In this document: positions 1-64,000 of the stretch, piece by piece
Layout: the number at the start of each line of letters is the position of its first letter
Numbering within the stretch: the stretch's first letter is position 1
Assembly: GCF_024298765.1 (NCBI RefSeq)
Contig: NZ_CP101210.1
DNA: 64,000 nt
Strand: one strand, 5' to 3'
Origin: Escherichia coli
GTDB lineage: Bacteria > Pseudomonadota > Gammaproteobacteria > Enterobacterales > Enterobacteriaceae
Notes under the pieces: generated by a model
The model's input: the letters and a program-made list of their open reading frames with translations, nothing else
Told to the model about the DNA's origin: nothing
Databases searched by the model: none
Made by a program: the position numbers and the translations under genes

Positions 1-2283
1 TTTCATGCTGTGGCGGGTTCCCTGTGCCACAATGTCAGCCCACAGGCCGGAGGACGTGTGTGTCAGATTCAGGTATCCGCCCAGGCTGCCGGCATCATCC
101 CGGACCGTGCCGGCGCGGGAACCGTCATCATCCTTAACATCAACGGAAGAATGGCCTGCGGCACCATACACCCCTGTCGTCAGAGACATACCGGCAACCT
201 CTGTTCTGAGCAGGTCACCCTCCAGACGGACGAAGCCATAGCTGCCGCTGCTTTCCGGCGTGGCTCCACGGGCAATACCGCCGTTGTTATCGTGACCGAG
301 ATGACCGCCCTGAATGCTGAGACGGACGCTGTTATTTTCACCGTTTACACCGGTCTGATGGCTGCGGGAGCCTGCCAGAATCCGGTCATAGTCCATTGCC
401 TGTGTCAACATGGAGGCATACAGGGGGACTTCAGCACGATAAGCATTTTCACTGCGCAGGTACCAGTCTTCATCGCTGTCACGGTTCAGGGTGTAGTTAA
501 AGGCGCCGGCCTGAAGCGGGCGACTCAGGGCAAACGCACCTTCTTCTGTGGTGGCACCATTCTGTGCATCCACAACCCGGATACCCTGTCCGGAGGTTGC
601 CACCCCGAGGTTACTGTTTCCGACATTTGTAAACGCAAGCCAGGTTTTGCCGGTTGCCTGACCACCATTAATCACCAGCTGGTCAGAGGCATTGCTGCCA
701 TCAAGGCGAACACGCATATTGATGGTGCCACCCTGACCGGTGAGGTTACTGGTGGTCAGTTTATGGAACGTTACCGGGGCGTCGCCTTTTGCAACAGCAC
801 GGCTCAGGACGGCATCCTGTGTCGTCTGATTATCAAAGCGAATCTCCCCTGCGTTAACAATATCGCCGGTACTGACCACATCACCATTCAGTACCATGCT
901 GGCGCCTTTACTGAGCTGTGTTCTGCCACTCAGACTTCCCCCGGCAGCCAGCGTCAGTGTTCCACGATGTCCGACAGTGGTGTTGCCAGCCTGTCCCCCG
1001 GCATTAACCGTAAAGCTGCCGCCATTTTCCAGCAGCAGGCCGCTGGCCTGACCGGATATGCCATCAATACTGAACTTACCGCTGGCATTGGTCCCCTCAA
1101 CAGTGGCACCACTGTCTGCAATCAGGGCACCACCGGATGTCATGGTGACACCTGTCGCCTTACCACCGGCAGACACTGCCAGGGTTCCGCCGTCATCCAC
1201 CCGTGTTTTCTGCGCTGAATGGCCTTCCAGTACATCCAGGCGACCGCCGGACTCCAGAACAACGCCGTCAGCCTTACCGTTTTCCACCGTGAAATTGCCC
1301 AGACGGTTGCTGCCAAGAACCGTTGCCGCAGTACTGGTGACCAGTGCTCCACCCTGTTTCAGGGTGACATTCGTGGCTGTACCACCGGCGTTCACCTGCA
1401 GTTTGCCTTTCTGGTTAACGGTGGTGAAATCCGCCAGACCACCTTCCTTGACAATCTGCCAGCCGTCACTGTTTACAACCGTGTCAGAGGCTGTGCCTCC
1501 GTTGTGCACATACTGGTAACCGCCATTCAGTGTGGTATCCAGCGCATGCCCGTGTACCGTCTGGTCGCCGCCGGCATAAACCACAGTGGTATTTGCTGTT
1601 CCTTCAATAGCCACAATCTGACGACCATTTTTATTGATGGTGGTACGTACGGCATTTCCGCGAACAAACTGCCCGGTATCACCATTTTCTGCATCCGGTC
1701 CCCCTTCCGCGCCGGTATTCACAACCGTGTCGGTTGCCACTGCGCCGGATTTGACGGCCTGCCAGCCCTTCTCATTAATGACAGTACCCGTTGCAATCCC
1801 GCCTTCATGTACCCACTGCTCACCGCCGTTCAGAGTGGTGTTCACTGCCTGCCCCTGAAGGCTCTGTCCGCCTCCGGCACTGATAACCGTGTCTGAAACG
1901 CTTCCTCCGGCATTCACTCTCTGAAGACCACCACCGGTGACAGTAGTGTTGTTGGCGGTACCGCCATTTTGTATCCATTGGCCGCCGGTATTGGCCTCGT
2001 TATCCGGCCCATACTCCAGCCCGGTACTGATGGTCATTCCGTTGGCCGTACCGAAGACAATCTGGTTGTCATGATTTGTCAGTGTTCCGTCGTTCACGGT
2101 TTCTCCCGCCTGTACAACCGTGTCAGCAGCCAGTGCCGGGACTGATGTGACAGCAGCAAGAGACAGCGCAACCGCCACACCGGCGCGTTTTCCCCGTGAG
2201 CGGGCCAGTTCGGAAGCCACCACCAGGGTGCCCGTAATGTGATTCCATACCAGCCTGTAGCTGGTGTTCAGATGTCGTTTCAT
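1..2283 (-). CDS. flu: Antigen 43 (Ag43/Flu) self-associating autotransporter, N-terminal 761 codons; 3' end runs off the window
   Basis: Reverse-strand frame open from ATG at 2283 to the window edge; absent from the supplied track because it has no in-window stop. Translation begins MKRHLNTSYRLVWNHITGTLVVASELARSRGKRAGVAVALSLAAVTSVPALA (extended autotransporter signal peptide), then G/T/N/V-rich beta-helix repeats. AAGGA RBS upstream. Matches my memory of E. coli Ag43. Confidence 0.9.
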   Translation of the reverse strand, partial: MKRHLNTSYRLVWNHITGTLVVASELARSRGKRAGVAVALSLAAVTSVPALAADTVVQAGETVNDGTLTNHDNQIVFGTANGMTISTGLEYGPDNEANTGGQWIQNGGTANNTTVTGGGLQRVNAGGSVSDTVISAGGGQSLQGQAVNTTLNGGEQWVHEGGIATGTVINEKGWQAVKSGAVATDTVVNTGAEGGPDAENGDTGQFVRGNAVRTTINKNGRQIVAIEGTANTTVVYAGGDQTVHGHALDTTLNGGYQYVHNGGTASDTVVNSDGWQIVKEGGLADFTTVNQKGKLQVNAGGTATNVTLKQGGALVTSTAATVLGSNRLGNFTVENGKADGVVLESGGRLDVLEGHSAQKTRVDDGGTLAVSAGGKATGVTMTSGGALIADSGATVEGTNASGKFSIDGISGQASGLLLENGGSFTVNAGGQAGNTTVGHRGTLTLAAGGSLSGRTQLSKGASMVLNGDVVSTGDIVNAGEIRFDNQTTQDAVLSRAVAKGDAPVTFHKLTTSNLTGQGGTINMRVRLDGSNASDQLVINGGQATGKTWLAFTNVGNSNLGVATSGQGIRVVDAQNGATTEEGAFALSRPLQAGAFNYTLNRDSDEDWYLRSENAYRAEVPLYASMLTQAMDYDRILAGSRSHQTGVNGENNSVRLSIQGGHLGHDNNGGIARGATPESSGSYGFVRLEGDLLRTEVAGMSLTTGVYGAAGHSSVDVKDDDGSRAGTVRDDAGSLGGYLNLTHTSSGLWADIVAQGTRHSMK

Positions 2284-2494
2284 CAGCTTTTCCTTACAGA
2301 GGGTGAATAAAAAAGCCGGTACCCACAAAAGTGGATACCGGCAGGTACAAAACAGCATGGTCAGATAAAGTGGTTTTTCCCGGACATAAATGTTTCCCCT
2401 CTCTCATCCGCCAGAGAAGTATCAGTCCGTTGTGTGCAATTCCGTTCTGCATGATGAAGAGATTCAGCTGCCTTTTCGCAGACCATTAACCACT

Positions 2495-2540
2495 ATAAAC
2501 GATCGATAGTAACGATCGATACCTGTTTTATCGATCGTTT
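2495..2540 (-). promoter_or_regulatory. agn43 phase-variation switch: three Dam GATC sites in the presumed OxyR-binding region
   Basis: GATC at 2500-2503, 2513-2516 and 2532-2535 inside acgatcgatagtaacgatcgatacctgttttatcgatcg, about 220-250 bp upstream of the flu ATG. The three-GATC layout is the known agn43 Dam/OxyR switch. Confidence 0.75.
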
Positions 2541-2653
2541 TATTCTATTAACAGCAAGGCAGTCACGCAAGAGAAAGAGGTGGATATGAGGGGGGTGTAT
2601 CATGTTTTCAGTTGGTTAACGCAATGTAATCAGGCATTTCCCTGGCAGACTGT

Positions 2654-3526
2654 TCAGAAGAAAATCCAGTTCCATACAGCGCGGGCAACAGAGACCACCG
2701 AGTCACGGACGGCACGCAGAACCGTGCGTGCAACAGAGGCAATACAGACGCTCTCCGCCGTGTCAAATATCCGGTCCACCGCACCGGTAAACTGTTCACG
2801 GGCCTGAGACCGGACAGATTCCGTGCGCAGCTCGTCCTGCAGGCGGGTCATCAGGGGACTGGCGGCATGGTCGGGAAGCGCTGTCATGAGCGCACTGACC
2901 AGCGTATCCAGTTCCCAGCCGGTGCAGGCCGATACGGCCACAACCGGATGTACGGGCCGGAACAGCCGGAATACCGCATCTGTTTTCTCACGAATGTTCT
3001 GTGCCTGTGCGGGAGAAGGCTGAATACCGGCCATATCCCATTCATGGCAGGGCTCCGTTTTGTCGGCCTGCGTCACCACAAACAGCACCCGCTGATGTCC
3101 CCGGTGCAGGATGTGTCGCCAGAAATACTCATCCACAGACAGGGCGCGGTCATCGGCTTTAATCAGCCACAGCACCAGGTCCAGTTCGGGCAGAATGTCA
3201 CGGTACAGGGCTTCATACTCTGCATCCCTGTCCCGGCTCTCGCCCACCCCGGGCAGGTCAGTGATAACCATGCTGTGACCGTGGCCACTCAGACGGAAGC
3301 GCCGCACTTCCCGGGTGCCGGCGTGAACATCACTGACCGGGGTGACCTCCCCCTGAAACAGCGCATTACAGAGTGAGGATTTACCGGCCCCGCTTTTACC
3401 CATAATGCCAATCACGGGTTCGTGACTGGTGAGTTTGCGCAGATGTTCCAGGATGTGACGGGAAAGTGAGTAAGGCAGGGAAGAAAGTGGTTTTTCAATT
3501 GCCTCAATGGCATCAGACGGATTCAT
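2654..3526 (-). CDS. yeeP: YeeP/YkfA/YfjP-family small GTPase of CP4-type islands, 290 aa, apparently intact
   Basis: ORF-track protein; start taken at internal MNPSDAIEAI (CAT at 3524-3526). G1 GKSGAGKSS, G3 DLPG, G4 TQAD motifs. Lies directly upstream of flu on the same strand, as yeeP-flu does in K-12 CP4-44. Confidence 0.8.
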   Translation of the reverse strand: MNPSDAIEAIEKPLSSLPYSLSRHILEHLRKLTSHEPVIGIMGKSGAGKSSLCNALFQGEVTPVSDVHAGTREVRRFRLSGHGHSMVITDLPGVGESRDRDAEYEALYRDILPELDLVLWLIKADDRALSVDEYFWRHILHRGHQRVLFVVTQADKTEPCHEWDMAGIQPSPAQAQNIREKTDAVFRLFRPVHPVVAVSACTGWELDTLVSALMTALPDHAASPLMTRLQDELRTESVRSQAREQFTGAVDRIFDTAESVCIASVARTVLRAVRDSVVSVARAVWNWIFF

Positions 3527-3789
3527 ACATGTATTCCCGGTGAAAAAAGACAAAACCCCGCGCACCGGAAAGGTGGCGGGGGATTCACGGAGATAATATC
3601 TGTCTGAAATTATTTAGAATGCACCTGGTGCACTGCAAAGGAAAGGCAATATTCCGTTCCTCCTCCTTGTCGTGAATACCCCAGGTATCTCACAATGTAC
3701 ACCGACTTACTCCGGGGCTGCCTGAACCACAAGATTGCTGTAGAATTGCCCCCAATGATTCAGGTCCAAACCAGGAAAATGGATTAAAA

Positions 3790-5346
3790 ATGACAAGTAT
3801 TCAACAACGAGCAGAACTGCACCGCCAGATATGGCAAATTGCCAATGATGTCAGAGGTTCTGTTGACGGATGGGATTTTAAGCAATACGTTCTGGGCGCG
3901 CTTTTCTACCGTTTTATCAGCGAAAATTTTTCCAGCTATATTGAAGCCGGTGATGACAGTATCTGTTATGCGAAACTGGATGACAGCGTAATTACTGATG
4001 ACATTAAAGACGATGCCATCAAAACTAAAGGCTACTTCATCTACCCCAGTCAGCTTTTCTGCAACGTAGCTGCGAAAGCAAATACCAATGACAGACTGAA
4101 TGCAGATTTAAACAGTATCTTCGTTGCTATCGAAAGTTCTGCTTACGGTTACCCTTCAGAAGCTGACATCAAAGGTTTGTTTGCTGATTTCGATACCACC
4201 AGTAACCGCCTGGGTAACACCGTTAAGGATAAAAATGCCCGCCTGGCTGCGGTTCTGAAAGGGGTTGAAGGGTTAAAACTTGGTGACTTCAACGAACATC
4301 AGATTGACCTGTTCGGCGATGCCTATGAGTTCCTGATTTCTAACTATGCGGCGAATGCTGGTAAGTCAGGCGGCGAGTTTTTTACACCGCAGCACGTCTC
4401 CAGGCTGATTGCACAACTGGCTATGCACGGGCAGACCAGCGTTAACAAAATCTACGACCCGGCAGCAGGTTCCGGTTCGCTGTTGTTGCAGGCTAAAAAA
4501 CAGTTTGATGACCATATCATCGAAGAAGGTTTTTTTGGTCAGGAAATCAACCATACGACCTATAACCTGGCGCGTATGAACATGTTTTTGCACAACATCA
4601 ACTACGACAAGTTTGATATCAAGTTGGGCAATACGCTGACTGAGCCGCACTTCAGAGATGAAAAACCGTTTGATGCCATCGTTTCTAACCCGCCGTATTC
4701 GGTGAAATGGATTGGCAGCGATGACCCGACGCTGATTAACGATGAACGTTTTGCCCCGGCTGGCGTCCTGGCCCCCAAATCCAAAGCTGACTTTGCGTTT
4801 GTACTACATGCGCTGAACTATCTTTCGGCCAAAGGTCGTGCTGCGATTGTCTGCTTCCCGGGTATTTTTTACCGTGGCGGCGCAGAGCAGAAAATCCGTC
4901 AATATCTGGTCGACAATAACTATGTCGAAACCGTGATTTCACTGGCACCGAACCTGTTCTTTGGCACCACCATTGCCGTAAACATTCTGGTGCTGTCTAA
5001 ACATAAAACGGATACCAACGTTCAGTTTATTGACGCCAGCGAACTGTTCAAAAAAGAGACTAACAACAATATCCTGACCGATGCCCATATCGAACAGATT
5101 ATGCAGGTATTTGCCAGCAAGGAAGATGTTGCTCATCTGGCAAAATCTGTCGCGTTCGAAGCCGTTGTCGCGAATGACTATAACCTGTCGGTGAGCAGCT
5201 ATGTGGAAGCGAAAGATAACCGCGAAATTATCAATATTGCTGAACTGAATGCAGAGCTGAAAACCACGGTCAGCAAAATCGACCAGTTGCGTAAAGATAT
5301 TGATGCAATTGTGGCTGAAATTGAAGGCTGCGAGGTGCAGAAATGA
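3790..5346 (+). CDS. hsdM: Type I restriction-modification methyltransferase subunit HsdM, type IC (EcoR124 family)
   Basis: 518 aa. AdoMet motif [10 protein letters not shown], catalytic NPPY (SNPPYSVKW). N-terminus [23 protein letters not shown] matches my memory of EcoR124I HsdM. Stop overlaps the hsdS start (ATGA at 5343-5346). Confidence 0.95.
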
Positions 5347-6569
5347 GCGAGTTGACTTATCTGGAAAAATTGCTGGATGGGGTTAAGGTTGAGTGGCAAA
5401 CACTAGGGAAAGTGCTTAAACGAACTAAAGGCACAAAAATAACCGCTGGGCAGATGAAAGCTCTTCACAAAGATAATGCGCCGCTTAAAATTTTTGCAGG
5501 AGGGAAAACAGTAGCCTTTGTTGACTTTAAAGATATACCAGAGAAAGATATTAATAGAGAGCCATCGATTATTGTTAAATCCAGAGGTATTATCGAATTC
5601 GAGTATTACGATAAACCATTCTCTCACAAAAATGAGATGTGGTCATATCACTCAAATAATGATGCGATAAGCATAAAGTATATTTATTACTTCCTAAAAA
5701 TAAATGAAGGATATTTCCAGAAAATTGGGGGTAAAATGCAAATGCCACAAATTGCAACTCCTGATACAGATAAGTTTGAAGTTCCAATCCCCTGCCCGGA
5801 TAATCCGGAAAAATCCCTTGCCATCCAGTCTGAAATCGTTCGGATTCTGGATAAGTTTACTGCACTTACCGCTGAGCTTACCGCTGAGCTTAATATGCGT
5901 AAAAAACAATACAACTACTATCGCGACCAGTTACTGAGTTTTGAGGATGGTGAGGTTGAGTGGAAGGCGTTAGGGACTATATGCCAAATTGGCGATGGCA
6001 ATCACTCATCAAAGTATCCTAAGGCGAATGAAATGATTGAGCAGGGGATACCCTTCATTCGTGGTACCAATATGGTGAATGGTACAATATGCAATCAAGA
6101 TATGAAGTACATATCTAAAGAAAAACACAATGAACTAAAAAAGGGGCATTTAAAAGCATTTGATGTTTTGATAGCTAATAGGGGAGAGGTTGGGAAGGTA
6201 GCATATGTTCCAGAGGGATATTCTGGATCTAATTTAAACTCCCAGTTAGCATGGCTTAGAGCCAACCCGGAAATTATCATTAATAGATATTTATTTTTCA
6301 TTCTTTGCTCATCAACCATACAGAATAAACTTTCTGGTGAAGGAGGGGCATTACAACAACTTACTATCAAGAACATAAAAAACATTCAGATACCTGTTCC
6401 ATCAATAACCGTTCAGAGCAATATCGTATCTTTTTTGGACAAGTTCGACTCGTTAACCAACTCAATCAGTGAAGGCTTGCCACGTGAAATCGAGTTGCGC
6501 CAGAAACAATACGAGTACTATCGTGATTTACTGTTCAGTTTCCCAAAACCTGATACTGTCAGTAATTAA
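5343..6569 (+). CDS. hsdS: Type I specificity subunit HsdS, type IC framework with two variable target-recognition domains
   Basis: 408 aa. Conserved central region ...[33 protein letters not shown] and C-terminal region ...[36 protein letters not shown] flank two AT-rich variable blocks. Confidence 0.9.
5865..5891 (+). repeat. 12-bp tandem repeat (cttaccgctgag x2, plus ctt) encoding TAEL-TAEL in the HsdS central spacer region
   Basis: Direct reading: 5865-5876 and 5877-5888 are identical. Confidence 0.9.
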
Positions 6570-6690
6570 TTGACCATTGCTACCGACCGGGCCACCTTAA
6601 CACCCGGTCTGTATATAGACTATTTTTTACGCGCCGGAAGTCACTCTTAACGCCCTTCCGGCCCTTGCCAGGCGGCACAAAGGATGCGCT

Positions 6691-9600
6691 ATGACTCATC
6701 AAACACACACCATTGCTGAATCCAATAACTTTATCGTCCTTGATAAGTACATCAAAGCTGAGCAAACAGGCGACAGCTATCAGAGCGAATCGGACCTGGA
6801 ACGGGAACTGATTCAGGACCTGCGAAATCAGGGCTATGAATTTATATCCGTAAAATCTCAGTCAGCGATGCTGGCCAACGTTCGGGAACAGCTTCAGAAC
6901 CTCAATGGTGTGGTGTTTAATGACAGCGAGTGGCGGCGTTTCACGGAGCAGTTTCTGGATAATCCGAGCGATGGCATCCTGGATAAAACCCGTAAAATTC
7001 ATATCGACTACATCTGCGACTTTATTTTTGACGACGGGCGTCTTGAGAACATCTATTTGATAGATAAAAAGAATCTCATGCGCAATAAAGTGCAGATTAT
7101 CCAGCAGTTTGAACAGGCAGGCTCTCATGCTAACCGTTATGACGTCACGATCCTGGTTAATGGTTTACCGCTGGTGCAAATCGAACTAAAAAAACGCGGG
7201 GTGGCGATTCGTGAGGCTTTCAACCAGATACATCGTTACAGTAAAGAGAGTTTTAACAGCGAAAATTCCCTGTTTAAGTATCTGCAACTGTTTGTCATTT
7301 CTAACGGCACCGATACCCGTTACTTTGCCAACACCACAAAGCGCGATAAAAACAGTTTTGACTTCACCATGAACTGGGCGAAATCAGACAACACGCTGAT
7401 TAAAGACCTCAAAGACTTTACCGCTACCTTTTTCCAGAAACATACTCTGCTTAATGTTCTGGTGAACTACAGCGTTTTTGACAGCAGTCAGACGCTACTA
7501 GTGATGCGACCGTACCAGATTGCTGCCACCGAGCGCATTCTGTGGAAAATTAAGAGCTCCTTTACAGCGAAGAACTGGTCAAAACCGGAAAGCGGTGGGT
7601 ATATCTGGCACACTACCGGTTCTGGTAAAACCCTCACCAGCTTTAAAGCCGCGCGTCTGGCAACAGAGCTGGACTTTATTGATAAAGTCTTCTTCGTGGT
7701 CGACAGGAAAGACCTCGATTACCAGACCATGAAGGAATATCAGCGTTTTTCGCCAGACAGCGTCAACGGCTCGGAAAATACCGCAGGCCTTAAACGAAAT
7801 CTGGATAAGGACGATAACAAAATTATCGTCACTACTATTCAGAAACTCAATAACCTGATGAAAGCAGAAAGCGACCTGCCTGTATATAATCAGCAAGTGG
7901 TGTTTATATTTGATGAATGCCACCGCAGCCAGTTTGGAGAAGCGCAGAAAAACCTGAAGAAGAAATTCAAACGCTATTATCAGTTTGGTTTTACCGGCAC
8001 CCCTATTTTCCCGGAAAACGCCTTAGGCTCAGAAACAACCGCCAGCGTATTTGGTCGTGAATTGCATTCGTATGTAATTACCGATGCGATTCGTGACGAA
8101 AAAGTGCTCAAATTCAAGGTGGACTACAACGATGTGCGACCACAGTTTAAGTCTTTAGAGACAGAAACTGACGAGAAAAAACTAAGTGCGGCTGAAAATC
8201 AGCAGGCGTTTCTTCATCCCATGCGTATTCAGGAAATCACGCAATATATTCTGAATAATTTCCGCCAGAAAACCCACCGTACTTTCCCTGGCTCCAAAGG
8301 TTTTAATGCCATGCTGGCAGTAAGCAGCGTGGATGCCGCGAAAGCCTATTACGCGACGTTTAAACGGTTACAAGAGGAAGCCGCTAATAAATCTACTACC
8401 TGTAAACCACTGCGTGTTGCGACAATCTTCTCCTTTGCCGCTAATGAAGAACAAAATGCGATTGGTGAAATATCCGATGAAACTTTTGATACCAGCGCAA
8501 TGGACAGCAGTGCTAAAGAGTTTCTTGACGCTGCAATTCGTGAGTATAACAGCTATTTTAAAACTAACTTCAGCACCGACAGTAAGGGTTTTCAGAACTA
8601 CTATCGTGATTTAGCCCAACGGGTTAAAAATCAGGATATCGATCTGTTAATTGTCGTGGGGATGTTTTTAACCGGTTTCGATGCTCCAACATTGAACACG
8701 CTATTCGTCGATAAAAACTTGCGTTTTCACGGCCTGATGCAGGCATTTTCCCGCACCAACCGTATTTATGATGCAACTAAAACCTTCGGTAATATCGTCA
8801 CTTTCCGCGATCTGGAACGCTCAACCATCGATGCCATAACGCTGTTTGGTGACAAAAACACCAAAAATGTAGTGTTAGAAAAGAGTTATGCAGAGTATAT
8901 GGAAGGCTTTACTGATGCTGCTACTGGTGAAGCTAAGCGCGGCTTTATGGCAGTAGTTGCAGAACTGGAACAACGGTTCCCTGACCCTGCCAGTATTGAA
9001 AGTGAAAAAGAGAAGAAAGACTTCGTTAAACTGTTTGGTGAATACCTGCGTGCCGAGAACATCCTGCAAAACTATGATGAATTTGCCACGCTGAAAGCCC
9101 TGCAACAAATCGATCTTAGCGATCCTGTTGCAGTAGAAAAATTCAAAGCAGAACATTATGTGGATGATGAAAAGCTCGCTGAATTGCAAACAATTCGTCT
9201 CCCTGCTGATCGCAAGATTCAGGATTATCGTTCTGCCTATAACGATATTCGCGACTGGCAGCGCCGTGAGAAAGAAGCTGAGAAAAAAGAGAAATCAACC
9301 ACTGACTGGGATGACGTAGTTTTTGAGGTCGATTTGCTGAAATCTCAGGAAATAAACCTGGATTATATCCTTGGTCTGATTTTCGAGCACAACAGACAAA
9401 ACAAAGGTAAGAGCGAAATGATCGAAGAGGTCAAACGCTTAATTCGTTCAAGCCTGGGGAACCGTGCTAAAGAGGGCCTGGTGGTCGATTTTATTCAGCA
9501 AACGAACCTGGATGATTTACCGGACAAAGCCAGCATCATTGACGCATTCTTTACGTTTGCTCAACGCGAACAGCAACGTGAAGCAGAAGCCTTGATCAAA

Positions 9601-9807
9601 GAAGAAAATCTCAATGAAGAGGCGGCGAAACGCTATATTCGCACATCTTTAAAACGCGAATACGCCACCGAAAATGGCACGGAATTAAACGAGACACTGC
9701 CCAGACTCAGTCCTTTAAATCCGCAATATAAAACGAAAAAACAGACTGTTTTTCAAAAAATTAGCGCATTTATTGAAAAATTTAAGGGGGTGGGTGGAAA
9801 GATTTAG
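6691..9807 (+). CDS. hsdR: Type I restriction endonuclease/translocase subunit HsdR, type IC
   Basis: 1038 aa. SF2 motifs HTTGSGKT (motif I) and FIFDECH (DEAD-box-like). N-terminus [22 protein letters not shown] matches my memory of EcoR124I HsdR. Stop TAG at 9805-9807 abuts IS5. Confidence 0.95.
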
Positions 9808-11003
<1,196 letters not shown>

Positions 11004-11149
11004 CAAGAGAACGCAACAGCGCACTTGCTTTGCCACAGTTGAATTTTGTGCCGTAACGATGTGCAAGCATGTAAGCATAAGGAGTCAAGGTATAGCGTGT
11101 TACTTAGTTACTCGGATTAACAATCCCAACGTACAGAGCGGCGGATTTA

Positions 11150-11598
11150 CAGAGTCAGCGCAGTCCCTGCTCCGGCAGTCAGTGGCAGGCGGCGTACTGA
11201 AGCAAACCATTATCGATACCGGCATCGGCGATACCATCGGCATGCTGATGTCACACGGCAATATTTCTCCCTACATCATGGCGTGGTTGATAACCGTGCT
11301 GATCCGTCTGGCAACGGGTCAGGGCGTGGTCTCAGCCATGACGGCGGCGGGGATTATTAGCGCAGCAATCCTCGACCCGGCAACCGGTCAACTGGTGGGC
11401 GTCGACCCGGCGTTGCTGGTGCTGGCAACAGCGGCTGGCTCCAACACGCTGACCCATATCAACGATGCTTCGTTCTGGCTGTTCAAAGGCTACTTTGATC
11501 TGTCGGTGAAGGATACGCTGAAAACCTGGGGTCTGCTGGAGCTGGTAAACTCCGTGGTTGGCCTGATAATCGTGTTGATCATCAGCATGATTGCATAA
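11150..11598 (+). pseudogene. C-terminal fragment (about 150 aa) of a GntP-family (gluconate/organic acid:H+) permease; 5' part missing
   Basis: Only the 3' part of track ORF 10732..11598 looks real: ...[57 protein letters not shown]...[24 protein letters not shown] aligns with the GntT/GntP C-terminus as I recall it. The 5' part of that ORF is antisense IS5. The 5' boundary is approximate. Confidence 0.7.
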
Positions 11599-11605
11599 CG
11601 TTGAT

Positions 11606-11640
11606 ACCGCTCTGGCCCACAGCGCCAGAGCGGTTTTCCA
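11606..11640 (+). terminator. Rho-independent terminator after the GntP fragment
   Basis: accgctctggc / gccagagcggt stem (11606-11616 / 11624-11634), 7-nt loop, then tttcca. Confidence 0.55.
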
Positions 11641-11647
11641 TCCTGCC

Positions 11648-12346
11648 TCAACAATCCTCAATAATCAGATATACCGCCTTCACCGGACCATGCACCCCAA
11701 CCACCTTGATAAGCTCAATATCCGCCGTCGAGCTGGGTCCACTGATGATATTAATGCACGATGGCATACGCTCACCGGCCTGTGCTTTCTGATGCAGTTT
11801 TTCTGCCAGCTGCGCCACGCGCGGCAGGATGGTGCTTTTACGCAGCACGAAAATAGAGGACTCCGGCAACAGGCTCAGGGAGCGCCCGCGCTCCGGTGCG
11901 GAAAACAGCACCACGCCGCCGGACTCGGTCAGGCCATATTCGGCATACACCACGCCGACTTTCGCCTGCTCGGCCTGGGTAATATTTTCGCTACCACGCG
12001 CCGGATCCCAGACCACGGCGTTGCATTCCTGCTGCAAGCGTTCGGTGATGCCCAGCTCCACCAGCCGGCTGTCGCCGCTCAGCACCACCGGCTGCTGACC
12101 CAATTCTTCGCACAGGCGCAGTGCCGCGTCTGCGGCCTGGTCCTCGCTGGTCAGTTCGCAGCGGGCCAGCATCACTTCGCTGGCAAACTGGATAAACGCA
12201 GAGCAGCGCTGCTCGGGGCTAAGCTCGGTCAGGCGCTCGTTGGCATAGTTGTTAACCGGTGCGGCATCCGCTTGCGGTTCGAAGCGCAGCGGGCGACCCA
12301 GCGCCTGGGCGATGGTGTTTAAAAACGCGGTACGGTTATCCATTCT
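11648..12346 (-). CDS. ykgG: LutC/YkgG lactate-utilisation protein C
   Basis: Start taken at MDNRTAFLNTIAQALG (internal Met of track ORF 11648..12490), overlapping the ykgF stop. C-terminus ...INIISGPSSTADIELIKVVGVHGPVKAVYLIIEDC as in K-12 YkgG. Confidence 0.85.
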   Translation of the reverse strand, partial: RMDNRTAFLNTIAQALGRPLRFEPQADAAPVNNYANERLTELSPEQRCSAFIQFASEVMLARCELTSEDQAADAALRLCEELGQQPVVLSGDSRLVELGITERLQQECNAVVWDPARGSENITQAEQAKVGVVYAEYGLTESGGVVLFSAPERGRSLSLLPESSIFVLRKSTILPRVAQLAEKLHQKAQAGERMPSCINIISGPSSTADIELIKVVGVHGPVKAVYLIIEDC

Positions 12347-13763
12347 TTTTCTCCTGCGCCTGATGTTTCTTAAACCAGCTGCGGAAGCTCTCGCCGTCAG
12401 CATCAGGCAGATCGCGCGCCTCCATCCAGTCACCAATCGCGCCAACCTTGAGCGGGGTTTTGCCGCCATTGAGAAACCAGCTCGCCGCATGCGCGCCCGC
12501 CATCATCCCGACTTTCCACAGCCCCGGATGGCTATTGGCATAGGCGAACATCTTGATCGCCCGTCGCTCGGCTTTCGGCGTAATGCCCTCCTCGGCCATC
12601 ACCCGGCGATGACGCAGGATCAGTTTTGACAACGGAATACGCACCGGGCAGACGCTGTCACAAGCCGTGCACAAAGAACAGGCGTACGGCAGGTCTTTAA
12701 AATCTTTATAGCCGCCGAGCAGCGGAGAAATCACCGCGCCGATAGGGCCGGGATAGATAGAGCCATAGCCGTGCCCGCCGATGTGGCGGTACGCCGGACA
12801 GGTGTTCATACAGGCTCCGCAGCGGATGCAGCGCAGCACATCGCGAAACTCTGAGCCCAGCACCTGCGAGCGACCGTTATCGACAATCACCAGATGGAAC
12901 TCTTCCGGTCCGTCAACGTTGTCCGCCTCACGCGGGCCGGTCAGCCAGGTGTTGTAGCCCGTCAGACGTGCGCCCACGGCGCTGCGCGCCAGCATGGTAA
13001 TCAGCACATCCACCTCGGCAAAGGTCGGCGCGATACGCTCCATGCCCATCACCGCAATGTGCGTTTTCGGTAGCGTGGTGCACATGCGCGCGTTGCCTTC
13101 GTTGGTCACCAGACACACCGAGCCGGTTTCCGCCACGGCAAAGTTACAGCCAGTAATACCGATTTCGGCACTGAGGAAATCCTCGCGGATCTTCTGACGA
13201 ATGAACAAGGTCATAGCTTCCGGGGTTTCCGGGCCGTCGTACCCCAGACGTTCGTTCAGCACGCGGCGGATCTGGTAGCGATCTTTATGAATCGCCGGAA
13301 CCACGACGTGCGAAGGCGGATCCTGATCCAACTGCAGGATATATTCCCCGAGATCGGTTTCGATCACCTGGATTCCGGCATCCTGCAACACATGGTTGAC
13401 GCCGATTTCTTCGGTCACCATCGACTTGGACTTCACCACCTTCTGCGCATTTTTACTCTGCGCGACCTGCAAAATGTAGCGAGTGGCATCTTCTTTGGTT
13501 TTGGCGAAATAGACGTGTCCGCCGTTTTCCGTCACTTTCTCGGAGAGTTGGTACAGGTAAGTGTCGAGGTTGCTCAGAACGTGATCGCGGATCTGGCTGG
13601 CACGATCGCGCCATTCTTCCCAGTGGCCTAACTCATCGACCATTTTTTGCCGATTCGCGCCGATACGCTCCTGCGCATTAGCCACGGCTTTGCGCATAAT
13701 CGGATCTTCTATCTGCTGACGAATACGCAGTTTAAATTCTACATCGCTGGTTTTTATCGACAT
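12336..13763 (-). CDS. ykgF: LutB/YkgF iron-sulfur lactate-utilisation protein B
   Basis: 475 aa with two ferredoxin-type cysteine clusters (CIRCGACMNTCP; CSLCTACDSVCP). Confidence 0.9.
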   Translation of the reverse strand: MSIKTSDVEFKLRIRQQIEDPIMRKAVANAQERIGANRQKMVDELGHWEEWRDRASQIRDHVLSNLDTYLYQLSEKVTENGGHVYFAKTKEDATRYILQVAQSKNAQKVVKSKSMVTEEIGVNHVLQDAGIQVIETDLGEYILQLDQDPPSHVVVPAIHKDRYQIRRVLNERLGYDGPETPEAMTLFIRQKIREDFLSAEIGITGCNFAVAETGSVCLVTNEGNARMCTTLPKTHIAVMGMERIAPTFAEVDVLITMLARSAVGARLTGYNTWLTGPREADNVDGPEEFHLVIVDNGRSQVLGSEFRDVLRCIRCGACMNTCPAYRHIGGHGYGSIYPGPIGAVISPLLGGYKDFKDLPYACSLCTACDSVCPVRIPLSKLILRHRRVMAEEGITPKAERRAIKMFAYANSHPGLWKVGMMAGAHAASWFLNGGKTPLKVGAIGDWMEARDLPDADGESFRSWFKKHQAQEKKNG

Positions 13764-13773
13764 CTCTTTCCCC

Positions 13774-14493
13774 TCAGCGGCTCATCAGCACTTCAGCAAT
13801 ATGCATCACTTTGACCGGCTGGCCTTCCCGTTGCAGTCGACCGCCAATGTTCAGCAGGCAGCTAACGTCTGCGCCAATCAAAAATTCCGGCTTTGCGTCC
13901 ATCAGATGTAATACTTTCTCTTTCACCATCTCACCGGATATCTCGGCCATCTTGACCGAGAACGTCCCGCCAAAGCCGCAACAGGTATCCTGATCGGCAA
14001 ACGTCAACAGCTCCAGTCCGCGCACGTTTTTCAGCAGCGTAAGCGGCTCTTCCTTCACTCCCAGTTTGCGGGTCAGGCTACAGGAAGGATGATACACAGC
14101 GCGGCCCTGCAGGCTGGCACCAACGTCCACCACACCCAGTTTGTTGACGATAAAGGAGGTGAGATCCTGCATACGCGCGGAAACTTTCTCAGCACGCAGC
14201 GCCCATTCCGGTTCATCGGCCAGATACGTCGGGTAGCTTTTAACCGCGTAGGTGCAGGAGCCCGCCGGGGAGATAATCGGATCGTCGTTGTCTTCCAGCG
14301 CGGCGATCAGGTTTTTCATCCCGGGGATCGCCTCTTTGATGTAACCGCTGTTGATGGCTGGCTGACCGCAACACCCTTGCTTCTCGGGGAAATTAACGCG
14401 ACAACCCAGTTTTTCCAGCAGCAATACGGAGTCTCGTGCCATCCGTGATTTCAGTGCGTCACCAATACAGGTGACAAAGAAATTTACATTCAC
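13774..14493 (-). CDS. ykgE: LutA/YkgE cysteine-rich (CCG-domain) lactate-utilisation protein A
   Basis: 239 aa, MNVNFFVTCIGDAL..., CCG motifs (QGCCGQP, DTCCGFGG). Order ykgE-F-G as in K-12. Confidence 0.9.
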   Translation of the reverse strand: MNVNFFVTCIGDALKSRMARDSVLLLEKLGCRVNFPEKQGCCGQPAINSGYIKEAIPGMKNLIAALEDNDDPIISPAGSCTYAVKSYPTYLADEPEWALRAEKVSARMQDLTSFIVNKLGVVDVGASLQGRAVYHPSCSLTRKLGVKEEPLTLLKNVRGLELLTFADQDTCCGFGGTFSVKMAEISGEMVKEKVLHLMDAKPEFLIGADVSCLLNIGGRLQREGQPVKVMHIAEVLMSR

Positions 14494-14567
14494 AATAACT
14501 ACTCCATTGCTTCATTTCTGTTTATTGCGCTTGATATCGCGATATCAAACAAATGTTCATTCGTATT

Positions 14568-16265
14568 TCATGCCCAGTTTTTATGTTTGCTGGTTTTACC
14601 AATACCTGGATTCATAGTGTTGGTCGGATCATTTTCCTGATAAAAACGTGCCAAATTTTCCTGCGCTTTATACAGATGGCCGACATTGTGTTCCGCCGGA
14701 TATTGCGCTCCGCGTTGGCGCAGTAATTCCAGCATCTGTTCTTTTAACGCGTGGGCATCTACGCCTTTTTTAACGATATAATCCTGATGGAATACATGGC
14801 ACATAAAATGGCCGTAATAGAGTTTATGCACCAACTGACTGTCAATTTCCGCCGGTAAATGCTCATACCATTCGGTATCATTGCGGCGTAATGCAATATC
14901 CAGCGCGAGAATATCCTCAACCTCGTCAGAATGAACGGCCTGATAACGAATGGCAGCACCCGCGGCGGCAAAACGATGCAGAAACGCCTTACTGCCCTCT
15001 TCCGCGGTACAGGTAAAGAACGCGCCCTCGGCCGATTTAAAATAGTCCGTTAACCATGCCTGGGCTTCGGCCACACCCTCACCGGACATTTTCAACATCA
15101 GATGGTGTTCATAGTTATCGCGCCAGGTCTTCATCCGCGCCGGGAGATGGCTCGGGAACAGATGGCTAAAAGCCTGCATCGCGCGGTCGGTAAAGTGCGG
15201 GCGAAAGATCTTCACCTTCTCAAGTATGGCCTCGGTACGCCCCTTCAGGTTGAAGAAGAACGGCATTTTGTCCGTGCCAAGTTTGTCGATCATCAGGAAG
15301 GTATCTTTGCTGTATTTCTCTGCAATATCATAGATATCGCGGTGCATATACTCCCCAGCAACCGGCAGGTTTGTAAAATTCGCCAGGATGTGGCGGCGAA
15401 TCTCAGTCAGGACATCAGTCTGATTGGTACCGATATAAAAGACCTGCTGGTTCTTCTCGGCTTCAAAGGTATCCAGACGTACGGCAAACACCGCTAACTT
15501 GCCCGCACAGCCAGAGGATTCAAACAGGCGATCCGGGTCAGCGTTGTAACGTGCTGGCGTGTCGGCATTGATGTCCCGCACGCGGCTAACATAGTCGTGA
15601 TCGTGCGCGTGACGCCCGTCATGGTTGACGAGCACGGCTTCAATCGCATTGTTATCCAGCCGGGCAAGGATTTGCTCTGGCGTCTGACCTAGCTCAATGC
15701 CGAGGTGATTGACCAGCTGCAAGCGTCCCTGTTCATCAATACGGGCAAACAGCGACATCTCGGTATAAGCCGGGCCACGCTGGACCAGAGAACCGCCGGA
15801 GTTATTACAGATACCGCCGATAACCGACGCGCCGATGCACGAAGAGCCAATCACCGAATGCGGCTCACGGCCAAACGGCTTCAGCGCCTTTTCCAGCGAA
15901 TACAGCGTGGTGCCCGGATAAGCCAGCACCTGCTTACCCTCATCCAGCACATGCAGACTGTCCAGCCGCAGCGTGCTGATAATGACGATCTCGCGGTCGT
16001 AATCATTACCATTGGGCGTCGAACCCTCAGTCAGGCCAGTGTTCGACGCCTGCATCAGGATTATTTTATCGGCCTCAACGCAGGCGCTAAGGACTTTCCA
16101 GAGTTCAAGCAAAGAGCCGGGGATAACCACCGCCAGAGCATCACCCTGACCCGAGCGAAAACCCTTACGGTAACGCGCAGTTTTTGACGGTTCGGTGAGG
16201 ATATGAGCAGGGCCAACCAATTGGGTAAGAGTTGTCAAAAAGGTCTTATTATCAGTATGTTTCAT
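14568..16265 (-). CDS. FAD-dependent quinone-linked D-lactate dehydrogenase, Dld paralogue
   Basis: Long collinear similarity to K-12 Dld as I recall it (TARYRKGFRSGQGDALAVV.PGSLLELW..., NTGLTEGSTPNGNDYDR, HSVIGSSCIGASVIGGICNNSGGSLVQRGPAYTEMSLFARI). Start uncertain: M17 at 16265 chosen, the track start is 16313. Confidence 0.85.
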   Translation of the reverse strand: MKHTDNKTFLTTLTQLVGPAHILTEPSKTARYRKGFRSGQGDALAVVIPGSLLELWKVLSACVEADKIILMQASNTGLTEGSTPNGNDYDREIVIISTLRLDSLHVLDEGKQVLAYPGTTLYSLEKALKPFGREPHSVIGSSCIGASVIGGICNNSGGSLVQRGPAYTEMSLFARIDEQGRLQLVNHLGIELGQTPEQILARLDNNAIEAVLVNHDGRHAHDHDYVSRVRDINADTPARYNADPDRLFESSGCAGKLAVFAVRLDTFEAEKNQQVFYIGTNQTDVLTEIRRHILANFTNLPVAGEYMHRDIYDIAEKYSKDTFLMIDKLGTDKMPFFFNLKGRTEAILEKVKIFRPHFTDRAMQAFSHLFPSHLPARMKTWRDNYEHHLMLKMSGEGVAEAQAWLTDYFKSAEGAFFTCTAEEGSKAFLHRFAAAGAAIRYQAVHSDEVEDILALDIALRRNDTEWYEHLPAEIDSQLVHKLYYGHFMCHVFHQDYIVKKGVDAHALKEQMLELLRQRGAQYPAEHNVGHLYKAQENLARFYQENDPTNTMNPGIGKTSKHKNWA

Positions 16266-16700
16266 GGAGGGCGGCTCTCCGCTCCTTATATCAGGGCCAG
16301 TGAAAATGGCCATAAGTTCATTTGTACGACAAAACAGAATATTCCCTCAATCAATATCCACATGCAATACCCCATTTTATTTCTTTCGGCACCGCTCACA
16401 TTTTTTAATGAAATTACCACTACCACATAATTCATACTCCGTTCTTTTACTGGATGCCAAAACGCTTATTTCATTTATTGCAAAGACCATTTCATACCTA
16501 TTAATGATTAACTCTAATGGGTATTATTATATTTAGTGGTTATTCATATTTAATAAAAAAATAACATTATTTATACAATTATTAACCTTTGTAACTTTAT
16601 TTCACTGAAGCGATTCAGTTTGCATTTTTTATTTTATTATTAAGGTAGCCTCCTTCCCCCTAAATATAGTTAAGTCTAAAAAAGTAAATCGGGAATTGTA

Positions 16701-18254
16701 ATGCACGAATATTTAATGTTTGCTCTGGCACTCTCTCCTTTGCTGCTGATGGTATTTTTAATACTGAAATTAAAAATGCCCATCCATTATTCCGTACTGA
16801 TCTCTTTGGTATTCACCGCTGCACTATCGGCAATATTCTGGGAAATGCCCACACAGAATCTGAAAGCCGCGATAGGCTATGGTGCACTGAAGGGACTATG
16901 GCCGATCGTAATTGTTATCCTCGGCGCTATCTTCAGTTATAACGTCATGCAGGCGACCAAAGCGCTGGATATTCTGCGCGATATTCTCGCCAGCATTAGC
17001 GAAGATAAGCGTATTCAGGTGCTGCTGATTTCATGGTGTTTTGGTGGATTTCTTGAAGCCGCTGCGGGCTATGGCACGGCGGTCGCTATTCCGATCGGTA
17101 TTCTCATTGCGCTGGGATTCAACCCGTTGAAGGCGGCGATTGCTTCCCTCGTAGCAAATACCGTTCCGACCGCATTTGGCGCGGTTGGAATCCCGGTTTC
17201 TATTCTGGCAGAGCAGGTTAATCTGCCGGTTTATACCTTAGGCGGAACCATTATTTTGCAGCTCGCGCTGTTTAATATCCTGCTGCCGTTTGTGATTGTC
17301 TGCATTATTGGCGGTGGCCTGAAAGCCATTCGCGGCGTATTTCTGATCACGTTGATTTGCGGCATTTCCACGCTGGTTCCGCAATATTTTGTCGCCATCC
17401 ATCTTGGCGCGGAATTACCCGCCTTTGCCGGTAGCCTGGTCAGCCTGTTTGCCGTGGCGATGGTCAGTCGCCTGCGCAAAGGGAAAACCGATCCCGAGTG
17501 GCGCATTGAGGTCAGCCATACCCGCGAAACCACGCCGCGCTCGGCAAAAGTGTTGTTCCGGGTTGGCTCTATTTATCTGTTTATTTTTGTGTTTATCCTG
17601 CTGTGTTCGCCGCTGTTCCCGACAATAAAAGGCGCGGCATCCCAACTGGCTTCGGTGCTGCATTTCACGTTGGCTGACGGCAAAACGATGGCGCTGAAAG
17701 TTGAATGGGCGACCACACCGGGGATGCTGATCATCTTTGCGACCATTATCGGCGGTTTTATTCAGGGAGCGTCCGCACGTGGGATGCTGGAAGTATTTAT
17801 CAAAACGATTTTCCAGCTTAAAAACTCTATCGTCGCAATTATGGCGATCGTCGCGCTGGCCACGGTGATGGATCTCAGCGGGATTATCTCCACGCTGGCC
17901 CAGTCGATTGTCGATCTGACCGGCAGCTCGTACGTCTTCCTCGCCCCGGTGATTGGCGCGCTGGGCACGTTCGTGACCGGCAGCGATACCAACTCGAACA
18001 TTCTGTTCGGCAAGCTGCAAACCATTGCCGCCAGCAAGTTACATATCGATCCTAACTGGCTGGCGGCGGCCAATACCTCTGGCGCTACGGGGGGGAAAAT
18101 GATTTCGCCGCAAAGCATCGCCATCGCAGTTTCTGCCACCAAAATGGACGGTCAGGCCAACCAGATTATGTCTGGCACCATGAAATACTGCTGCGCCTAC
18201 ATTGTGATCCTCGGCCTGAAAGTCGGTCTGTTTTATTACTGGTTTATGGCGTAA
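16701..18254 (+). CDS. L-lactate/glycolate permease family (LctP) transporter
   Basis: 517 aa polytopic membrane protein with LctP-like motifs (GALKGLWPI, FGGFLEAAAGYGTAVAI, TGSDTNSNILFG). Divergent from the dld-like gene across an AT-rich 390-bp region. Confidence 0.85.
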   Translation: MHEYLMFALALSPLLLMVFLILKLKMPIHYSVLISLVFTAALSAIFWEMPTQNLKAAIGYGALKGLWPIVIVILGAIFSYNVMQATKALDILRDILASISEDKRIQVLLISWCFGGFLEAAAGYGTAVAIPIGILIALGFNPLKAAIASLVANTVPTAFGAVGIPVSILAEQVNLPVYTLGGTIILQLALFNILLPFVIVCIIGGGLKAIRGVFLITLICGISTLVPQYFVAIHLGAELPAFAGSLVSLFAVAMVSRLRKGKTDPEWRIEVSHTRETTPRSAKVLFRVGSIYLFIFVFILLCSPLFPTIKGAASQLASVLHFTLADGKTMALKVEWATTPGMLIIFATIIGGFIQGASARGMLEVFIKTIFQLKNSIVAIMAIVALATVMDLSGIISTLAQSIVDLTGSSYVFLAPVIGALGTFVTGSDTNSNILFGKLQTIAASKLHIDPNWLAAANTSGATGGKMISPQSIAIAVSATKMDGQANQIMSGTMKYCCAYIVILGLKVGLFYYWFMA

Positions 18255-18511
18255 ACCATTGTCAACCCCGTCAAATTCGCGGCAATCGAATTTGACGACA
18301 TAGTGACCAAAAAGGTTTACACCGCCCCGGGAACGGAACGAGGCAACAGACTTTACGATTTGTCGGCGCTGACTAAAATAGCGCCGATGTTTCAAATCGA
18401 GGATTGTTGTTATGTTGTTCTGGAAAAAGATGGTGAAGAAGTTCGACGCCTTTTCCGGTGATGCTGCCAACTTACTGATTTAGTGTATGATGGTGTTTTT
18501 GAGGTGCTCCA

Positions 18512-18787
18512 GTGGCTTCTGTTTCTATCAGCTGTCCCTCCTGTTCAGCTACTGACGGGGTGGTGCGTAACGGCAAAAGCACCGCCGGACATCAGCGCTA
18601 TCTCTGCTCTCACTGCCGTAAAACATGGCAACTGCAGTTCACTTACACCGCTTCTCAACCCGGTACGCACCAGAAAATCATTGATATGGCCATGAATGGC
18701 GTTGGATGCCGGGCAACCGCCCGCATTATGGGCGTTGGCCTCAACACGATTTTACGTCACTTAAAAAACTCAGGCCGCAGTCGGTAA
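18512..18787 (+). CDS. insA: IS1 InsA
   Basis: 91 aa [40 protein letters not shown]...; A6C slippery run at 18763-18769. Confidence 0.95.
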
Positions 18788-19209
18788 CCTCGCGCATACA
18801 GCCGGGCAGTGACGTCATCGTCTGCGCGGAAATGGACGAACAGTGGGGCTATGTCGGGGCTAAATCGCGCCAGCGCTGGCTGTTTTACGCGTATGACAGG
18901 CTCCGGAAGACGGTTGTTGCGCACGTATTCGGTGAACGCACTATGGCGACGCTGGGGCGTCTTATGAGCCTGCTGTCACCCTTTGACGTGGTGATATGGA
19001 TGACGGATGGCTGGCCGCTGTATGAATCCCGCCTGAAGGGAAAGCTGCACGTAATCAGCAAGCGATATACGCAGCGAATTGAGCGGCATAACCTGAATCT
19101 GAGGCAGCACCTGGCACGGCTGGGACGGAAGTCGCTGTCGTTCTCAAAATCGGTGGAGCTGCATGACAAAGTCATCGGGCATTATCTGAACATAAAACAC
19201 TATCAATAA
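18706..19209 (+). CDS. insB: IS1 InsB' frame (expressed as InsAB' by -1 frameshift)
   Basis: 167-aa frame overlapping insA, recognised IS1 sequence. Confidence 0.9.
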
Positions 19210-19688
19210 GTTGGAGTCATTACCAATGGTGGTAACCGTATAGTCCCAAATAAAGATAAAAATGCTTCATTCTTACTCACCATTCCATTTGCTAAGTCTG
19301 TTATTGATGAAATATTGAGTAAAGAAAATCTGTCATGGTGCTCGAAAAATACTTTGCCAATATTGCATGCTTTTAGTATTAGAGCTTTAACCTCCTAATT
19401 GCTGAAGTAATGATACAAGCTACAGTATTGGTGACGAATCTATAGACAAGGAGATAAAAACCAAATATCAGAATTATTTTTGATAGTGCTGGTAAAGAAG
19501 CGGTGTTTGATATCAGCATGTTTATCGGAAAAAAGCTTACCTGGAGCTTTGAAAAATTGCAAAGCAGGGCCTGACAATGAAGGCCCTAATACTGTACTGA
19601 ATGTTAACTCAGTACCAAATTACAAGGAAAAGTATTTTTTCTGGTAAGATTCTGTATACATAATAAATCACCTTATAGTTACAATAGG

Positions 19689-20170
19689 TCAAAAACCGCT
19701 GTAGCCAAAGTTACGCTGGCCTGATGCTTTAGTGTCGAGCTTCGTCAAATAATCCAGACGTACCAATAAGCGCTGGTACTGCTCTGGGAAATCAGGCTCG
19801 TTAATATCCAGGATGTAACGTCCATTAGCAGGGAAATGAACTAATCCCTGGTGATCTTCCAGTTCCAACCCTAAGGCACTGTACCAGGCTCCGGTAATTA
19901 ACCCTCTCAGTGTGTCAGAGCGCTCATAGTTTCCCAGGTGGTAATAGGCGTCTTTGTTAAAAAAAGGCAGACGTGATAATGACATTTAAAGGACTGCGTA
20001 TATTCTTTCGCCCAGATAATACAAACCGCCGTTGCGTAGGTGCGTTTGCCTTGTTGTTTTTTACTGTGTTGATCTGCATTAATTTTCGCATTCAGCGAGT
20101 TACGGAAACGAGATATCTCTCCGGGGATCAGGTTAGGGAAACAGGTAATGATATCCCCGTTGTCAATCAC
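19689..20170 (-). pseudogene. YagK/YfjJ-family (inovirus Gp2-type) gene, frameshifted
   Basis: Two overlapping track ORFs (19907..20170, 19689..19985) read as one protein: ...CIIWAKEYTQSFKCHYHVCLFL / NKDAYYHLGNYERSDTLRGLITGAWYSALGLE.... This parallels the intact paralogue at 35283..35846 (YYWVMEYTPDKGLHIHFIGYLDG). The frame change falls in an A7/T7 run at 19959-19965. Confidence 0.6.
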
Positions 20171-20260
20171 AGGAGGGTAATGGAGATCCCCCCGTATTGC
20201 TGTTATTCTGGAAGTGTTTTTAATATTCGTATTGATAGTTCTCAGAGATTGGATTTGCCC

Positions 20261-21166
20261 CTATATTTCCAGACACCTGTTATCACTTAACCCATTACTG
20301 GCCCGCTGCCGTAGATATTCCCGTGGCGAGCGATAACCCAGTGCACTATGCGGGTGCCATTCGTTATAATGCTCGAACGCCTCTGCAAGGTTCTTTGCTG
20401 CCGTTAACCCGTCTGGTTTAGGCATGATACTGATGTAGTCACGCTTTATCGTTTTCACGAAGCTCTCTGCTATGCCGTTACTCTCCGGACTCTGCACCGC
20501 CGTGTTCTTCGGTTCAAGCCCTAATATCCGGGCAAACTGCCGTGTTTCATTAGCCCGGTAGCATGAACCATTATCCGTCAGCCACTCTACTGGAGACGCC
20601 GGAAGCTCGTTGCCGAAGCGGCGTTCCACCGCTCCTGGCATGACGTCCTGTACTGTTTCACTGTCGAAGCCGCCCGTAGTGACTGCCCAGTGCAGTGCCT
20701 CACGGTCACAGCAGTCCAGCGCGAACGTGACTCGCAGTTTTTCTCCGTTATCACAGCGGAACTCGAACCCGTCAGAGCACCATCGTTGATTGCTTTCTTT
20801 CACGGCCACTTTGCCAGTATGTGCCCGTTTCGATGGCGGTACAGCGGTTTTTCGCTCAAGCAACAGCGCATTCTGGCGCATGATCCGGTAAACACGTTTG
20901 GCATTGATCGCAGGCATACCATCAAGTTCGGCCTGTCTGCGAAGCAGCGCCCATACCCGACGATAACCATACGTGGGCAGCTCTCCGATAACATGGTGTA
21001 TACGGAGAAGCACATCCGTATCATCTGAGTGACGGCTGCGGCGACCATCTTTCCAGTCATCGGTTCGTCTGAGAATTACGTGCAACTGCGCACGCGACAC
21101 CCGGAGACAACGGCTGACTAAGCTTACTCCCCATCCCCGGGCAATAAGGGCGCGTGCGCTATCCAC
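20261..21166 (-). CDS. insD: IS2 OrfB (InsD) integrase-like transposase
   Basis: 301 aa, recognised IS2 InsD sequence ([29 protein letters not shown]...). Confidence 0.95.
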
Positions 21167-21489
21167 TTTTTTGCACGCCCGTATTCAACGGCTTCTTTAA
21201 GGAGTTCATTTTCCATCGTTTTTTTGCCGAGCAGGCGCTGGAGTTCTTTAATCTGCTTTATGGCAGCAGCAAGTTCAGAGGCAGGAACGATCTGTTCTCC
21301 TGCGGCCACAGCAGTAAGACTTCCCTCCTGGTATTGCTTGCGCCAGAGAAATAACTGGCTGGCTGCCACACCGTGTTGCCGGGCAACAAGGGAGACCGTC
21401 ATTCCCGGTTCAAAGCTCTGCTGAACAATAGCGATCTTTTCCTGTGTAGTACGCCGTCTGCGTTTCTCCGGTCCTAAGACATCAATCAT
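21124..21489 (-). CDS. insC: IS2 OrfA (InsC)
   Basis: 121 aa from [52 protein letters not shown].... Confidence 0.9.
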
Positions 21490-21533
21490 CTGCTCTCCAA
21501 TGACTAGTCTAAAAACTAGTATTAAGACTATCA

Positions 21534-23450
<1,917 letters not shown>

Positions 23451-23463
23451 TACCGCAGGAGGC

Positions 23464-24918
23464 ATGATGGAGAGCATTAATAATCAAGTGCAGTCGGTAC
23501 GCCAGTTGCTGGCCATTCCCCAACTGGCCATCCCAAGCTATCAGCGACCTTACCGCTGGGGCTCCAAGAATATCTCGGATCTCTTTACCGATTTGGCAAC
23601 CCATCAGGACAAGAGCGCCTACCGGCTGGGCTCGGTGGTGTTTCATCAGCACACCGATAGTGAGCAGGGCGAAATGCTTGATATCGTCGATGGTCAGCAA
23701 CGCACCCTGACCCTGATGTTGACCGTCAAGGCGCTGATCGAGGTGCTGGATAACGAAAATCGCAGTGGCAAAGAGAAGAGTATCCGGTTTCAACGTCAGG
23801 ATCTGCGTGAGCAATTGCAGGTCTTGCGTGGACCTATCGATGCGTTTATGCAGCGCCAGCGCTTCCCCAGCCGGGATTCGGAGTTCAACCTCAGACGTAA
23901 CTATCTGGAGTTGCGTCGGCTGGTGGCCCGCCCTGAGTTTGACGAGCAGCAAATTGACTTTCTGCTCAACCGCTGTCAGGTGGTCTGCTTTGTACTGCAG
24001 GATATCTCGGAGGCGTTCCAGTTCTTCGATTCGCAAAATGCCCGGGGGCGCGATCTGGCTCCTCACGATCTGCTCAAGGCATTTCACCTGCGCGAGTTTG
24101 CCGGTCATGAGGCCAATCTCAAGGCCGAGGCGGTCGCCCATTGGGAGCGCCTGCCAAGCGACGAGCTGGCCAATCTGTTCGCCCTCTATCTCTATCGGGT
24201 ACGCCAGTGGGCCGAGGGCAAGTCGGCCCGCTACTTTGGCAAGGGGGAGGTGGATCTCTTCAAGGGGGTCAACCTAGATCGGGTAGGGCATTATCCTTAC
24301 GTGGAGTCGCTGCGCATCGCCCACCACTTTGTCGATGAGTACAACAGCCAGTACCAGCGCAAGATTGACGGCCAGTACATGACGTTTCCCTTTCATCTCG
24401 ACCAGATGATCATCAATGGTCGGCGCTTTTTCGAGATGGCCGAGTACTACCAGACGCGGGTGGCCGCCATCGTGGCCGAGGAGTCTGATTCCGGCAAGGC
24501 GCAATCTGCCACCCTGCTCGGCGAAACGCTGACACCGATGGCCAGCAAGGTGCTATCGACCCTGGGCAGCTACGAGCGTCGCCACCGCACCGGGGATCGT
24601 TATGTGCGGGCCATGTTCGACTGCGCCCTGATCTTCTATATCGACAAGTTCGGCAGCCAAGGGCTGTCACTGGCCATCGAGAAGTGCTTTATCTGGGCCT
24701 ATCGCTGCCGCATCCGCCAGCAGGTAGTGCAGTTGGCAACCATGGATAACTATGTGCTGGAGCACAATCTGATCCGTGCCATTCGTGATGCTCGTCTGCC
24801 GGGAGATCTGCACGGCTTCCCTTTGCCTAGCATGAGCAGTCGAGAGAACAAGAACAATCGCAATGGTGCCGAAGATGAGCTGGTCGGGCTGTTTCGGGAG
24901 ATGAAATATTATGAATGA
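23464..24918 (+). CDS. DUF262 (ParB/GmrS-like NTPase) domain protein without a recognisable nuclease domain
   Basis: 484 aa. [69 protein letters not shown] at 23456-23461. 8-nt overlap with the next gene. Confidence 0.8.
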
Positions 24919-26953
24919 TGCAGGCGTTCGCCCCTTTTCCATTCGTGCACTGCTTGAAGATCGCGCCCGCTATCTGGTGCCCATGTACCAGCGCAACTAT
25001 GCCTGGGGTGAGGGAGAGATCACCCAGCTGCTGCAGGATGTGCTGGATTATCAGCAAAAATTGGTCAGTGGTAAGGGGCCGCAAACCTACTATATCGGCA
25101 CCCTGGTGGTGTTTGCCCGGGACGATGGCAGTTTCGAGGTAATCGATGGCCAGCAGCGCTTTACTACCCTCTCTCTGCTGGCCAATTGGCTCAAACATCA
25201 CGCGATAGATTCGGTGGATATGAGCTGGTATCAGACCATCAACCTCGCTTTTGAGAGTCGCCCGATATCGAGCCATACCTTCGAGCGCTTATGGCAGGGG
25301 GTTGCCCCCGACGATTTGCGGGGGAGTACCTTCAATGAAGGTTTGGTGAACGGTTTTGAGCTGATTGGCAAGGCAATGGCGGAGCTTGGTTTGGTAGGGG
25401 CTAAACTGACGGCCTTTTGCGACTACCTCTTCAAGCATGTGCAGATCTCTCGTATCGAAGTACCCAAGGATACCGATCTCAATCACTTCTTCGAGGCGAT
25501 GAACAATCGCGGCGAGCAGTTGGAAAAGCATGAAGTGATCAAGGCGCGGCTGATGGAGACGCTGAACCAGATACCCGAGGAAGAGCATCGTCGCCAAAGT
25601 ATTCATATCCTGACCCGGGTATGGGATGCCTGCGCCAATATGGAGCGCTATATCCAGTACGGCTTTACCCCGCAAGAGCGCCACCGTCTGTTTGGTGAGA
25701 GCGACTGGGGTCAGTTTGTGCCCCGTGATTTTGCCCATCTGCTTGATCTGCTAGGATCCCCAAACACGGCCGACGCTGCCGATAAAAGCCGTGCAGCTGC
25801 CGGTAGCCAAGGGCGCACCTTGTTGGCCATTTTGCAGGATGACAAGCTTGATGGTGAGCAGACGGTGGAGGAGGAGAGCGCAGGCTCCGAGCGCTTTAAC
25901 AGCGTCATCAACTTCTCCAACTTCTTGCTCCATGTGCTGCGACTCGTGAGCCGCGACCCGGGTAATACGGAGGGGGTGCCGCTTGATGATAAACAACTGG
26001 TCGATCAGTTTGAGCTGCGAGTGATAAGGCAACCGGATCCAGTAGCGGCAGTTCAGCGTTTTATCTATGGCCTGTTAAAGAGCAAGTATCTGTTTGATCA
26101 GTTCATCATCAAGCGCGAGTTTGCCGATGGCAAGGATAGTTGGAGTCTGAAGCGGCTGCACTGGTATTCGGAAAAGAGCGTCAGTTACATCAATACCTTT
26201 GACAAGGATGAAAATGAGAATGGTTTCTCTGGTGTTAACCGGCGGGTCCTGATGTTGCTGTCGGCGTTTCATGTGTCGACCCCGACCCTGGTTTACAAAC
26301 ATTGGCTGAATGGTGCACTGAGATATCTGTTCGACAATTGTCACCCTGATCAACCGGTGGATGCCGGGGCTTATCTGTCCTATCTGGAGAGTCAGGCTCG
26401 CCGCTTTGTCTTCCAGCGCTTTTTAGCGCCTGGTGAAGGGGCTTCCTATTACCAGATGCTCTACCTTGATAACGCCCTGTTGCCCGCCATCAATGTGGAT
26501 GAGAGTTGGCACAAGGTGATTACATCCAAACTTCGCTTCGGTCATATCGAGAACAACTTTGTCTTCAACTTCCTCGACTATCTGCTGTGGGTACGAGATC
26601 GGAATAGCGACAAAGTTGCTGGCTCCTTTGAGTTCACTTTCCGCAGCTCGGTGGAGCACTTCTCACCCCAGCATCCGATGGATGGCTATAAACCGGTTGA
26701 GCAGAGTGCACTCCATTCGTTTGGCAACCTTTGCCTTATCAGCCACAGCAAGAACTCGCGCTTGAGTAACTTCCAGCCGCAACAGAAGCAGGAGCACTTT
26801 GAAGCAAGCCTTGCCAATAACCAGACTGATAGTCTTAAATTGCTTGCTATGATTCGGCTGATGAAAGATAAAGGTCGTTGGCTGGAAGATGAGATAGCTG
26901 TGCATCAACAAGATATGTTGCAGGTCTTACTATCCAATCAAATTCAGCAATAA
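24911..26953 (+). CDS. DUF262-DUF1524 fusion (GmrSD/BrxU/SspE-like type IV restriction enzyme family)
   Basis: 680 aa. N-terminal [59 protein letters not shown]-terminal His-Me-like [10 protein letters not shown]...[17 protein letters not shown]. Confidence 0.85.
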
Positions 26954-27023
26954 CGGATTGAATCTGTTGGTGATGCTGCCAACTTACTGATTTAGTGTAT
27001 GATGGTGTTTTTGAGGTGCTCCA

Positions 27024-27299
27024 GTGGCTTCTGTTTCTATCAGCTGTCCCTCCTGTTCAGCTACTGACGGGGTGGTGCGTAACGGCAAAAGCACTGCCGG
27101 ACATCAGCGCTATCTCTGCTCTCATTGCCGTAAAACATGGCAACTACAGTTCACTTACACCGCCTCTCAGCCCGGTACGCACCAGAAAATCATTGATATG
27201 GCCATGAATGGCGTTGGATGCCGGGCAACCGCCCGCATTATGGGCGTTGGCCTCAACACGATTTTCCGCCATTTAAAAAACTCAGGCCGCAGTCGGTAA
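27024..27299 (+). CDS. insA: IS1 InsA (copy B)
   Basis: 91 aa, near-identical to copy A. Confidence 0.95.
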
Positions 27300-27721
27300 C
27301 CTCGCGCATACAGCCGGGCAGTGACGTCATCGTCTGCGCTGAAATGGACGAACAGTGGGGCTACGTAGGTGCTAAATCACGTCAGCGCTGGCTGTTTTAC
27401 GCGTATGACAGGATACGGAGGACGGTTGTGGCGCACGTCTTCGGTGAACGCACTCTGGCCACACTGGAGCGTCTTCTGAGCCTGCTGTCGGCCTTTGAGG
27501 TCGTGGTATGGATGACGGATGGCTGGCCGCTTTATGAATCACGCCTGAAGGGAGAACTGCACGTTATCAGCAAGCGATTTACGCAGCGCATTGAGCAGCA
27601 TAACCTGAATCTGAGGCAGCATCTGGCAAGGCTGGGCAGGAAGTCACTGTCGTTCTCAAAATCGGTGGAGCTGCATGACAAAGTCATCGGGCATTATCTG
27701 AACATAAAACACTATCAGTAA
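27218..27721 (+). CDS. insB: IS1 InsB' frame (copy B)
   Basis: 167-aa frame, IS1 isoform. Confidence 0.9.
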
Positions 27722-27736
27722 GTTGGAGTCATTACC

Positions 27737-27964
27737 CAGCTCATCGCGCAGTGAGCCAAAATCCGCATCTGAAGCACGGTCAAAAAGGTAATCCAGTTTG
27801 CGATTTACGTCGCTCAGCTGGTTGGTAACTATTTTCAACCCGGACTCCAGATCACCTGGGCCAGCTTCAAGGCAGCGCCGCAGATACTCTGACCGATTAC
27901 CACCTGAAACCAGGTCTATATAGGCCAAAAGTTCATCTGATACTTTTGCGGTTATTGTTGGCAT
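27737..27964 (-). pseudogene. Ribbon-helix-helix protein gene (relaxosome-accessory/CopG-like), 3' end cut by IS1 copy B
   Basis: MPTITAKVSDELLAYIDLVSGGNRSEYLRRCLEAGPGDLESGLKIV... shows the RHH pattern (beta strand ITAKVSDEL, then RSEYLRRCL helix). Beyond codon 76 the track ORF (27656..27964) reads into IS1. Confidence 0.55.
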
Positions 27965-28145
27965 CCAGTCCTCACTTTGTGCATTTTTTAAACGAAAAAA
28001 GGGTGTCTAATACGGTGAAATCATAGTATTACCAAAGTAATAAATAAAAATTGTTTTAAATCAGTAGGTTAGATTAGATTTGTAATGCCTGGGTAATACC
28101 GCAGCATGGCTAAATTTGGTTTTTTTTCTTTTAAATCAGTTGGAT

Positions 28146-28163
28146 AGCGTGATTTATCACGCT
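28146..28163. repeat. Inverted repeat agcgtgat-tt-atcacgct (oriT-like IR)
   Basis: Perfect 8-bp arms, 2-nt spacer, followed by gcgttaggtgtatagc. Confidence 0.8.
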
Positions 28164-28265
28164 GCGTTAGGTGTATAGCAGGTTAAGGGATAAAAAATCA
28201 TCTTTTTTTGGTAGGGCGATCTCCGTAGGTTAAGGGTCATTTGGCTAAAAAGCGTCCTATTCTTT

Positions 28266-28289
28266 GATGGTCATGCTTGCATGACCATC
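28266..28289. repeat. Perfect 11-bp-arm inverted repeat gatggtcatgc-tt-gcatgaccatc
   Basis: Direct reading; lies just upstream of the iteron array. Confidence 0.85.
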
Positions 28290-28302
28290 TGAGCAACCAA
28301 AA

Positions 28303-28448
28303 ACTACAGATAAACTACAGATAAACTACAAAAAACGTTTTGCCTTAGTATTGGAAGACTACAAATAGACTACAATAAAACTACAAAGAAACTACAAAAA
28401 ACATGACAGACTACAAATAGACTACAAGAATACTACAGATAAACTACA
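28303..28448 (+). repeat. Iteron array: 11 direct copies of ACTACA on an 11-bp register (blocks of 3 + 4 + 4)
   Basis: ACTACA starts at 28303, 28314, 28325, 28358, 28369, 28380, 28391, 28410, 28421, 28432 and 28443. Spacings are 11, 11, 33, 11, 11, 11, 19, 11, 11, 11. Confidence 0.9.
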
Positions 28449-28456
28449 AAACTCGA

Positions 28457-28485
28457 TTGACCCCTTCTTACGAGTGTTGTAGAGT
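28457..28485 (+). promoter_or_regulatory. Candidate sigma70 promoter of the 128-aa gene, abutting the iterons
   Basis: TTGACC (28457-28462), 17-bp spacer, TAGAGT (28480-28485). GGAGGGGG RBS at 28501-28508, ATG at 28510. Confidence 0.45.
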
Positions 28486-28509
28486 CATTTTCATACAACG
28501 GAGGGGGTT

Positions 28510-28896
28510 ATGAATAAACCAGCAGATCTGAAACCCCGCAACTTATCGGCTGCTGTCAGATTGCGCCTAAATGAAATCGAGAACTGGCTGGACAGAGGGC
28601 TAACGCGGCATGAAATTGCTGAAATCCTCGACAGCGAATACAGCTTTTCGGTAACAGCCAAAGGGCTTGAGATGGCACTGTATAGAACGCGGCAAAACCG
28701 AAAAAATGTATTGCACAATACACATGATAAGAGTAGCGCGAAGGGTGCAGCGGAAAGTGTATTGCACAATACACAACCGTCTGAGCCTGAAGCGCAGGAA
28801 AGTGAAAAAGCAGAGAGTCCCGGCATTATTGATAAAGAATTCTTCAATAAAATCGGTGAGAATTTCGACCCTAAGAAGTTCAACAAAAAATTCTGA
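28510..28896 (+). CDS. Small HTH DNA-binding protein (StbA/ParB-adaptor-like position), function unknown
   Basis: 128 aa. Probable HTH LTRHEIAEILDSEYSFSVTAKGLEMALYR, acidic/low-complexity tail. Strong RBS, and iterons immediately upstream. Confidence 0.6.
   Translation: MNKPADLKPRNLSAAVRLRLNEIENWLDRGLTRHEIAEILDSEYSFSVTAKGLEMALYRTRQNRKNVLHNTHDKSSAKGAAESVLHNTQPSEPEAQESEKAESPGIIDKEFFNKIGENFDPKKFNKKF
28707..28773. repeat. Two copies, 51 bp apart, of the 16-bp near-palindrome TGTATTG-CA-CAATACA inside the 128-aa gene
   Basis: 28707-28722 and 28758-28773. The wider direct repeat is aa(a/g)tgtattgcacaatacaca, which encodes the NVLHNTH / SVLHNTQ protein repeat. Confidence 0.85.
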
Positions 28897-28904
28897 GGTG
28901 ATTT

Positions 28905-29091
28905 ATGAAAGTAGCGGTAATTAATTACAGTGGCAGTGTTCGTAAAACCTTAATTTCATCTTACCTGTTAGCTCCGCGCCTGACTGGTGCAAAGTTCTAT
29001 GCGGTAGAGACTATCAACCAGTCTGCTTCCGATCTGGGTATTGAAAATGTGACCAGTTTTAAAGGTGACGACTTCTCACGTTTGATTGAGG
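28905..29091 (+). pseudogene. N-terminal stub of a ParA/StbB-like partition ATPase, truncated at an IS1 end
   Basis: MKVAVINYSGSVRKTLISSYLLAPRL... resembles the deviant Walker A start of small ParA/StbB proteins, but reads GSVRKT where GKT is expected. The frame ends where the IS1 terminal repeat begins (29092). Confidence 0.45.
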
Positions 29092-29122
29092 GGTAATGAC
29101 TCCAACTTACTGGTAGTGTTTT
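29092..29122 (-). mobile_element. Solo IS1 terminal inverted repeat (about 31 bp remnant)
   Basis: ggtaatgactccaacttactggtagtgtttt compared with the reverse complement of the IS1 right end, ggtaatgactccaacttattgatagtgtttt (2 mismatches). No IS1 sequence follows. Confidence 0.75.
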
Positions 29123-29173
29123 AGCGAAGTTAAGTGACACAATAGTTTAATCTGGAGGAATTAATGAAGAGTT

Positions 29174-32113
29174 ATGAGTAATTTTAATTTTCTAACAGAC
29201 ATCAGCCCTGAACTCGCTCAATTTGGTAAAAGTGCCGAGCTGTATTACCATGATGATAAGCAGGTAGCACTAGTGAAACTTAGGTGTTTTACTGAAGTAG
29301 TCGTTGGGGAAATTTATTCACGTTTATCGCTAACCCCACCTGTTCGTGATGATTTATATAATCGACTGCGCAGCTACGAATTCAAGGACGTTGTCAGTGA
29401 TAAGGGAATCTGGGCCAAATTAGATGTATTGCGACATAAAGGTAACAAAGCCGCCCACTCTAGCAATGGTTCAGACGAGATTTCCCTCAATGAAACACTC
29501 TGGTTAATCAAAGAAGCTTATTTAGTCGCCCGTTGGTATGCTCAAGCTATTCTCAATAAGCCTATCACTCCGCCAGAGTTTGTTGATCCGGTAAAACCTA
29601 TCGATCATACATCTCGCTTAGAAGCAGAGTTAGAACGGCAACGTCAAGAACTCAATAAACGAGAGGCTGAATTAAAGACCCAGCTTGCTGATAATAGTGA
29701 TAAATATCAACAACAGACGAGTGAGCTAATAGCTCAACTAGACGAAAAAAACGACACACTTTCCAATGTAAAAAAAGAGCAAGCACTATTACAGATTGAA
29801 CTTGAACAAAAACAAAAAGATCTAGTCGCTTCACAACAAGCCTTCTTTGATTACAGGACGCGTGAAGAGTTTAAACAAGCTAGTATTTCATCAGCTTCAA
29901 GCTTTGATCTTGATATGGAAGTGACGCGCCGAAATATTGATATATTTGATTGCTTTGAAGGAGTAAGTTTAACTAAAGGTCAAAACCAAATAGTTAAGCA
30001 AATAAATGAGTTTCTAACCGATACCAAACAAAACGTATTTTTACTTAATGGTTATGCAGGTACAGGTAAAACATTTATAACTAAAGGAATTACTCAGTAC
30101 CTAGAAAGAATTGGTCGTGAATTCGCTATTATGGCCCCGACGGGGAAAGCCGCGAAAGTGATATCAGACAAAACAATGCAACCTGCCAGCACTATTCACC
30201 GCGTGATATACAATTACGACAACGTGAAAGAGTACAAAGTTGACGGTGTGGAAGGGTCTGAAACTTATCGTTGCTATGCTGACCTTAAAGTCAATGTAGA
30301 TACTGCCGAAGCTGTTTATATAATTGATGAAGCGTCAATGGTTTCTGACAGATATTCCGATGGTGAGTTTTTTCGTTTTGGGAGCGGATATTTATTAAAA
30401 GACTTGCTCAAGTACATAAATATTGACCACAACGATCATAATAAGAAAGTTATTTTTATTGGTGATAATGCACAGTTGCCACCTGTTGGAATGAATACGT
30501 CACCAGCGCTAGATGCCAGTTACCTTAAAGAAAATTATCAAGTCGCTGTGGCTTCAGGGCACTTGACTGAAGTTGTTCGTCAAAAAGGTGATAGTGGTGT
30601 TTTGAACAATGCTGCCATGTTGCGTGACGGTTTAGAGCAAAATCTTTTCAATAAACTGAAATTTGAAGTTAATGATCATGATGTATTTAATTTGTCCTCG
30701 GAAAATCTACTTAGCACTTATCTAGACTCATGTGATAGAAAAGTTAGCCGTACAGGAGAAAGTATTATTATTGCTTCTTCAAACCGACAAGTAGCTGAGT
30801 ATAACCGTTTGGTTAGAGAGTACTTCTTTACTGGTCAACAGCAAATGGTCGCGGGAGATAAAGTCATTTCGGTAGCAAATCACTATCGAGCAGACGCTTG
30901 TATTACCAATGGTGAATTTGGAATGATCAAGGAAGTACTATCTCCTCATTCTGAGTTGATTAGTGTTGACATTAGCGTCAAAGGTGACACTGGTGACATG
31001 GTTAAGCGAAAAGTAAATCTGAGTTTTAGGGATGTGATTCTAGGCTTTCGCAACGACTACGGTGAACCATTCTTCTTTGAAGCCAAAATTGTAGAAAACC
31101 TACTTTACAATGATCAGCCGACCTTATCGTCAGATGAGCACAAAGCACTCTATGTTCACTTTTTAAATCGACACCCAGAACTGAGACGTAAAGGTAATGA
31201 ACAAAAGCTTAGAATTGCATTATTGCAAGATCCTTATTTCAATGCTTTTAAACTTAAGTTTGGTTATTCCATTACTGGACACAAAGCACAGGGTAGCGAA
31301 TGGAAAACTGTTTTCTTACAGTGTCAAACACACCAAAAAGCCTTAACTAAAGATTACTTCCGCTGGTTATACACCGCTATAACGAGAACTTCTGGCATCC
31401 TGTATGTAATGAATCCACCTCAGTTGCGCTTAGGAGATGGAATGAAAATAGCAGGAGCGTACCAACCCAAAGCAGTAAACCTAGACAATTCTGCTCCTGA
31501 AGGCGTTGAGGTTGTGCGACCAAGTACCGAAGCAACGAACTCAGTAGCCACAGCGAAGTTTGATTTTCAGACTGACATCCCGCAACTTAAAAAGCTATAC
31601 CAACTTGTTGATGCATGTATTGAAGGTACAGGGATTACTGTAGTGGATGTCCTTCATTATAACTATCAAGATCGTTACATCTTGCAGCGCGGGAATGAGC
31701 AGGCTTCGATAAGTTTCAATTACAAGGGTAACTGGAAAGTGTCTGGCGTAAAGAGCATTACTCAAGATGGGTTCGATGTTGAACTCATGGCTTTGCTTGG
31801 TCAATTAGAAGGTACTTTGCTCGATGTACCTGAGCCTTCAAAGGATACTCAGTTCCATTTTTCAGAGCCATTCTTAGAAGAGTTTTATCTAAATGTAATG
31901 GATCAAATCAACAGTGTTGGAGCTGATATAAGCAAAATTGAATCTCGTTCATTTTGTGAAAGATATGCATTTGTTAAAGGCAATGAGTTGGCGGTAATTG
32001 AGTTTTGGTACAACAAGTCTAGCCAGTTTACTAAAGTTCAACCTATGCCTCAGCTTAGTAATTCCACAAGGCTCATTGACGAAATAATATGTCAAATAGG
32101 TGTGCTTCTATGA
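29174..32113 (+). CDS. Multidomain SF1B (RecD/Dda/TraA-like) helicase: DUF4145-like N-domain, coiled coil, helicase core, two tandem C-terminal repeats
   Basis: 979 aa.
- N-terminus ...KLDVLRHKGNKAAHS (DUF4145-like).
- aa ~145-235 heptad-rich (LEAELERQRQELNKREAELKTQL...).
- Walker A GYAGTGKT (nt 30050-30073), APTGKAA, Walker B YIIDEASM, IGDNAQLPPVG, TEVVRQ, C-terminal GYSITGHKAQGSEW and YTAITRT.
- aa 794-891 and 892-979 are related repeats. Confidence 0.85.
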   Translation: MSNFNFLTDISPELAQFGKSAELYYHDDKQVALVKLRCFTEVVVGEIYSRLSLTPPVRDDLYNRLRSYEFKDVVSDKGIWAKLDVLRHKGNKAAHSSNGSDEISLNETLWLIKEAYLVARWYAQAILNKPITPPEFVDPVKPIDHTSRLEAELERQRQELNKREAELKTQLADNSDKYQQQTSELIAQLDEKNDTLSNVKKEQALLQIELEQKQKDLVASQQAFFDYRTREEFKQASISSASSFDLDMEVTRRNIDIFDCFEGVSLTKGQNQIVKQINEFLTDTKQNVFLLNGYAGTGKTFITKGITQYLERIGREFAIMAPTGKAAKVISDKTMQPASTIHRVIYNYDNVKEYKVDGVEGSETYRCYADLKVNVDTAEAVYIIDEASMVSDRYSDGEFFRFGSGYLLKDLLKYINIDHNDHNKKVIFIGDNAQLPPVGMNTSPALDASYLKENYQVAVASGHLTEVVRQKGDSGVLNNAAMLRDGLEQNLFNKLKFEVNDHDVFNLSSENLLSTYLDSCDRKVSRTGESIIIASSNRQVAEYNRLVREYFFTGQQQMVAGDKVISVANHYRADACITNGEFGMIKEVLSPHSELISVDISVKGDTGDMVKRKVNLSFRDVILGFRNDYGEPFFFEAKIVENLLYNDQPTLSSDEHKALYVHFLNRHPELRRKGNEQKLRIALLQDPYFNAFKLKFGYSITGHKAQGSEWKTVFLQCQTHQKALTKDYFRWLYTAITRTSGILYVMNPPQLRLGDGMKIAGAYQPKAVNLDNSAPEGVEVVRPSTEATNSVATAKFDFQTDIPQLKKLYQLVDACIEGTGITVVDVLHYNYQDRYILQRGNEQASISFNYKGNWKVSGVKSITQDGFDVELMALLGQLEGTLLDVPEPSKDTQFHFSEPFLEEFYLNVMDQINSVGADISKIESRSFCERYAFVKGNELAVIEFWYNKSSQFTKVQPMPQLSNSTRLIDEIICQIGVLL

Positions 32114-33534
32114 ATGAGCCAGCTAATCGTACAGTAAATAATTTGAGAAAGAGCGGAGACCTGCAAGGGGCTTGGGAGTTTGGTTTTCAAGCGTTGCAGG
32201 CAGCTCCCCAAGATACTTACTTGAAAGGTGCTTTATTTTGGGTGTGTTATGAGTTTCTTAAGCACCAGCTTGAAAATCTAAATAAGCGAGCGAGTTCTTC
32301 AAACAACTATCGTCCTACTGATTTTGAATTTGAGCAAATAGAGAACTTGCTGCAAACCATAGTAAATTTAGATATTGCTACTGGCGGCCTAGAGTACAAA
32401 ATGCTGCTGGTTCAGTTTAAGAAGAGTTTGGAATGGTTTCCAACCTTGATTCACCTTGTGCTTCGACATCAAACTGTACTATTTGATGATGAGGCTAAAA
32501 CACCTTTTCAAGCTGAAAAAGGTGAAGTGCCAAGTTTGATGCTCTCAACAGCACGCCAAGTGGCGAGTGCATGGCTTAGAGCACGAGAGTATTGGCATCT
32601 AGATCTTAACCAAGTGATGGCATTTATTAACCAAACACGCGAGCAAGCCTCTGACACTAAACATATGATGTGGCTTGATTACGACCAAGCGAAGTGCCTT
32701 GTTGTTGCGGGCCAATACGATCAGGCTCGCGAACTCATTCTACCCATTTTAAGAAAGAAGCAAAAAGAGTCTTGGGCTTGGGGAGCGTTGGCTGCTACTT
32801 ATTCAAAACAAGATCAGCGTTTAGCAATGAAGTTTTTTGCTAGGGGAATAGTATCCGCACATGACGTTACTTTTAGTTTACGTTTATTACAGGGAATTAT
32901 TCCTTTATTACTTGCAAATCAACAGCAAGCTGAAGCCTCAATGTGCCTAAAAACGGCTATTGCGGCTTATCAAGCCCATGGGTGGAAGCTAAAGCAAGAG
33001 CTAGAACAGCTATCTATGCAGGCTTGGTATGATTCTGGTGTCGATGAGAAGCAACTGAGTCCTTTTTTAAACTCTATTTCTCACGACGCTTTAAATTACT
33101 TGCATGGGCCGATGGAGAAGGTTGTTGCTATCGTAGAGAATATCCATAAATCCGGTAAAGGCTTTCAAGTATTCGTAAATAAGTCGACATCACTATCAGT
33201 TCGCATGGGGGTTCATAAAGGTAAGCAGAAACCTCAGGCTGGTGACTATGTCGAGCTATCCGTAGCGAGTGTTGATGGAAACAAAGAAGTAGTAGCTTCC
33301 TCATCGTCCAAGCAAGTAGATATGGCTGATGTTTCGTATGTAGAGGGTACGCTTCGAATAGCACCCAAAGGCTTCGGATTTGTCGAGGATACTTTTGTTC
33401 CTCCCTTTGTTATAGGTAATTTAAAAAATGAAACAAAAGTCAGAGCACTCCGTATCATGAGTTGGGACAAATCTAAAGCTCGCCACAACTGGAAAGCGAT
33501 TAAGTTAACGGAACTAAATTTTAATGAAGACTAA
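32110..33534 (+). CDS. Helical-repeat (TPR-like) protein with C-terminal cold-shock/OB-like module; partner of the helicase
   Basis: Start taken at ATG 32110 (MNEPANR), forming an ATGA overlap with the helicase stop; the track start is 32089. The alpha-helical N-terminal 330 aa includes TPR-like segments (DYDQAKCLVVAGQYDQARELILPIL, WAWGALAATYSKQDQRLAMKFFARGI). C-terminus has ...KSGKGFQVFV... and ...LRIAPKGFGFVEDTFVPPFVI... (RNP1-like KGFGF). Confidence 0.75.
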   Translation: MNEPANRTVNNLRKSGDLQGAWEFGFQALQAAPQDTYLKGALFWVCYEFLKHQLENLNKRASSSNNYRPTDFEFEQIENLLQTIVNLDIATGGLEYKMLLVQFKKSLEWFPTLIHLVLRHQTVLFDDEAKTPFQAEKGEVPSLMLSTARQVASAWLRAREYWHLDLNQVMAFINQTREQASDTKHMMWLDYDQAKCLVVAGQYDQARELILPILRKKQKESWAWGALAATYSKQDQRLAMKFFARGIVSAHDVTFSLRLLQGIIPLLLANQQQAEASMCLKTAIAAYQAHGWKLKQELEQLSMQAWYDSGVDEKQLSPFLNSISHDALNYLHGPMEKVVAIVENIHKSGKGFQVFVNKSTSLSVRMGVHKGKQKPQAGDYVELSVASVDGNKEVVASSSSKQVDMADVSYVEGTLRIAPKGFGFVEDTFVPPFVIGNLKNETKVRALRIMSWDKSKARHNWKAIKLTELNFNED

Positions 33535-33591
33535 GTCACTTTCCGGCGAAATCGAGTTAGGACAGGCTCAAGAATTAGCCGAGGTCGAATA

Positions 33592-33688
33592 ATGGCAACC
33601 CGAGTAGAAATGATTATCGAAACGCTCAAGGCGAACCCCGACAAGAAGTTTACTGCTCGGGACTTAGCCAAAGAATTTGTGCTTCGAT
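33592..33688 (+). pseudogene. First 32 codons of a third operon gene (winged-helix/HARE-HTH-like N-terminus), truncated by IS903
   Basis: MATRVEMIIETLKANPDKKFTARDLAKEFVLR|IS903. GAGG RBS upstream. The pattern resembles N-terminal HTH modules of McrB-like and other restriction-associated ATPases (weak, short). Confidence 0.5.
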
Positions 33689-34745
33689 GGCTTTGTTGAA
33701 TAAATCGAACTTTTGCTGAGTTGAAGGATCAGATCACGCATCTTCCCGACAACGCAGACCGTTCCGTGGCAAAGCAAAAGTTCAAAATCACCAACTGGCC
33801 CACCTACAATAAAGCCCTCATCAACCGTGGCTCCATAACTTTCTGGCTGGATGATGAAGCTATTCAGGCCTGGTATGAGTCAGCAACACCTTCTTCACGA
33901 GGCAGACCTCAGCGCTATTCTGACCTTGCCATCACGACTGTGCTGGTCATTAAACGCGTATTCAGGCTGACCCTGCGCGCTGCGCAGGGCTTTATTGATT
34001 CCATTTTTTCTCTGATGAACGTTCCGCTACGCTGCCCGGATTACAGCTGTGTCAGCAGGCGGGCAAAGTCGGTTAATGTCAGTTTCAAAACGCCCACCCG
34101 GGGTGAAATCGCACATCTGGTGATTGATTCCACCGGGCTGAAGGTCTTCGGTGAAGGCGAGTGGAAAGTCAAAAAGCATGGCCAGGAACGCCGCCGTATC
34201 TGGCGTAAGCTGCATCTCGCCGTTGACAGTAAAACACATGAAATCATCTGTGCAGACCTGTCGCTGAACAACGTTACGGACTCAGAGGCCTTCCCCGGGT
34301 TAATCCGGCAAACCCACCGGAAAATCAGGTCAGCCGCCGCCGATGGCGCTTACGATACCCGGCTATGTCACGATGAACTGCGGCGTAAGAAAATCAGCGC
34401 GCTTATCCCTCCCCGAAAAGGTGCGGGTTACTGGCCCGGTGAATATGCAGACCGTAACCGTGCAGTGGCTAATCAGCGAATGACCGGGAGTAATGCGCGG
34501 TGGAAATGGACAACAGATTACAACCGTCGCTCGATAGCGGAAACGGCGATGTACCGGGTAAAACAGCTGTTCGGGGGGGCACTGACGCTGCGTGACTACG
34601 ATGGTCAGGTTGCGGAGGCTATGGCCCTGGTACGAGCGCTGAACAAAATGACGAAAGCAGGTATACCTGAAAGCGTGCGTATTGCCTGAAAACACAACCC
34701 GCTACGGGGGAGACTTACCCGAAATCTGATTTATTCAACAAAGCC
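33689..34745 (+). mobile_element. IS903 (IS5 family), complete (1057 bp)
   Basis: 18-bp inverted repeats ggctttgttgaataaatc (33689-33706) and gatttattcaacaaagcc (34728-34745). 9-bp flanks tgcttcgat and gttgccaaa do not match. Confidence 0.95.
33766..34689 (+). CDS. IS903 transposase (307 aa, GTG start)
   Basis: VAKQKFKITNWPTYNKALINRGSITFWLDDEAIQAWY...; recognised IS903/IS102 transposase. The track ORF starts earlier, at 33721. Confidence 0.9.
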   Translation: MAKQKFKITNWPTYNKALINRGSITFWLDDEAIQAWYESATPSSRGRPQRYSDLAITTVLVIKRVFRLTLRAAQGFIDSIFSLMNVPLRCPDYSCVSRRAKSVNVSFKTPTRGEIAHLVIDSTGLKVFGEGEWKVKKHGQERRRIWRKLHLAVDSKTHEIICADLSLNNVTDSEAFPGLIRQTHRKIRSAAADGAYDTRLCHDELRRKKISALIPPRKGAGYWPGEYADRNRAVANQRMTGSNARWKWTTDYNRRSIAETAMYRVKQLFGGALTLRDYDGQVAEAMALVRALNKMTKAGIPESVRIA

Positions 34746-35282
34746 GTTGCCAAACCTGAAATAACACTTAGCTGTGATGATTCGCTATTACCTACCGATG
34801 GCTTCGGAAAACATAAATTAAAAATGCCCAGAGGAGTACTATTATCGTTAGCATTACCCGAACGCCGTATTAACGGTTATTTATTGGTAAGAGCTACGTT
34901 CCATGGCAAGAGTTCATCAACAGGTTGGAAGGCCATTCCGGCAAAACTCTCAGTATATGGCGCAGATACCATTCAGACAGCAGGTCCCGCTCAGCCCGTA
35001 CAGTAGAGCGCCGTTCACTACCGTAATCGCTACCGAAGAACACATTGATTGCCCCTCAATAATCCTGCTGTTAACATCAAAATTGTTGGTCGGGCTCGAT
35101 TTATTTAATTGTGTAAACAGGGTCTCTCAGAGAAAGGCCCTTATGCATCACCTGACGTTAAAAGTCACTACACCCAAGATGACGTTCAAAGTGTCATAGT
35201 CCCCTGCGCTGAGGACAAAGCCACACGTTAACGACAAATCCACGCGATAACTTACGATAGTTCGGACATAAGCCCCCATAAT

Positions 35283-35846
35283 TCAGTTATGTCGTGGTCG
35301 GCCGCGGTTACTTTTTTCGGGAAGCCTGCTACGGCCCAGAATAATACCGTGTTCTTTCTGATCTTGTTTAGCCAGATAGCTAAGGGCGTAACGTAAGTCG
35401 TCTACCGCAGACTTATCACTATAGTGAATCACGTGATCGATACGCACCGGGTATTTATCTTTAGCCCGGCACAGGTGAAAATAACCCTCCCCTTCCGTGA
35501 TCCGCCTCCAGATATCCCCCAGTTGCCTGGATATCTGATAAGAGTTCTTGTGACGTTGCCCATCCAGATAGCCGATAAAATGAATATGAAGCCCTTTGTC
35601 TGGTGTATATTCCATAACCCAGTAATATCCTGCCAACATCGTCTGGGTTTCGCTAAGTAAACGGTATATTTCCATACACATACTGTGCTTACAGGAATGC
35701 CCGAAACTGGGCGTGTCTTTCCTGTAGGCAAAATCAATTCTGAAAGGTAACAGTTTAGAAAAACGTTGAAACAATCCCTCCATGTGTTCATTCACATCTT
35801 TCAGAATCGCGAAATTCATTTCGTAATTGGGATTGGCATTATACAT
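35283..35846 (-). CDS. YagK/YfjJ-family protein (inovirus Gp2-type domain) of CP4-type islands
   Basis: 187 aa, ...YYWVMEYTPDKGLHIHFIGYLDGQRH...HVIHYSDKSAVDDLRYALSYLAKQ. Position downstream of the yfjI-like gene as in CP4-57. Confidence 0.8.
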   Translation of the reverse strand: MYNANPNYEMNFAILKDVNEHMEGLFQRFSKLLPFRIDFAYRKDTPSFGHSCKHSMCMEIYRLLSETQTMLAGYYWVMEYTPDKGLHIHFIGYLDGQRHKNSYQISRQLGDIWRRITEGEGYFHLCRAKDKYPVRIDHVIHYSDKSAVDDLRYALSYLAKQDQKEHGIILGRSRLPEKSNRGRPRHN

Positions 35847-36735
35847 TTTATAGTCCTTACTTTATAAAATTCACAGGAAGAGGGAATTACGTAAATACTG
35901 AGAGTACATAAACGCCGTACCACGGCATTAATAAACGAGGTAACCAGCAGTACAGACAACCTGATAAAACTGTTTTGTATTACCGCATCGCTGTAACAAG
36001 GTAATACTTCAGAATTCAGTGAGGCTCTCTTAAACAGAGGACCAGTAATAATTACAATGGCAAAAACACACCTCAATATAATTGAATTTAAGAAAGCACC
36101 ATTCAATCACTTACAGGAAGTAATCTGATCTTCACAAAAGTCAGCTATCGAATAGCCACAGGCAACACCGCTATTGATACCCCACACACCATAAGAAGAT
36201 TATTCCATACAGAAAAAATTATATTTACCCATACTTATAAACTGTAACGGAGCTATGACGTACGAACTAAAGACACTACACTCTAATAGAGTTCTGGTAC
36301 CTAACCAGTGTTAAATACGAACCAGACATACATTCTATGGATTAATTTTCTCAATATTACGCTATGAGTGTAGTAACATAATTTACACCACATACACCAC
36401 CACACTGTAGTTAGTATATGGGGAGACATTACGATAAAAAGAGATAAGTTATACCACAGATACCACCACACAATACCATAACTCCCATTAATAATACTAA
36501 TTAACCTAAATTATTTATTGAATACGAAAACAATGAAGGTCCCACCTCACCTCAGACTAAAGCCGACAATATCCTGAGCAACACTCTATCCAATAGTAAA
36601 TAGTGGTTACACCAGTTATATTTACTGACTGACCTGTACCAGAGTTTTCTAATACAACAACGCTGACATGGTAAAGGCATTAGTCTCCTCCGCAAGTAGC
36701 AGAGGAGACTATATGTTACTCAACGATTAAGTCGT

Positions 36736-38187
36736 TCAGAGGTCAAAGTTAGGTGCGACACACAACGTTTTTCCCTCAATAACCGGTACAACTCTGTTTT
36801 GTTCATACAGTAAATCCAGTAACCAGTTGATTTTATCCTTTTTCCGGAAACGGTTCGGACCACGCTGTAAAATATCATTTTTTTTCATACAGGGGATCCC
36901 CTTCTCAATGCAATAGCTTTTTATCCAGTTGAAAAGTTCAAGCTCCTCTGGAATGAGTCGCACAGGTACGGTCAGGGCAGGGTTGTCAAAAGTTAACGGA
37001 TTAGACAACCGCACATACTCATTACCGTACCATATTGCTAATTCTCTCGCCATTTCTGCAGTGTAAGGGGAAATGTCCCCCTCTTCACCGCTCGAATGGT
37101 GAATAAGTCCTGCCAGTCTTGCCATATACTCTGCATTTTTAGCAGCATATTCCCGGCAATGTCTTAAAGGCCCCAATCCCCCCAGCTTCGATTCCACATC
37201 GTTGTAATAATCCGTCCAGATTCTGGCAGCCTGAGGAGAAAAGTGAAGGCAACGTCGTTCACCACTCATCGCCAGATTTTCATCAATAAGCTCATTGATC
37301 CTCTGTTCAAACAAATCCTGATACTGTGATGAATAATTATCTCCGGTTATTATCCTTGTCCCCTGCGTTGATGTTGGTTGACACATCAAAAACCTTGCAT
37401 GATGTCCTGACGTTTTCACAAGTTCTTTTTTTCGCGTACAAAAACCTTTCTGGTAAACATCAGGCTGAATCATCACCGATACCGTCAGTCTTGGATCCTT
37501 CAAAATAATTCCGGGAGATGATTTCCTGTCGATGAAAAGAGAACCACCATCCCACAAAGAGTTAAGTATTCCAAGTTTACTCATTGCCCGGCCATCAAAA
37601 ATTATTCCTCCTTCACTGGATACAAGAGCAAAAGAGCGATTGCTGTCGGAATAATATTTTAACATTCCCTCTATCGTTGTCTCATTGAAAATTGTCCGGC
37701 GTATCTGCGGCGGAACAGGACATTTATTCAGATGTCTTTTAAGCTCTGACTCTGTTGCCTTACAATCTTTACCGGCGCGAATTTCTTTATGCAATTTTGA
37801 CTCCAGTGCTTTTTGCTTTTGCTCCCATATTTCCTTTTCTGTACTGTAATTCTCAACCAGTTTCGCGTATTCTTCCGCCAGGGCTTCATCCCTGAGATAA
37901 AATGCTTTCATAAACACTTTATCCACGGTCGTTTTCCTTTCACCGGAATCAGCCAGAATCAGAGAGTAAAGATTAACAGGCCCACGTAAATTTCCAGGTC
38001 TGCACACGTCAATCTGATTCTGACAGGCACTTGAGAACGCTGTTAATGCGGATGTCGCCACCATAGCCAAAGGTGCCTGTGTATTTTTTTGAGTTTCAAT
38101 TATTGCATTTCTCACCAGCGGTGGTAGTGCATATACCGGATAAGGATTTTCTGGTGCAAGTAAGCACATAAAAGCCTCTCTTTTCAT
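36736..38187 (-). CDS. YfjI-like DUF3987 protein
   Basis: 483-aa track ORF; the true start is possibly MCLLAPENPYPVY at 38169. Order alpA - yfjI - yfjJ as in K-12 CP4-57. Confidence 0.8.
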   Translation of the reverse strand: MKREAFMCLLAPENPYPVYALPPLVRNAIIETQKNTQAPLAMVATSALTAFSSACQNQIDVCRPGNLRGPVNLYSLILADSGERKTTVDKVFMKAFYLRDEALAEEYAKLVENYSTEKEIWEQKQKALESKLHKEIRAGKDCKATESELKRHLNKCPVPPQIRRTIFNETTIEGMLKYYSDSNRSFALVSSEGGIIFDGRAMSKLGILNSLWDGGSLFIDRKSSPGIILKDPRLTVSVMIQPDVYQKGFCTRKKELVKTSGHHARFLMCQPTSTQGTRIITGDNYSSQYQDLFEQRINELIDENLAMSGERRCLHFSPQAARIWTDYYNDVESKLGGLGPLRHCREYAAKNAEYMARLAGLIHHSSGEEGDISPYTAEMARELAIWYGNEYVRLSNPLTFDNPALTVPVRLIPEELELFNWIKSYCIEKGIPCMKKNDILQRGPNRFRKKDKINWLLDLLYEQNRVVPVIEGKTLCVAPNFDL

Positions 38188-38417
38188 TAATGGGTTAGTA
38201 AAGCAGCAGCAACTCCCGCTATAATAGCGAAATAGCTGCTGTTCAGACCTAATGTTCTGAGAAATACAGAATATCTGTAGATCTGATGTTTAATAAACCG
38301 ATAAGGTTAATTCAGTTCATACTGTGTTATTTACCACGAAATATCATTCATGTTTCTCATTCTTAACACCTCCTAAAATTATTTCACTAACACCTTCCCC
38401 CCGGTCTTTTTCCTTTC

Positions 38418-38645
38418 TCAGGAATCAGCCAGAACCATAGTGTAAATATTAACAGGCCCACGTAAATTTCCAGGTCTGCACACGTCAATCTGATTCTGAC
38501 AGGCAATTGACATCGCTGTTAATAATGATGTGGTAGTCATAGCCAGAGATGCTTTTTCATTGTGTTGAGTTTCAATTATTGCATTTCCAGTCATTGATGG
38601 TTGCGCATATACTGGATACGGAGTATCCGGTTTGATGTAAGACAT
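38418..38645 (-). pseudogene. Duplicated 5' fragment (75 codons) of a yfjI-like gene
   Basis: MSYIKPDTPYPVYAQPSMTGNAIIETQHNEKASLAMTTTSLLTAMSIACQNQIDVCRPGNLRGPVNIYTMVLADS parallels residues about 7-82 of the 36736..38187 protein. The stretch acaggcccacgtaaatttccaggtctgcacacgtcaatctgattctgacaggca is shared at nucleotide level. Confidence 0.8.
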
Positions 38646-38750
38646 AAATATTTCCTTTTTTCGTAATAACTTTCGGTTATAGCAGCTATTTCCGCTACAA
38701 TAGCAACAATAGCTGCTATACAGACTGGATATACTGAAAATACAGACAGT

Positions 38751-38999
38751 TCATCTGGTCTGTATCCAGCAAAGAAGGTCACTTAACAACCATCCGCAAG
38801 ATTTCTTTCCGATAGACTTACGTGGTGGAAATTTTCCCTCCCGTTCAAGTTTCCACGCTTGTGTACGAGAAATTGACGTGATCTCATATCGTTCCTTTTC
38901 ACGTACCAGTCTGTCGCATTCAATCCCATAAGCTTTCAAAATGACCAGACGCTGTTCATCTGTTAATGGAAGCCACATACTACCCTCCTGATATATCAA
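38751..38999 (-). CDS. AlpA-family (prophage CP4-57 regulatory) DNA-binding protein
   Basis: ...LVREKERYEITSISRTQAWKLEREGKFPPRKSIGKKSCGWLLSDLLCWIQ fits the AlpA pattern (HTH, FP..., W....W). Start uncertain (38999 or 38978). Confidence 0.7.
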   Translation of the reverse strand: MIYQEGSMWLPLTDEQRLVILKAYGIECDRLVREKERYEITSISRTQAWKLEREGKFPPRKSIGKKSCGWLLSDLLCWIQTR

Positions 39000-39254
39000 T
39001 ACTTTTTATTTCCGGCATGAGCATGAAATGACTAAGTTTCCCGGATAAACAATGAGTGAAAGTCACTATCATTCATCCAGTCAACGCCTTGCAAATAAAA
39101 TGTAATACTATGATTTTTATAGGTCAAAATACTAAATTACAATGTTAAAATGGCTTTTAACAGAAAAAATAAAGACATATGGAACCAAATAAAAACAAGC
39201 CACGACCAATAAAAACAAAAGATTAATATTAAAAATCCATTATGACGATTTTTG

Positions 39255-39283
39255 TTGACTAAAATTAGGTTGGGATATATAAA
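39255..39283 (+). promoter_or_regulatory. Near-consensus sigma70 promoter candidate with a downstream palindrome
   Basis: TTGACT (39255-39260), 17 bp, TATAAA (39278-39283). Palindrome tttgtgat-aatc-atcacaaa at 39349-39368. About 390 bp upstream of the 545-aa ORF. Confidence 0.3.
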
Positions 39284-39669
39284 TAAATCCATGTAAAATT
39301 CAAACAAGGCATAGAGGAGCCGCAGGAAGGTGAAATATTTCCATCTAATTTGTGATAATCATCACAAAAATAAGCTACAACAAGCGGAGGAAAAGACAAT
39401 CTGTTGCTGAACAGACAGAAGCAGGCTACGAATGATCGGAAAATGAAGCAAATACGCTTATACAGAAGACGCAGAGGTAACTGACGGAGACAATCACAAT
39501 CAGGAGAAAATTATCGTAAATAATGTATAAAATCTCAGGATATAAACAAATGTACACAAGCTATCCACGTAATCAGCGGCTGGCTCAGGATTGACGTTTC
39601 ATTTCAGTGGACAACATCGATTCTGTCTGACAGCGGACCAATATGTAGCAAGCAGAAACTTCTGACATC

Positions 39670-41307
39670 ATGGTAACTCGGACAATGCAACAAAAGTATC
39701 AGTATGATCGTGTTTTATCCGGCGAACTCCACCCATTCCCTGGCATATACGAGGCGGTTTCCGAACAAATCCTTTTGCTCATTTTTAAAGCACGTCAACT
39801 ATATCAGGATCCAGAATATCGCCCCTGGTTTGAAGAACAGCACAGAGTACTCTCTGCATTACGTGCCAATACAGAGCTCCTGAGAATCTTTAGAGAACAA
39901 AGAAGCGCTGAAGAACCAAAGCTTACTATTGAAGAGTCTACCTCCCCCCAACCCACTCCTTCTGCTCTTACAGATGCGCTTAATGTGATGTGCCATTTAT
40001 ACAATGGTTTTGATGAAGGAAATATCAGTCTGAAAACCTGGGGGGCGATGCAAGAGGTACAGACAACATCAACCTTTATCAGCCCAGGACCGAGAACCTG
40101 GAAAACACCTGAACTGGCAAAGTTTGTAGGAGATGATTTATTTAATATTCTGACTGAATGTAAGGCCTGGAGTTCACCAATTCCAGCAGAAACCCGACAG
40201 GGGTATTGCCATCAGGATCTGTCTGTTGCACACTCCTGCACCTCAGAGTTACTGGCACACCTGAATCAATATCATGAAATTGATGAATCAGCAATACTTG
40301 CCAGAGTTATTGGTATAACAGTTAACGGATTCTACAAGAAAAATAATACAGACCTTCCAGAATGGCTATCCCCCTTTAAAGAGGAACATAAAATATTCAA
40401 AGATTGTCCGGAGCAAAATACCGGGGATGTAATCAGACGGAAAGAACAACTGTTGAAAACAGGACGTACAGAATTCGTGAATAATTTGTGTCGGGTCGCC
40501 AACTGGTATGAAATTGAGTCAATATACGATGAATACGTCCGTCTTTATGCCAATGAAATCATTGACTGGTTCAACAAAACCATGAAGTATTTTAAACCAA
40601 CAGATTTTATCCGATATACATGGAAATTCGCAACAGTTACTCCGGATAAAGATACAGAAACCGGGCATACAACTGCATGGGAAAAGGATTATTGCCAGAT
40701 AACCATACAACGTGATGAACTTCTGAGGTTGATTCACACTAATACCCTTCAGGATGCTGTAATTTATCTTTGTCATTGTCTGCAGGAGAAATACAAGAAA
40801 TCATCCCAGAATGAGACAGAGTTTCCAGGAATAAAACCTCCGGCATCAGAGAGTGAAATTAATATAACAGATAATTTTGAATTTCATTCTCTTCTGGAGC
40901 TAAGTAAAGATAATGAGAAGCGGCTGGAAACATTTCAAAAATGGTATGAAAAAAATAAAGTTTTGTTAGAAAGTCATAAACAAAAACGAACAGAGAAGAT
41001 TGACGTTGCCGTACGACTTGTAGGGCTGAAAGCCTATGATCTGCATGAAGGGATTCCGGATAGTCCAAAACGAAAAGTTAAAGATGGCATAAATGAAGAC
41101 ATCAAAGCCGATACCAGTTTACGCCTGTCAAAGACAAATATAAGTGATACGTCGCTAAACCGTTATCGCCGCACTGTTAAGGAGATTATCAATAACGAAA
41201 TCGACGCATTCCTGTTGGAACAGAAGAAAAAAAATAAAAGATTTCCCTACAGTGAAGATAGAGATGTGATTCGCCCTTTATGGGGAAAATGCCTGACCGG
41301 GCAGTAG
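39670..41307 (+). CDS. Hypothetical protein, 545 aa, no family recognised
   Basis: Long uninterrupted ORF in AT-rich DNA, with a good terminator downstream. Basic C-terminal tail (LLEQKKKNKRFPY). Confidence 0.6.
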   Translation: MVTRTMQQKYQYDRVLSGELHPFPGIYEAVSEQILLLIFKARQLYQDPEYRPWFEEQHRVLSALRANTELLRIFREQRSAEEPKLTIEESTSPQPTPSALTDALNVMCHLYNGFDEGNISLKTWGAMQEVQTTSTFISPGPRTWKTPELAKFVGDDLFNILTECKAWSSPIPAETRQGYCHQDLSVAHSCTSELLAHLNQYHEIDESAILARVIGITVNGFYKKNNTDLPEWLSPFKEEHKIFKDCPEQNTGDVIRRKEQLLKTGRTEFVNNLCRVANWYEIESIYDEYVRLYANEIIDWFNKTMKYFKPTDFIRYTWKFATVTPDKDTETGHTTAWEKDYCQITIQRDELLRLIHTNTLQDAVIYLCHCLQEKYKKSSQNETEFPGIKPPASESEINITDNFEFHSLLELSKDNEKRLETFQKWYEKNKVLLESHKQKRTEKIDVAVRLVGLKAYDLHEGIPDSPKRKVKDGINEDIKADTSLRLSKTNISDTSLNRYRRTVKEIINNEIDAFLLEQKKKNKRFPYSEDRDVIRPLWGKCLTGQ

Positions 41308-41316
41308 ATCACAGAT

Positions 41317-41350
41317 GGGATAACATCCCGGTTATCCCCTGTTTGTTCTG
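41317..41350 (+). terminator. Rho-independent terminator after the 545-aa ORF
   Basis: gggataac-atcccg-gttatccc stem-loop (41317-41338), then ctgtttgttctg. Confidence 0.6.
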
Positions 41351-41393
41351 CTTCAGGTTGCCGGAGCTCCAGGAACACGAGGCAATCGGCAAA

Positions 41394-41990
41394 TTATGCG
41401 GCTTTTCCATTAACAGATTCGGCCACAAGAACAACACCGTGTTTGTTTCGATCAGGATGTTCACTCCAGATTTCTGATTCAGGAATACTTTCCCCATCAT
41501 AGCAGATCCGATCACCATCAAACGAATAATACCGTGCGGAATCTGTATCTAAGATAAACACCTTAAAATTCGTTGAACGACGCGCTATATGCTGCCAGAG
41601 GGCTTTACCTCCTTCATATTGCTCGTTATCACTTAATAGTATAACGCCTGCTTTTGTGGCTATTGTTTCATAAACAAACGTAGCAAGGCTAACATCACGT
41701 ACAGCGCCATCGACAACAATCCCTTCAATCTGAGCAACGTCCTGTTCTTCCCAGAATTTCCGGACAAACACCCCTTCAAGCTGTGAACGACGCTGAAGCT
41801 CCAGAGTGGCAACAACCTTATGGCGAATATCACCATCAATAACAGAAGGTGCAGCTTCGATTACCGCAGCGAACGGAGTCTTTGGATCCCAGATGATCTG
41901 GTAAAGCACACCCTGAATAGTTACTCCATCCAGTATCGAAAAACGACGAGCTACAGTAGCAGGGGAGTAAGACATTGGAATGACAGCCAT
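41394..41990 (-). CDS. Hypothetical protein, 198 aa, first gene next to thrW
   Basis: Track ORF MAVIPMSYSPATVARRFSILDG...; no motif recognised. Occupies the position where a tRNA-linked island normally carries its integrase. Confidence 0.55.
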   Translation of the reverse strand: MAVIPMSYSPATVARRFSILDGVTIQGVLYQIIWDPKTPFAAVIEAAPSVIDGDIRHKVVATLELQRRSQLEGVFVRKFWEEQDVAQIEGIVVDGAVRDVSLATFVYETIATKAGVILLSDNEQYEGGKALWQHIARRSTNFKVFILDTDSARYYSFDGDRICYDGESIPESEIWSEHPDRNKHGVVLVAESVNGKAA

Positions 41991-42300
41991 TTTATGGCCT
42001 AAAATTTGAAAACATCAGTATCAATACTGACCTCATCAGTCTGAGCATATATTGATAAAGTTTTTATGTTTACACTCAATAAATACCTTGCCAAACAACT
42101 AATAGCGATGTCTACATTGCCATTCGACATGCTTACAATTTTTGTCAACAAGAAAGTGAATTTATATCAACGGTAAGAAGTAAACACGAGGACACCAAAA
42201 CCAAATGTACACACTTTTGTGCTTTGTGTCCCCTGTGTGTACCCAAATGACAAACTGCAAGAAAATCTAGGCACACACTTATCTAACTTATTGATTTAAA

Positions 42301-42376
42301 TGGTGCCGATAATAGGAGTCGAACCTACGACCTTCGCATTACGAATGCGCTGCTCTACCAACTGAGCTATATCGGC
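42301..42376 (-). tRNA. thrW: tRNA-Thr (anticodon CGU)
   Basis: Reverse complement reads GCCGATATAGCTCAGTTGGTAGAGCAGCGCATTCGTAATGCGAAGGTCGTAGGTTCGACTCCTATTATCGGCACCA: cloverleaf, CGT anticodon in the loop, encoded CCA. Downstream of proA, as thrW is in E. coli. Confidence 0.95.
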
Positions 42377-42490
42377 CCTGAAAGGACATGTTCACGAACG
42401 TGAATCACGGTGGACAAGGTTAAAACTAACCGGGCGATGCGTCAATGGCCTTGTGAATCAAATGGCTACTTTTGCATCACCCGGTTTTAT

Positions 42491-43744
42491 TTACGCACGA
42501 ATGGTGTAATCACCAATGCCGATCCACTTATAAGTGGTCAGTGCTTCCAGCCCCATTGGGCCGCGCGCGTGGAGTTTTTGTGTGCTTACCGCAACTTCCG
42601 CCCCCAGTCCAAACTGGCCGCCGTCGGTAAAACGCGTAGAGGCGTTAACGTAAACAGCGGAGGAATCCACTTCGTTAACAAAACGCTGGGCGTTGCGCAT
42701 ATCGCGGGTCAGGATCGCATCGGAGTGTTGCGTGCCGTGTTCACGAATATGGGCGATGGCATCGTCAAGATCGCTAACGATTTTGACGTTCAAATCTAAT
42801 GACAGAAACTCATCGTCATACTCTTCGGCTTTAACCGCCACCACCTTCGCGGGGCCTGTCTGCAACTGCGCCAGTGCACCTGCATCAGCGTGTAACGTCA
42901 CGCCACTTTCCGCCATTTGTTTGCTTAATGCGGGCAGGAAACTATCGGCGATGTTTTTATTCACCAGCAACGTTTCAACCGTATTACATGTGCTCGGTCG
43001 CTGAGTTTTCGCGTTGACGATCACTTTCAGGGCTTCAGCGATCTCTGCACTTTCATCAACGTAAATATGGCATACGCCTATACCACCTGTGATCACCGGG
43101 ATCGTCGACTGTTCGCGGCACAGTTTATGCAGGCCAGCGCCACCGCGCGGGATCAGCATGTCGATGTATTTATCCATACGCAGCATTTCACTGACCAGCG
43201 CGCGGTCAGGATTATCAATCGCCTGCACGGCACCCGCCGGTAAGCTGCAGGATTTCAGGGCGTCCTGAATCACCGCTACCGTTGCAGCGTTAGTGCGACA
43301 GGTTTCTTTGCCGCCGCGCAGGATCACCGCGTTACCGGTTTTCAGGCACAGGGAAGCAACATCAACCGTCACGTTCGGGCGCGCTTCATAAATCACGCCA
43401 ATCACCCCCAGCGGCACGCGACGGCGCTCCAGACGCAGGCCGCTGTCCAGTACGCCGCCATCGATTACCTGCCCCACCGGATCGGCGAGATTGCACACCT
43501 GGCGCACATCGTCGGCAATGCCTTTCAGCCGTGCGGGCGTCAGTGCCAGACGGTCAAGCATCGCTTCGCTAAGGCCATTGGCACGCGCGTCTGCAACATC
43601 CTGCGCGTTAGCGTTGAGGATACTTTCGCTTTGTGCTTCCAGTTCATCGGCGATTTTTTCCAGCACACGATTTTTTTCGCGGCTGGAGAGTTGCGCTAAT
43701 TTATACGAGGCTTGCTTCGCGGCAATGCCCATTTGTTCCAGCAT
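42491..43744 (-). CDS. proA: Gamma-glutamyl phosphate reductase
   Basis: 417 aa, [38 protein letters not shown]...; recognised E. coli ProA. Confidence 0.97.
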
Positions 43745-43755
43745 CGGCCAGCTCC

Positions 43756-44859
43756 TTAACGGGTAATCATGTCATCACGGTGAACGGCAACCGGGCCGTA
43801 TTCATATCCCAGTATTGCATCAATTTCTTGCGAGTGGTGTCCGGCAATACGGCGTAATGCATCGCTGTTGTAACGACTGACGCCGTGGGCGATATCGCGA
43901 CCTTCGAGGTTGCAAATACGGATGACTTCACCACGCGAGAAATTGCCAGTCACGCTTTTAATGCCTTTCGGCAACAGGGAGCTGCCGCGTTCCAGAATGG
44001 CGGCAGTTGCCCCTTCATCTACCGTGATTTCACCCGCAGGCGGCGCACCGAAAATCCAGCGTTTACGGTTTTCAAGCGGAGTCGCCTGGGCATGGAACAG
44101 CGTACCGACGGAAATGCCTTCCATCACATCACCAATAACGCCCGGCTTGCTGCCCGCGGCAATAATGGTGTCGATACCCGCACGGCAAGCCACGTCAGCG
44201 GCCTGCAATTTGGTGCTCATACCGCCAGTTCCGAGGCCTGAAACGCTATCACCGGCAATCGCGCGCAGTGCGTCATCAATGCCGTACACATCTTTAATCA
44301 GTTCTGCCTGCGGATTGCTGCGCGGGTCAGCGGTATACAAACCTTTTTGATCGGTCAGCAGCAACAGTTTATCGGCACCCGCCAGAATCGCCGCCAGCGC
44401 AGAAAGGTTATCGTTATCACCGACCTTAATCTCTGCAGTAGCGACAGCATCGTTCTCATTAATTACCGGAACGATATTGTTATCGAGCAACGCACGCAGG
44501 GTATCGCGGGCGTTCAGGAAGCGTTCACGATCTTCCATATCAGCACGGGTCAGCAACATCTGCCCGACATGAATGCCGTAAATTGAAAACAGCTGTTCCC
44601 ACAGTTGAATCAGTCGACTCTGCCCTACCGCCGCCAGCAGCTGTTTTGAAGCGATAGTCGCCGGCAATTCCGGGTACCCCAGGTGCTCACGTCCGGCGGC
44701 AATCGCACCCGACGTCACAATAACAATCCGATGCCCGGCGGCATGTAACTGCGCGCACTGGCGAACAAGTTCAACGATATGGGCACGGTTCAGGCGGCGC
44801 GATCCGCCTGTTAGCACACTGGTGCCGAGTTTTACCACCAGCGTCTGGCTGTCACTCAT
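43756..44859 (-). CDS. proB: Glutamate 5-kinase
   Basis: 367 aa from [31 protein letters not shown] (internal Met of the track ORF). Confidence 0.97.
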
Positions 44860-45147
44860 GATTCTCTGCCATTCAATTTTAGGAAAAAATGATATCAAAC
44901 GAACGTTTTAGCAGGACTGTCGTCGGTTGCCAACCATCTGCGAGCAAAGCATGGCGTTTTGTTGCGCGGGATCAGCAAGCGTAGCGGCAGTTGTTTACGC
45001 TTTTATTACAGATTTAATAAATTACCACATTTTAAGAATATTATTAATCTGTAATATATCTTTAACAATCTCAGGTTAAAAACTTTCCTGTTTTCAACGG
45101 GACTCTCCCGCTGAATATTCGCGCGTTAATTAAAATCAGGAATGAAA

Positions 45148-46203
45148 ATGAAAAAGAGCACTCTGGCATTAGTGGTGATGGGCATTGTGGCATCTGTATC
45201 CGTACAGGCCGCAGAAATATATAACAAAGACGGTAATAAACTGGATGTCTATGGCAAAGTTAAAGCCATGCATTATATGAGTGATAATGACAGTAAAGAT
45301 GGCGACCAGAGTTATATCCGTTTTGGTTTTAAAGGCGAAACACAAATTAACGATCAACTGACTGGTTATGGTCGTTGGGAAGCTGAGTTTGCCGGTAATA
45401 AAGCGGAGAGTGATACTGCACAGCAAAAAACGCGTCTCGCTTTTGCCGGGTTGAAATATAAAGATTTGGGTTCTTTCGATTATGGTCGTAACCTGGGCGC
45501 GTTGTATGACGTGGAAGCCTGGACCGATATGTTCCCGGAATTTGGTGGCGACTCCTCGGCGCAGACCGACAACTTTATGACCAAACGCGCCAGCGGTCTG
45601 GCGACGTATCGGAACACCGACTTCTTCGGCGTTATCGATGGCCTGAACTTAACCCTGCAATATCAAGGGAAAAACGAAAACCGCGACGTTAAAAAGCAAA
45701 ACGGCGATGGCTTCGGCACGTCATTGACATATGACTTTGGTGGCAGCGATTTCGCCATCAGTGGAGCCTATACCAACTCTGATCGTACCAACGAGCAGAA
45801 CCTGCAAAGCCGTGGCACAGGCAAGCGTGCAGAAGCATGGGCAACAGGTCTGAAATACGATGCCAATAATATTTATCTGGCAACTTTCTATTCTGAAACA
45901 CGTAAAATGACGCCAATCTCTGGCGGCTTTGCCAATAAGACGCAGAACTTTGAAGCGGTCGCTCAATACCAGTTTGACTTTGGTCTGCGTCCATCGCTGG
46001 GTTATGTCTTATCGAAAGGGAAAGATATTGAGGGCATCGGTGATGAAGATCTGGTCAATTATGTCGATGTTGGTGCTACGTATTATTTCAACAAAAATAT
46101 GTCAGCGTTTGTTGATTATAAAATCAACCAACTGGATAGCGATAACAAATTGAATATTAATAATGATGATATTGTCGCGGTTGGCATGACCTATCAGTTT
46201 TAA
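45148..46203 (+). CDS. phoE: Phosphoporin PhoE
   Basis: 351 aa from [16 protein letters not shown]..., ending ...VAVGMTYQF (porin C-terminal Phe). Confidence 0.95.
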
Positions 46204-46211
46204 TGGATATT

Positions 46212-46232
46212 GCCGGATGTGATGCATCCGGC
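46212..46232. terminator. Hairpin between convergent phoE and crl
   Basis: gccggatg-tgatg-catccggc. Confidence 0.5.
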
Positions 46233-46241
46233 ACATTTCAT

Positions 46242-46700
<459 letters not shown>

Positions 46701-47945
46701 TTAACACAACCGTTTTTCGATCCAGTCTGTGATTTCCTGAAGGCCTTTGTCAAAATTCCGATACACCGGGTTAAATGGGATCTCTAATAATTTACCGTCA
46801 GCAGATGACGACGTGATTAAGCGTGAGTCCTCTTCCGGGCTGAACGGATCGTTCTTCCAGTAGCCTGATAACATTGGCGTTGGGCAGCGACGTCCCAGCA
46901 ATCCTTGCACTTTTAATGAATAGCGATTCAACTCCACTCGCAACGCTTCATCGGAAGCATCATGCATCCCTAAACGACTGGCCAGAACGTCAAGATACAT
47001 TTCCGGCACCTGTTGCTGGCACTTAAAATCACTCAACAGGGTATGAACTACCGGACCAAGACAGGCAACCACTTTCAGACGCGGCGATTCAAGGTATGCC
47101 AGACGCACGGCAACGTTAGCGCCGAAACGGAAACCAAAGGCCGCGACGCGAGTGTGATCCACCCACGGTACGTTAGGCAGCGCCTTTAAAACGTGCTGAT
47201 GCAACAGGCTGGAGTCCTGGGTGAGCTTCCATTTTGAAGAAAAGCCCACCGACGGCATATCAATAGTCAGCATAGCAATGCCGCGCGGCGCAAAATAACG
47301 TTCATACAGGCTGTAATAGTCCGTCTGCATCGCATCCAGACCACCACACATTAATACTGTCGGGAACGGGCCATCGCCTTTCGGCATATGCAAAAAGCCG
47401 GTGATGGGCGCACCGCCGGGTACGGTAAACTCCATCTGCCGCATCGTGCCCGGCAGACGCTGAGCGGCCTCTTCATAGGCGCGGTTTGACAAAGCCTGCG
47501 CTTGCTCGGCCAGGTCATCTCCTTTCAGATGAGGATAGGCAGCAATGTTGTACAACGTAGCCGCATGCAGCCAGTGTCGACCGCTGAGTTGCGGATCTTC
47601 TTCCGCACAGGCTTTTTGTTGCCACACCATCGCCTGGGTAGCCCACTCATAAATCCAGTTGCCGCCGCGGTAGCCAATCACCGTATCGTATAAATCATCG
47701 TCGGTACGTTCGGCATCGCTCATCACAATACGCGCCTGGACGTCGAGGATTTCACGGGGGTCAATGCCGCGCCAGATCCACATCAGACGGTTAATCATGC
47801 GATACCAGTGAGGGATGGTTTTACCATCAAGGGCCGACTGCACAGGCGGTTGTGCGCCGTGACTAAAGCGGCGGACTAGCGTCGAGGTTTCAGGATGTTT
47901 AAAGCGGGGTTTGAACAGGGTTTCGCTCAGGTTTGCCTGTGTCAT
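46701..47945 (-). CDS. frsA: Fermentation/respiration switch esterase FrsA
   Basis: 414 aa [27 protein letters not shown].... Confidence 0.95.
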
Positions 47946-48036
47946 GGATGCAGCCTCCAGAATACTTACTGGAAACTATTGTAACCCGCCTGAAGTTAAA
48001 AAGAACAACGCCCGGCAGTGCCAGGCGTTGAAAAGA

Positions 48037-48495
48037 TTAGCGACCGGAGATTGGCGGGACGAATACGACGCCCATATCCCACGGCTGTTCGATCCAGGTA
48101 TTTTGCGGGATATCAACAACATAATCATCAACCAGCGGACGACCAGCCGGTTTTGCGAAGATGGTGACAAAGTGCGCTTTTGGATACATTTCACGAATCG
48201 CAACCGCAGTACCACCGGTATCTACCAGGTCATCAATAACGATGAAGCCTTCGCCATCGCCTTCTGCGCGTTTCAGCACTTTAAGCTCGCGCTGGTTGTC
48301 GTGATCGTAGCTGGAAATACAAACGGTATCGACATGACGAATACCCAGTTCACGCGCCAGTAACGCACCCGGTACCAGACCGCCACGGCTTACGGCAATA
48401 ATGCCTTTCCATTGTTCAGAAGGCATCAGTCGGCTTGCGAGTTTACGTGCATGGATCTGCAACATGTCCCAGGTGACGATGTATTTTTCGCTCAT
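48037..48495 (-). CDS. gpt: Xanthine-guanine phosphoribosyltransferase
   Basis: 152 aa [50 protein letters not shown].... Confidence 0.97.
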
Positions 48496-48755
48496 GTGAA
48501 GTGTCCCAGCCTGTTTATCTACGGCTTAAAAAGTGTTCGAGGGGAAAATAGGTTGCGCGAGATTATAGAGATCTGGCGCACTAAAAACCAGTATTTCACA
48601 TGAGTCCGCGTCTTTTTACGCACTGCCTCTCCCTGACGCGGGATAAAGTGGTATTCTCAAACATATCTCGCAAGCCTGTCTTGTGTTGACAACATTTTCT
48701 GCTAACCCTGTGACCTGCAATACTGTTTTGCGGGTGATCGACAAGGAGACTTAAC

Positions 48756-50213
48756 GTGTCTGAACTGTCTCAATTATCTCCACAGCCGCTGTGGGATATT
48801 TTTGCCAAAATCTGTTCTATTCCTCACCCGTCCTATCATGAAGAGCAACTCGCTGAATACATTGTTGGTTGGGCAAAAGAGAAAGGTTTCCATGTCGAAC
48901 GCGATCAGGTAGGTAATATCCTGATTCGTAAACCTGCTACCGCAGGTATGGAAAATCGTAAACCGGTCGTCTTGCAGGCCCACCTCGATATGGTGCCGCA
49001 AAAAAACAACGACACCGTGCATGACTTCACTAAAGATCCTATCCAGCCTTATATTGATGGCGAATGGGTTAAAGCACGCGGCACCACGCTGGGTGCGGAT
49101 AACGGCATTGGTATGGCCTCTGCACTGGCGGTTCTGGCTGACGAAAACGTGGTTCACGGCCCGCTGGAAGTGCTGCTGACCATGACCGAAGAAGCCGGTA
49201 TGGACGGTGCTTTTGGCTTACAGAGCAACTGGTTGCAGGCTGATATTCTGATTAACACCGACTCCGAAGAAGAAGGTGAAATCTACATGGGTTGTGCGGG
49301 AGGTATCGACTTCACCTCCAACCTGCATTTAGATCGTGAAGCGGTTCCAGCTGGTTTTGAAACCTTCAAGTTAACCTTAAAAGGTCTGAAAGGCGGTCAC
49401 TCCGGCGGTGAAATCCACGTTGGCCTGGGTAATGCCAACAAACTGCTGGTGCGCTTCCTGGCGGGTCATGCAGAAGAACTGGACCTGCGCCTTATTGATT
49501 TCAACGGCGGCACACTGCGTAACGCCATCCCGCGTGAAGCCTTTGCGACCATTGCTGTCGCAGCTGATAAAGTCGACGCCCTGAAATCTCTGGTGGATAC
49601 CTATCAGGAGATCCTGAAAAACGAACTGGCAGAAAAAGAGAAGAATCTGGCATTGCTGCTGGACTCCGTAGCGAACGACAAAGCTGCATTAACGGCGACA
49701 TCTCGCGATACCTTTATTCGTCTGCTGAACGCAACCCCGAACGGTGTGATCCGCAACTCCGACGTGGCAAAAGGTGTGGTCGAAACCTCCCTGAACGTCG
49801 GTGTGGTGACCATGACCGACAATAACGTAGAAATTCACTGCCTGATCCGTTCTCTGATCGACAGCGGTAAAGACTACGTAGTGAGCATGCTGGATTCACT
49901 GGGTAAACTGGCAGGTGCGAAAACAGAAGCAAAAGGCGCATATCCTGGCTGGCAGCCGGACGCTAACTCTCCGGTAATGCATCTGGTACGTGAAACCTAT
50001 CAGCGTCTGTTCAACAAGACGCCGAACATCCAGATTATCCACGCGGGCCTGGAATGTGGTCTGTTCAAAAAACCGTATCCGGAAATGGACATGGTGTCTA
50101 TCGGGCCAACCATCACCGGTCCACACTCTCCGGATGAGCAAGTTCATATCGAAAGCGTTGGCCATTACTGGACACTGCTGACTGAACTGCTGAAAGAAAT
50201 TCCGGCGAAGTAA
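48756..50213 (+). CDS. pepD: Aminoacyl-histidine (Xaa-His) dipeptidase PepD (GTG start)
   Basis: 485 aa, SELSQLSPQPLWDIFAKICSIPHPSYHEEQLAEYIVGWAKEKGFHVERD.... Confidence 0.97.
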   Translation: MSELSQLSPQPLWDIFAKICSIPHPSYHEEQLAEYIVGWAKEKGFHVERDQVGNILIRKPATAGMENRKPVVLQAHLDMVPQKNNDTVHDFTKDPIQPYIDGEWVKARGTTLGADNGIGMASALAVLADENVVHGPLEVLLTMTEEAGMDGAFGLQSNWLQADILINTDSEEEGEIYMGCAGGIDFTSNLHLDREAVPAGFETFKLTLKGLKGGHSGGEIHVGLGNANKLLVRFLAGHAEELDLRLIDFNGGTLRNAIPREAFATIAVAADKVDALKSLVDTYQEILKNELAEKEKNLALLLDSVANDKAALTATSRDTFIRLLNATPNGVIRNSDVAKGVVETSLNVGVVTMTDNNVEIHCLIRSLIDSGKDYVVSMLDSLGKLAGAKTEAKGAYPGWQPDANSPVMHLVRETYQRLFNKTPNIQIIHAGLECGLFKKPYPEMDMVSIGPTITGPHSPDEQVHIESVGHYWTLLTELLKEIPAK

Positions 50214-50225
50214 TTATTTGATTTG

Positions 50226-50260
50226 CTGCCGGATGGCGTTTAATCGCCTTCCGGCAGTTT
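50226..50260. terminator. Hairpin between convergent pepD and prfH
   Basis: ctgccggatggcg-tttaa-tcgccttccggcag (one mismatch), then ttt. Confidence 0.6.
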
Positions 50261-50269
50261 CATCCTTCA

Positions 50270-50884
50270 TTACCCTTCGATAAAGGCCATCCCTGTAAAC
50301 GTTCGTCGCGGGTTGCCACGTTCAATCTGGTGATGGAACATTCGCCGCTGCGATTTCAGCGCCGCGCTATTTTCCTGTTGCTGTTGTTCCAGCTTCCAGG
50401 CAATCAGTAATCGCGCCAGCCGTTTGTTAGCATGCTGACTGCGCTCTGACTGAACCTTCACGCTAATACCGGATGCCAGATGCGTGGCGCGTACCGCCGA
50501 GTCGGTTTTATTGACATGTTGACCGCCCGGCCCCGACGAACGCAGCGTCTCATAACGGATTGCATCCGATTGTTCCTGCTCATCAGCGGTAAAACGCCCA
50601 ATGCCCAGAAACCAGTTTTTGCGCCCATGATGAGGCCGATACGGACTCGGACAAATCCACTGAATAGTGCCGCACCAGCTTTCGCTTAGAGCCCATGCGT
50701 TATCGCCATCCAGAGAAATCAGCGCCGAACGCAGTGTGTCAGAGTAGCGACCCGTTTCTGTTTCCAGCACCGTTACCGCGACGTCCTGTCGGGTAGCTTC
50801 TTTAATCAGCCTGTCCAGTGCTTTTCTCACTGCGAGACAACATTCTTCCGGCCCCTGAGCAGAGGAGAGTTGTAGCAAGATCAT
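50270..50884 (-). CDS. prfH: Peptide chain release factor homologue PrfH, apparently full length (204 aa)
   Basis: From [30 protein letters not shown].... GGQ motif ([20 protein letters not shown]). ATGA overlap with the upstream rtcB-like gene. Confidence 0.85.
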
Positions 50885-52032
50885 CCTTTTTTCCCTCCAC
50901 TGTTTTTGAGCGTCAGCACCGGGCGCAGTCGCGCGACAGGAATAATTAACCCAGCCAGCACCAGACATTGCACCACGCTTTCAGCCGATTTATAGGCTTG
51001 TGGCGCTTCTTCAAAGATGAGTTGTTTATCGCGACAAATTACCCGACTGCCAAGTTCAGTCCGCGAGAGTTGCGTCGCCGTGTATTTCGCTGCCAGACGC
51101 CCTTTACACTCGGTGCGCCCCCATTTACGCCCCGCCCCATGCGCCAGCGAGTGGAGCGTTTTTTCGTTCGCAACAGGTTTAACCAGCCAGGAGTAATCGC
51201 CGCGTGAACCGGGAATAATCACCAGACCGTTGTCATCCGGCGTGGCGCCTTTACGATGCAACCAGCCCTGTTGATCGCCGATTTGGCACGCGCTAACAAA
51301 GTTATGCGCCACATCCAGAACCGGACTTCCGGTGGCCTTAACTTGTTGCATTATGCGCAAAGCGATCAGCTGGCGATTAATACGCGCAAACGCCAGCGCA
51401 TCGTCATGTTCCGCAATATACCGTAGCGCGTCGTCACTGCCTTCAGGCAAACCATGATGCGAAAACGAGGCAATATGCCGCTGTAAAATAGACTGCCCCA
51501 ATCCCCTCGAGCCGCTATGAACCAGCAGTTGCAGATGCTGCGCATCCAGACCAGCCAGTGCAAACAGTTCCGCGTCGATAATTTGATCAATCTGTTGCAG
51601 TTCTACGAAGTGGTTACCGCCACCGATGGAGCCAAGCGAGTTGCGCCACGGATGCTGTGCAAATGCTGACGGCAGGTTTTCCTCCAGCCAGCTTTCTTCA
51701 GCAACGTCATCCAGATCTGATAATCGCTTTTCAAACTTATCGGCGTTGTATTTGCGAGCGAGAATATCTGTTTGCCATAGCGCCATGCCGCAGCCGATAT
51801 CATTGCCGACCAGTGCCGGGTAAAAACGACCAACAGAGAAGAACGCTGCGCCAATCGGGTAGCCGCGTCCGGGATGTAAATCTGGCATCCCCACAACGCG
51901 CTGCATGTTGGGTAAATTTGCCGTGGTGTGTAATTGTTGGATCGCTAAACTCTCGATCCACAGGTCATCAGATGCGATGGTAAATACCGCATCGGATAAG
52001 GGACGAATATATTTGCCCATGTACCATTCCAT
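50881..52032 (-). CDS. RtcB-family RNA ligase paralogue (RtcB2-type), apparently intact
   Basis: About 380 aa. [52 protein letters not shown] and AHGAGRK match RtcB metal/GTP-binding motifs. Start is 52032 or 52020. Confidence 0.85.
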
Positions 52033-52209
52033 TTATGAATAAAAATCAGGAAATGGCAGACGAATCCAGGGCAAGAAAAAAGAATTAATCCTGGAAAGGT
52101 CTGCAAAGAGTCATTGATAAAGGATTTGTCATGATTTACCTCCTTGCAGTTTGTGGAATAAGAAAACGCGCACATACTAGACGGGCGTTATTTTCATTGC
52201 AAGCTGGAT

Positions 52210-52662
52210 TTAATGTTGCGGTTTATATCGCATATAAAAATTAGTAAACCACGTTCCCCGGCATTCAACGCGCTGCTGCTTAACTGTCTGAAAACCATAA
52301 CGTTCAAAAAAGGGTTTTGCGGTTATGCTGGCGTCCACCGTAAGTTCGGATTCAGACTTAATCAATGGTTTTAACAAAGCGCTGGCAACTCCGCGTCGGG
52401 TGTATTCCGGTTCAACAAATAACATATCGATATAATGTCCAATGCGGGTAATAAAACCAACCGGTTGTGCATTAATAACTGCAACCCGCACTTGTGATTT
52501 CGCGAGTTTCTCCTTCCAGCGAGATTCGTCAATCTGCGCCCAGGCGGCAATTTGCTGTGGAGAATAGTGCTGACTCGCCGTCATCGTAACAGCTCGAAGG
52601 AAAATAGCGCATAGTTGCTGAAAATCACCAGGCTGATAGTTTCTTATTTGTATGTTATTCAT
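52210..52662 (-). CDS. yafP: GNAT-family acetyltransferase YafP
   Basis: 150 aa [21 protein letters not shown].... ATG lies in an ATGA overlap with the dinB stop. Confidence 0.9.
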
Positions 52663-53714
52663 AATCCCAGCACCAGTTGTCTTTCCATTTGAGGGTCAAG
52701 CAACGTCACATGCAGCCCCACCAGTCGCACACCGCGCCCGCCGCGACGTTCATCCCAGGTTTTACGCGCGGTGGCGATTAGATCAGCTTTATTCAGCCGC
52801 GGCCAGACGTGCTCCTGAGTAGTTTGCTGAAAATCGTCGAACTTTAATTTCACCCCCTGGCGAGCAATCAGTAAATCAGGTTTTACCTTTGCCAGACGGC
52901 GTTCAAGTTCAGGATACAGCCGCTCAATAATCGCTTCACATTCAGACCAGTGATGAATATCTTCCGCCATCGTGCGTTCCACGCCGACGGATTTTCGCAA
53001 CCGTTCACTGTTAACGTCGCGCTCGTCAATCCCCTGACTACGCTCCCACAAAATGCGGCCAAATTTGCCAAAGCGTTTAAGCAGAATCACCAGATCACAC
53101 TTTTGCACATCACCGCAGGTCCGCAGCCCCATCGCTTCCAGTTTTGCCGCCGAGACTTTGCCGACGCCGGGAATTTTTGCCAGCGGTAAGGTTTGCAGAA
53201 ATGCCGGAACTTCTGCCGGCGTAATCACAAACTGACCGTTGGGTTTATTCATGTCGGAAGCAATTTTGGCGAGAAACTTGACCGGCGCAACGCCCGCAGA
53301 CGCCGTCAGTTGCAGCTCGTTGAAGATCGTCTGGCGGATTTCCTGGGCGATGAGGGTCGCAGAACCGTGGCAATGGACGCTATCGGTGACATCGAGATAG
53401 GCTTCATCCAGTGATAACGGTTCAATGCGCGAGGTATAGCGCGAGAAAATTTCGCGGATATGATTTGAGGCTTCTTTGTAGGCGTCAAAGCGCCCTGGAA
53501 GCAAGGTGAGATGCGGGCATAATTTGAGCGCCATCCCTGTCGGCATAGCGCTACGTACGCCAAATTTACGCGCGGGATAATTGGCGGTGCTGATCACCCC
53601 CCGTCGTTCGCGGCTGCCGCCAATAGCAATAGGGATATCGCGCAGGGCGGGATTATCGCGCATCTCCACCGCTGCGAAAAAGCAGTCCATATCCACATGA
53701 ATGATTTTACGCAT
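52659..53714 (-). CDS. dinB: DNA polymerase IV
   Basis: 351 aa [33 protein letters not shown].... Confidence 0.97.
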
Positions 53715-53784
53715 TGCTCACCTCTCAACACTGGTAAAGTATACAGTAATTTCAGGGGTTGAGAAATGCGTAAAGATTCAGCAT

Positions 53785-54545
53785 TTAACGCGCTCGCTGC
53801 GAAAGCACCTGCTGCTTATCCAGCTTTTGCACCAGCGGCTGCACCACTTTATCCCCATGCTGACCAAAGTATTGATACAGCGTATCGGACGCACTTTTGG
53901 TCAGCACCATAATCTCAATGCGCCGGTTGCCCGCGCTTTGCGGATTTTTGGCATCCAGCAACATCTGGTCCGCCATTGCGCTTACCTGCATCACTTTATC
54001 TTCCGGCATTCCGGCCTCTTCCAGCACCCGACGAGCCGAAAGCGCGCGATCGCCCGAAAGGTTCCAGTTGTTGTAGATATTGTTTTTGTAGGCCATCGCA
54101 TCGGTATGCCCGGTAATAATAATTTTGTTATCGAGAGAGTCGAACACCGGCGCAAGCTCCACCAGCAGCGTTTTAAAGAACGGCATAATCTTCGCGCTGC
54201 CGCGTTCAAACATATTGCGGTTCTGGTCGTCTTTAATCAGCACGCGTAATCCCTGGGGAACAATCTCCATCTCCAGATTCGCTTCCATATGCGCATCACG
54301 GGCGATGGTATTGATACTGGTTGCCAGCTCGCCAAGCTCGGTGGCGGATTTCTTCTTCAGCAGCGCCGTTTTCTCGTTGACGTCGCGCGCTTTTTTCTCC
54401 GTCTCTTCCGGCACCGCCACGGTGGCAGGTTTTGGCGGATGAGACGGGCTGATTTTATTTAACGGCGACAGCCCGCCACCATTGAAAATCGACTGCCCGT
54501 GCAGCGCGGCGATAATGCTTTCACGCTCGGATTTACTGACGCTGT
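53785..54545 (-). pseudogene. lafU: lafU' (MotB-like lateral-flagellar stator), N-terminally deleted remnant
   Basis: ...LRVLIKDDQNRNMFERGSAKIMPFFKTLLVELAPVF...IIITGHTDAMAYKNNIYNNWNLSGDRALSARRVL (OmpA/MotB C-domain). The 5' part of track ORF 53785..54675 is antisense lfhA. The junction lies at about 54533-54546. Confidence 0.8.
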
Positions 54546-56254
54546 TGACAATCAACTTTATCGTCGTCACCAAGGGGGCCGAGCGTATTTCCGAGGTTTC
54601 TGCCCGCTTTACCCTGGACGCGATGCCCGGCAAACAGATGGCGATTGACGCCGATCTTAACGCCGGGTTGATCAACCAGACGCAGGCGCAAACCCGGCGT
54701 AAAGATGTCGCCAGCGAGGCCGATTTCTACGGCGCAATGGACGGGGCATCAAAATTTGTGCGCGGGGACGCCATCGCCGGGATGATGATTCTGGCAATCA
54801 ACCTGATCGGCGGCGTCTGTATCGGCATCTTCAAATACAACCTGAGCGCCGACGCCGCCTTCCAGCAATATGTGCTGATGACTATCGGCGATGGGCTGGT
54901 GGCGCAAATCCCTTCCCTGCTGCTCTCCACCGCGGCGGCGATTATCGTCACCCGCGTCAGCGATAACGGTGATATCGCCCATGACGTGCGTAATCAGTTG
55001 CTGGCAAGCCCGTCGGTTCTCTACACCGCCACTGGAATTATGTTCGTGCTGGCGGTGGTGCCGGGAATGCCGCATTTCCCGTTCCTGATGTTCAGCGCCC
55101 TGCTTGGTTTTACCGGCTGGCGGATGAGCAAGCGCCCGCAAGCGGCGGAGGCGGAAGAGAAAAGCCTCGAAACGCTAACCCGTACGATGACAGAAACCAG
55201 CGAGCAACAGGTCAGTTGGGAAACTATTCCGCTGATCGAACCTATCAGTTTAAGCCTCGGCTACAAACTGGTGGCGCTGGTGGATAAAGCGCAGGGCAAC
55301 CCGCTCACCCAGCGTATTCGCGGCGTACGTCAGGTGATTTCCGACGGCAACGGCGTGCTGCTGCCGGAGATCCGTATTCGGGAAAACTTCCGCCTCAAGC
55401 CCAGCCAGTACGCCATTTTCATCAACGGCATTAAGGCTGATGAAGCGGATATTCCGGCAGATAAACTGATGGCCCTGCCCTCCAGCGAAACCTACGGCGA
55501 GATAGACGGCGTGCTGGGGAACGACCCGGCGTACGGGATGCCGGTCACCTGGATTCAGCCCGCGCAGAAAGCGAAGGCGCTGAATATGGGGTATCAGGTG
55601 ATCGACAGCGCCAGCGTAATTGCCACCCATGTGAATAAGATTGTGCGCAGCTATATTCCTGATTTGTTTAACTATGACGATATTACTCAGCTGCATAACC
55701 GTTTGTCGTCGATGGCACCGCGACTGGCGGAAGATTTGAGCGCGGCGCTCAATTACAGCCAGTTGCTGAAAGTGTACCGGGCGCTACTGACTGAAGGCGT
55801 TTCCCTGCGCGATATCGTCACCATCGCCACCGTGTTGGTCGCCAGTAGTGCGGTGACTAAAGATCATATTCTGCTGGCGGCCGATGTGCGCCTGGCGCTG
55901 CGGCGCAGCATTACCCATCCGTTCGTTCGCAAGCAGGAGCTGACGGTGTATACGCTGAATAATGAGCTGGAAAATCTGCTGACCAACGTGGTGAATCAGG
56001 CGCAACAGGCCGGCAAAGTGATGCTTGATAGCGTGCCAGTGGATCCGAATATGCTCAACCAGTTCCAGAGCACGATGCCTCAGGTGAAGGAGCAGATGAA
56101 AGCGGCGGGGAAAGATCCGGTGCTGCTGGTGCCGCCGCAGCTGCGCCCCTTGCTGGCGCGCTACGCAAGGTTGTTTGCGCCGGGGCTGCATGTGCTGTCG
56201 TATAACGAAGTGCCGGATGAGCTGGAGTTGAAGATAATGGGGGCGCTGATATAG
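54533..56254 (+). pseudogene. lfhA: lfhA' (FlhA-like lateral-flagellar export gate), lacking about the first 115 codons
   Basis: Homology to FlhA starts at ...LLTINFIVVTKGAERISEVSARFTLDAMPGKQMAIDADLNAGLI and continues to the C-terminus. The upstream codons of the track ORF are antisense lafU. Confidence 0.8.
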
Positions 56255-56532
56255 GCATGATAAGACGCGTCTGCGTCGCATCTGGCACCGGTACACAACC
56301 GCCGGATGCGGCGTGAACGCCTTATCCGGCCTACGGGTGAGCACGGTTTTGTCGGCATGATAAGACGCGTGGCGTCGCATCTGGCATCGGCGCACAACCG
56401 CCGGATGCGGCGTGAACGCCTTATCCGGCCTACTGGTGAGTGCGGTTTTGTCGGCATGATAAGACGCGTAGTGTCGCATCAGACACCGGCGCACAACCGC
56501 CAGATGCGGCGTGAACGCCTTATCCGGCCTAC
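56254..56532. repeat. REP/BIME array: three tandem units of about 100 bp
   Basis: Units start at 56254, 56354 and 56453. Each reads ggcatgataagacgcg...gtcgcatc.g.ca.cgg..cacaaccgcc.gatgcggcgtgaacgccttatccggcctac. Confidence 0.9.
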
Positions 56533-57287
56533 AAAATCGTCTCTTCCGTCAAAATCCGTCGCGCGCCTAAAAAATGGTCCTGCCAGAAAGGTTCGGCTAA
56601 CCGACTTACCCGAATGGTTTCCCCGGTGCGCGGTGACTCGATAAACTGACCGTCTCCAAGATATACGCCCATATGGTCGGCTATCTCACGACTGTGGATA
56701 TGGAAAAACAGCAAATCTCCCCGGCGCAGGTCGTTATTCGCCACAATCGTTGCCCGACGGTAGTGGTACATCTCATTGGCCGTGCGCGGGAGCTTAGCCT
56801 CAAGGATCTTGTTGTAGGCATAAAAAACCAACCCGCTACAGTCGAAGCCTTTATCAGGCCGCGTGCCCCCCCAGATATAAGGCTTACCTAGCTGCTGCTC
56901 CAGGCGGTGAATCGCCACTTCGGTGATGTTATGTAGATGGTCGCTGCTTAAGAAATGATTATTCTCCACCAACGCCTGCCAGCGTCTGTCACTCGCCTTG
57001 AGCGGCGCAGGAAACCATTCTGGATGCTGTTTTATCTGCTCCCGATTATGCTGGCGCAGCGCCCTTCTGCTTTTGGCATTGCCTTCCACAATATAGCTGG
57101 CCTGCTTTTTCAGATGGGTTTGGTACTGTTTTAATAAACGCGCACGGTTTTGCATCCGCTGGCGGGCGGCGTAGCTAAAAGAGATATGTGATGTGGTGGC
57201 GCTGGCGAGTAAAGGGAGCAAAACGCATAACGAAAACACGCCTGGATGCAGAAATCTGCCGTGCAAGAACGAAGACATGAAGGACAT
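56529..57287 (-). CDS. yafL: NlpC/P60-family peptidoglycan endopeptidase lipoprotein YafL
   Basis: 252 aa. NlpC/P60 core GKPYIWGGTRPDKGFDCSGLVFYAY...DHMGVYLGDGQFIESP. Confidence 0.9.
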   Translation of the reverse strand: MSFMSSFLHGRFLHPGVFSLCVLLPLLASATTSHISFSYAARQRMQNRARLLKQYQTHLKKQASYIVEGNAKSRRALRQHNREQIKQHPEWFPAPLKASDRRWQALVENNHFLSSDHLHNITEVAIHRLEQQLGKPYIWGGTRPDKGFDCSGLVFYAYNKILEAKLPRTANEMYHYRRATIVANNDLRRGDLLFFHIHSREIADHMGVYLGDGQFIESPRTGETIRVSRLAEPFWQDHFLGARRILTEETIL

Positions 57288-57589
57288 AAACCAGCTGAAT
57301 GAAGGTGAGAATTTTAAAAGACCGGAGGAGTAAACGGGATTATTAATTGCTTATTTGCATATTACTATTGCGGTTTCATAATCTTAGGAAATAAGAAATA
57401 AATCTACAATCCATGCGCTTTTCGGACTCTTGAAAACTGCCCCTGTGCTAAATTTGTAAACCCTGCGCCGACAGGCTTGCGTAAAACTCTTTTGGTGATA
57501 ATGTGAGCCTTCCAAATCCAGACTATTCCGATTTGGGATTCATTTTGCCGTCCTGGCGTGTGTAACCGTTTTATCAAGGAATAAGCAGT

Positions 57590-58330
57590 ATGCGTAAAAT
57601 CGCATTAATTCTTGCGATGTTGTTGATCCCGTGCGTTTCGTTTGCCGGTTTGCTGGGCAGCAGTAGCTCGACCACGCCAGTGAGCAAAGAGTATAAGCAG
57701 CAGTTGATGGGATCCCCTGTCTACATCCAGATCTTCAAGGAAGAACGTACGCTCGATCTCTACGTCAAAATGGGCGAGCAATATCAACTGCTCGACAGCT
57801 ATAAAATCTGTAAATATTCCGGCGGATTAGGGCCAAAACAGCGTCAGGGCGATTTCAAAAGCCCGGAAGGGTTTTATAGCGTCCAGCGTAATCAGTTAAA
57901 ACCAGACAGCCGTTACTACAAAGCGATTAATATTGGATTCCCAAACGCCTATGACCGTGCGCATGGTTATGAAGGGAAATACCTGATGATTCACGGCGAT
58001 TGTGTTTCCATCGGCTGCTACGCGATGACCAATCAGGGTATTGATGAGATCTTCCAGTTCGTTACTGGTGCGCTGGTGTTTGGTCAGCCGAGCGTGCAAG
58101 TGAGTATTTACCCGTTCCGTATGACCGACGCCAATATGAAGCGCCATAAATATTCCAACTTTAAGGACTTCTGGGAGCAACTGAAGCCGGGCTACGACTA
58201 CTTTGAGCAAACCCGTAAGCCACCGACCGTTTCTGTGGTCAATGGCCGTTACGTGGTCAGCAAGCCGTTAAGCCACGAAGTTGTGCAGCCACAACTGGCA
58301 TCAAACTACACGCTCCCCGAGGAAAAATAA
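57590..58330 (+). CDS. yafK: YkuD-fold L,D-transpeptidase-like protein YafK (DpaA/LdtF)
   Basis: 246 aa, signal peptide [19 protein letters not shown], catalytic region [15 protein letters not shown]. Confidence 0.9.
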
Positions 58331-59068
58331 GCGCCATTCACCTGGCATAATCTTTTGCCAGGTTTCATTGCCCGTCAGCGGCTGTGTCGCAATCACCGTG
58401 ACCACATCATTCGGTGTGGTCTGCGAGCTGAAGTCGATTTCCACATCCTGATCCAGCAACGTTGCCACGCCAAACGGCGCGCGGCGGGTGATCCAGTGTA
58501 AATTAGTCGAGCAATACGCCATTACATAGCGCCCGTCAGAAAGCAGCATGTTGAAAACGCCCTTCTGCCGCAGTTCATCCGCCAGTGAGGCGATATATTT
58601 AAACACTGCCGCCATGTTGCCCGGTGTGCGCGGGTAACGCTGCGTTAATTTATGCAGGAGCCAGCAAAAGGCTTTTTCGCTATCGGTTTCACCGACCGGG
58701 CGGAAGTTGCCGGTTTCCAGTGATTTGTAGCCCGTCAGTTGTCCATTATGGGCATAAGTCCAGTTACGCCCCCATAACTCGCGGGTAAACGGGTGAGTAT
58801 TTTCCAGCGCCACCTCGCCCCGATTAGCCTGGCGAATATGAGCCACCACCGAACAGGATTTTATCGGGTAGTCCTGGACAAGTTTGGCGATGGGGGAATT
58901 AAAGCTGGGTTGCGGATCTTTAAATGTGCGACAGCCTTTACCTTCGTAAAAGGTAATGCCCCAGCCATCTTTATGTGGCCCGGTTCCACCACCACGCTGT
59001 ACAAGTCCGGTGAAACTAAAGCAGATATCGGTAGGGACGTTGGCGCTCATCCCGAGCAATTCGCACAT
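58301..59068 (-). CDS. yafJ: Class II glutamine amidotransferase-like protein YafJ
   Basis: 255 aa from [19 protein letters not shown] (N-terminal Cys nucleophile after Met). Confidence 0.9.
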
Positions 59069-59132
59069 GGGTAACCTCCACAACAGCGGGAGCGCATGGC
59101 CCCCGGCGAAGATTGATTTAAGAATTTTCAGG

Positions 59133-59265
59133 TCGGATGTGGCGTGAACGCATTATTCGGCCTACGGTTCGGGTGCAGATTGTAGGCATGATAAGACGCG
59201 TCAGCGTCGCATCAGGCATCAGAGCACAAATGCCGGATGCGGCGTAAACGCCTTATCTGGCCTAC
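59133..59265. repeat. REP elements between yafJ and gmhA
   Basis: tcggatgtggcgtgaacgcattattcggcctac ... ggcatgataagacgcgtcagcgtcgcatcaggcat ... tgccggatgcggcgtaaacgccttatctggcctac. Confidence 0.8.
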
Positions 59266-59272
59266 GCCAGAC

Positions 59273-59851
59273 TTACTTAACCATCTCTTTTTCAATTAAC
59301 TGGATCAGGATATGGATCACTTTAATGTGGATCTCCTGAATGCGGTCGGCATAACCAAAGTGCGGAACGCGAATTTCAATATCCGCCGTGCCAGCCATTT
59401 TGCCGCCGTCTTTACCCGTCAGGGTGATCACTTTCATCCCCTTCTCACGCGCCGCTGCGATCGCTTTGATCACGTTTGCAGAGTTACCGGAGGTGGAGAT
59501 CCCCAGCAGTACATCGCCTTCGCGACCTACCGCTTCAACGTAACGCGAGAAAATATCATTGAAACCAAAATCGTTACCGACGCAGGAAATATGACTAACG
59601 TCAGAAATGGCAATCGCCGGGTAGCCCGGACGGTTTTCACGGTAGCGACCGGTCAACTCTTCGGCAAAGTGCATGGCGTCGCAATGGGAGCCGCCGTTGC
59701 CACAGGAAAGCACTTTACCACCGGCTTTAAAGCTGTCTGCTAACAGGACCGCCGCGCGCTGAATGGCGTGAATATTGGCGTCATCTTTTAAAAAGTTAGC
59801 CAGCGTTTCCGCCGCTTCGTTCAGTTCATTACGAATAAGATCCTGGTACAT
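59273..59851 (-). CDS. gmhA: Sedoheptulose-7-phosphate isomerase
   Basis: 192 aa from [62 protein letters not shown]. Confidence 0.95.
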
Positions 59852-60090
59852 GAGGATATCCTTCAGCATAAATGTAATAGACAAAATGCAGTGTACCGGA
59901 TACCGCCAAAAGCGAGAAGTACGGGCAGGTGCTATGACCAGGACTTTTTGACCTGAAGTGCGGATAAAAACAGCAACAATGTGAGCTTTGTTGTAATTAT
60001 ATTGTAAACACATTGCTAAATGTTTTTACATCCACTACAACCATATCATCACAAGTGGTCAGACCTCCTACAAGTAAGGGGCTTTTCGTT

Positions 60091-62535
60091 ATGATGATTT
60101 TGAGTATTCTCGCTACGGTTGTCCTGCTCGGCGCATTGTTCTATCACCGCGTGAGCTTATTTATCAGCAGTCTGATTTTGCTCGCCTGGACAGCCGTCCT
60201 CGGCGTTGCTGGTCTGTGGTCGGCGTGGGTACTAGTGCCTCTGGCCATTATCCTCATACCGTTTAACTTTGCCCCTATGCGTAAATCGATGATTTCTGCG
60301 CCAGTGTTTCGTGGATTCCGCAAAGTGATGCCGCCGATGTCGCGCACCGAGAAAGAAGCGATCGACGCGGGCACCACCTGGTGGGAGGGCGACTTGTTCC
60401 AGGGCAAGCCGGACTGGAAAAAGCTGCATAACTATCCGCAGCCGCGCCTGACCACTGAAGAGCAAGCGTTTCTCGACGGTCCGGTAGAAGAAGCCTGCCG
60501 GATGGCGAATGATTTCCAGATTACTCATGAGCTGGCGGACCTGCCGCCGGAGTTGTGGGCGTACCTTAAAGAGCATAGTTTCTTCGCGATGATCATCAAA
60601 AAAGAGTACGGCGGGCTGGAGTTCTCGGCTTATGCCCAGTCTCGCGTGCTGCAAAAACTCTCCGGCGTGAGCGGGATCCTGGCGATTACCGTCGGCGTGC
60701 CGAACTCATTAGGCCCGGGCGAGCTGCTGCAACATTACGGCACTGACGAGCAGAAAAATCACTATCTGCCGCGTCTGGCGCGTGGTCAGGAGATCCCTTG
60801 CTTTGCACTGACCAGCCCCGAAGCGGGTTCCGATGCGGGCGCGATTCCGGATACCGGGATTGTCTGCATGGGCGAATGGCAGGGCCAGCAGGTGCTGGGG
60901 ATGCGTCTGACCTGGAACAAACGCTACATTACGCTGGCACCGATTGCGACCGTGCTTGGTCTGGCGTTTAAACTCTCCGACCCGGAGAAATTACTCGGTG
61001 GTGCAGAAGATTTAGGTATTACCTGTGCGCTGATCCCGACCACCACGCCGGGTGTGGAAATTGGTCGTCGCCACTTCCCGCTGAACGTACCGTTCCAGAA
61101 CGGACCGACGCGCGGTAAAGATGTGTTCGTGCCGATCGATTACATCATCGGCGGGCCGAAAATGGCCGGGCAAGGCTGGCGGATGCTGGTGGAGTGCCTC
61201 TCGGTAGGCCGCGGCATCACCCTGCCTTCCAACTCAACCGGCGGCGTGAAATCGGTAGCGCTGGCAACGGGCGCGTATGCGCACATTCGTCGGCAGTTCA
61301 AAATCTCTATCGGTAAGATGGAAGGGATTGAAGAGCCGCTGGCGCGTATTGCCGGAAACGCTTATGTAATGGATGCTGCGGCATCGCTGATTACCTACGG
61401 CATTATGCTCGGTGAAAAACCTGCCGTGCTGTCGGCTATCGTTAAGTATCACTGTACCCACCGCGGGCAGCAGTCGATTATTGATGCGATGGATATCACT
61501 GGTGGTAAAGGCATTATGCTCGGGCAAAGCAACTTCCTGGCCCGTGCTTACCAGGGCGCACCGATTGCCATCACCGTTGAAGGGGCCAACATTCTGACCC
61601 GCAGCATGATGATCTTCGGACAAGGAGCGATTCGTTGCCATCCGTACGTGCTGGAAGAGATGGAAGCGGCGAAGAACAATGACGTTAACGCGTTCGATCA
61701 ACTCCTGTTTAAACATATCGGTCACGTCGGTAGCAACAAAGTTCGCAGCTTCTGGCTGGGCCTGACGCGCGGTTTAACCAGCAGCACACCAACCGGCGAT
61801 GCCACTAAACGCTACTATCAGCACCTGAACCGCCTGAGCGCCAACCTCGCCCTGCTTTCTGATGTCTCGATGGTGGTGCTGGGCGGCAGCCTGAAACGTC
61901 GTGAGCGTATCTCGGCACGTCTGGGGGATATTTTAAGTCAGCTTTACCTCGCCTCTGCCGTTCTGAAGCGTTATGACGACGAAGGCCGTAATGAAGCCGA
62001 CCTGCCGCTGGTGCACTGGGGTGTACAGGATGCGCTGTATCAGGCAGAACAGGCGATGGACGATTTACTGCAAAACTTCCCGAACCGCGTGGTTGCCGGG
62101 CTGCTGAATGTGGTGATCTTCCCGACCGGACGTCATTACCTGGCACCGTCTGACAAGCTGGATCATAAAGTGGCGAAGATTTTACAAGTGCCGAATGCCA
62201 CCCGTTCACGTATTGGTCGCGGTCAGTACCTGACACTGAGCAAGCATAACCCGGTTGGTTTACTGGAAGAGGCGCTGGTGGATGTGATTGCCGCCGACCC
62301 GATTCATCAGCGGATCTGTAAAGAGTTGGGTAAAAACCTGCCGTTTACCCGTCTGGATGAACTGGCGCACAACGCACTGGCGAAGGGGCTGATTGATAAA
62401 GATGAAGCCGCTATTCTGGTGAAAGCTGAAGAAAGCCGTCTGCGTAGTATTAACGTTGATGACTTTGATCCAGAAGAGCTGGCGACGAAGCCGGTAAAGC
62501 TGCCGGAGAAAGTGCGGAAAGTTGAAGCCGCGTAA
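60091..62535 (+). CDS. fadE: Acyl-CoA dehydrogenase FadE
   Basis: 814 aa from [24 protein letters not shown] (internal Met of the track ORF). Confidence 0.95.
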
Positions 62536-62542
62536 TTGAATA

Positions 62543-62570
62543 ACGGAGCCGAAAGGCTCCGTTTCTTTAT
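62543..62570. terminator. Bidirectional terminator between fadE and ivy
   Basis: acggagcc-gaaa-ggctccgt, then ttctttat. Confidence 0.7.
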
Positions 62571-62577
62571 CCGCTAA

Positions 62578-63051
62578 TTATTTAAAATTAAAGCCATCCG
62601 GATGGTTTTCCAGGCTGCCGGTCAACGCCGCGAACAGCACCGTTTTACCATCAATAGAAAGCGCATCGTTCACATTCAACCAGGTGAGTTTCTCTTGCGA
62701 CGTTTTCTCATCAATGGTCGAGAACAGCCCCGTCATCTGATTAGATTTCTCGGACCACATCACAGCGATACGTTGCGAGCCACAGTCATGCGGTTTGCAC
62801 GCGCTCATCACCTGATACGTCTCATCTCCCAACGTTACGGTTTGTGCGGGAGTATACGTACCGCCTTTCATCACCCAGGCAGGCAGCTTATGCCCTTGCA
62901 CCATCTGATTAAAAGCAGCTTTGGTGGTTTCGCCCTTTGCAAGGCTGCTAATGGTTAAATCATCCTGCGCCATTGCACTGGTGGCGATGACCAGAGCGGC
63001 GACTGTCGTTATTGCCTTAAACATCATTCCTCCCGGGCTTATCCTGCCCAT
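62578..63051 (-). CDS. ivy: Inhibitor of vertebrate C-type lysozyme
   Basis: 157 aa MGRISPGGMMFKAITTVAALVIATSAMAQDDLTISSLAKGETTKAAFNQM...CKPHDCG loop. Confidence 0.95.
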   Translation of the reverse strand: MGRISPGGMMFKAITTVAALVIATSAMAQDDLTISSLAKGETTKAAFNQMVQGHKLPAWVMKGGTYTPAQTVTLGDETYQVMSACKPHDCGSQRIAVMWSEKSNQMTGLFSTIDEKTSQEKLTWLNVNDALSIDGKTVLFAALTGSLENHPDGFNFK

Positions 63052-63204
63052 GTTATTAACCTCCTAAAGCTTGGCGATAACACGATAATTTGCAAATCAG
63101 ATATTTCCAATATCAGAATTTGTTATCAATTTATTCTGCGCTAAGGCAACTGCCTGATAAGGTGTTAAAGTTATAAAACCCTTCGCATAAAGGAGTTGTA
63201 CACC

Positions 63205-63975
63205 GTGCCTGGTTTGAAGATTACGCTTTTGCAGCAACCACTGGTGTGGATGGATGGCCCTGCCAATCTGCGCCATTTTGATCGTCAACTGGAAGGTATT
63301 ACCGGGCGCGATGTGATCGTTCTACCGGAAATGTTTACCAGCGGCTTTGCCATGGAAGCGGCAGCTTCGTCGCTAGCACAAGATGACGTAGTGAACTGGA
63401 TGACAGCCAAAGCGCAGCAGTACAATGCGCTGATTGCAGGCAGTGTTGCATTACAAACGGAGTCTGGTTCGGTTAACCGCTTTTTGCTGGTTGAGCCGGG
63501 CGGCACGGTACATTTTTATGATAAGCGTCATCTGTTCCGCATGGCAGATGAGCATCTACATTATAAAGCGGGCAATGCGCGAGTGATTGTGGAATGGCGC
63601 GGCTGGCGTATTTTGCCGCTGGTGTGCTACGACTTACGTTTTCCAGTGTGGTCGCGCAATCTCAACGATTATGACCTCGCCCTGTACGTCGCCAACTGGC
63701 CTGCTCCGCGCTCTCTGCACTGGCAGGCATTGCTGACGGCCCGCGCGATTGAGAATCAGACGTATGTAGCGGGATGCAATCGCGTCGGCAGCGATGGCAA
63801 CGGCTGCCATTATCGCGGTGACAGCCGGGTGATTAATCCACAGGGCGAGATTATCGCTACTGCCGACGCGCATCAGGCAACGCGCATTGATGCGGAGTTG
63901 TCGATGGCTGTATTAAGGGAATATAGAGAAAAGTTTCCGGCATGGCGGGATGCGGATGAGTTTAGGTTGCTGTGA
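63205..63975 (+). CDS. yafV: Nitrilase-superfamily omega-amidase (2-oxoglutaramate amidase) YafV, GTG start
   Basis: 256 aa, (M)PGLKITLLQQPLVWMDGPANLRHFDRQLE...; E-K-C triad context (LPEMF, YDKRHLF, LVCYDLRFP). Confidence 0.9.
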   Translation: MPGLKITLLQQPLVWMDGPANLRHFDRQLEGITGRDVIVLPEMFTSGFAMEAAASSLAQDDVVNWMTAKAQQYNALIAGSVALQTESGSVNRFLLVEPGGTVHFYDKRHLFRMADEHLHYKAGNARVIVEWRGWRILPLVCYDLRFPVWSRNLNDYDLALYVANWPAPRSLHWQALLTARAIENQTYVAGCNRVGSDGNGCHYRGDSRVINPQGEIIATADAHQATRIDAELSMAVLREYREKFPAWRDADEFRLL

Positions 63976-64000
63976 GTGGGTGTTGCGTTTAGGGCCGGGG

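Follow-up and report, generated by a model that had tools for sequence, protein, structure and literature searches.

The closest described counterparts of the locus studied here are conjugative plasmids of the IncN group (R46, pKM101 and pCU1; MOBF11). For pKM101, the traK-stbA intergenic region alone supports efficient mobilisation in trans, and the primers used bracket positions 19996-20505 of R46 (PMC12288468). A comparable layout is known from the IncW plasmid R388, in whose trwA-oriT-stbABC region a ribbon-helix-helix (RHH) accessory gene is read one way, while the nick, StbA-bound direct repeats, stbA and stbB follow the other way (PMC3098194). R388 StbA cuts transfer about 50-fold and controls plasmid positioning, and the presence of stbA without stbB abolishes conjugation (PMC3098194). 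R46-family oriT sequences, and mobilisation by helpers, have also been described for IncR plasmids (PMC12310702, PMC12607884).

We analysed a 64-kb stretch of DNA from Escherichia coli (GCF_024298765.1, contig NZ_CP101210.1; hereafter the window), and within it the segment 27737-29091. The window is chromosomal, and the locus lies in an IS-riddled island that adjoins tRNA-Thr. Our data make it very probable that the segment derives, in decayed form, from a conjugative plasmid of the IncN family (R46/pKM101/pCU1-like, MOBF11) and is carried as a passenger by the chromosome. It spans the boundary between the DNA-processing and leading regions and comprises codons 1-76 of traK, a complete oriT, iterons, stbA and codons 1-62 of stbB. 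The plasmid origin of the oriT-stbA part, and of that part only, is certain. A preliminary description had proposed a fossil plasmid oriT-stability module between IS1 ends, and this reading is borne out by the plasmid matches, the NCBIfam assignments of StbA and StbB and the identities to R46; all features it listed are present where it had placed them or a few bases away.

Relatedness to IncN-type and other plasmids

The segment matches 1,884 PLSDB records, which rules out that it lacks similarity to plasmids. Coverage reaches at least 80% in 602 of these records, and the best matches are 98-99% identical and carry annotated traK and stbA. Full-length matches of this quality in hundreds of plasmids rule out a chance pattern. 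R46 is 86% identical to the segment from traK to the central palindrome and 89% identical over the 3' part of stbA and stbB, with the same gene order and strands. In R46, pKM101 and pCU1 the nick core and hairpin are essentially identical to those of the window, and the AGGTTAAGG repeats, the palindrome and the 11-bp iteron arrays occupy the same places. The R46-type proteins are 91% (TraK) and 95% (StbB) identical to their counterparts in the window, and the C-terminal part of StbA is highly identical. In contrast to these plasmids, the segment has truncated forms of traK and stbB and lacks stbC, traJ and traI, and its spacer from traK to the hairpin has visibly diverged from that of R46. The hairpin is perfect in the window, whereas that of R46 contains one mismatch. 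The iterons also differ: the window has 11 of the ACTACA type and R46 has 13 of the TACATCA/TACAACA type; the N-terminal domain of StbA is swapped along with them, and the block is unalignable at the DNA level. Iteron type and StbA N-terminal domain thus change together between R46 and the lineage of the window.

Plasmids of the pE17EC0112-2 type (CP088481 and similar 41-kb E. coli plasmids) share the hairpin, nick core, palindrome, ACTAC iterons and StbA N-terminal domain of the window, and in the search for an intact parent pE17EC0112-2 matched the window on both sides of the nick. Identities to the window are 95% for TraK, 97% for the StbB stub and 81% for StbA. Unlike the window, these are complete, self-transmissible IncN-like plasmids with a MOBF relaxase, a coupling protein, an MPF_T system, full stbABC and an intact GSVGKT motif; they have nine iterons (3+3+3) and one extra VLHNTQ repeat in StbA. 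Other candidates for the parent were discarded: several of the 38-51-kb plasmids considered proved to be IncR plasmids with IS903B-flanked fragments, and OW967994 is conjugative but its traK-to-hairpin spacer is R46-like.

Resistance plasmids of the IncR and IncFIA(HI1) groups in Klebsiella, Enterobacter and E. coli carry the direct relatives of the window copy, IS-bounded fragments that are 97.5-99% identical to it. Those of the IncFIA(HI1) type have the same stbB/IS1 joint as the window, whereas the IncR copies flanked by IS903B stop short of it, at 28979. On such replicating plasmids an oriT carries the entire circle along and StbA is able to support plasmid stability, whereas the window copy is chromosomal.

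The IncW R388 layout to which the segment had been likened holds for its architecture and fails for its membership. The StbB N-terminus is 48% identical to that of R388 and the nick motifs share a core in which ATAGC follows the nicked T. Yet there is no similarity between the oriT regions at the DNA level, StbA is only about 24% identical (E = 0.002), TrwA has no significant match to the TraK fragment, and the R388 repeats are 9-bp TTGCATCAT units in two sets of five. We therefore rejected IncW in favour of IncN: R388 StbA scores 19.2 bits against the StbA_2 family NF041290 of NCBIfam and fails it, and the StbA of the window, with 205.7 bits (cut-off 100; profile positions 1-123 of 123), is a member, as is R46 StbA with 217.6 bits.

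The truncated genes and the complete oriT

The segment adjoins on its left a complete IS1 of 768 bp (26969-27736, plus strand; copy B of the preliminary description), with its left inverted repeat at 26969 and its right end at 27736. This IS1 is flanked by the 3' end of a DUF262 gene on the left and by codon 76 of traK on the right. No target duplication was found between these two flanks, and the element thus marks a recombinant joint rather than a simple insertion. The adjacent traK remnant (27964-27737, minus strand) retains codons 1-76 of 138 of the gene for the IncN relaxosome accessory protein, including the N-terminal RHH part, and its frame runs on for 26 codons inside IS1. Its 76 residues, 91% identical to the 138-aa R46 TraK, are 100% identical to a full-length TraK of the Klebsiella plasmid NZ_CP083069; what the window holds is a remnant of this 138-aa protein, in agreement with the leftward, IS1-truncated RHH gene of relaxosome-accessory type suggested before. 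Profile searches with the fragment returned a sub-threshold RHH/MazE-like match only.

The whole traK-stbA intergenic region (27965-28509) is a complete IncN-type oriT with the plus strand as the transferred strand. As described earlier, it is an AT-rich, repeat-packed region of exactly 545 bp, with 35% G+C against 49% for the window. It is the uninterrupted, end-to-end counterpart of the pKM101 fragment at R46 19996-20505. For the nick position and the extent of the sufficient fragment we relied on the tables of oligonucleotides and primers given by PMC9868005 and PMC12288468. The nic site is accordingly predicted on the plus strand between 28174 and 28175, where GCGTTAGGTGT precedes and ATAGCAGGTTAAGGGATAAAAA follows the nick. 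The pKM101 TraI oligonucleotide oriT57 agrees with 28140-28196 in 54 of 57 bases and is identical from -11 to +22 around the nick; among five IncN-type variants the nick core is invariant and its flanks vary. Nick core, hairpin, gene order and completeness of the fragment all place this oriT in the IncN (R46/pKM101/pCU1) MOBF11 type.

The predicted TraI recognition hairpin, AGCGTGAT-TT-ATCACGCT (28146-28163, plus strand), lies 11 nt 5' of the nick, as in the pKM101 oligonucleotides oriT35 and oriT57, and folds with -7 kcal/mol (z = -2.8). Upstream of it are two 22-nt direct repeats (28051-28072 and 28126-28147, plus strand; 86% identical), which are candidate TraK binding sites. Two identical copies (10/10) of AGGTTAAGGG at 28180-28189 and 28227-28236 on the plus strand are both also present in R46. 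A perfect palindrome, GATGGTCATGC-TT-GCATGACCATC (28266-28289), has fully complementary 11-nt arms (z = -4.8); in R46 its core is kept, and the outer arm bases differ on both sides yet remain complementary. Our repeat analysis thus recovered the inverted repeats, direct repeats and iteron array of the preliminary description, with the direct repeats starting at 28051 and 28126 and the iterons reaching 28453.

The iteron array (28303-28453, plus strand) consists of eleven 11-bp ACTACA-type units in blocks of 3+4+4, with spacings of 11, 11, 33, 11, 11, 11, 19, 11, 11 and 11. Within these 151 bp fall 11 of the 21 plus-strand ACTACA hexamers of the 64-kb window. By analogy, the units are presumed counterparts of the stbDR repeats of R388, the binding sites of StbA. 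The array is followed by stbA (28510-28896, plus strand), an intact IncN-type gene of 128 aa, whose product is 50% identical to R46 StbA and 81% identical to that of the conjugative plasmid pE17EC0112-2. A consensus scan points to TTGACC-17-TAGAGT (28457-28485, plus strand) as the likely stbA promoter, with an inverted iteron core, TTGTAG, in its spacer. In the chromosome, stbA probably remains expressed and autoregulated.

Downstream, the stbB remnant (28905-29091, plus strand) retains codons 1-62 of 238 and is cut by a 32-bp stub of an IS1 right end (29092-29123, minus strand, inverted relative to the IS1 at 26969). The stub agrees with IS1 in 31 of 32 bases, and similarity ends there. The remnant reaches 78 bits against NF041292 (ParA/Soj/MinD-like ATPase; positions 1-61 of 233), below the cut-off of 200 for this family. 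Its P-loop reads GSVRKT (G13R), whereas R46 and the closer intact relative have GSVGKT. The small DNA-binding gene followed by a StbB stub with a damaged Walker A motif, noticed previously, thus corresponds to an intact stbA and an stbB remnant that is non-functional. Pfam gave no significant match for the three small proteins, whereas NCBIfam resolved them, and an Rfam search (E <= 1) returned a single chance eukaryotic match. In line with what had been noted before, no relaxase, coupling protein or replication genes are annotated in window positions 1-51,000 or in the 21 kb that precede position 1 of the window; the annotation of this stretch shows no mating-pore genes either.

Distribution and history of the IS-bounded unit

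In 5,426 complete E. coli genomes we found 454 copies of the module on plasmids and 38 on chromosomes. The fragment travels with a candidate defence pair, PDC-M16A/PDC-M16B (29174-33534, plus strand), in a 7.8-kb unit (26969-34745; IS1-oriT-stbA-PDC-M16A/B-IS903B) whose right edge is an IS903B (33689-34745, plus strand). We found this unit in 16 plasmids and in 23 chromosomes, where it occupies at least three different contexts. Left edges vary among the copies (27737, 27887, 27925 and 28191), and the bounding elements are IS1, IS26 and IS903B. The iterons and stbA (28191-28979) are the only stretch retained in all plasmid and chromosomal copies inspected; a chromosomal copy in strain 30EVA2 has lost the nick site and kept stbA and the cargo. 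The element is of an already known kind, and its presence in the chromosome beside a defence pair is ordinary, because the same piece is found on more than 1,000 resistance plasmids.

The plasmid fragment and the defence gene pair meet at the 32-bp stub. Plasmids NZ_CP083069 and CP123603 have a longer IS1 at the same insertion point in stbB, and not one base of the stbB/IS1 joint differs between plasmids with a longer IS1 and intact traK (L001, L005, L014) and the plasmids and chromosomes with the stub and PDC-M16 (L003, L006, L013). In PDC-M16 loci without the oriT, homology begins at 29126. We read the order of the IS events from such shared joints. First, an IS1 would have inserted in stbB at codon 62. 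Second, a deletion would have left 32 bp of this IS1 joined to PDC-M16A/B. Another IS1 appears to have cut traK at codon 76, and the resulting unit, from IS1 to IS903B, may then have travelled among plasmids and islands of chromosomes through recombination, either IS-mediated or homologous. An intermediate with traJ intact and traI absent was found. A P1-like phage-plasmid origin of PDC-M16, suspected from a neighbouring homologue of the DNA polymerase III theta subunit, was unsupported at the one locus inspected.

On plasmids, the combination of oriT, iterons and stbA could be useful even without the ATPase partner, if the analogy with R388 holds. Iteron-bound StbA may position plasmid copies and thereby promote stable inheritance, and the oriT may permit mobilisation by an IncN-type helper. 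These two benefits would explain the presence of the module on more than 1,000 plasmids of the IncR and IncFIA(HI1) types, and the locus provides a small-scale example of the way in which resistance plasmids that are not conjugative retain oriT-stbA scraps. The practical value of our results lies in annotation: an oriT of the IncN type, predicted to be nicked at 28174/28175, can be assigned together with stbA and the remnants of traK and stbB, and the PDC-M16 pair can be marked as plasmid-borne cargo that has landed several times in chromosomal islands.

Possible roles of the chromosomal copy

With TraK and TraJ also present, an IncN-type TraI acting in trans could probably nick the chromosomal oriT at the predicted plus-strand site; this is plausible because no structural part of the oriT is missing and because its type also occurs on self-transmissible plasmids. 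Use by classical helpers is not assured, because both the iterons and the 170 bp that separate traK from the hairpin are unlike those of R46/pKM101; pE17EC0112-2-type plasmids do match. After nicking, Hfr-like transfer would proceed rightwards through stbA, the stbB remnant, PDC-M16A/B, IS903B, tRNA-Thr and proA, and of the chromosomal DNA the defence pair would leave the cell first. With no second oriT to close a circle, inheritance of the cargo would presumably need homology on both sides. If use of the chromosomal oriT were shown, it would add one more Hfr-like export route for a defence locus, an idea that the literature already holds for other oriT families.

Nothing indicates that the chromosomal oriT is either used or selected, and the earlier proposal that it mobilises the neighbouring defence cargo is not supported as stated. 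We consider it unlikely that the chromosomal copy is still at work, be it as a helper-driven vehicle for the defence pair or through interference of StbA or the iterons with incoming plasmids. As for the first of these roles, it is quite improbable that the locus is a working, selected oriT-only hitcher (iOriT), in which IncN-like helpers carry the PDC-M16 pair and flanking DNA. Such a role would explain why the 7.8-kb unit occurs in so many chromosomes and plasmids (23 and 16, respectively, with at least three chromosomal contexts). The oriT is complete, its nick core is identical to that of a proven substrate, cognate self-transmissible plasmids exist in E. coli, and the defence pair, 1 kb away from the nick, is on the leading side; oriented oriT-only islands with oriT-proximal defence genes are a described class (bioRxiv 10.64898/2026.01.13.699239).

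The resemblance to iOriTs (Ares-Arroyo et al. 2026 preprint) extends to a chromosomal oriT, the lack of relaxase and mating-pore genes in the annotation of window positions 1-51,000 and the adjoining 21 kb on the left, and defence genes near the oriT. However, the iOriTs of the preprint are integrative islands in large, ancient families with mostly integrative-element-specific oriT types, whereas the window has a plasmid-type oriT in an IS-bounded scrap within a decayed island. The oriT of the window appears to have no linked excision module; the integrase gene on its left is about 26 kb away, and the island is broken by many IS. The IS1, IS26 and IS903B boundaries and the variable left edge point instead to IS-driven movement. 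In addition, two plasmid records of the same strain (IncP-1-like and IncX3) showed MOBP-type relaxases and no MOBF helper. A selected role is doubtful because transfer would be linear and Hfr-like, with homology between nick and cargo presumably absent in a naive recipient, because stbA without stbB abolishes transfer in R388 and because the 30EVA2 copy has no nick site while keeping stbA and the cargo.

The second role, that chromosomal StbA or an iteron sink interferes with the partition or transfer of incoming IncN/IncR-type plasmids that share the iterons, would fit a defence island, but we regard it as very unlikely. It could draw on an intact stbA with a plausible promoter, on the effects of StbA on transfer and plasmid positioning in R388 (PMC3098194) and on the retention of the iterons and stbA in all copies inspected. 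This retention is, however, equally explained by position, because stbA sits between the cargo and the left-eroding IS, and the copies, being 98-100% identical, are too similar for a test of purifying selection. The preferred reading remains that of a chromosomal passenger of IncN-family origin.

It is scarcely credible that the two small genes form an unrelated pair, such as toxin and antitoxin, and that the repeats represent an origin of replication or AT-rich sequence arisen by chance: the TraK fragment reaches 22.5 bits (E = 1e-4) with a MazE-type antitoxin model, but the cut-off is 65 bits, full-length R46 TraK scores equally weakly (20.1 bits), the match covers the RHH strand-helix only and is accompanied by no toxin match, no replication initiator gene is annotated near the segment, the nick region matches the pKM101 substrate, and the proteins map to TraK and StbA, with 91%, 50% and 95% identity to R46 TraK, StbA and StbB in the same order.

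Identity of the IS1-bounded fragment

The fragment enclosed by IS1 sequence (window 27737-29091) is an already known element in a decayed state, with a recognizable sequence identity, an intact oriT and stbA, and two truncations. Judged by its sequence, it is a truncated derivative within the IncN oriT-stb family, and its closest kin are IS-bounded fragments on IncR and IncFIA(HI1) plasmids. A megablast search of the fragment against 72,556 plasmids matched 1,884 records, the best of which align over its full length at 98-99% identity and carry annotated traK and stbA. The IS1 ends, leftward frame, AT-rich intergenic region, repeats, HTH gene and ATPase stub listed in the preliminary description were all found where it had placed them. 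Its finding is real and its identification largely right: the architecture of an R388-like oriT-stb layout stands, but the family is IncN, not IncW.

The leftward ribbon-helix-helix frame and the HTH gene, which had been read as relaxosome and stability genes, are indeed a TraK fragment and StbA, as identity to R46 indicates for both and an NCBIfam model for StbA. The traK remnant begins at 27964 on the minus strand and enters IS1 at 27737, encoding residues 1-76 of the 138-residue TraK with 91% protein identity to R46. Its frame continues for 26 codons inside IS1, giving a 102-aa ORF (27656-27964, minus strand) that retains the N-terminal ribbon-helix-helix part, and a shortened DNA-binding TraK could still be made. 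To the right of the intergenic region, stbA is intact (128 codons); its product is 50% identical to R46 StbA and scores 205.7 bits on the IncN-type StbA model NF041290 (cut-off 100). By consensus match only, stbA is probably transcribed from TTGACC-17-TAGAGT (28457-28485). The stbB stub at 28905 retains 62 codons (residues 1-62 of 238; positions 1-61 of 233 in the NCBIfam model) and is 95% identical to R46 StbB, with a G13R change that turns the P-loop into GSVRKT. This change is specific to the truncated stub, because the full StbB of plasmid pE17EC0112-2 reads GSVGKT. Within stbA lies a 22-nt direct repeat (28703-28724 and 28754-28775, 95% identical), each copy of which contains the inverted repeat TGTATTG-CA-CAATACA and codes for the peptide VLHNT(H/Q); R46 StbA and pE17EC0112-2 StbA each contain this peptide three times. 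The repeat may act at protein level, as a linker motif, or at DNA level, as an intragenic site.

Compared with the IncN reference R46, gene order and strands are the same, and DNA identity is 86% between traK and the palindrome beyond the nick and 89% over a stretch that starts in the 3' part of stbA and reaches stbB. In contrast, the iterons and the first ~65 stbA codons cannot be aligned with R46 as DNA: R46 has thirteen TACATCA/TACAACA-type units, the window eleven of ACTACA type, and the C-terminal part of StbA is far better conserved than its N-terminal domain. The binding site thus seems to have been swapped together with the binding domain, as one block. The block difference spans window 28285-28700 and R46 20300-20700, whereas nick core, StbA C-terminus and StbB are 86-95% identical. 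The spacer between traK and the nick hairpin has diverged as well. Plasmid OW967994 resembles R46 in its left half and the window in its right half, which makes the oriT region a mosaic around the nick. These differences from R46 are lineage traits rather than decay, as a comparison with pE17EC0112-2, a self-transmissible E. coli plasmid of 40.9 kb, indicates: it has the window's type of spacer and the same hairpin, palindrome, ACTAC iterons and N-terminal StbA domain, and it encodes a coupling protein, a MOBF relaxase and an MPF_T mating-pair system together with full stbABC.

R388 (IncW) has the same layout and a 48% identical StbB N-terminus. IncW membership was nevertheless rejected: R388 oriT has no DNA similarity to the window, TrwA gave no significant match to the TraK fragment, and R388 StbA, 24% identical to window StbA, scores 19 bits on NF041290, which window StbA passes.

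Nick site, hairpin and iterons

The traK-stbA intergenic region (27965-28509) comprises 545 bases with 35% G+C, compared with 49% for the window, and contains two inverted repeats, two pairs of direct repeats and the iteron array. Window 28140-28196 corresponds to oriT57 (TGTGATAGCGTGATTTATCGCGCTGCGTTAGGTGT|ATAGCAGGTTAAGGGATAAAAA), an oligonucleotide from a study of pKM101 TraI (Table S1, PMC9868005), with three differences, all upstream, and identity over the 11 bases before and 22 after the nick. From this match, the nick is therefore predicted at 28174|28175 on the plus strand, 11 bases downstream of a hairpin (28146-28163). Through one of the three differences, this hairpin is perfect in the window; R46 is mismatched at that base. 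In alignments of five variants of IncN type, a single hairpin base (A/G) varies within the core that extends from GATAGCG to AAATCATC, and both flanks are variable. A pKM101 fragment is efficiently mobilised in trans, and the primers used bracket the entire traK-stbA intergenic region (PMC12288468), corresponding to R46 19996-20505; the homologous stretch of the window is uninterrupted.

Between nick and iterons lies a palindrome (28266-28289; R46 20293-20314) whose core TCATGC-TT-GCATGA is shared with R46. Its outer arms read ATGG/CCAT in the window and GTAT/ATAC in R46; the two arms differ at matching positions so that complementarity is preserved, pointing to a constrained hairpin or a dimer binding site. 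The iteron array consists of eleven 11-bp units beginning ACTACA, arranged in three blocks (3 + 4 + 4) with a spacing of 11 bp inside and 33 and 19 bp between blocks. These units account for about half of all ACTACA hexamers on the same strand of the 64-kb window.

Distribution, history and cargo

The oriT-stbA stretch occurs in 442 of 5,426 complete E. coli genomes, at 454 plasmid and 38 chromosomal sites. PLSDB carriers of the iteron-stbA block are classed as mobilizable (803) more often than conjugative (341), and IncR plasmids are known to bear an R46-family oriT and to be movable by helper plasmids (PMC12310702, PMC12607884).

The stbB-IS1 joint at codon 62 is base-for-base the same in IncFIA(HI1) plasmids of Klebsiella and Enterobacter, which have a longer IS1 and intact traK; one such plasmid keeps traJ and has lost traI. 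In this window, the inverted second IS1 right end starting at 29092 matches over 32 bases (31 identical) before similarity ends. IS1 is cut to the same 32-bp stub and fused to PDC-M16A/B in other chromosomes and in two E. coli plasmids, p2EC1-3 and CP114341. The module/PDC-M16A junction was found in 39 E. coli genomes (23 chromosomes and 16 plasmids, as called from record length), and PDC-M16 loci without the module begin their homology at 29126, immediately beyond the IS1 stub. In this chromosome, the fragment probably arrived together with the PDC-M16 pair. PDC-M16 (29174-33534) is a two-gene candidate defence system: PDC-M16A (979 aa) combines an N-terminal region like type I restriction endonucleases with a RecD2-like SF1B helicase, and PDC-M16B is a 474-aa TPR protein. 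On three plasmids the pair occurs without the stub, beside a DNA polymerase III theta homologue.

The complete IS1 copy (26969-27736) has no target duplication and divides island DNA from traK codon 76. Window 26000-31000 is 100% identical to the E. coli 2020CK-00188 chromosome (NZ_ABACVG020000001.1), and the THO-010 chromosome carries the entire IS1-IS903B stretch (26969-34745) at 98.9% identity, within an integrase-bearing island beside clpA. A further copy near hemB in the 30EVA2 chromosome (L019, 12600-13001) sits within an IS26-bounded tet(A) resistance region. Left edges differ among copies: three IS1 insertions at 27737, 27887 and 27925, IS903B at 27962 and IS26 at 28191. The last, in 30EVA2, replaces everything to its left, so that the nick is lost and iterons, stbA, stbB stub and PDC-M16 are kept.

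The surrounding IS-riddled accessory region, which terminates at tRNA-Thr beside proA, additionally encodes a type I restriction system, two DUF262 proteins and a set of clustered lactate-utilisation genes. The DUF262 genes (483 and 680 aa) are adjacent and overlapping just left of IS1 (23467-26953), match the PADLOC models HEC-06, Orf5 and SspE N-terminal, and may form a paired GmrSD/SspE-like nuclease module. The lactate cluster (11000-18500; L002, 5186-12255), with lutABC-like genes, dld and an L-lactate permease gene, lies between ISKpn26 and IS1, adjoined by a truncated gluconate permease gene.

Stability and transfer

R388 StbA binds direct repeats beside stbA, and stable inheritance of R388 requires StbA, not StbB; StbA also reduces transfer ~50-fold, transfer in its presence requires StbB, and the first DNA that the recipient receives is that on the stb side of the nick (PMC3098194). 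On plasmids, the oriT-iteron-stbA fragment may provide stability without the ATPase as well as mobilisability, and its spread there would be due to these two benefits. In the chromosome, an IncN-type TraI acting in trans could probably nick the plus strand at 28174|28175, and exit would then proceed rightwards through stbA, PDC-M16A/B, IS903B, tRNA-Thr and proA.

The preliminary description had raised such mobilisation of the defence cargo, and the general idea of oriT-only elements that lie in chromosomes close to defence genes has been published for other oriT families (bioRxiv 10.64898/2026.01.13.699239). A selected transfer role of this chromosomal oriT is, however, argued against by several observations: the geometry is linear and Hfr-like, and a naive recipient has no homology between nick and cargo; stbB is absent; the unit has variable edges created by IS elements; the 30EVA2 copy has no nick; and both examined plasmids of this strain encode MOBP-type relaxases. 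These are a 52-kb IncP-1-like conjugative plasmid (L011) and an IncX3 plasmid with blaOXA-181 and qnrS1 (L012).

Follow-up and report, generated by a model that had tools for sequence, protein, structure and literature searches.

We analyzed a window of 64,000 nucleotides of Escherichia coli DNA, in which two genes on the plus strand, A (29174..32113, 979 amino acids) and B (32110..33534, 474 amino acids), are followed by the stump of a third. B starts at the ATG at 32110, in an ATGA overlap of 4 nt with the stop codon of A. Gene C (33592..33688), which the plus strand also encodes, lies 57 nt beyond the stop of B; it runs from an ATG at 33592 for 32 codons (MATRVEMIIETLKANPDKKFTARDLAKEFVLR) to 33688, and a copy of IS903B begins at 33689. 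These open reading frames, their motifs, the ATGA overlap, and the truncation of C by IS903 after 32 codons are just as originally predicted. The IS903B copy (33689..34745, 1057 bp, no strand assigned) has inverted repeats at 33689-33721 and 34713-34745 and a transposase ORF at 33721-34689. It shows no target-site duplication: the flanks are TGCTTCGAT and GTTGCCAAA.

Upstream of A is stbA, a plasmid stabilisation gene (28510..28896, plus strand; NCBIfam StbA_2, E = 2.5e-61; also stbA in the RefSeq annotation), and then a 63-amino-acid fragment of stbB (28905..29096, plus strand; NCBIfam StbB, E = 5.1e-22, profile positions 1-61 of 233). stbA is a remnant of a plasmid backbone and lies outside the A-B system. 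Further upstream, an IS1 copy of 768 bp (26969..27736, no strand assigned) with InsA and InsB ORFs matches the IS1 of three plasmid loci (L002, L085, and L086) and forms the left end of a plasmid-derived block. The GmrSD-like neighbor that had been noted does exist, as a pair of DUF262 genes (23467-26953), but it ends just 2.2 kb upstream, with IS1 in between, and not 10-25 kb away. The DNA is AT-rich, as was claimed (GC content is 0.38-0.43 across A-B versus 0.51-0.58 at 23-27 kb).

The A protein combines a HEPN domain, a long helix, an SF1B helicase, and two TBP-like domains, in that order, in a single chain. At the N-terminus (aa 1-126, 29174..29551, plus strand), the DUF4145-like domain of the original prediction was recovered by Pfam (DUF4145, aa 20-113); it is a HEPN RNase-like domain with the four-helix up-down fold, and with R87, N91, and H95 it is the predicted effector. 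A longer stretch, aa 1-256, matches the N-terminus of the HsdR family NF008521 (E = 2.4e-28). Next is a stretch of about 90 amino acids (aa ~146-235, 29609..29878, plus strand; read from the sequence) that has no proline or glycine and is rich in charged residues and glutamine. By a crude score, heptads are supported in parts of it only, so we would describe this linker as a long helix, or a coiled coil with some probability, where the original prediction had a heptad coiled coil.

The helicase core (aa ~256-750, 29939..31423, plus strand) resembles RecD2 and Dda. Pfam identifies AAA_30 (E = 3.7e-26), AAA_19, PIF1, UvrD_C_2, and SH3_13, with AAA_30, AAA_19, PIF1, and UvrD_C_2 spanning aa 266-745. 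The core is intact, with the Walker A lysine (K299), Walker B (D385/E386), and the C-terminal UvrD_C_2 motif set that together define SF1B, and the claim of a complete SF1B helicase is borne out. (The motifs of A are LDVLRHKGNKAAHS at aa 83, GYAGTGKT at 293, IIDEASM at 383, GDNAQLPPVG at 430, and GYSITGHKAQGSEW at 697.) G293-T300, D385/E386, Q434-P437, and H703-W710 are invariant in the homologs compared. We found 1595 homologs of A at E ≤ 1e-10, and full-length ones go down to about 40% identity. A shares its core motifs and an SH3-like insert with RecD2 and Dda, and the few PDB profile matches include RecD2 (3e1s) and Dda (3upu), besides 9kwf and 8jx6. However, A falls far under the cut-off of the RecD2 equivalog model (TIGR01448, 147 bits versus 500), and it has the HEPN domain, the linker, and the TBP-like domains in addition.

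The C-terminal pair had been described as two tandem unknown domains. They are indeed a tandem duplication (hhalign probability 99.1%, E = 1.3e-18), but the family has a name: TBP-TOTE (PF22721, E = 1.6e-41, 140 bits versus a cut-off of 27) matches A in two stretches. Copy 1 is at aa ~800-877 (31571..31804, plus strand; the best Pfam stretch, aa 803-877) and copy 2 is at aa ~896-976 (31859..32101, plus strand; the second Pfam stretch, and hhalign). The assignment of a TBP-like fold to this pair comes from these profile matches.

B was predicted to have a TPR-like array and OB/cold-shock modules, and its AlphaFold2 model (pLDDT 93.7) agrees: a helical-repeat array is followed by two beta-barrels. 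The TPR-like array is at aa 5-332 (32122..33105, plus strand) and includes DUF7017 (aa 188-327, E = 3.4e-40). The two S1/cold-shock-like barrels, as delimited by the modeled strands, are at aa 335-399 (33112..33306, plus strand) and aa 408-468 (33331..33513, plus strand), and the KGFGF motif is in the second. Pfam also recognizes the second barrel, as S1CSD-TOTE-2, above the cut-off (E = 3.5e-18, or 5.2e-19 with a C-terminal fragment of B), while the match of S1CSD-TOTE-1 to the first barrel is weak (E = 0.042). Across 72 homologs of B, S1CSD-TOTE domain 2 was found in 60 and domain 1 in 43. (A search of 1.84 billion proteins gave 788 representatives of the B family at E ≤ 1e-3.) As modeled, then, B is a TPR scaffold that ends in two S1/cold-shock OB barrels.

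The original prediction could not map these genes to a named system, but existing tools do assign both of them to one. The PADLOC model PDLC04472 (PDC-M16A) matches A with 1348 bits over aa 2-975, and PDLC04480 (PDC-M16B) matches B with 833 bits over aa 1-469. At the level of HMM matches, these adjacent genes are a PDC-M16 pair. The PDCs are 145 untested candidates that were found by "guilt-by-embedding" inside BREX, DISARM, and type I restriction-modification (R-M) systems (Payne et al., preprint 2024, bioRxiv 10.1101/2024.01.29.577857). The closest relatives of A-B are likewise embedded in type I R-M, although the copy in the window no longer is (only relics of hsdS and hrgA remain) and PDC-M16 is itself a candidate.

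The Pfam matches point to the same system under another name. TOTE stands for "TPR, OB, TBP, Effector", in the passages on TOTE of a preprint (PMC12458937) that cites Aravind et al. 2022. B supplies the TPR protein and the OB domains fused to it; A supplies the TBP-like domain (PF22721), and, by sequence, HEPN (DUF4145) and SF1B helicase domains fused to it as effector-type domains. Also, the gene for the TBP protein and that for the TPR-OB protein keep their operonic linkage across the family. Pfam has PF22721, PF22707, and PF22708 for TOTE, and models built for the system match above their cut-offs. According to the same passages, RNase H domains are frequent in TOTE systems, whereas A has HEPN and the SF1B helicase; within what they describe, we found no difference that sets A-B apart. 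We are nearly certain that A-B is TOTE/PDC-M16. A-B is thus an intact and well preserved two-gene module that was already catalogued as a candidate anti-phage system. Our literature search found no experiments on any TOTE or PDC-M16 member.

We compared the surroundings of the family at 80 loci in genomes of Bacteroidota, Campylobacterota, and several classes of proteobacteria, and in MAGs that carry the labels Chloroflexota, Actinomycetota, and Clostridia. The expected co-location of A and B was found: a homolog of B is directly 3' of A in 67 of the 75 loci that are informative about adjacency, with a median gap of −1 nt. The two genes show translational coupling, and in bacteria of different phyla they are nearly always neighbors. 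In contrast, there is no conserved third gene or recurrent downstream family across the 80 loci. The neighbors vary and include type I R-M, McrBC, Leo, Lamassu, SoFic, Druantia, Zorya, Avs, and integrases. Since they are often other defense genes or integrases, and not transfer operons, these data favor the idea of a conflict or defense module. From this genomic association, A-B is likely to have a real function in defense.

What might the effector be? The original prediction saw no obvious nuclease and proposed that the effector was lost or new, but the DUF4145 domain of A is a predicted HEPN RNase domain. DUF4145 has been unified with HEPN, and fusions to helicases of the UvrD/exoV-alpha type have been recorded (PMC3710099). 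The triad R87-x3-N91-x3-H95 of A is invariant in 41 homologs down to 40% identity. The spacing of arginine and histidine is x7, which is outside the canonical R-x4-6-H but equals that of R146 and H154 in RAZR, where these two DUF4145 residues are required for defense and the protein cleaves single-stranded RNA (PMC13017515). That the HEPN RNase is the killing activity of A-B seems to us a little better than an even bet. On the other hand, the HEPN domain and the linker are absent from 26 of 80 homologs of A, whose B partners gain only more TPRs, so HEPN is not the universal effector. The conserved core of the family is helicase-TBP plus TPR-OB.

Other defense systems share parts of this architecture. 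RAZR (PD-T7-4) is a zinc finger with DUF4145 and is a validated abortive-infection nuclease for single-stranded RNA (PMC13017515). A is like RAZR in its DUF4145 HEPN family and its R-x7-H spacing, and we found no significant sequence match between them beyond the shared Pfam family. RAZR is a single small protein that is activated by assembling around phage ring proteins, while A lacks the zinc finger but has a helicase and TBP-like domains, and its partner is a TPR-OB protein. The toxins RnlA and LsoA have two TBP-like domains and a HEPN RNase (PMC8266594); judging by domain layout, the order is reversed in A, with an SF1B helicase inserted, and A would be controlled by a TPR-OB partner instead of an RnlB-type antitoxin. 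TALON and A-B have in common a TPR-CSD gene and a TBP protein (PMC12458937). However, the helicase of TALON is an SF2 enzyme of the YprA family, where A has an SF1B helicase; TALON also uses a NERD nuclease and is largely limited to Chloroflexota.

We propose that the OB barrels of B and the TBP-like pair of A bind single-stranded or hybrid nucleic acid from an invading phage or plasmid, with the TPR array keeping B on A. The helicase of A would load on single-stranded DNA and translocate 5' to 3', as a sensor or a licensing step. (In relatives without HEPN, the helicase itself may be the effector.) The linker of A would pair two HEPN domains, which together would form the kind of composite active site on which HEPN RNases depend. 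Cleavage of RNA would then stop translation and lead to abortive infection, as for the DUF4145 RNase RAZR. The A-B interaction, the nucleic-acid binding, the polarity of the helicase, and the RNase activity are all predictions. That A-B is an intact TOTE-type conflict module, with this mechanism and the history given below, is our best explanation as a whole, with a probability of roughly 60%.

The history of the cassette can be read from its edges. hsdS 3'-end sequence is present on both sides of A-B. On the left, 29126..29173 (plus strand), which also contains the GGAGGA ribosome-binding site of A, aligns with the 3' end of the hsdS that is annotated upstream of A in Shewanella LC6 and with the 3' end of an unannotated ORF upstream of A in S. 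chilikensis (LSGEIEVS, shortly before the stop). Nucleotide identity with an IncC plasmid copy also begins at 29126. On the right, 33539..33592 (plus strand), which ends in LSGEIELGQAQELAEVE and a stop codon that overlaps the hrgA start, aligns with the junction of hsdS and hrgA on a Proteus plasmid, where hsdM-hsdS-hrgA-hsdR occurs without A-B. In Shewanella LC6, the order is hsdS-A-B-hrgA-hsdR, with an intact, annotated hrgA after B; S. chilikensis, which is 97.2% identical to the window at the nucleotide level, also has an ORF homologous to hrgA after B. Thus C is not the third gene of an A-B operon: it is the 5' end of hrgA, which belongs to the flanking type I restriction operon hsdM-hsdS-hrgA-hsdR and is not a component of A-B. 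In the window, a 48-nt and a 54-nt piece of hsdS and 32 codons of hrgA are the relics of this operon.

The IS1-to-IS903 block is itself plasmid-derived. Window positions 26969-34745 are colinear with a locus on an IncR plasmid (98.3% identity over 7801 nt), and this 7.8-kb block (stbA, stbB', A, B, and truncated hrgA) is also found on IncR Klebsiella plasmids. We suggest that the cassette sat in a type I R-M operon of the Shewanella type, with hsdS on one side and hrgA on the other, was caught beside stbA-stbB' on an enterobacterial plasmid, and reached the chromosome inside the IS1-IS903 block, with C as the remaining stump of hrgA. The locus had been described as a cargo position beside a yfjJ/yagK-like gene, similar to that of CP4-57. 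As A-B arrived inside the IS1-IS903 block, its adjacency to that gene is secondary. Also, the site of the island is the tRNA-Thr next to proA, which we take to be thrW, the attachment site of CP4-6 and not that of CP4-57.

One alternative is that A-B serves mainly in competition among mobile elements, against incoming conjugative or transforming single-stranded DNA rather than phage. Plasmids of the IncR, IncC, IncY, and other types carry the lineage seen in the window, and both the SF1B helicase and the OB/cold-shock domains are of types that act on single strands. In addition, Ishtar, a DUF4145/HEPN protein family, is reported to block RP4 conjugation (bioRxiv 10.64898/2026.07.06.735840). 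This seems unlikely because 72,556 plasmids yield one near-clonal lineage only (54 records, all at least 96% identical) and because most members of the family are chromosomal, beside anti-phage systems.

A second possibility, slightly more doubtful than the first, is that A-B is an accessory of type I R-M, with a HEPN RNase that is restrained by or fired through the Hsd complex, like the guardian PrrC. PrrC, an anticodon nuclease with an ABC ATPase, needs the Hsd complex. In EcoprrI, hsd genes enclose a gene for an RNase, and in Shewanella LC6 they enclose one for a predicted RNase; PrrC is the classic embedded system, and the PDC set was defined through embedding of this kind (bioRxiv 10.1101/2024.01.29.577857). 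The hsdS sequence on both sides of the cassette fits this possibility, as does the homology of the N-terminus of A to the HsdR family. Furthermore, at four loci (L016, L028, L044, and L052) an HsdR of the NF008521 type lies a few kb upstream of A (at L016, HsdR and A are 36% identical over 139 amino acids). However, the HsdR beside A-B in Shewanella LC6 has no similarity to A, and in most cases type I systems are not near A-B: hsdS or hsdM is directly upstream, or hsdR directly downstream, in only about 4 of about 75 loci, and at the majority of the 80 loci the pair is not inside a type I operon. No intact type I system is linked to A-B in its IncC, IncR, and chromosomal copies, and yet both reading frames have stayed intact there, at over 99% identity in some 50 plasmids and in 41 genomes of E. 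coli.

Third, A could be a RecD2-like repair or replication helicase, for housekeeping or plasmid maintenance, that has an RNA-binding partner and no function in conflict. The partial matches of A to RecD2 and RecD models (TIGR01448, E = 6.1e-43) and the nearby stbA would fit. This is very improbable given how far A scores below the equivalog cut-offs, the toxin-type HEPN domain in A, and the character of the pair, which is patchily distributed, AT-rich, foreign to the host, and located in islands with integrases and defense genes; also, the truncation of stbB marks the linkage to stb as a scar of rearrangement.

Finally, the three-gene operon of the original prediction, with the effector in the lost part of C, has the position of C and the contiguity of A-B-hrgA in two Shewanella loci (L003 and L005) and one E. 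marmotae plasmid (L086) in its favor, but we reject it as the least probable of these alternatives because it is refuted by the synteny (no conserved homolog of C downstream of B), because a HEPN domain is already present in A, because hrgA directly follows hsdS in type I operons without A-B, because the IncC copy ends 2 nt past the stop of B and lacks hrgA, and because, among the loci examined, an HrgA homolog follows B only in those three, in one of which (E. marmotae) hrgA is longer than in the window but frameshifted.

The original prediction described genes A and B accurately, but its claims that they form an unnamed system, that they lack a nuclease, and that there is a third gene are refuted. 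The three ORFs, the quoted motifs, K299 as the Walker A lysine, the ATGA overlap, and the cut by IS903 are all as described. Gene A (29174-32113, plus strand) encodes 979 aa, and gene B (32110-33534, plus strand) encodes 474 aa, with its best start the ATG at 32110 that overlaps the stop of A. The DNA was said to be AT-rich, and indeed the GC content of A-B is 0.38-0.43, as compared to 0.51-0.58 a few kb upstream. In A, Pfam identifies DUF4145 (aa 20-113), a set of SF1B helicase domains (AAA_30, AAA_19, PIF1, UvrD_C_2, and a weak SH3_13), and two copies of PF22721, [quoted passage not shown] (E 1.6e-41). In B, it identifies DUF7017 (E 3.4e-40) and PF22707, "S1/CSD-like domain 2 of the TOTE conflict systems" (E 3.5e-18). 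In PADLOC-DB, aa 2-975 of A match PDC-M16A (1348 bits) and aa 1-469 of B match PDC-M16B (833 bits). Because existing tools assign both genes to a named system, A-B is an already known candidate.

A passage of a 2025 preprint on YprA (PMC12458937) expands TOTE as "TPR, OB, TBP, Effector," citing Aravind, Iyer & Burroughs (2022). The PDC sets comprise 145 candidates, which came to light because BREX, DISARM, or type I restriction-modification (R-M) operons enclose them, and which are untested according to their authors (bioRxiv 10.1101/2024.01.29.577857). A full-text literature search returned no functional study of TOTE or PDC-M16, and the YprA preprint was the sole relevant paper. What the name TOTE/PDC-M16 denotes is a prediction rather than a characterised mechanism.

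A scan of one genome per species gave 412 relatives of A. The best 80 of these 412 loci are from Gamma-, Beta-, and Alphaproteobacteria, Desulfobacterota-type taxa, Campylobacterota, and Bacteroidota, and also include MAGs labelled Chloroflexota, Actinomycetota, and Clostridia. Using our own ORF calling and HMMs, we examined the 75 of these 80 loci that had enough downstream DNA. A homologue of B was directly 3' of A on the same strand at 67 of the 75 (median gap −1 nt), so A and B are co-located in other genomes, as anticipated; at 3 loci it was close by but not adjacent, and at 5 it was not detected. (At three loci, an ORF directly after the TOTE-type helicase has no Pfam match and was not recognised as B: L065 11809-13152, L075 12318-12767, and L082 12399-12905. 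These may be divergent or alternative B partners.) Among 72 homologues of B, DUF7017 was found in 71, S1CSD-TOTE-2 in 60, and S1CSD-TOTE-1 in 43. The B family is of modest size (788 representatives with E ≤ 1e-3 among 1.84 billion proteins).

The N-terminal head of A (DUF4145 at aa 1-126 plus a long helical linker) is present on 52 of the A homologues among the best 80 loci. Another 26 are short (about 710-790 aa) and start at the helicase. As the B partners of these 26 add only TPRs, the conserved core excludes the head and consists of an SF1B helicase with two TBP-like domains and a TPR protein with two OB barrels; the HEPN domain and linker are an addition seen in a large clade that is mostly proteobacterial. 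An effector was sought on the long B proteins (630-888 aa) that are paired with HEPN-less A, and Pfam gave extra TPRs only. Nine loci from Bacteroidota and others (L064, L068, L070, L073, L074, L079, L081, L083, and L084) combine an A of about 700-765 aa that lacks the head with a B of 850-890 aa that has extra N-terminal TPRs, and neither protein has a recognisable nuclease.

According to the original prediction, no obvious nuclease is seen in A or B, and the effector is either the lost part of C or something new. This is wrong: DUF4145, which the prediction had noticed in A, was brought into the HEPN RNase superfamily by a 2013 study (PMC3710099) and is a predicted HEPN RNase domain. The fusions listed in that study include DUF4145 with "UvrD helicase (endoV alpha subunit)," which is the same kind of helicase fusion as A. 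R87, N91, and H95 of A are invariant across 41 full-length homologues with identity down to 40%, and so are R37 and E41. The R-x7-H spacing is that of RAZR (PD-T7-4), a DUF4145 protein that cuts ssRNA in an abortive-infection response and whose R146 and H154 are required for defence (PMC13017515, 2026). R37/E41 of A may correspond to a pair in RnlA, R255/E258, that acts there alongside the R-x4-H motif (PMC8266594). A profile search of the PDB with the HEPN domain of A gave only insignificant matches to AbiV (E 0.36), and a fold search was needed. As A has a predicted RNase-type domain, there is no need to seek a lost effector in gene C.

The linker (aa 146-235) is free of proline and glycine, charged, and rich in glutamine, and is probably a long helix or a coiled coil. 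It had been described as a coiled coil of about 90 aa: the stretch is there, but a crude heptad score gave no clear coiled-coil signal. The helicase motifs are invariant, and the nearest solved structures include RecD2 and Dda. (With 147 bits where the cut-off is 500, A is not a RecD2 equivalog.) The C-terminus consists of two tandemly duplicated domains (hhalign probability 99.1%). Over the whole of aa 1-256, A shows homology to the N-terminal part of one HsdR family (NF008521, E 2.4e-28). We considered whether the N-terminus of A was copied from the adjacent HsdR in Shewanella, but there is no similarity between the two. At locus L016, a nearby HsdR-like head and that of the local A are 36% identical across 139 aa, a stretch that contains the R..GN..H motif, and such low identity argues against a recent exchange of heads. 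Four loci have a large ORF (1133-1187 aa) at 3.5-6 kb upstream of their A-B (L016 2628-6191, which is HsdR-like; L028 2853-6410; L044 248-3652; and L052 1459-4860), and the N-terminal ~200-280 aa of these ORFs match the HEPN-plus-linker head of A.

Gene C (33592-33688, plus strand) is a 32-codon ORF that is cut by IS903B. The 150 nt at 33539-33688 match "HrgA protein / restriction endonuclease subunit S" junctions on plasmids of Vibrio, Proteus, and Shewanella. (hrgA lies between hsdS and hsdR in some type I R-M operons.) Proteus pZF2-cfr has the operon hsdM-hsdS-hrgA-hsdR without A-B, and Shewanella sp. LC6 has the order hsdS-A-B-hrgA-hsdR; a Shewanella chilikensis locus is 97.2% identical at the DNA level to 29150-33688. 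The conserved 3' end of hsdS (...LSGEIEL...) is directly upstream of A and again directly downstream of B, where the stop of the second copy overlaps the ATG of hrgA. Relics of both are kept in the window (29126-29173 and 33539-33592). An IncC plasmid copy of A-B has only 29126-33536 in common with the window and has no hrgA. Because hrgA occurs without A-B in Proteus, hsdS relics lie on both sides, and the IncC copy lacks hrgA, gene C is what remains of a gene from a type I operon and not a TOTE component. An E. marmotae plasmid carries a longer version, stbA-A-B-hrgA (frameshifted)-hsdR', that is ended further on by other insertion sequences.

The diverged hsdS 3' ends on both flanks suggest recombination at this sequence as the route by which the cassette enters type I operons or moves from one to another. 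At the Shewanella locus L003, diverged copies (...LSGEIEL/V...) at 9930-10007 and 14356-14425 bracket A-B. The HrgA of this locus (14426-15361, 311 aa, encoded between hsdS and hsdR) has no match in Pfam, NCBIfam, or PADLOC. On the Shewanella and Proteus plasmids, a 597-nt tyrosine recombinase gene (L003 6303-6899, L087 2363-2959) is upstream of and divergent to hsdM-hsdS-(A-B)-hrgA-hsdR, and it may be an hsdS-shuffling recombinase.

The island of the host, E. coli 2020CK-00188, is at a tRNA-Thr that adjoins proA, beside YfjI-like and inovirus-Gp2-like genes. We take this tRNA to be thrW, which is the CP4-6 site, and not the CP4-57 cargo position that had been proposed. The block at 26969-34745 (IS1, stbA, a 63-aa stbB fragment, A, B, hrgA', and IS903B) is colinear with an IncR plasmid of K. 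pneumoniae (98.3% over 7.8 kb), and hence it is a plasmid fragment embedded in the chromosomal thrW island. The adjacent yfjJ/yagK-like gene is present as described, but this adjacency is a by-product of IS events. IS903B starts at 33689, right after hrgA' (inverted repeats at 33689-33721 and 34713-34745), without a 9-bp target duplication (33680-33688 is TGCTTCGAT and 34746-34754 is GTTGCCAAA). This implies that the rest of hrgA and hsdR were lost by an IS-mediated rearrangement (deletion or recombination) rather than by a simple insertion into hrgA. No promoter above chance was found in front of A; promoter-like sites were found only upstream of stbA, and their counts were below the shuffle expectation. 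Also, an RHH-like ORF (27656-27964, minus strand) lies inside the block, and two adjacent DUF262-domain genes (a GmrSD-like pair, annotated in RefSeq, 23467-26953) end 15 nt before IS1, 2.2 kb upstream of A.

Across the family, we surveyed two genes on each side of A-B (about 270 neighbour genes). The neighbours vary: among them are integrases, hsdS/hsdM upstream (4 loci), hsdR downstream (4 loci), McrBC, LeoA/BC, SoFic, LmuA, PD-T4-1, a DRT, Avs, DruE, and ZorA. Such a pattern is consistent with a self-contained cassette that resides among defence and mobilome genes. Membership of a conjugative-transfer operon was considered and rejected, as a lone TraH/TraF case among these neighbours argues against such a role.

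As for what A-B does, one possibility is that it depends on type I R-M, in the manner of PrrC. Its embedding in type I operons and the HsdR-like head on A are consistent with this, but most loci, including this one, have no linked Hsd system. A second possibility is that A-B acts mainly against plasmids. Third, a system of A, B, and C is disfavoured, as hrgA is missing from the IncC copy. Finally, a housekeeping role for the helicase is disfavoured.

In the mechanism that we propose, nucleic acids would be bound by B through its OB barrels and by A through its two TBP-like domains (the HEPN RNase of RnlA needs TBP-like domains for substrate binding; PMC8266594), the TPR array of B would be a likely docking surface for A, and the SF1B motor of A would be loaded onto ssDNA of an invader. 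Two HEPN domains could be brought together by the linker to form the composite site on which HEPN RNases depend (PMC13017515, PMC8266594), and RNA cleavage would then halt translation. In the HEPN-less relatives, the helicase itself would have to be the output. A more speculative reading, to which we give a probability of roughly 15%, is that the HEPN-plus-long-helix head, on A and on one class of HsdR, could be a portable "fail-safe RNase" on DNA translocases, in which case A-B would be a helicase-gated HEPN RNase and the first of its kind. Its motor, along with the TBP-like/OB sensors, would respond to ssDNA or RNA-DNA hybrids of an invader, or to a nearby restriction complex that has stalled or been inhibited, and would then license HEPN dimerisation, which would couple DNA surveillance to RNA-level abortive infection.

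As the family is already catalogued as a candidate, the worth of A-B is practical rather than conceptual. For tests of TOTE/PDC-M16 it is a convenient choice native to E. coli: clinical Klebsiella and E. coli carry an intact, clonable, near-clonal copy on plasmids of the IncR, IncC, and other types. Mutational targets are clear at the putative active sites (R87/H95 in HEPN, K299 in Walker A, and KGFGF in the second OB barrel), and the third gene can be ignored. If A-B is protective, then a helicase-linked HEPN RNase would join the known mechanisms, with a bearing on phage therapy and plasmid ecology in Enterobacterales. About 50 plasmids in PLSDB, whose hosts are Klebsiella, Escherichia, Enterobacter, and Salmonella, carry the module, as do 41 of 5426 complete E. 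coli genomes, where it lies on chromosomes as well as plasmids. The plasmid members of the family belong to this near-clonal lineage only (54 records, all at least 96% identical). Among 50,697 phage records there was one weak match, in an unannotated "Bacteriophage sp." contig from human faeces (MT835724.1 13492-14886), whose distant B-like protein is 22.6% identical over 93% of B (E 5e-16).

What the first reader, a model, noticed from the sequence alone, without database searches (positions are those of the whole stretch)
31553..32110. Tandem duplicated ~90-aa domain of unknown family at the helicase C-terminus
Residues 794-891 and 892-979 of gene A align to each other:
- KFDFQTDIPQLKKLYQLVDACIEGTGITVVDVLHYNYQDRYILQRGNEQASISFNYKGNWKV...
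- QFHFSEPFLEEFYLNVMDQINSVGADISKIESRSFCERYAFVKGNELAVIEFWYNKSSQFTKV...

The shared pattern is F-x-F ... Y ... I ... G ... [DE]RY-x-[LF]-x-[RK]-GNE-x-A-x-I-x-F-x-Y. It looks like a small alpha/beta module present twice after the helicase core. I do not recognise it. It could be the sensor or effector-coupling part of the protein.
Basis: seen in the sequence. Interest (0 to 1): 0.5.

Follow-up and report, generated by a model that had tools for sequence, protein, structure and literature searches.

The report
Twin TBP-like domains on defence helicase
The repeated ~80-residue module at the end of this helicase is real, but it is already catalogued as the "TBP-TOTE" domain (Pfam PF22721), which marks a two-gene predicted anti-phage system that has never been tested experimentally.

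Summary
Residues 794-979 of the 979-aa protein (window 29174-32113, +) contain an internal duplication. The two halves align at BLASTP E=7e-7, z=8.9 against shuffles, and family profiles of the two repeats align at E=3.6e-18.

The family is not unknown. Both copies match Pfam PF22721, "TBP-TOTE" (146 bits, cutoff 27). AlphaFold2 gives a confident helix / four-strand sheet / helix fold for each copy (pLDDT 90.8). The only solved structure that matches across both copies is the TBP1-TBP2 tandem of the RnlA (RNase LS) toxin. 14 of 22 diverse homologues also hit Pfam RnlA_toxin_N.

A disordered linker ties the tandem to an intact RecD2/Dda-like SF1B helicase that has an N-terminal DUF4145 and a coiled coil. 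The next gene overlaps it by 4 nt and encodes a TPR(DUF7017)-S1/CSD protein. This pairing holds in at least 71 of 80 loci across many phyla. The pair is a TOTE system (TPR, OB, TBP, Effector), listed in PADLOC as the untested candidate PDC-M16.

The most likely role is nucleic-acid recognition and/or docking to the partner, but this is an inference. The acidic charge of the tandem keeps a protein-docking role open.

Verdict: already known as a family, functionally untested, moderate-to-low interest.

The parts
29174..32113 (+). Gene A, 979 aa: DUF4145, coiled coil, SF1B helicase, linker, two TBP-TOTE domains. RefSeq annotates it as 'AAA family ATPase'.
   Evidence: ORF. Pfam domains. PADLOC PDC-M16A at E=0, 1348 bits. 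RefSeq annotation.
29174..29554 (+). N-terminal helical DUF4145 domain (aa 1-127).
   Evidence: Pfam PF13643 at E 5e-6 to 5e-7. NCBIfam PRK11448 (type I restriction endonuclease) matches aa 1-256, E 2.4e-28, far below that model's cutoff. All-helical in the AF2 model.
29609..29899 (+). Two long helices (aa 146-190 and 198-242), read as a coiled-coil hairpin.
   Evidence: Secondary structure of the full-length AF2 model, pLDDT 47-76. The hairpin packing was not inspected.
29966..31411 (+). SF1B (RecD2/Dda/Pif1-like) helicase core (aa 265-746) with intact motifs.
   Evidence: Pfam AAA_30, AAA_19, PIF1 and UvrD_C_2, plus weak SH3_13. PDB sequence hits to RecD2 3e1s and Dda 3upu. Invariant G296-T300 (Walker A), D385-E386, Q434, R738 across 43 homologues.
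31421..31579 (+). Variable, disordered linker (aa 750-802) that tethers the tandem to the helicase.
   Evidence: pLDDT about 30 for aa 769-794 in the full-length model. No consensus residues across homologues.
31580..31807 (+). TBP-TOTE repeat 1 (aa 803-878): helix, four antiparallel strands, helix.
   Evidence: Pfam PF22721 stretch 803-877. AF2 elements H803-816, E822-829, E832-839, E842-850, E855-861, H866-878. Conserved H828, Y831, Q832, E833, Y835, Y850.
31808..31867 (+). Connector between the repeats (aa 879-898).
   Evidence: Lower pLDDT (about 70-73) and variable sequence.
31868..32098 (+). TBP-TOTE repeat 2 (aa 899-975), same topology. It is the better conserved of the two.
   Evidence: Second PF22721 stretch. 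AF2 elements H899-915, E918-925, E928-935, E938-946, E952-957, H965-975. Conserved R930, Y931, F933, A940, V941, Y946, N947, F952. Mean identity between proteins is 0.30 for repeat 2 and 0.245 for repeat 1.
32110..33534 (+). Gene B, 474 aa from the ATG that overlaps the gene A stop codon (ATGA): TPR/DUF7017 plus S1/CSD OB domain(s). RefSeq annotates it as 'tetratricopeptide repeat protein'.
   Evidence: Sequence at the junction. RefSeq start. Pfam DUF7017 at E 3.5e-40 and S1CSD-TOTE-2 at E 3.6e-18. Weak S1CSD-TOTE-1 at E 0.044. PADLOC PDC-M16B at E 1.8e-251.
29150..33688 (+). The imported two-gene cassette, low in GC.
   Evidence: 97.2% DNA identity over 4539 bp to a Shewanella chilikensis contig, L007. 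GC is 0.39 against about 0.50 in the flanks.

Best explanation
The C-terminal 186 residues are two copies of the Pfam domain TBP-TOTE (PF22721). This is an ancient tandem duplication of a TBP-like lobe (helix, four-stranded antiparallel sheet, helix). It is homologous to the TBP1/TBP2 lobes at the N-terminus of the RnlA (RNase LS) toxin.

The tandem hangs on a disordered linker of about 50 residues, behind an intact RecD2/Dda-type SF1B helicase that also carries an N-terminal DUF4145 and a coiled coil. The gene is translationally coupled to a TPR(DUF7017)-S1/CSD gene. Together the two genes form a TOTE system (TPR, OB, TBP, Effector), which PADLOC lists as candidate PDC-M16. It is a predicted anti-phage or conflict system carried by mobile DNA.

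Shown here: the duplication, the family assignment, the fold, the link to RnlA, the conserved gene pair, and the location in defence islands and on mobile elements.

Inferred: the tandem is the substrate-recognition or adapter module. It would bind a structured or duplex nucleic acid (RNA or an RNA:DNA hybrid) through the conserved aromatic residues at the strand-loop junctions (Y831 and Y850 in repeat 1; W/F927 and Y946 in repeat 2). It would do this together with the basic OB domains of the partner, and would direct or license the ATP-driven helicase against the invader's nucleic acid.

My confidence in the identity part is about 0.95. My confidence in the nucleic-acid-recognition role is about 0.5.
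For: Family and fold:
- PF22721 matches twice, 146.5 bits against a cutoff of 27.
- Repeat-to-repeat statistics support the duplication.
- The AF2 model has pLDDT 90.8 and shows H-E4-H twice. The fold persists in the full-length model behind a linker of pLDDT about 30.

Link to RnlA:
- In Foldseek against the PDB, RnlA chains are the only E<=0.001 match and the only probability ~1.0 matches, and they span both repeats (187-192 columns).
- In BFVD a phage 'RNaseLS-like protein' is the only named match at probability 1.00.
- 14 of 22 diverse homologues hit Pfam RnlA_toxin_N, best E 6.7e-7.
- The RnlA lobes are TBP-like, and TBP1 is required for RNA substrate binding (PMC8266594).
- TBP lobes of RNase H3 and RnlA carry a conserved loop Tyr (position L5.1). 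In RNase H3 it contacts the minor groove (PMC7221094). Here, Tyr at the end of strand 3 is 99% conserved in repeat 1 and 95% in repeat 2.

Gene pair and context:
- The partner gene has DUF7017/TPR and S1CSD-TOTE domains, and its OB region has pI 9.5.
- A partner lies immediately downstream in at least 71 of 80 loci from many phyla, typically with a 1- or 4-nt overlap. Six more loci have a divergent partner in that position, only one of which was shown to be TPR-like by Pfam.
- PADLOC PDC-M16A/B match at E=0 and 1.8e-251.
- The TOTE definition comes from PMC12458937.
- Context: next to BREX in Pseudomonas and next to a YprA/MZB helicase in Vibrio. In the window itself there is a type I RM system and two GmrSD-like genes.
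- Helicase motifs are invariant.
Against: - No experiment on any TOTE or PDC-M16 system was found. PDCs are explicitly 'untested' candidates.
- The tandem is acidic: pI about 4.7 for each repeat here, and a family median of 5.8. That is unlike the basic DNA-binding face of TBP.
- The solvent-exposed face of the sheet is rather variable. Most conserved strand residues alternate in a way that suggests they face the core (my reading).
- Canonical TBP and RNase H3 do not appear among the top structural matches. No Pfam TBP hit occurs in any of the 22 homologues.
- The equivalence of Y831/Y850 to TBP's DNA-contacting aromatic residues is inferred from topology. It was not checked by superposition.
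- The primary TOTE paper could not be read.
Confidence: 0.6

Rival explanations
1. The tandem is mainly a protein-protein module rather than a nucleic-acid binder. It would dock the helicase onto the TPR-OB partner. It could also act as an acidic decoy that occupies the partner's basic OB domains, or the helicase's own nucleic-acid channel, until an invader signal displaces it. In this reading it is effector coupling or autoinhibition.
For: - Both repeats carry net negative charge, and the family median pI is 5.8, while the partner's OB region has pI 9.5.
- A long disordered tether is typical of a module that docks in trans or in cis.
- The two genes show strict co-inheritance and translational coupling.
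- TPR arrays usually bind protein ligands (general knowledge).
- Stand-alone TBPx2 genes directly followed by the TPR gene exist (L005).
Against: - The closest homologue with data, RnlA TBP1, is needed for RNA substrate binding.
- Conserved loop tyrosines match the nucleic-acid-contacting position of other TBP-like lobes.
- No interaction prediction or co-evolution analysis could be run.
- The two roles are not mutually exclusive.
Confidence: 0.3
2. The tandem is a KA1-like or other small-ligand or membrane-binding regulatory domain. It would localise or gate the helicase and would be unrelated to nucleic-acid recognition.
Against: - These matches score lower than RnlA and cover one repeat only.
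- Sequence profiles link the domain to RnlA_toxin_N, not to KA1.
- KA1 binds acidic phospholipids through basic patches (general knowledge), whereas this module is acidic.
Confidence: 0.04
3. The apparent duplication is a chance or compositional similarity, or the module belongs to a truly undescribed family.
For: Pairwise identity is only 27% over 67 residues. No solved structure is found by sequence or profile search.
Against: - z=8.9, with none of 2000 shuffles reaching the score.
- Profile-profile E=3.6e-18.
- Curated Pfam family PF22721 matches twice.
- The predicted topology is identical in both copies.
- The tandem is present in all 22 diverse homologues tested.
Confidence: 0.01

Closest known systems
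Pfam PF22721 TBP-TOTE, within TOTE (TPR, OB, TBP, Effector) conflict systems (Aravind, Iyer & Burroughs 2022, as cited in PMC12458937)
   Same: Both repeats match the model far above threshold. The neighbouring gene carries the other TOTE Pfam domains (DUF7017/TPR, S1CSD-TOTE-2, weak S1CSD-TOTE-1). The gene pair is conserved across phyla.
   Different: Nothing defining differs. Here the 'effector' is an SF1B helicase fused to the TBP tandem, whereas TOTE systems are said often to include RNase H domains. No RNase H, HEPN or other nuclease domain was detected in either gene.
PADLOC phage defence candidate PDC-M16 (A and B components)
   Same: Gene A matches PDC-M16A at E=0 (1348 bits, full length). 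Gene B matches PDC-M16B at E=1.8e-251.
   Different: None. PDCs are predictions by 'guilt by embedding' in BREX, DISARM or type I RM loci and are explicitly untested.
RnlA / RNase LS toxin (PDB 4i8o, 6y2p-6y2s): N-terminal TBP1-TBP2 tandem followed by a HEPN RNase
   Different: The tandem is C-terminal here and N-terminal in RnlA. It is fused to a helicase rather than a HEPN RNase. There is no RnlB-like antitoxin. The inter-lobe geometry differs (rmsd 7.6 A over 187 columns, TM about 0.5).
Canonical TATA-box-binding protein (two pseudo-symmetric lobes) and the single TBP-like lobe of RNase HIII
   Same: Same lobe topology (helix, antiparallel sheet, helix). Two lobes in tandem, as in TBP. A conserved aromatic residue sits at the strand 4 / loop 5 junction.
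RecD2 / Dda / Pif1 SF1B helicases and their accessory domains (SH3, 1B pin, N-terminal domains)
   Same: The motor core and the weak SH3_13 insert resemble RecD2 and Dda.
   Different: The C-terminal tandem has no counterpart in the RecD2 or Dda structures, which match only the motor region by sequence. So it is not a standard RecD/TraA accessory domain.

Membership tests
Pfam PF22721 (TBP-TOTE) | The sequence scores above the curated gathering threshold. | tested here: met
   146.5 bits for aa 794-979 (140.2 for the whole protein) against a cutoff of 27, in two stretches. 22 of 22 diverse homologues match.
Pfam PF22721 (TBP-TOTE) | TBP-like fold: a helix, a four-stranded antiparallel sheet, a helix. 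| tested here: met
   AF2 pLDDT 90.8 with H-E4-H twice. The best structural matches are the TBP-like lobes of RnlA, which are described as TBP-like in PMC8266594. Direct similarity to TBP itself was not recovered.
TOTE conflict system (TPR, OB, TBP, Effector) | A TPR-containing component. | tested here: met
   Gene B matches DUF7017 at E 3.5e-40, plus TPR_19 and TPR_14.
TOTE conflict system (TPR, OB, TBP, Effector) | OB-fold (S1/CSD-like) domain(s). | tested here: met
   S1CSD-TOTE-2 at E 3.6e-18. S1CSD-TOTE-1 is only weak, E 0.044.
TOTE conflict system (TPR, OB, TBP, Effector) | A TBP-like domain encoded in the same operon. | tested here: met
   The tandem sits at the C-terminus of gene A, which overlaps gene B by 4 nt. 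The gene pair recurs in at least 71 of 80 loci.
TOTE conflict system (TPR, OB, TBP, Effector) | An effector component. | tested here: inconclusive
   The only enzymatic domain in the cassette is the SF1B helicase, and no nuclease domain was found. The primary paper listing accepted effectors could not be read. A secondary source mentions RNase H domains as frequent.
TOTE conflict system / PADLOC PDC-M16 | Actual protection against phages or other invaders. | not testable with these tools
   PDCs are described as untested. No experimental paper was found.
PADLOC PDC-M16 | Both component HMMs match adjacent genes. | tested here: met
   PDC-M16A at E=0 and PDC-M16B at E 1.8e-251, in adjacent overlapping genes.
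RnlA / RNase LS toxin family | A HEPN ribonuclease domain following the TBP1-TBP2 tandem, with an RnlB/Dmd-type antitoxin partner. | tested here: not met
   No HEPN or RnlA catalytic-domain hit in gene A or gene B. The tandem is C-terminal to a helicase. Only the TBP-like lobes are shared.
Canonical TBP (Pfam PF00352) | A match to the TBP profile, and a basic saddle formed by two lobes. | tested here: not met
Standard accessory domains of RecD/TraA helicases | The C-terminal module is shared with characterised RecD2, Dda or TraA proteins. | tested here: not met
   PDB sequence matches to RecD2 3e1s and Dda 3upu are confined to the motor region. NCBIfam RecD2, RecD and TraA scores are far below their cutoffs. 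The C-terminal fragment has no PDB sequence or profile hit.

The most novel reading that the evidence does not exclude
The acidic, flexibly tethered TBP-like tandem is not a nucleic-acid binder. It is a nucleic-acid mimic, or decoy, that keeps the system switched off. It would occupy the basic S1/CSD OB domains of the TPR partner, or the helicase's own nucleic-acid channel, until phage RNA or a phage protein displaces it and releases the helicase. That would be a new regulatory use of the TBP fold in immunity.
Probability: 0.12. Interest if true: 0.6.

Novelty: already known. Interest (0 to 1): 0.3.

Why it matters
The domain and the system are catalogued (Pfam PF22721, the TOTE description, PADLOC PDC-M16), but I found no experimental study of them.

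This copy sits in E. coli and Klebsiella chromosomes and plasmids: 53 of 5426 complete E. coli genomes and 52 near-identical plasmid copies. That makes it a convenient, genetically tractable representative. It could be used to test whether TOTE systems defend against phages or plasmids, and what the TBP-like tandem recognises.

It also adds a widespread bacterial protein with two TBP-like lobes in tandem. This bears on accounts of TBP origins that describe the bacterial homologues they found as lacking two-lobe sequences (PMC7221094).

As a finding about an 'unknown domain', it is resolved: the family is known.

Tried and rejected
- Sequence (phmmer) and profile (hmmsearch) searches of the C-terminal tandem against all PDB chains gave only noise.
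- The AlphaFold-database fold library (afdb50) was not available. Fusion partners were instead surveyed by sequence.
- The search for related loci with the tandem-only alignment failed for lack of a conserved 7-10-residue stretch. The helicase-anchored alignment A1 was used instead, which biases the 80 loci toward helicase-fused versions.
- The primary TOTE paper (Annu Rev Biomed Data Sci 2022) is not held, by DOI or by PubMed id. Literature searches for PDC-M16, DUF4145+TPR, TPR-CSD, DUF7017 and TBP-TOTE found only one secondary mention.
- No homologue exists in 50,697 phage records.
- There is no DNA-level repeat and no Rfam family in or around the region.
- The promoter/terminator scan was no better than shuffles.
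- Two ORFs flanking the cassette in Shewanella (260 aa and 309 aa) were checked as possible third components. They are not conserved in any other locus.
- Some 'stand-alone' short hits are fragments of helicase genes from short metagenome contigs, so only a few can be taken as true stand-alone TBP tandems.
Full report
**1. Observation**

Gene A is the ORF at window 29174..32113 (+), 979 aa. The two halves align by BLASTP at 27% identity over 67 ungapped residues, E=7e-7. A Smith-Waterman score of 62 compares with 23.9 +/- 4.3 for 2000 shuffles, so z=8.9 and no shuffle reached the score. Profiles of repeat 1 and repeat 2, built from 115 homologues, align with hhalign at probability 99%, E=3.6e-18, over 77 columns. 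The duplication is therefore real.

It is also old. Among 33 diverse proteins, a repeat's nearest neighbour is the same-position repeat of another protein in 64 of 66 cases. Mean identity between repeat 1 and repeat 2 (0.20) is lower than repeat 1 to repeat 1 (0.245) or repeat 2 to repeat 2 (0.30) across proteins. No DNA-level repeat remains.

**2. What it is**

Both copies match Pfam PF22721, [quoted passage not shown], at 146.5 bits against a cutoff of 27, in two stretches.

AlphaFold2 on aa 794-979 with 44 aligned sequences gives pLDDT 90.8 and pTM 0.71. Each repeat is a helix, four antiparallel strands, and a helix. In the full-length model (pLDDT 80.6) the same fold appears at aa 803-878 and 899-975. 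It lies behind a linker whose pLDDT falls to about 30 (aa 769-794).

The structural searches point to RnlA:
- In Foldseek against the PDB, RnlA chains are the only match at E<=0.001 and the only ones at probability ~1.0, and they span both repeats (187-192 columns, TM about 0.5).
- In the viral library a phage "RNaseLS-like protein" is the only named match at probability 1.00; three endornavirus-type polyprotein entries also have E<=0.001 but TM of only about 0.25.

At sequence level, 14 of 22 diverse homologues also hit Pfam RnlA_toxin_N, best E 6.7e-7. The two N-terminal domains of RnlA were described as TBP-like (TBP1, TBP2), and TBP1 is required for RNA substrate binding (PMC8266594). No solved structure is detectable by sequence or profile search. 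Canonical TBP and RNase H3 do not appear among the top fold matches.

**3. The rest of the protein and its partner**

Gene A has these parts:
- An N-terminal helical DUF4145.
- Two long helices (aa 146-242), read as a coiled-coil hairpin.
- A RecD2/Dda/Pif1-type SF1B helicase core, with Walker A, Walker B, motif III and motif VI residues invariant across 43 homologues.
- The disordered linker.
- The TBP-TOTE tandem.

Gene B starts at the ATG at 32110, which overlaps the gene A stop codon (ATGA). This agrees with RefSeq. It encodes DUF7017/TPR repeats, S1CSD-TOTE-2, and a weak S1CSD-TOTE-1.

PADLOC models PDC-M16A and PDC-M16B match the two genes at E=0 and 1.8e-251. PDCs are "phage defence candidates" predicted from embedding in BREX, DISARM or type I RM loci, and are explicitly untested (bioRxiv 10.1101/2024.01.29.577857). 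TOTE stands for TPR, OB, TBP, Effector (Aravind, Iyer & Burroughs 2022, as cited in PMC12458937). I could not obtain the primary paper.

**4. Relatives elsewhere**

- Gene A has 1687 homologues at E<=1e-5 among the 8000 candidates scored, and nearly all of the 120 listed carry PF22721.
- An exhaustive search with the tandem alone finds 276 cluster representatives at 50% identity. They fall into proteins of about 700 aa (helicase without DUF4145), about 920-980 aa (with DUF4145), and short proteins.
- Many short hits are gene fragments. Some look like true variants. P0216 is DUF4145 plus the tandem with no helicase. L005 carries a stand-alone tandem directly followed by a TPR gene.
- Of 80 genomic loci, my partner HMM finds the TPR-S1/CSD gene immediately downstream in 63. 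Eight more cases are artefacts of longest-ORF start calls. Six loci have a divergent partner of about 450-480 aa in the same position, and one locus is too short to tell. Only one of three such partners scanned was shown to be TPR-like, by a weak DUF7017 hit. Overlaps of 1 or 4 nt are typical.
- These loci come from Gamma-, Beta- and Alphaproteobacteria, Campylobacterota, Bacteroidota, Chloroflexota, Actinomycetota, Clostridia and one DPANN MAG.
- In two loci the TPR gene is separated from the helicase gene by an extra gene. In one of them (L081) the extra gene carries CSD domains.
- The set is biased toward helicase-fused forms, because the search patterns came from the helicase.
- Neighbourhoods include BREX (PglZ, BrxL) in Pseudomonas veronii and a YprA/MZB-type helicase in Vibrio chaetopteri.

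**5. This copy**

The cassette (window 29150-33688) is 97.2% identical in DNA to a Shewanella chilikensis contig. Its GC content is 39% against about 50% in the flanks. It lies between IS1 with a plasmid-type stbA and a 63-aa ORF on one side, and IS903B on the other.

The window itself matches an E. coli chromosomal island next to tRNA-Thr and proA-proB. That island also carries a type I RM system and two DUF262/GmrSD-like genes. The cassette occurs in 53 of 5426 complete E. coli genomes, 29 times on chromosomes and 24 times on plasmids. There are 52 near-identical plasmid copies, mainly in Klebsiella and Escherichia. None occurs in phage records.

**6. How it probably works**

Shown: a conserved, translationally coupled pair in which one protein combines a motor with a tethered TBP-like tandem, and the other combines a TPR scaffold with basic OB folds.

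Inferred: the OB domains and the TBP-like tandem are the recognition parts, and the SF1B helicase is the ATP-driven effector.

For a nucleic-acid-recognition role of the tandem:
- Homology to RnlA TBP1.
- Near-invariant aromatic residues at the strand-loop junctions of each repeat: Y831 and Y850 in repeat 1, W/F/Y927 and Y946 in repeat 2.
- By topology these residues occupy the places of the loop-3 / strand-3 and L5.1 aromatics that contact the minor groove in TBP and RNase H3 (PMC7221094). This equivalence is my inference and was not verified by superposition.

Against that role:
- The tandem is acidic, with pI about 4.7 per repeat and a family median of 5.8. The partner's OB region has pI 9.5.
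- The exposed face of the sheet is comparatively variable.

These points, together with the long flexible tether, keep open a rival. In that rival the tandem mainly docks onto the partner, or acts as an autoinhibitory decoy. The two roles could coexist.

**7. Comparison and verdict**

The module is a member of PF22721 and the operon meets the T, O and T criteria of TOTE. The "effector" criterion is only inferred, because the sole enzymatic domain is a helicase and no nuclease was detected. It is not an RnlA toxin (no HEPN domain), not a canonical TBP (no profile match, acidic), and not a standard RecD/TraA accessory domain.

The structural guess (a small alpha/beta module present twice) is right. 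"Unknown family" is wrong. "Sensor or effector-coupling part" remains a reasonable, untested idea.

Novelty is "already known" at the level of family and system. What is missing is any experiment. Interest is moderate-to-low (0.3). It is raised slightly because this copy sits in tractable E. coli and Klebsiella replicons, and because of the unexplained acidic character of a domain that is named after a DNA-binding protein.

Noticed in passing
window 32089-32113: The mechanical ORF list starts gene B at 32089. The likely start is the ATG at 32110, which overlaps the gene A stop codon (ATGA). RefSeq annotates it this way. Overlaps of 1 or 4 nt are typical in the 80 related loci, which suggests translational coupling.
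   Followed up: yes
window 29150-33688 compared with L007 4598-9136: The two-gene cassette is 97.2% identical in DNA to a Shewanella chilikensis contig. Its GC content is 39% against about 50% in the flanks. This points to a recent import from marine Gammaproteobacteria. The homology begins 24 nt before gene A and ends near the IS903B boundary.
   Followed up: yes
window 28510-29096: A plasmid-type stbA (NCBIfam StbA_2, 205.7 bits) and a 63-aa ORF with no Pfam hit sit directly upstream of the cassette, inside what is a chromosomal island in the best-matching E. coli record. The same stbA-cassette junction is found on many plasmids, so the block has moved between plasmids and chromosomes. The 63-aa ORF may be a remnant of a truncated partition gene. 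That is my reading and was not tested.
   Followed up: partly
window 23464-26953: Two adjacent DUF262/GmrSD-like genes: GmrSD_N + DUF7834, and GmrSD_N + GmrSD_C. They probably form a type IV restriction-like defence pair, just upstream of the IS1 that borders the stbA/TOTE block.
   Followed up: partly
window 3790-9807: A complete type I restriction-modification operon (HsdM, HsdS, HsdR). Together with the GmrSD-like pair and the TOTE cassette, it makes this island defence-rich.
   Followed up: partly
window about 35283-44900; L087: The window matches an E. coli chromosome island beside tRNA-Thr and proA-proB. The island contains inovirus-Gp2/YfjJ-type and YfjI/DUF3987 genes and several IS elements (IS1, IS903B). 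A YagK_YfjJ_C-type (inovirus Gp2-like) gene also lies downstream of the TOTE pair in Pseudomonas veronii (L003).
   Followed up: partly
aa 794-979 of gene A (window 31553-32110) and homologues: The 'TATA-binding-like' tandem is acidic: pI about 4.7 per repeat here, and a family median of 5.8 over 220 sequences. The OB region of the partner protein is basic (pI 9.5). This is unexpected for a presumed nucleic-acid-binding module and remains unexplained.
   Followed up: partly
L081 7542-11263; L076 7564-9476: These are variant operons in which the TPR gene is separated from the helicase gene. L081 has an 805-aa protein with cold-shock domains followed by a separate 446-aa TPR/DUF7017 protein. L076 has an extra 192-aa ORF with no Pfam hit before the TPR protein.
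   Followed up: partly
P0216 (L006 642-1712); L005 176-697; P0201: Architectures without a helicase exist. P0216 is DUF4145 plus the TBP tandem (356 aa). L005 has an apparently stand-alone tandem directly followed by a TPR gene. P0201 (457 aa) has the tandem after an N-terminal region with only a weak methyltransferase-like hit. All come from short metagenome contigs, so their completeness is uncertain.
   Followed up: partly
L056 (MAG labelled Candidatus ainarchaeum, 5.1 kb contig): A homologue of the tandem-bearing gene, with a divergent partner gene (no Pfam hit) directly downstream, lies on a contig binned to a DPANN archaeon. This could be horizontal transfer or a binning error.
   Followed up: no
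L007 3834-4616 and 9040-9969: In Shewanella the cassette is flanked by two uncharacterised ORFs (260 aa, ending 5 nt before gene A, and 309 aa) and by transposases. Neither ORF has a homologue in the other 79 loci, so they are probably not part of the system.
   Followed up: yes

Follow-up and report, generated by a model that had tools for sequence, protein, structure and literature searches.

What are the two gene fragments that lie back to back at positions 53785–56254 of a 64,000-nucleotide stretch of Escherichia coli DNA (contig NZ_CP101210.1, called the window below), and does the base at which they meet go back to one event or to many? A preliminary description of the window had read them as remnants of LafU (MotB-like) and LfhA (FlhA-like), left behind by the loss of the Flag-2 lateral flagella cluster. 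With high confidence we identify the region as the canonical E. coli scar of the Flag-2 deletion, named fhiA-mbhA in K-12; this confidence covers the identity of the scar and not its history. The scar as such has been published before, and its identity, anatomy, junction and distribution follow directly from the comparisons described here.

Identity and anatomy of the scar

The assignment of the fragments to LafU and LfhA is borne out by their domain content, by the NCBI annotation of Nissle 1917 and K-12 and by gapless alignments to the ends of intact Flag-2 loci including that of strain 042. The scar region is 100% identical to the Nissle 1917 record, and the annotation of this record agrees. 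An OmpA-family domain (PF00691, E = 2.9e-14) is found in the minus-strand open reading frame 53785..54675, and the FHIPEP match of the plus-strand frame 54482..56254 (E = 2.2e-189) starts at profile position 99 of 657. The gapless alignment of lafU' to intact lafU ends at 54553 and shows 98.1% identity to CREC-U1 and 96.1% to 042, and lfhA' aligns in the same way to intact lfhA (96.7% and 94.0%, respectively). Full-length lafU and lfhA of the intact loci contain the flanks of the window in the expected positions. Relative to four intact loci 36,008 bp (042), 38,138 bp (CREC-U1), 37,134 bp (FAH) and 35,058 bp (O111) are missing, in agreement with the roughly 35–40 kb that had been predicted to lie between the fragments in strains such as 042. 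In 042 (NC_017626, lfhA...lafU) the missing DNA includes lfhA codons 1–130 and lafU codons 1–51 plus 2 nt.

The two fragments are divergent and their truncated 5' ends touch with zero intergenic DNA (Table 1). The loss amounts to 51 codons and 2 nt (155 nt) in lafU and to 130 N-terminal codons (390 nt) in lfhA, for which about 115 codons had been estimated before. The gene order dinB-lafU...lfhA-(rayT)-yafL-dpaA is common to scar and intact strains: dinB adjoins the lafU' fragment in Nissle 1917 as well as in K-12, and yafL follows downstream on the lfhA' side in the Nissle annotation. RayT is encoded near the Flag-2 locus, but the breakpoints are not REP-like. A 2.6-kb query containing no interior Flag-2 genes matched a single place in the Nissle record, and the surrounding 10.6 kb contain no flagellar genes.

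Table 1: Features of the Flag-2 deletion scar in window coordinates.
Feature	Position	Strand	Description
lafU' (old name mbhA)	53785..54553	-	Codons 53-307 of 307 (3' 769 nt) of the gene for the MotB homologue of lateral flagella
lfhA' (old name fhiA)	54551..56254	+	Codons 131-697 of 697 (3' 1704 nt) of the gene for the FlhA homologue of Flag-2
Junction ATC common to lafU' and lfhA'	54551..54553	.	Present at both breakpoints of intact loci (three-way alignments with both ends of CREC-U1 and 042)
lfhA' frame extended artefactually by 23 codons into antisense lafU'	54482..54550	+	Begins at TTG; left of 54551 the alignment is to lafU and not to lfhA
lafU' frame extended artefactually by 41 codons into antisense lfhA'	54554..54675	-	Right of 54553 the alignment is to lfhA
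Half of the lafU hairpin left in the scar	54537..54553	.	Arm TGACGCTGT (54537-54545) and loop bases TGACAATC (54546-54553)

In lafU' the N-terminal cytoplasmic segment and nearly the whole transmembrane helix (WKVAFADFTLAMMALFMTLW) are gone and the OmpA-like peptidoglycan-binding domain is kept; full-length LafU relatives show PF13677 together with PF00691, and truncated ones show PF00691 alone. With residues 1–52 deleted, LafU' does not possess the N-terminal transmembrane helix with its conserved Asp and the plug that characterize a MotB/LafU stator, and, going by MotB in general, the Asp of the ADF motif in the lost helix is the proton-binding residue. LfhA' does not possess the complete N-terminal membrane domain of an FlhA-type export gate, as its first 130 codons are missing, and from the general topology of FlhA we take the lost residues to be transmembrane helices 1–4. 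Neither remnant would be able to do its original job, LafU' having no membrane anchor and LfhA' no residues 1–130. Both would also be separated from their operon promoters, because according to the gene order lafU and lfhA are each the last gene of their own operon. As a weak sigma-70-like match (9/12) directed into lfhA' is located at 54489–54516, the term promoterless may be too strong.

Both frames are open, that of lfhA' over 567 codons. The two long overlapping extensions, which had been suspected to be products of the junction, are real entries of the list of open reading frames and each is a read-through into the antisense strand of the partner, with an overlap of 194 nt between the two artefactual frames. 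The 261-aa 'LafU' annotated by PGAP starts inside such an extension, at GTG 54570 (the Nissle lafU CDS equals window 53785–54570), and the partial FlhA of the NCBI annotation starts at 54536. The latter start was probably the source of the earlier placement of the junction at about 54533–54546; the fragments do meet as described, but the alignment gives the shared ATC at 54551–54553. Neither the TTG start of the plus-strand extension nor the in-frame ATG at 54515 is conserved in the scars of Citrobacter, Kluyvera and Dryocola. As annotated, the locus matters little, being a textbook pseudogene pair and a reminder that the 261-aa 'LafU' and the overlapping frames are fusion artefacts.

Distribution of the junction in E. 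coli

It has been reported that K-12 and B keep only fhiA and mbhA (PMC3032704), and the fhiA-mbhA scar is credited to Ren, Beatson, Parkhill and Pallen (J Bacteriol 2005), as cited in PMC3032704 and PMC6993521. Among 100 E. coli strains the truncated lfhA/lafU pair was found in all 76 of the 76 Flag-2-negative ones (PMC6993521), and an ST131 strain without Flag-2 contains fragments of 769 bp and ~1700 bp (PMC5369007); as these sizes match those of lafU' and lfhA', we count them as support for the identity of the scar. In our alignment with the K-12 scar, a comparison that had been suggested along with the first reading, no gap occurs across the junction (2551 nt, 95.3% identity), and the breakpoint is identical and collinear; the same junction is found in O145. 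A single ancestral deletion does not follow automatically from an identical breakpoint, since the scar alleles do not cluster and the junction also occurs in other genera.

Using an 81-nt junction probe against 5426 complete E. coli genomes, we found the whole probe in 4083 of them (~75% scar) and only its lafU half in ~1314, which we read as intact loci. The lowest identity of a full-length match, among the matches listed, is that of O145 (96.3%), with ordinary SNPs only. All four intact E. coli loci compared carry the same breakpoint sequences. The ATC is a 3-bp exact microhomology within an imperfect 9/12 repeat (CTGTTGACAATC at lafU and CTGATGATCATC at lfhA).

The ancestral locus held a cluster of ~36–38 kb between dinB and yafL encoding a second, lateral-type flagellar system. 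The cluster would have been lost by one illegitimate joining of lafU codon 52/53 to lfhA codon 130/131 at the shared ATC, possibly helped by the 9/12 repeat and by a strong hairpin at the lafU breakpoint.

A hairpin at the lafU breakpoint

In 042 this hairpin is a perfect 9-bp inverted repeat with a 9-nt loop. Its second arm, ACAGCGTCA, lies one base further on in the intact loci than the retained loop bases, which means that the deletion broke the DNA inside the loop. The DNA fold of -10.5 kcal/mol (z = -6.1) was reached by 0 of 200 shuffles, and the hairpin is kept in 8 lineages, across genera, with 95.8% of the cells paired. Covariation is not significant: there is one compensatory pair, in C. 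freundii, and 126 of 500 shuffles reach as much, hence we do not claim that the structure is selected. On the lfhA side the palindrome TGATGATCATCA was rejected as a structural element; it is conserved in 8 sequences, but its fold is no better than that of shuffles (z = -0.26).

Such a hairpin raises the possibility that the deletion is precise and recurrent, the local structure (a crossover in the loop of the lafU hairpin together with the 9/12 repeat at lfhA) channelling repeated loss, with young scars everywhere. We consider this a possible but somewhat doubtful history. The strength and conservation of the lafU hairpin speak for it; the fold of the lfhA palindrome and the covariation, both insignificant, do not. 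Short microhomologies lying far apart are poor substrates for slippage, and 3 bp of exact identity at a distance of 36 kb would make a very poor one. It also counts against this history that no alternative junction at the neighbouring CTG or TGA microhomologies was seen among the probe matches in complete E. coli genomes. Furthermore, Enterobacter also has the lafU hairpin, yet the junction is absent from every Enterobacter species representative searched. The annotations of the four intact E. coli loci, whose hypothetical proteins were taken as they stand, list no recombinase gene, and the reciprocal junction ...CTGATGATCATC|CACAGCGTCAT... expected of a circular product had no match in metagenome contigs, a weak test and accordingly a weak negative.

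Scar and intact alleles

The scar alleles form no group of their own. Between the scars of Nissle and K-12 there are 19 + 100 differences, and between the scar of 2016C04-116 and the intact allele of CREC-U1 there are 0 + 1. The intact O111 allele, when deleted in silico, matches phylogroup B1 scars with 99.8–99.9% identity, and a K. ascorbata scar shows 98.5% identity to an intact allele of the same species, extending all the way to the junction; both observations are in line with recurrent deletion. The same can be said of the four intact E. coli loci, in which island interior and flanks have diverged equally; a step of divergence at the breakpoints, as expected for site-specific insertion, was looked for among them and not seen.

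The closest comparison is a pair of clone mates, one with the scar and one intact, which differ by 4 SNPs and 1 indel over 42 kb (left, 1 SNP in 20.6 kb; right, 3 SNPs and 1 indel in 21.2 kb). The SNPs do not cluster at the junction, and the pair speaks for recurrent deletion, although ordinary recombination with a donor of near-identical flanks could produce the same pair.

Alternatively, a single ancient deletion may have persisted as a long-lived presence/absence polymorphism, in which homologous recombination exchanges the flanks as far as the junction and on occasion moves the entire island in or out. Because the flanks would be exchanged with intact alleles, they would resemble those of the local lineage and remain exposed to the selection acting on the intact genes. 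To this history we give slightly less than even credence. A one-off illegitimate event accounts for the unique junction without any special mechanism, and both allele types coexist in E. coli and K. ascorbata as well as in Citrobacter and Kluyvera (PMC6993521). The flanks are mosaics in which otherwise divergent alleles have long identical blocks in common, the Flag-2 region of ST131 has been described as a recombination region (PMC4637896) and the Flag-2 'insertion' marks ST131 subclades (PMC5369007), all of which fits such an exchange. The clone-mate pair, in contrast, shows no footprint of recombination. An argument that had seemed to exclude a single origin, namely that junction-proximal sites cannot be converted from intact alleles, was dropped, as heteroduplex can reach the border of heterology.

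The same junction in other genera and apparent constraint on the remnants

A survey with a pattern able to detect the canonical junction only revealed the identical junction in Citrobacter pasteurii, C. murliniae, two Kluyvera species, Dryocola clanedunensis and E. albertii. Between their flanks dS is 1–2.5, and an identical junction in spite of such distances is what recurrent deletion would give. For an ancient polymorphism the finding is demanding: both alleles must have persisted while Escherichia, Citrobacter, Kluyvera and Dryocola separated from one another, or recombination must have carried the junction across genera, between DNA that we estimate to be roughly 15–25% divergent. The left-hand context in Dryocola (rnk and gntP in place of dinB) does not fit it easily either.

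Outside Escherichia, wherever the ends of the remnants can be read, both frames are open throughout; C. murliniae, Kluyvera sp. and Dryocola have an lfhA' frame open over 567 codons, and every locus examined has an open lafU'. A frameshift is present in the lfhA' of E. albertii. In E. coli 7 of the 7 scar alleles compared (the window and six others) have both frames open and no indels. From scar to scar dN/dS is 0.02–0.16 even between genera, where dS is saturated (0.02–0.11 for lfhA' and 0.04–0.16 for lafU'). In the cross-genus comparison the changes beside the junction are synonymous, starting with the very first codons, and this would fit recurrent deletion. A search with the N-terminus of LfhA alone as protein query returned fragments and distant relatives only, and the full-length query succeeded.

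Open frames and low dN/dS in four genera could also mean that LfhA' and/or LafU', or DNA or RNA of the junction region, are functional and under selection, and the weak promoter-like match upstream of the junction would suit this idea. We find it improbable. Low dN/dS is equally expected from flank exchange with intact genes or from young scars. Singleton changes in E. coli are 50 synonymous to 9 non-synonymous on scar alleles and 36 to 6 on intact alleles, which is the same ratio and would favour selection on the remnants, but these counts are of limited value as many of the 'singletons' are old haplotype blocks and not recent mutations. Moreover, no start codon of lfhA' is conserved across genera, lfhA' is frameshifted in E. 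albertii and LafU', having neither membrane anchor nor signal peptide, would presumably keep a periplasmic domain in the cytoplasm, judging from the biology of MotB. Selection on the remnants would also leave the identical flanks of scar and intact alleles unexplained.

One ancient deletion followed by neutral decay was rejected on the ungrouped scars, the open frames, the low dN/dS and the presence of the same junction in three other genera. We lean towards a single origin, the junction having circulated ever since through homologous recombination with intact alleles. With some reserve we also entertain that the junction is no single fossil and is either regenerated repeatedly by structure-guided precise deletion, with the crossover in the lafU hairpin loop, or actively maintained; this would explain its identity in four genera, the resemblance of its flanks to local intact alleles and the lack of decay.

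Comparison with known systems

The fhiA-mbhA pair of K-12 has the same two fragments in the same orientation, the same neighbours (dinB and yafL) and, to the base, the same junction. It differs in sequence, as given above, and the Nissle neighbourhood has no rayT, yafNO or dinJ-yafQ and an intact rtcB-prfH. Enteroaggregative E. coli 042 represents the intact state, its two terminal Flag-2 genes aligning gaplessly with the fragments of the window and enclosing the DNA that is missing here. De Maayer et al. (2020) reported that 531 of 4028 strains, Citrobacter included, have truncated lfhA and lafU genes (PMC6993521); neither the word 'breakpoint' nor the word 'identical' appears in that paper, and here the junction proved to be the same base for base across Citrobacter, Kluyvera, Dryocola and E. 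albertii.

An identical junction of a 36–38 kb deletion in Escherichia, Citrobacter, Kluyvera and Dryocola, with remnants that look constrained and flanks that match local intact alleles, could matter more than the scar itself. It would mean either that recombination has held together a presence/absence polymorphism of great age or that there is a hotspot for the precise loss of a costly organelle, and it makes the locus a readily testable system for how natural populations switch off large accessory clusters. If precise loss is frequent, inferences of ancestral states such as the 'Flag-2 insertion' in ST131 need to be re-examined.

Programmed excision elements that interrupt genes are known from the skin element of Bacillus sigK and the nifD element of Anabaena. 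The likeness to Flag-2 is one of resemblance only: a large block lies between two gene halves, and its removal creates one invariant junction. An excised island of that kind would be recognized by an extended identical core and a circle, and the exact identity found here is 3 bp within the 9/12 repeat. Removal of the skin and nifD elements restores one gene, whereas removal of Flag-2 destroys two.

Results and Discussion

Over the 2.6 kb around the scar the window matches E. coli Nissle 1917 at 100% identity, and the NCBI annotation in the table is taken from that record. When the window was aligned to both ends of the intact Flag-2 loci from CREC-U1, 042, FAH and O111:H- 11128, no gap appeared at either end of any of the four, the left alignment stopping at 54553 and the right one starting at 54551. 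The ATC common to both breakpoints is the sole exact microhomology and lies within an imperfect 9/12 repeat (lafU copy CTGTTGACAATC, lfhA copy CTGATGATCATC). The preliminary description had the fragments meeting at about 54533-54546 and about 115 lfhA codons missing; the fragments do abut and the N-terminal loss is real, but the junction lies slightly further on, at 54551-54553, and exactly 130 codons are gone, 1704 nt (codons 131-697 of 697) being retained in lfhA'. In lafU' 769 nt remain (codons 53-307 of 307); the 155 nt lost include the coding sequence for nearly all of the transmembrane helix. As had been proposed, the Flag-2 cluster of 042 fits between the fragments, the deleted block measuring 36,008 bp against this strain and 38,138, 37,134 and 35,058 bp against CREC-U1, FAH and O111, respectively. 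Because lafU and lfhA each close their operon in intact loci, the deletion took their promoters along with the genes ahead of them, and the two fragments that remain are divergent and have no spacer between them. Both long ORFs described earlier are present and their extensions are indeed artefacts of antisense read-through; the PGAP 'LafU' of 261 aa takes its GTG start from antisense lfhA' at 54570. Thus, the observation is confirmed and its interpretation as a Flag-2 deletion scar is supported.

Features at and around the scar (window coordinates)
Feature	Position	Strand	Length	Remark
'lafU' (next to dinB)	53785-54570	minus		NCBI annotation of Nissle 1917 record
FlhA pseudogene, partial, 'missing N-terminus'	54536-56254	plus		NCBI annotation of Nissle 1917; then yafL, dpaA
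ORF	53785-54675	minus	296 aa	OmpA-family domain
ORF	54482-56254	plus	590 aa	FHIPEP profile matched only from position 99 of 657
ORF extension of lfhA' frame	54482-54550	plus		read-through into antisense of lafU'
ORF extension of lafU' frame	54554-54675	minus		read-through into antisense of lfhA'
RtcB-family RNA ligase gene	50881-52032 and upstream			intact; prfH beyond, in identical Nissle record
yafP	52210-52662			directly overlapped by dinB
dinB	52659-53714	minus
REP-like array	56243-56540			three units in tandem, each about 99 nt, directly after lfhA' stop codon
ORF	56306-56644	plus		repeated peptide motifs; translation artefact of the array
ORFs	55784-56494, 56161-56457	minus		repeated peptide motifs; translation artefacts of the array
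yafL-dpaA (yafK) gap	57288-57589		about 300 nt

The surroundings of the scar vary as well. The toxin-antitoxin pair yafN-yafO, located between dinB and yafP in K-12, is present in K-12, O157, 042 and FAH and absent in the window strain, CREC-U1 and O111; a second such pair, dinJ-yafQ, between yafL and dpaA in K-12, is likewise absent in the window. In K-12 only truncated remnants of rtcB and prfH are found. Each unit of the array behind lfhA' holds a REP-like palindrome (GCCGGATGCGGCGTGAACGCCTTATCCGGCCTAC), and the REP-associated transposase gene rayT, found after lfhA in K-12, 042 and many others, is missing in the window strain.

The comparison with the K-12 scar, suggested in the preliminary description, gave a junction identical to the base and collinearity over 2551 nt with 95.3% identity and no gap. 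Of 5426 complete E. coli genomes, 4083 contain the full length of an 81-nt junction-centred probe, and about 1314 match its lafU half only, which we read as intact loci. A few E. coli genomes carry other lesions at the locus: in OkiPb01676, for example, a larger deletion extends through lafU and dinB as far as the ecp operon, and only the last 146 nt of lfhA survive, adjoining an IS421 transposase and ecpA-ecpR.

We then compared 11 E. coli alleles (seven scar, four intact), among which there were no indels and no site distinguishing scars from intact alleles. The scars do not form a common cluster: those of Nissle and K-12 differ at 19 (lafU') plus 100 (lfhA') sites, the 2016C04-116 scar differs from the intact CREC-U1 allele at 0 plus 1 and the RM9387 scar from the intact O111 allele at 7 plus 4, and an in silico deletion of the O111 allele yields a sequence with 99.8-99.9% identity to B1 scars. 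Around the locus 2016C04-116 and CREC-U1 are clone-mates (left side, 20.6 kb: 1 SNP; right side, 21.2 kb: 3 SNPs and 1 indel) without a SNP cluster at the junction, though CREC-U1 holds the 38,138 bp and 2016C04-116 the scar; relative to CREC-U1, yafL of 2016C04-116 is frameshifted by a 1-nt deletion. Kluyvera ascorbata, too, occurs with a scar as well as with an intact allele, and the two are 98.5% identical up to the junction. Among the four intact E. coli loci the island interior is as divergent as the flanks, with no step at the breakpoints, and the Flag-2 island is therefore resident and not a recent import. Their lateral flagellin LafA is an identical protein (WP_000949083.1) while neighbouring DNA differs by 3-8%, and three of the four carry one inactivating lesion each (flgC frameshift in 042, fliF frameshift in FAH, internal flgK stop in O111).

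The flanks are strongly mosaic among the 11 alleles, and lfhA' (54551-56254) shows a high dS of 0.19-0.30 between phylogroup-level E. coli haplotypes; together these suggest that the alleles are old and that the locus recombines often. To a single origin of the junction, spread by recombination, we give a little less than an even chance: it fits the mosaic flanks, needs no special mechanism and agrees with recombination reported at the Flag-2 locus in ST131, but it must account for the footprint-free switch between clone-mates and for one junction common to four genera.

These genera emerged from a scan of one genome per bacterial species with a degenerate junction pattern, in which the same junction (LafU I53 against LfhA I131) was found in Citrobacter pasteurii, C. 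murliniae, Kluyvera sp. 142486, K. ascorbata, Dryocola clanedunensis, Escherichia albertii and the Escherichia-like 'Enterobacteriaceae bacterium G50'. Citrobacter and Kluyvera retain the synteny with dinB and yafL, and the left-hand context differs in Dryocola. Between lafU and dinB, Citrobacter and Kluyvera hold an extra gene of about 213 aa without a Pfam hit that E. coli does not have (intact loci L031, L032, L035, L041; scars L015, L017, L023). Four species representatives with the scar, titled Shigella flexneri SFBU1023/SFBU0723 and E. coli ECDA1023/ECGI0523 (L016, L018, L019, L025), match at the protein level in many pieces of low identity, which suggests assemblies rich in errors and not true divergence. 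One MAG labelled Clostridiales bacterium (L022) has a 3.4-kb contig whose scar is of the E. coli type (98% identical at the protein level); mis-binning of Escherichia DNA is almost certainly the cause.

The scars outside E. coli are not decayed. The lafU' frame is open in every locus examined and lfhA' over 567 codons in C. murliniae, Kluyvera sp. and Dryocola (three other loci could not be read to the end), the only frameshift being in lfhA' of E. albertii. LfhA' residues 1-40 are identical in 8/8 non-window scar loci read, with wobble differences from the fourth codon on. Between scars, lfhA' has a dN/dS of 0.02-0.11 and lafU' one of 0.04-0.16, dS between genera being about 1-2.5. Open frames and low dN/dS would fit selection on the remnants, which we nevertheless consider improbable, as LafU' has no membrane anchor, a conserved start codon is missing, E. 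albertii is frameshifted and the shared flanks are left unexplained. A history of one old deletion with subsequent neutral decay is rejected because of the unclustered scars, shared flanks, cross-genus junction, undecayed frames and resident island.

The lafU breakpoint falls in the loop of a perfect 9-bp inverted repeat (lafU sense, TGACGCTGT-GGATTGTCA-ACAGCGTCA), one of only 26 matches of such quality in the 38.5-kb locus (arms of at least 8 bp, spacer of at most 12 nt, overlapping registers counted separately), with a DNA fold of -10.5 kcal/mol (z = -6.1). It pairs 9/9 in E. coli, C. rodentium, Dryocola and Enterobacter and 8/9 in Pseudescherichia and Leminorella; C. freundii keeps it via a double compensatory change, and K. 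ascorbata has seven Watson-Crick pairs, one G-T pair and one unpaired position. A covariation test on this hairpin was not statistically significant, nor was the fold of the conserved 12-nt palindrome at the lfhA breakpoint. We infer that joining was promoted by hairpin and imperfect repeat. Recurrent precise deletion would account directly for every comparative result; we regard it as somewhat less likely than a single origin, as credible enzymology is absent with exact homology of only 3 bp, no recombinase is annotated in the four intact E. coli loci, a circle junction was looked for in metagenome contigs and not found, and no variant junctions were seen. Single origin with recombination, recurrent deletion and selection are not mutually exclusive.

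Conclusion

In itself the window scar is of low interest; the identity of the junction across genera together with the lack of decay is a real and cheaply testable puzzle. Ren et al. 2005, as cited in PMC6993521, described direct repeats at the Flag-2 ends. The feature is the K-12-type Flag-2 scar and as such already known, since its counterparts have been published: in E. coli K-12 and B fhiA (lfhA') and mbhA (lafU') alone remain of Flag-2 (PMC3032704), the fragments in an ST131 strain lacking Flag-2 measure 769 bp and about 1700 bp (PMC5369007), and the truncated pair occurs in 76/76 Flag-2-negative strains among 100 E. coli surveyed (PMC6993521).
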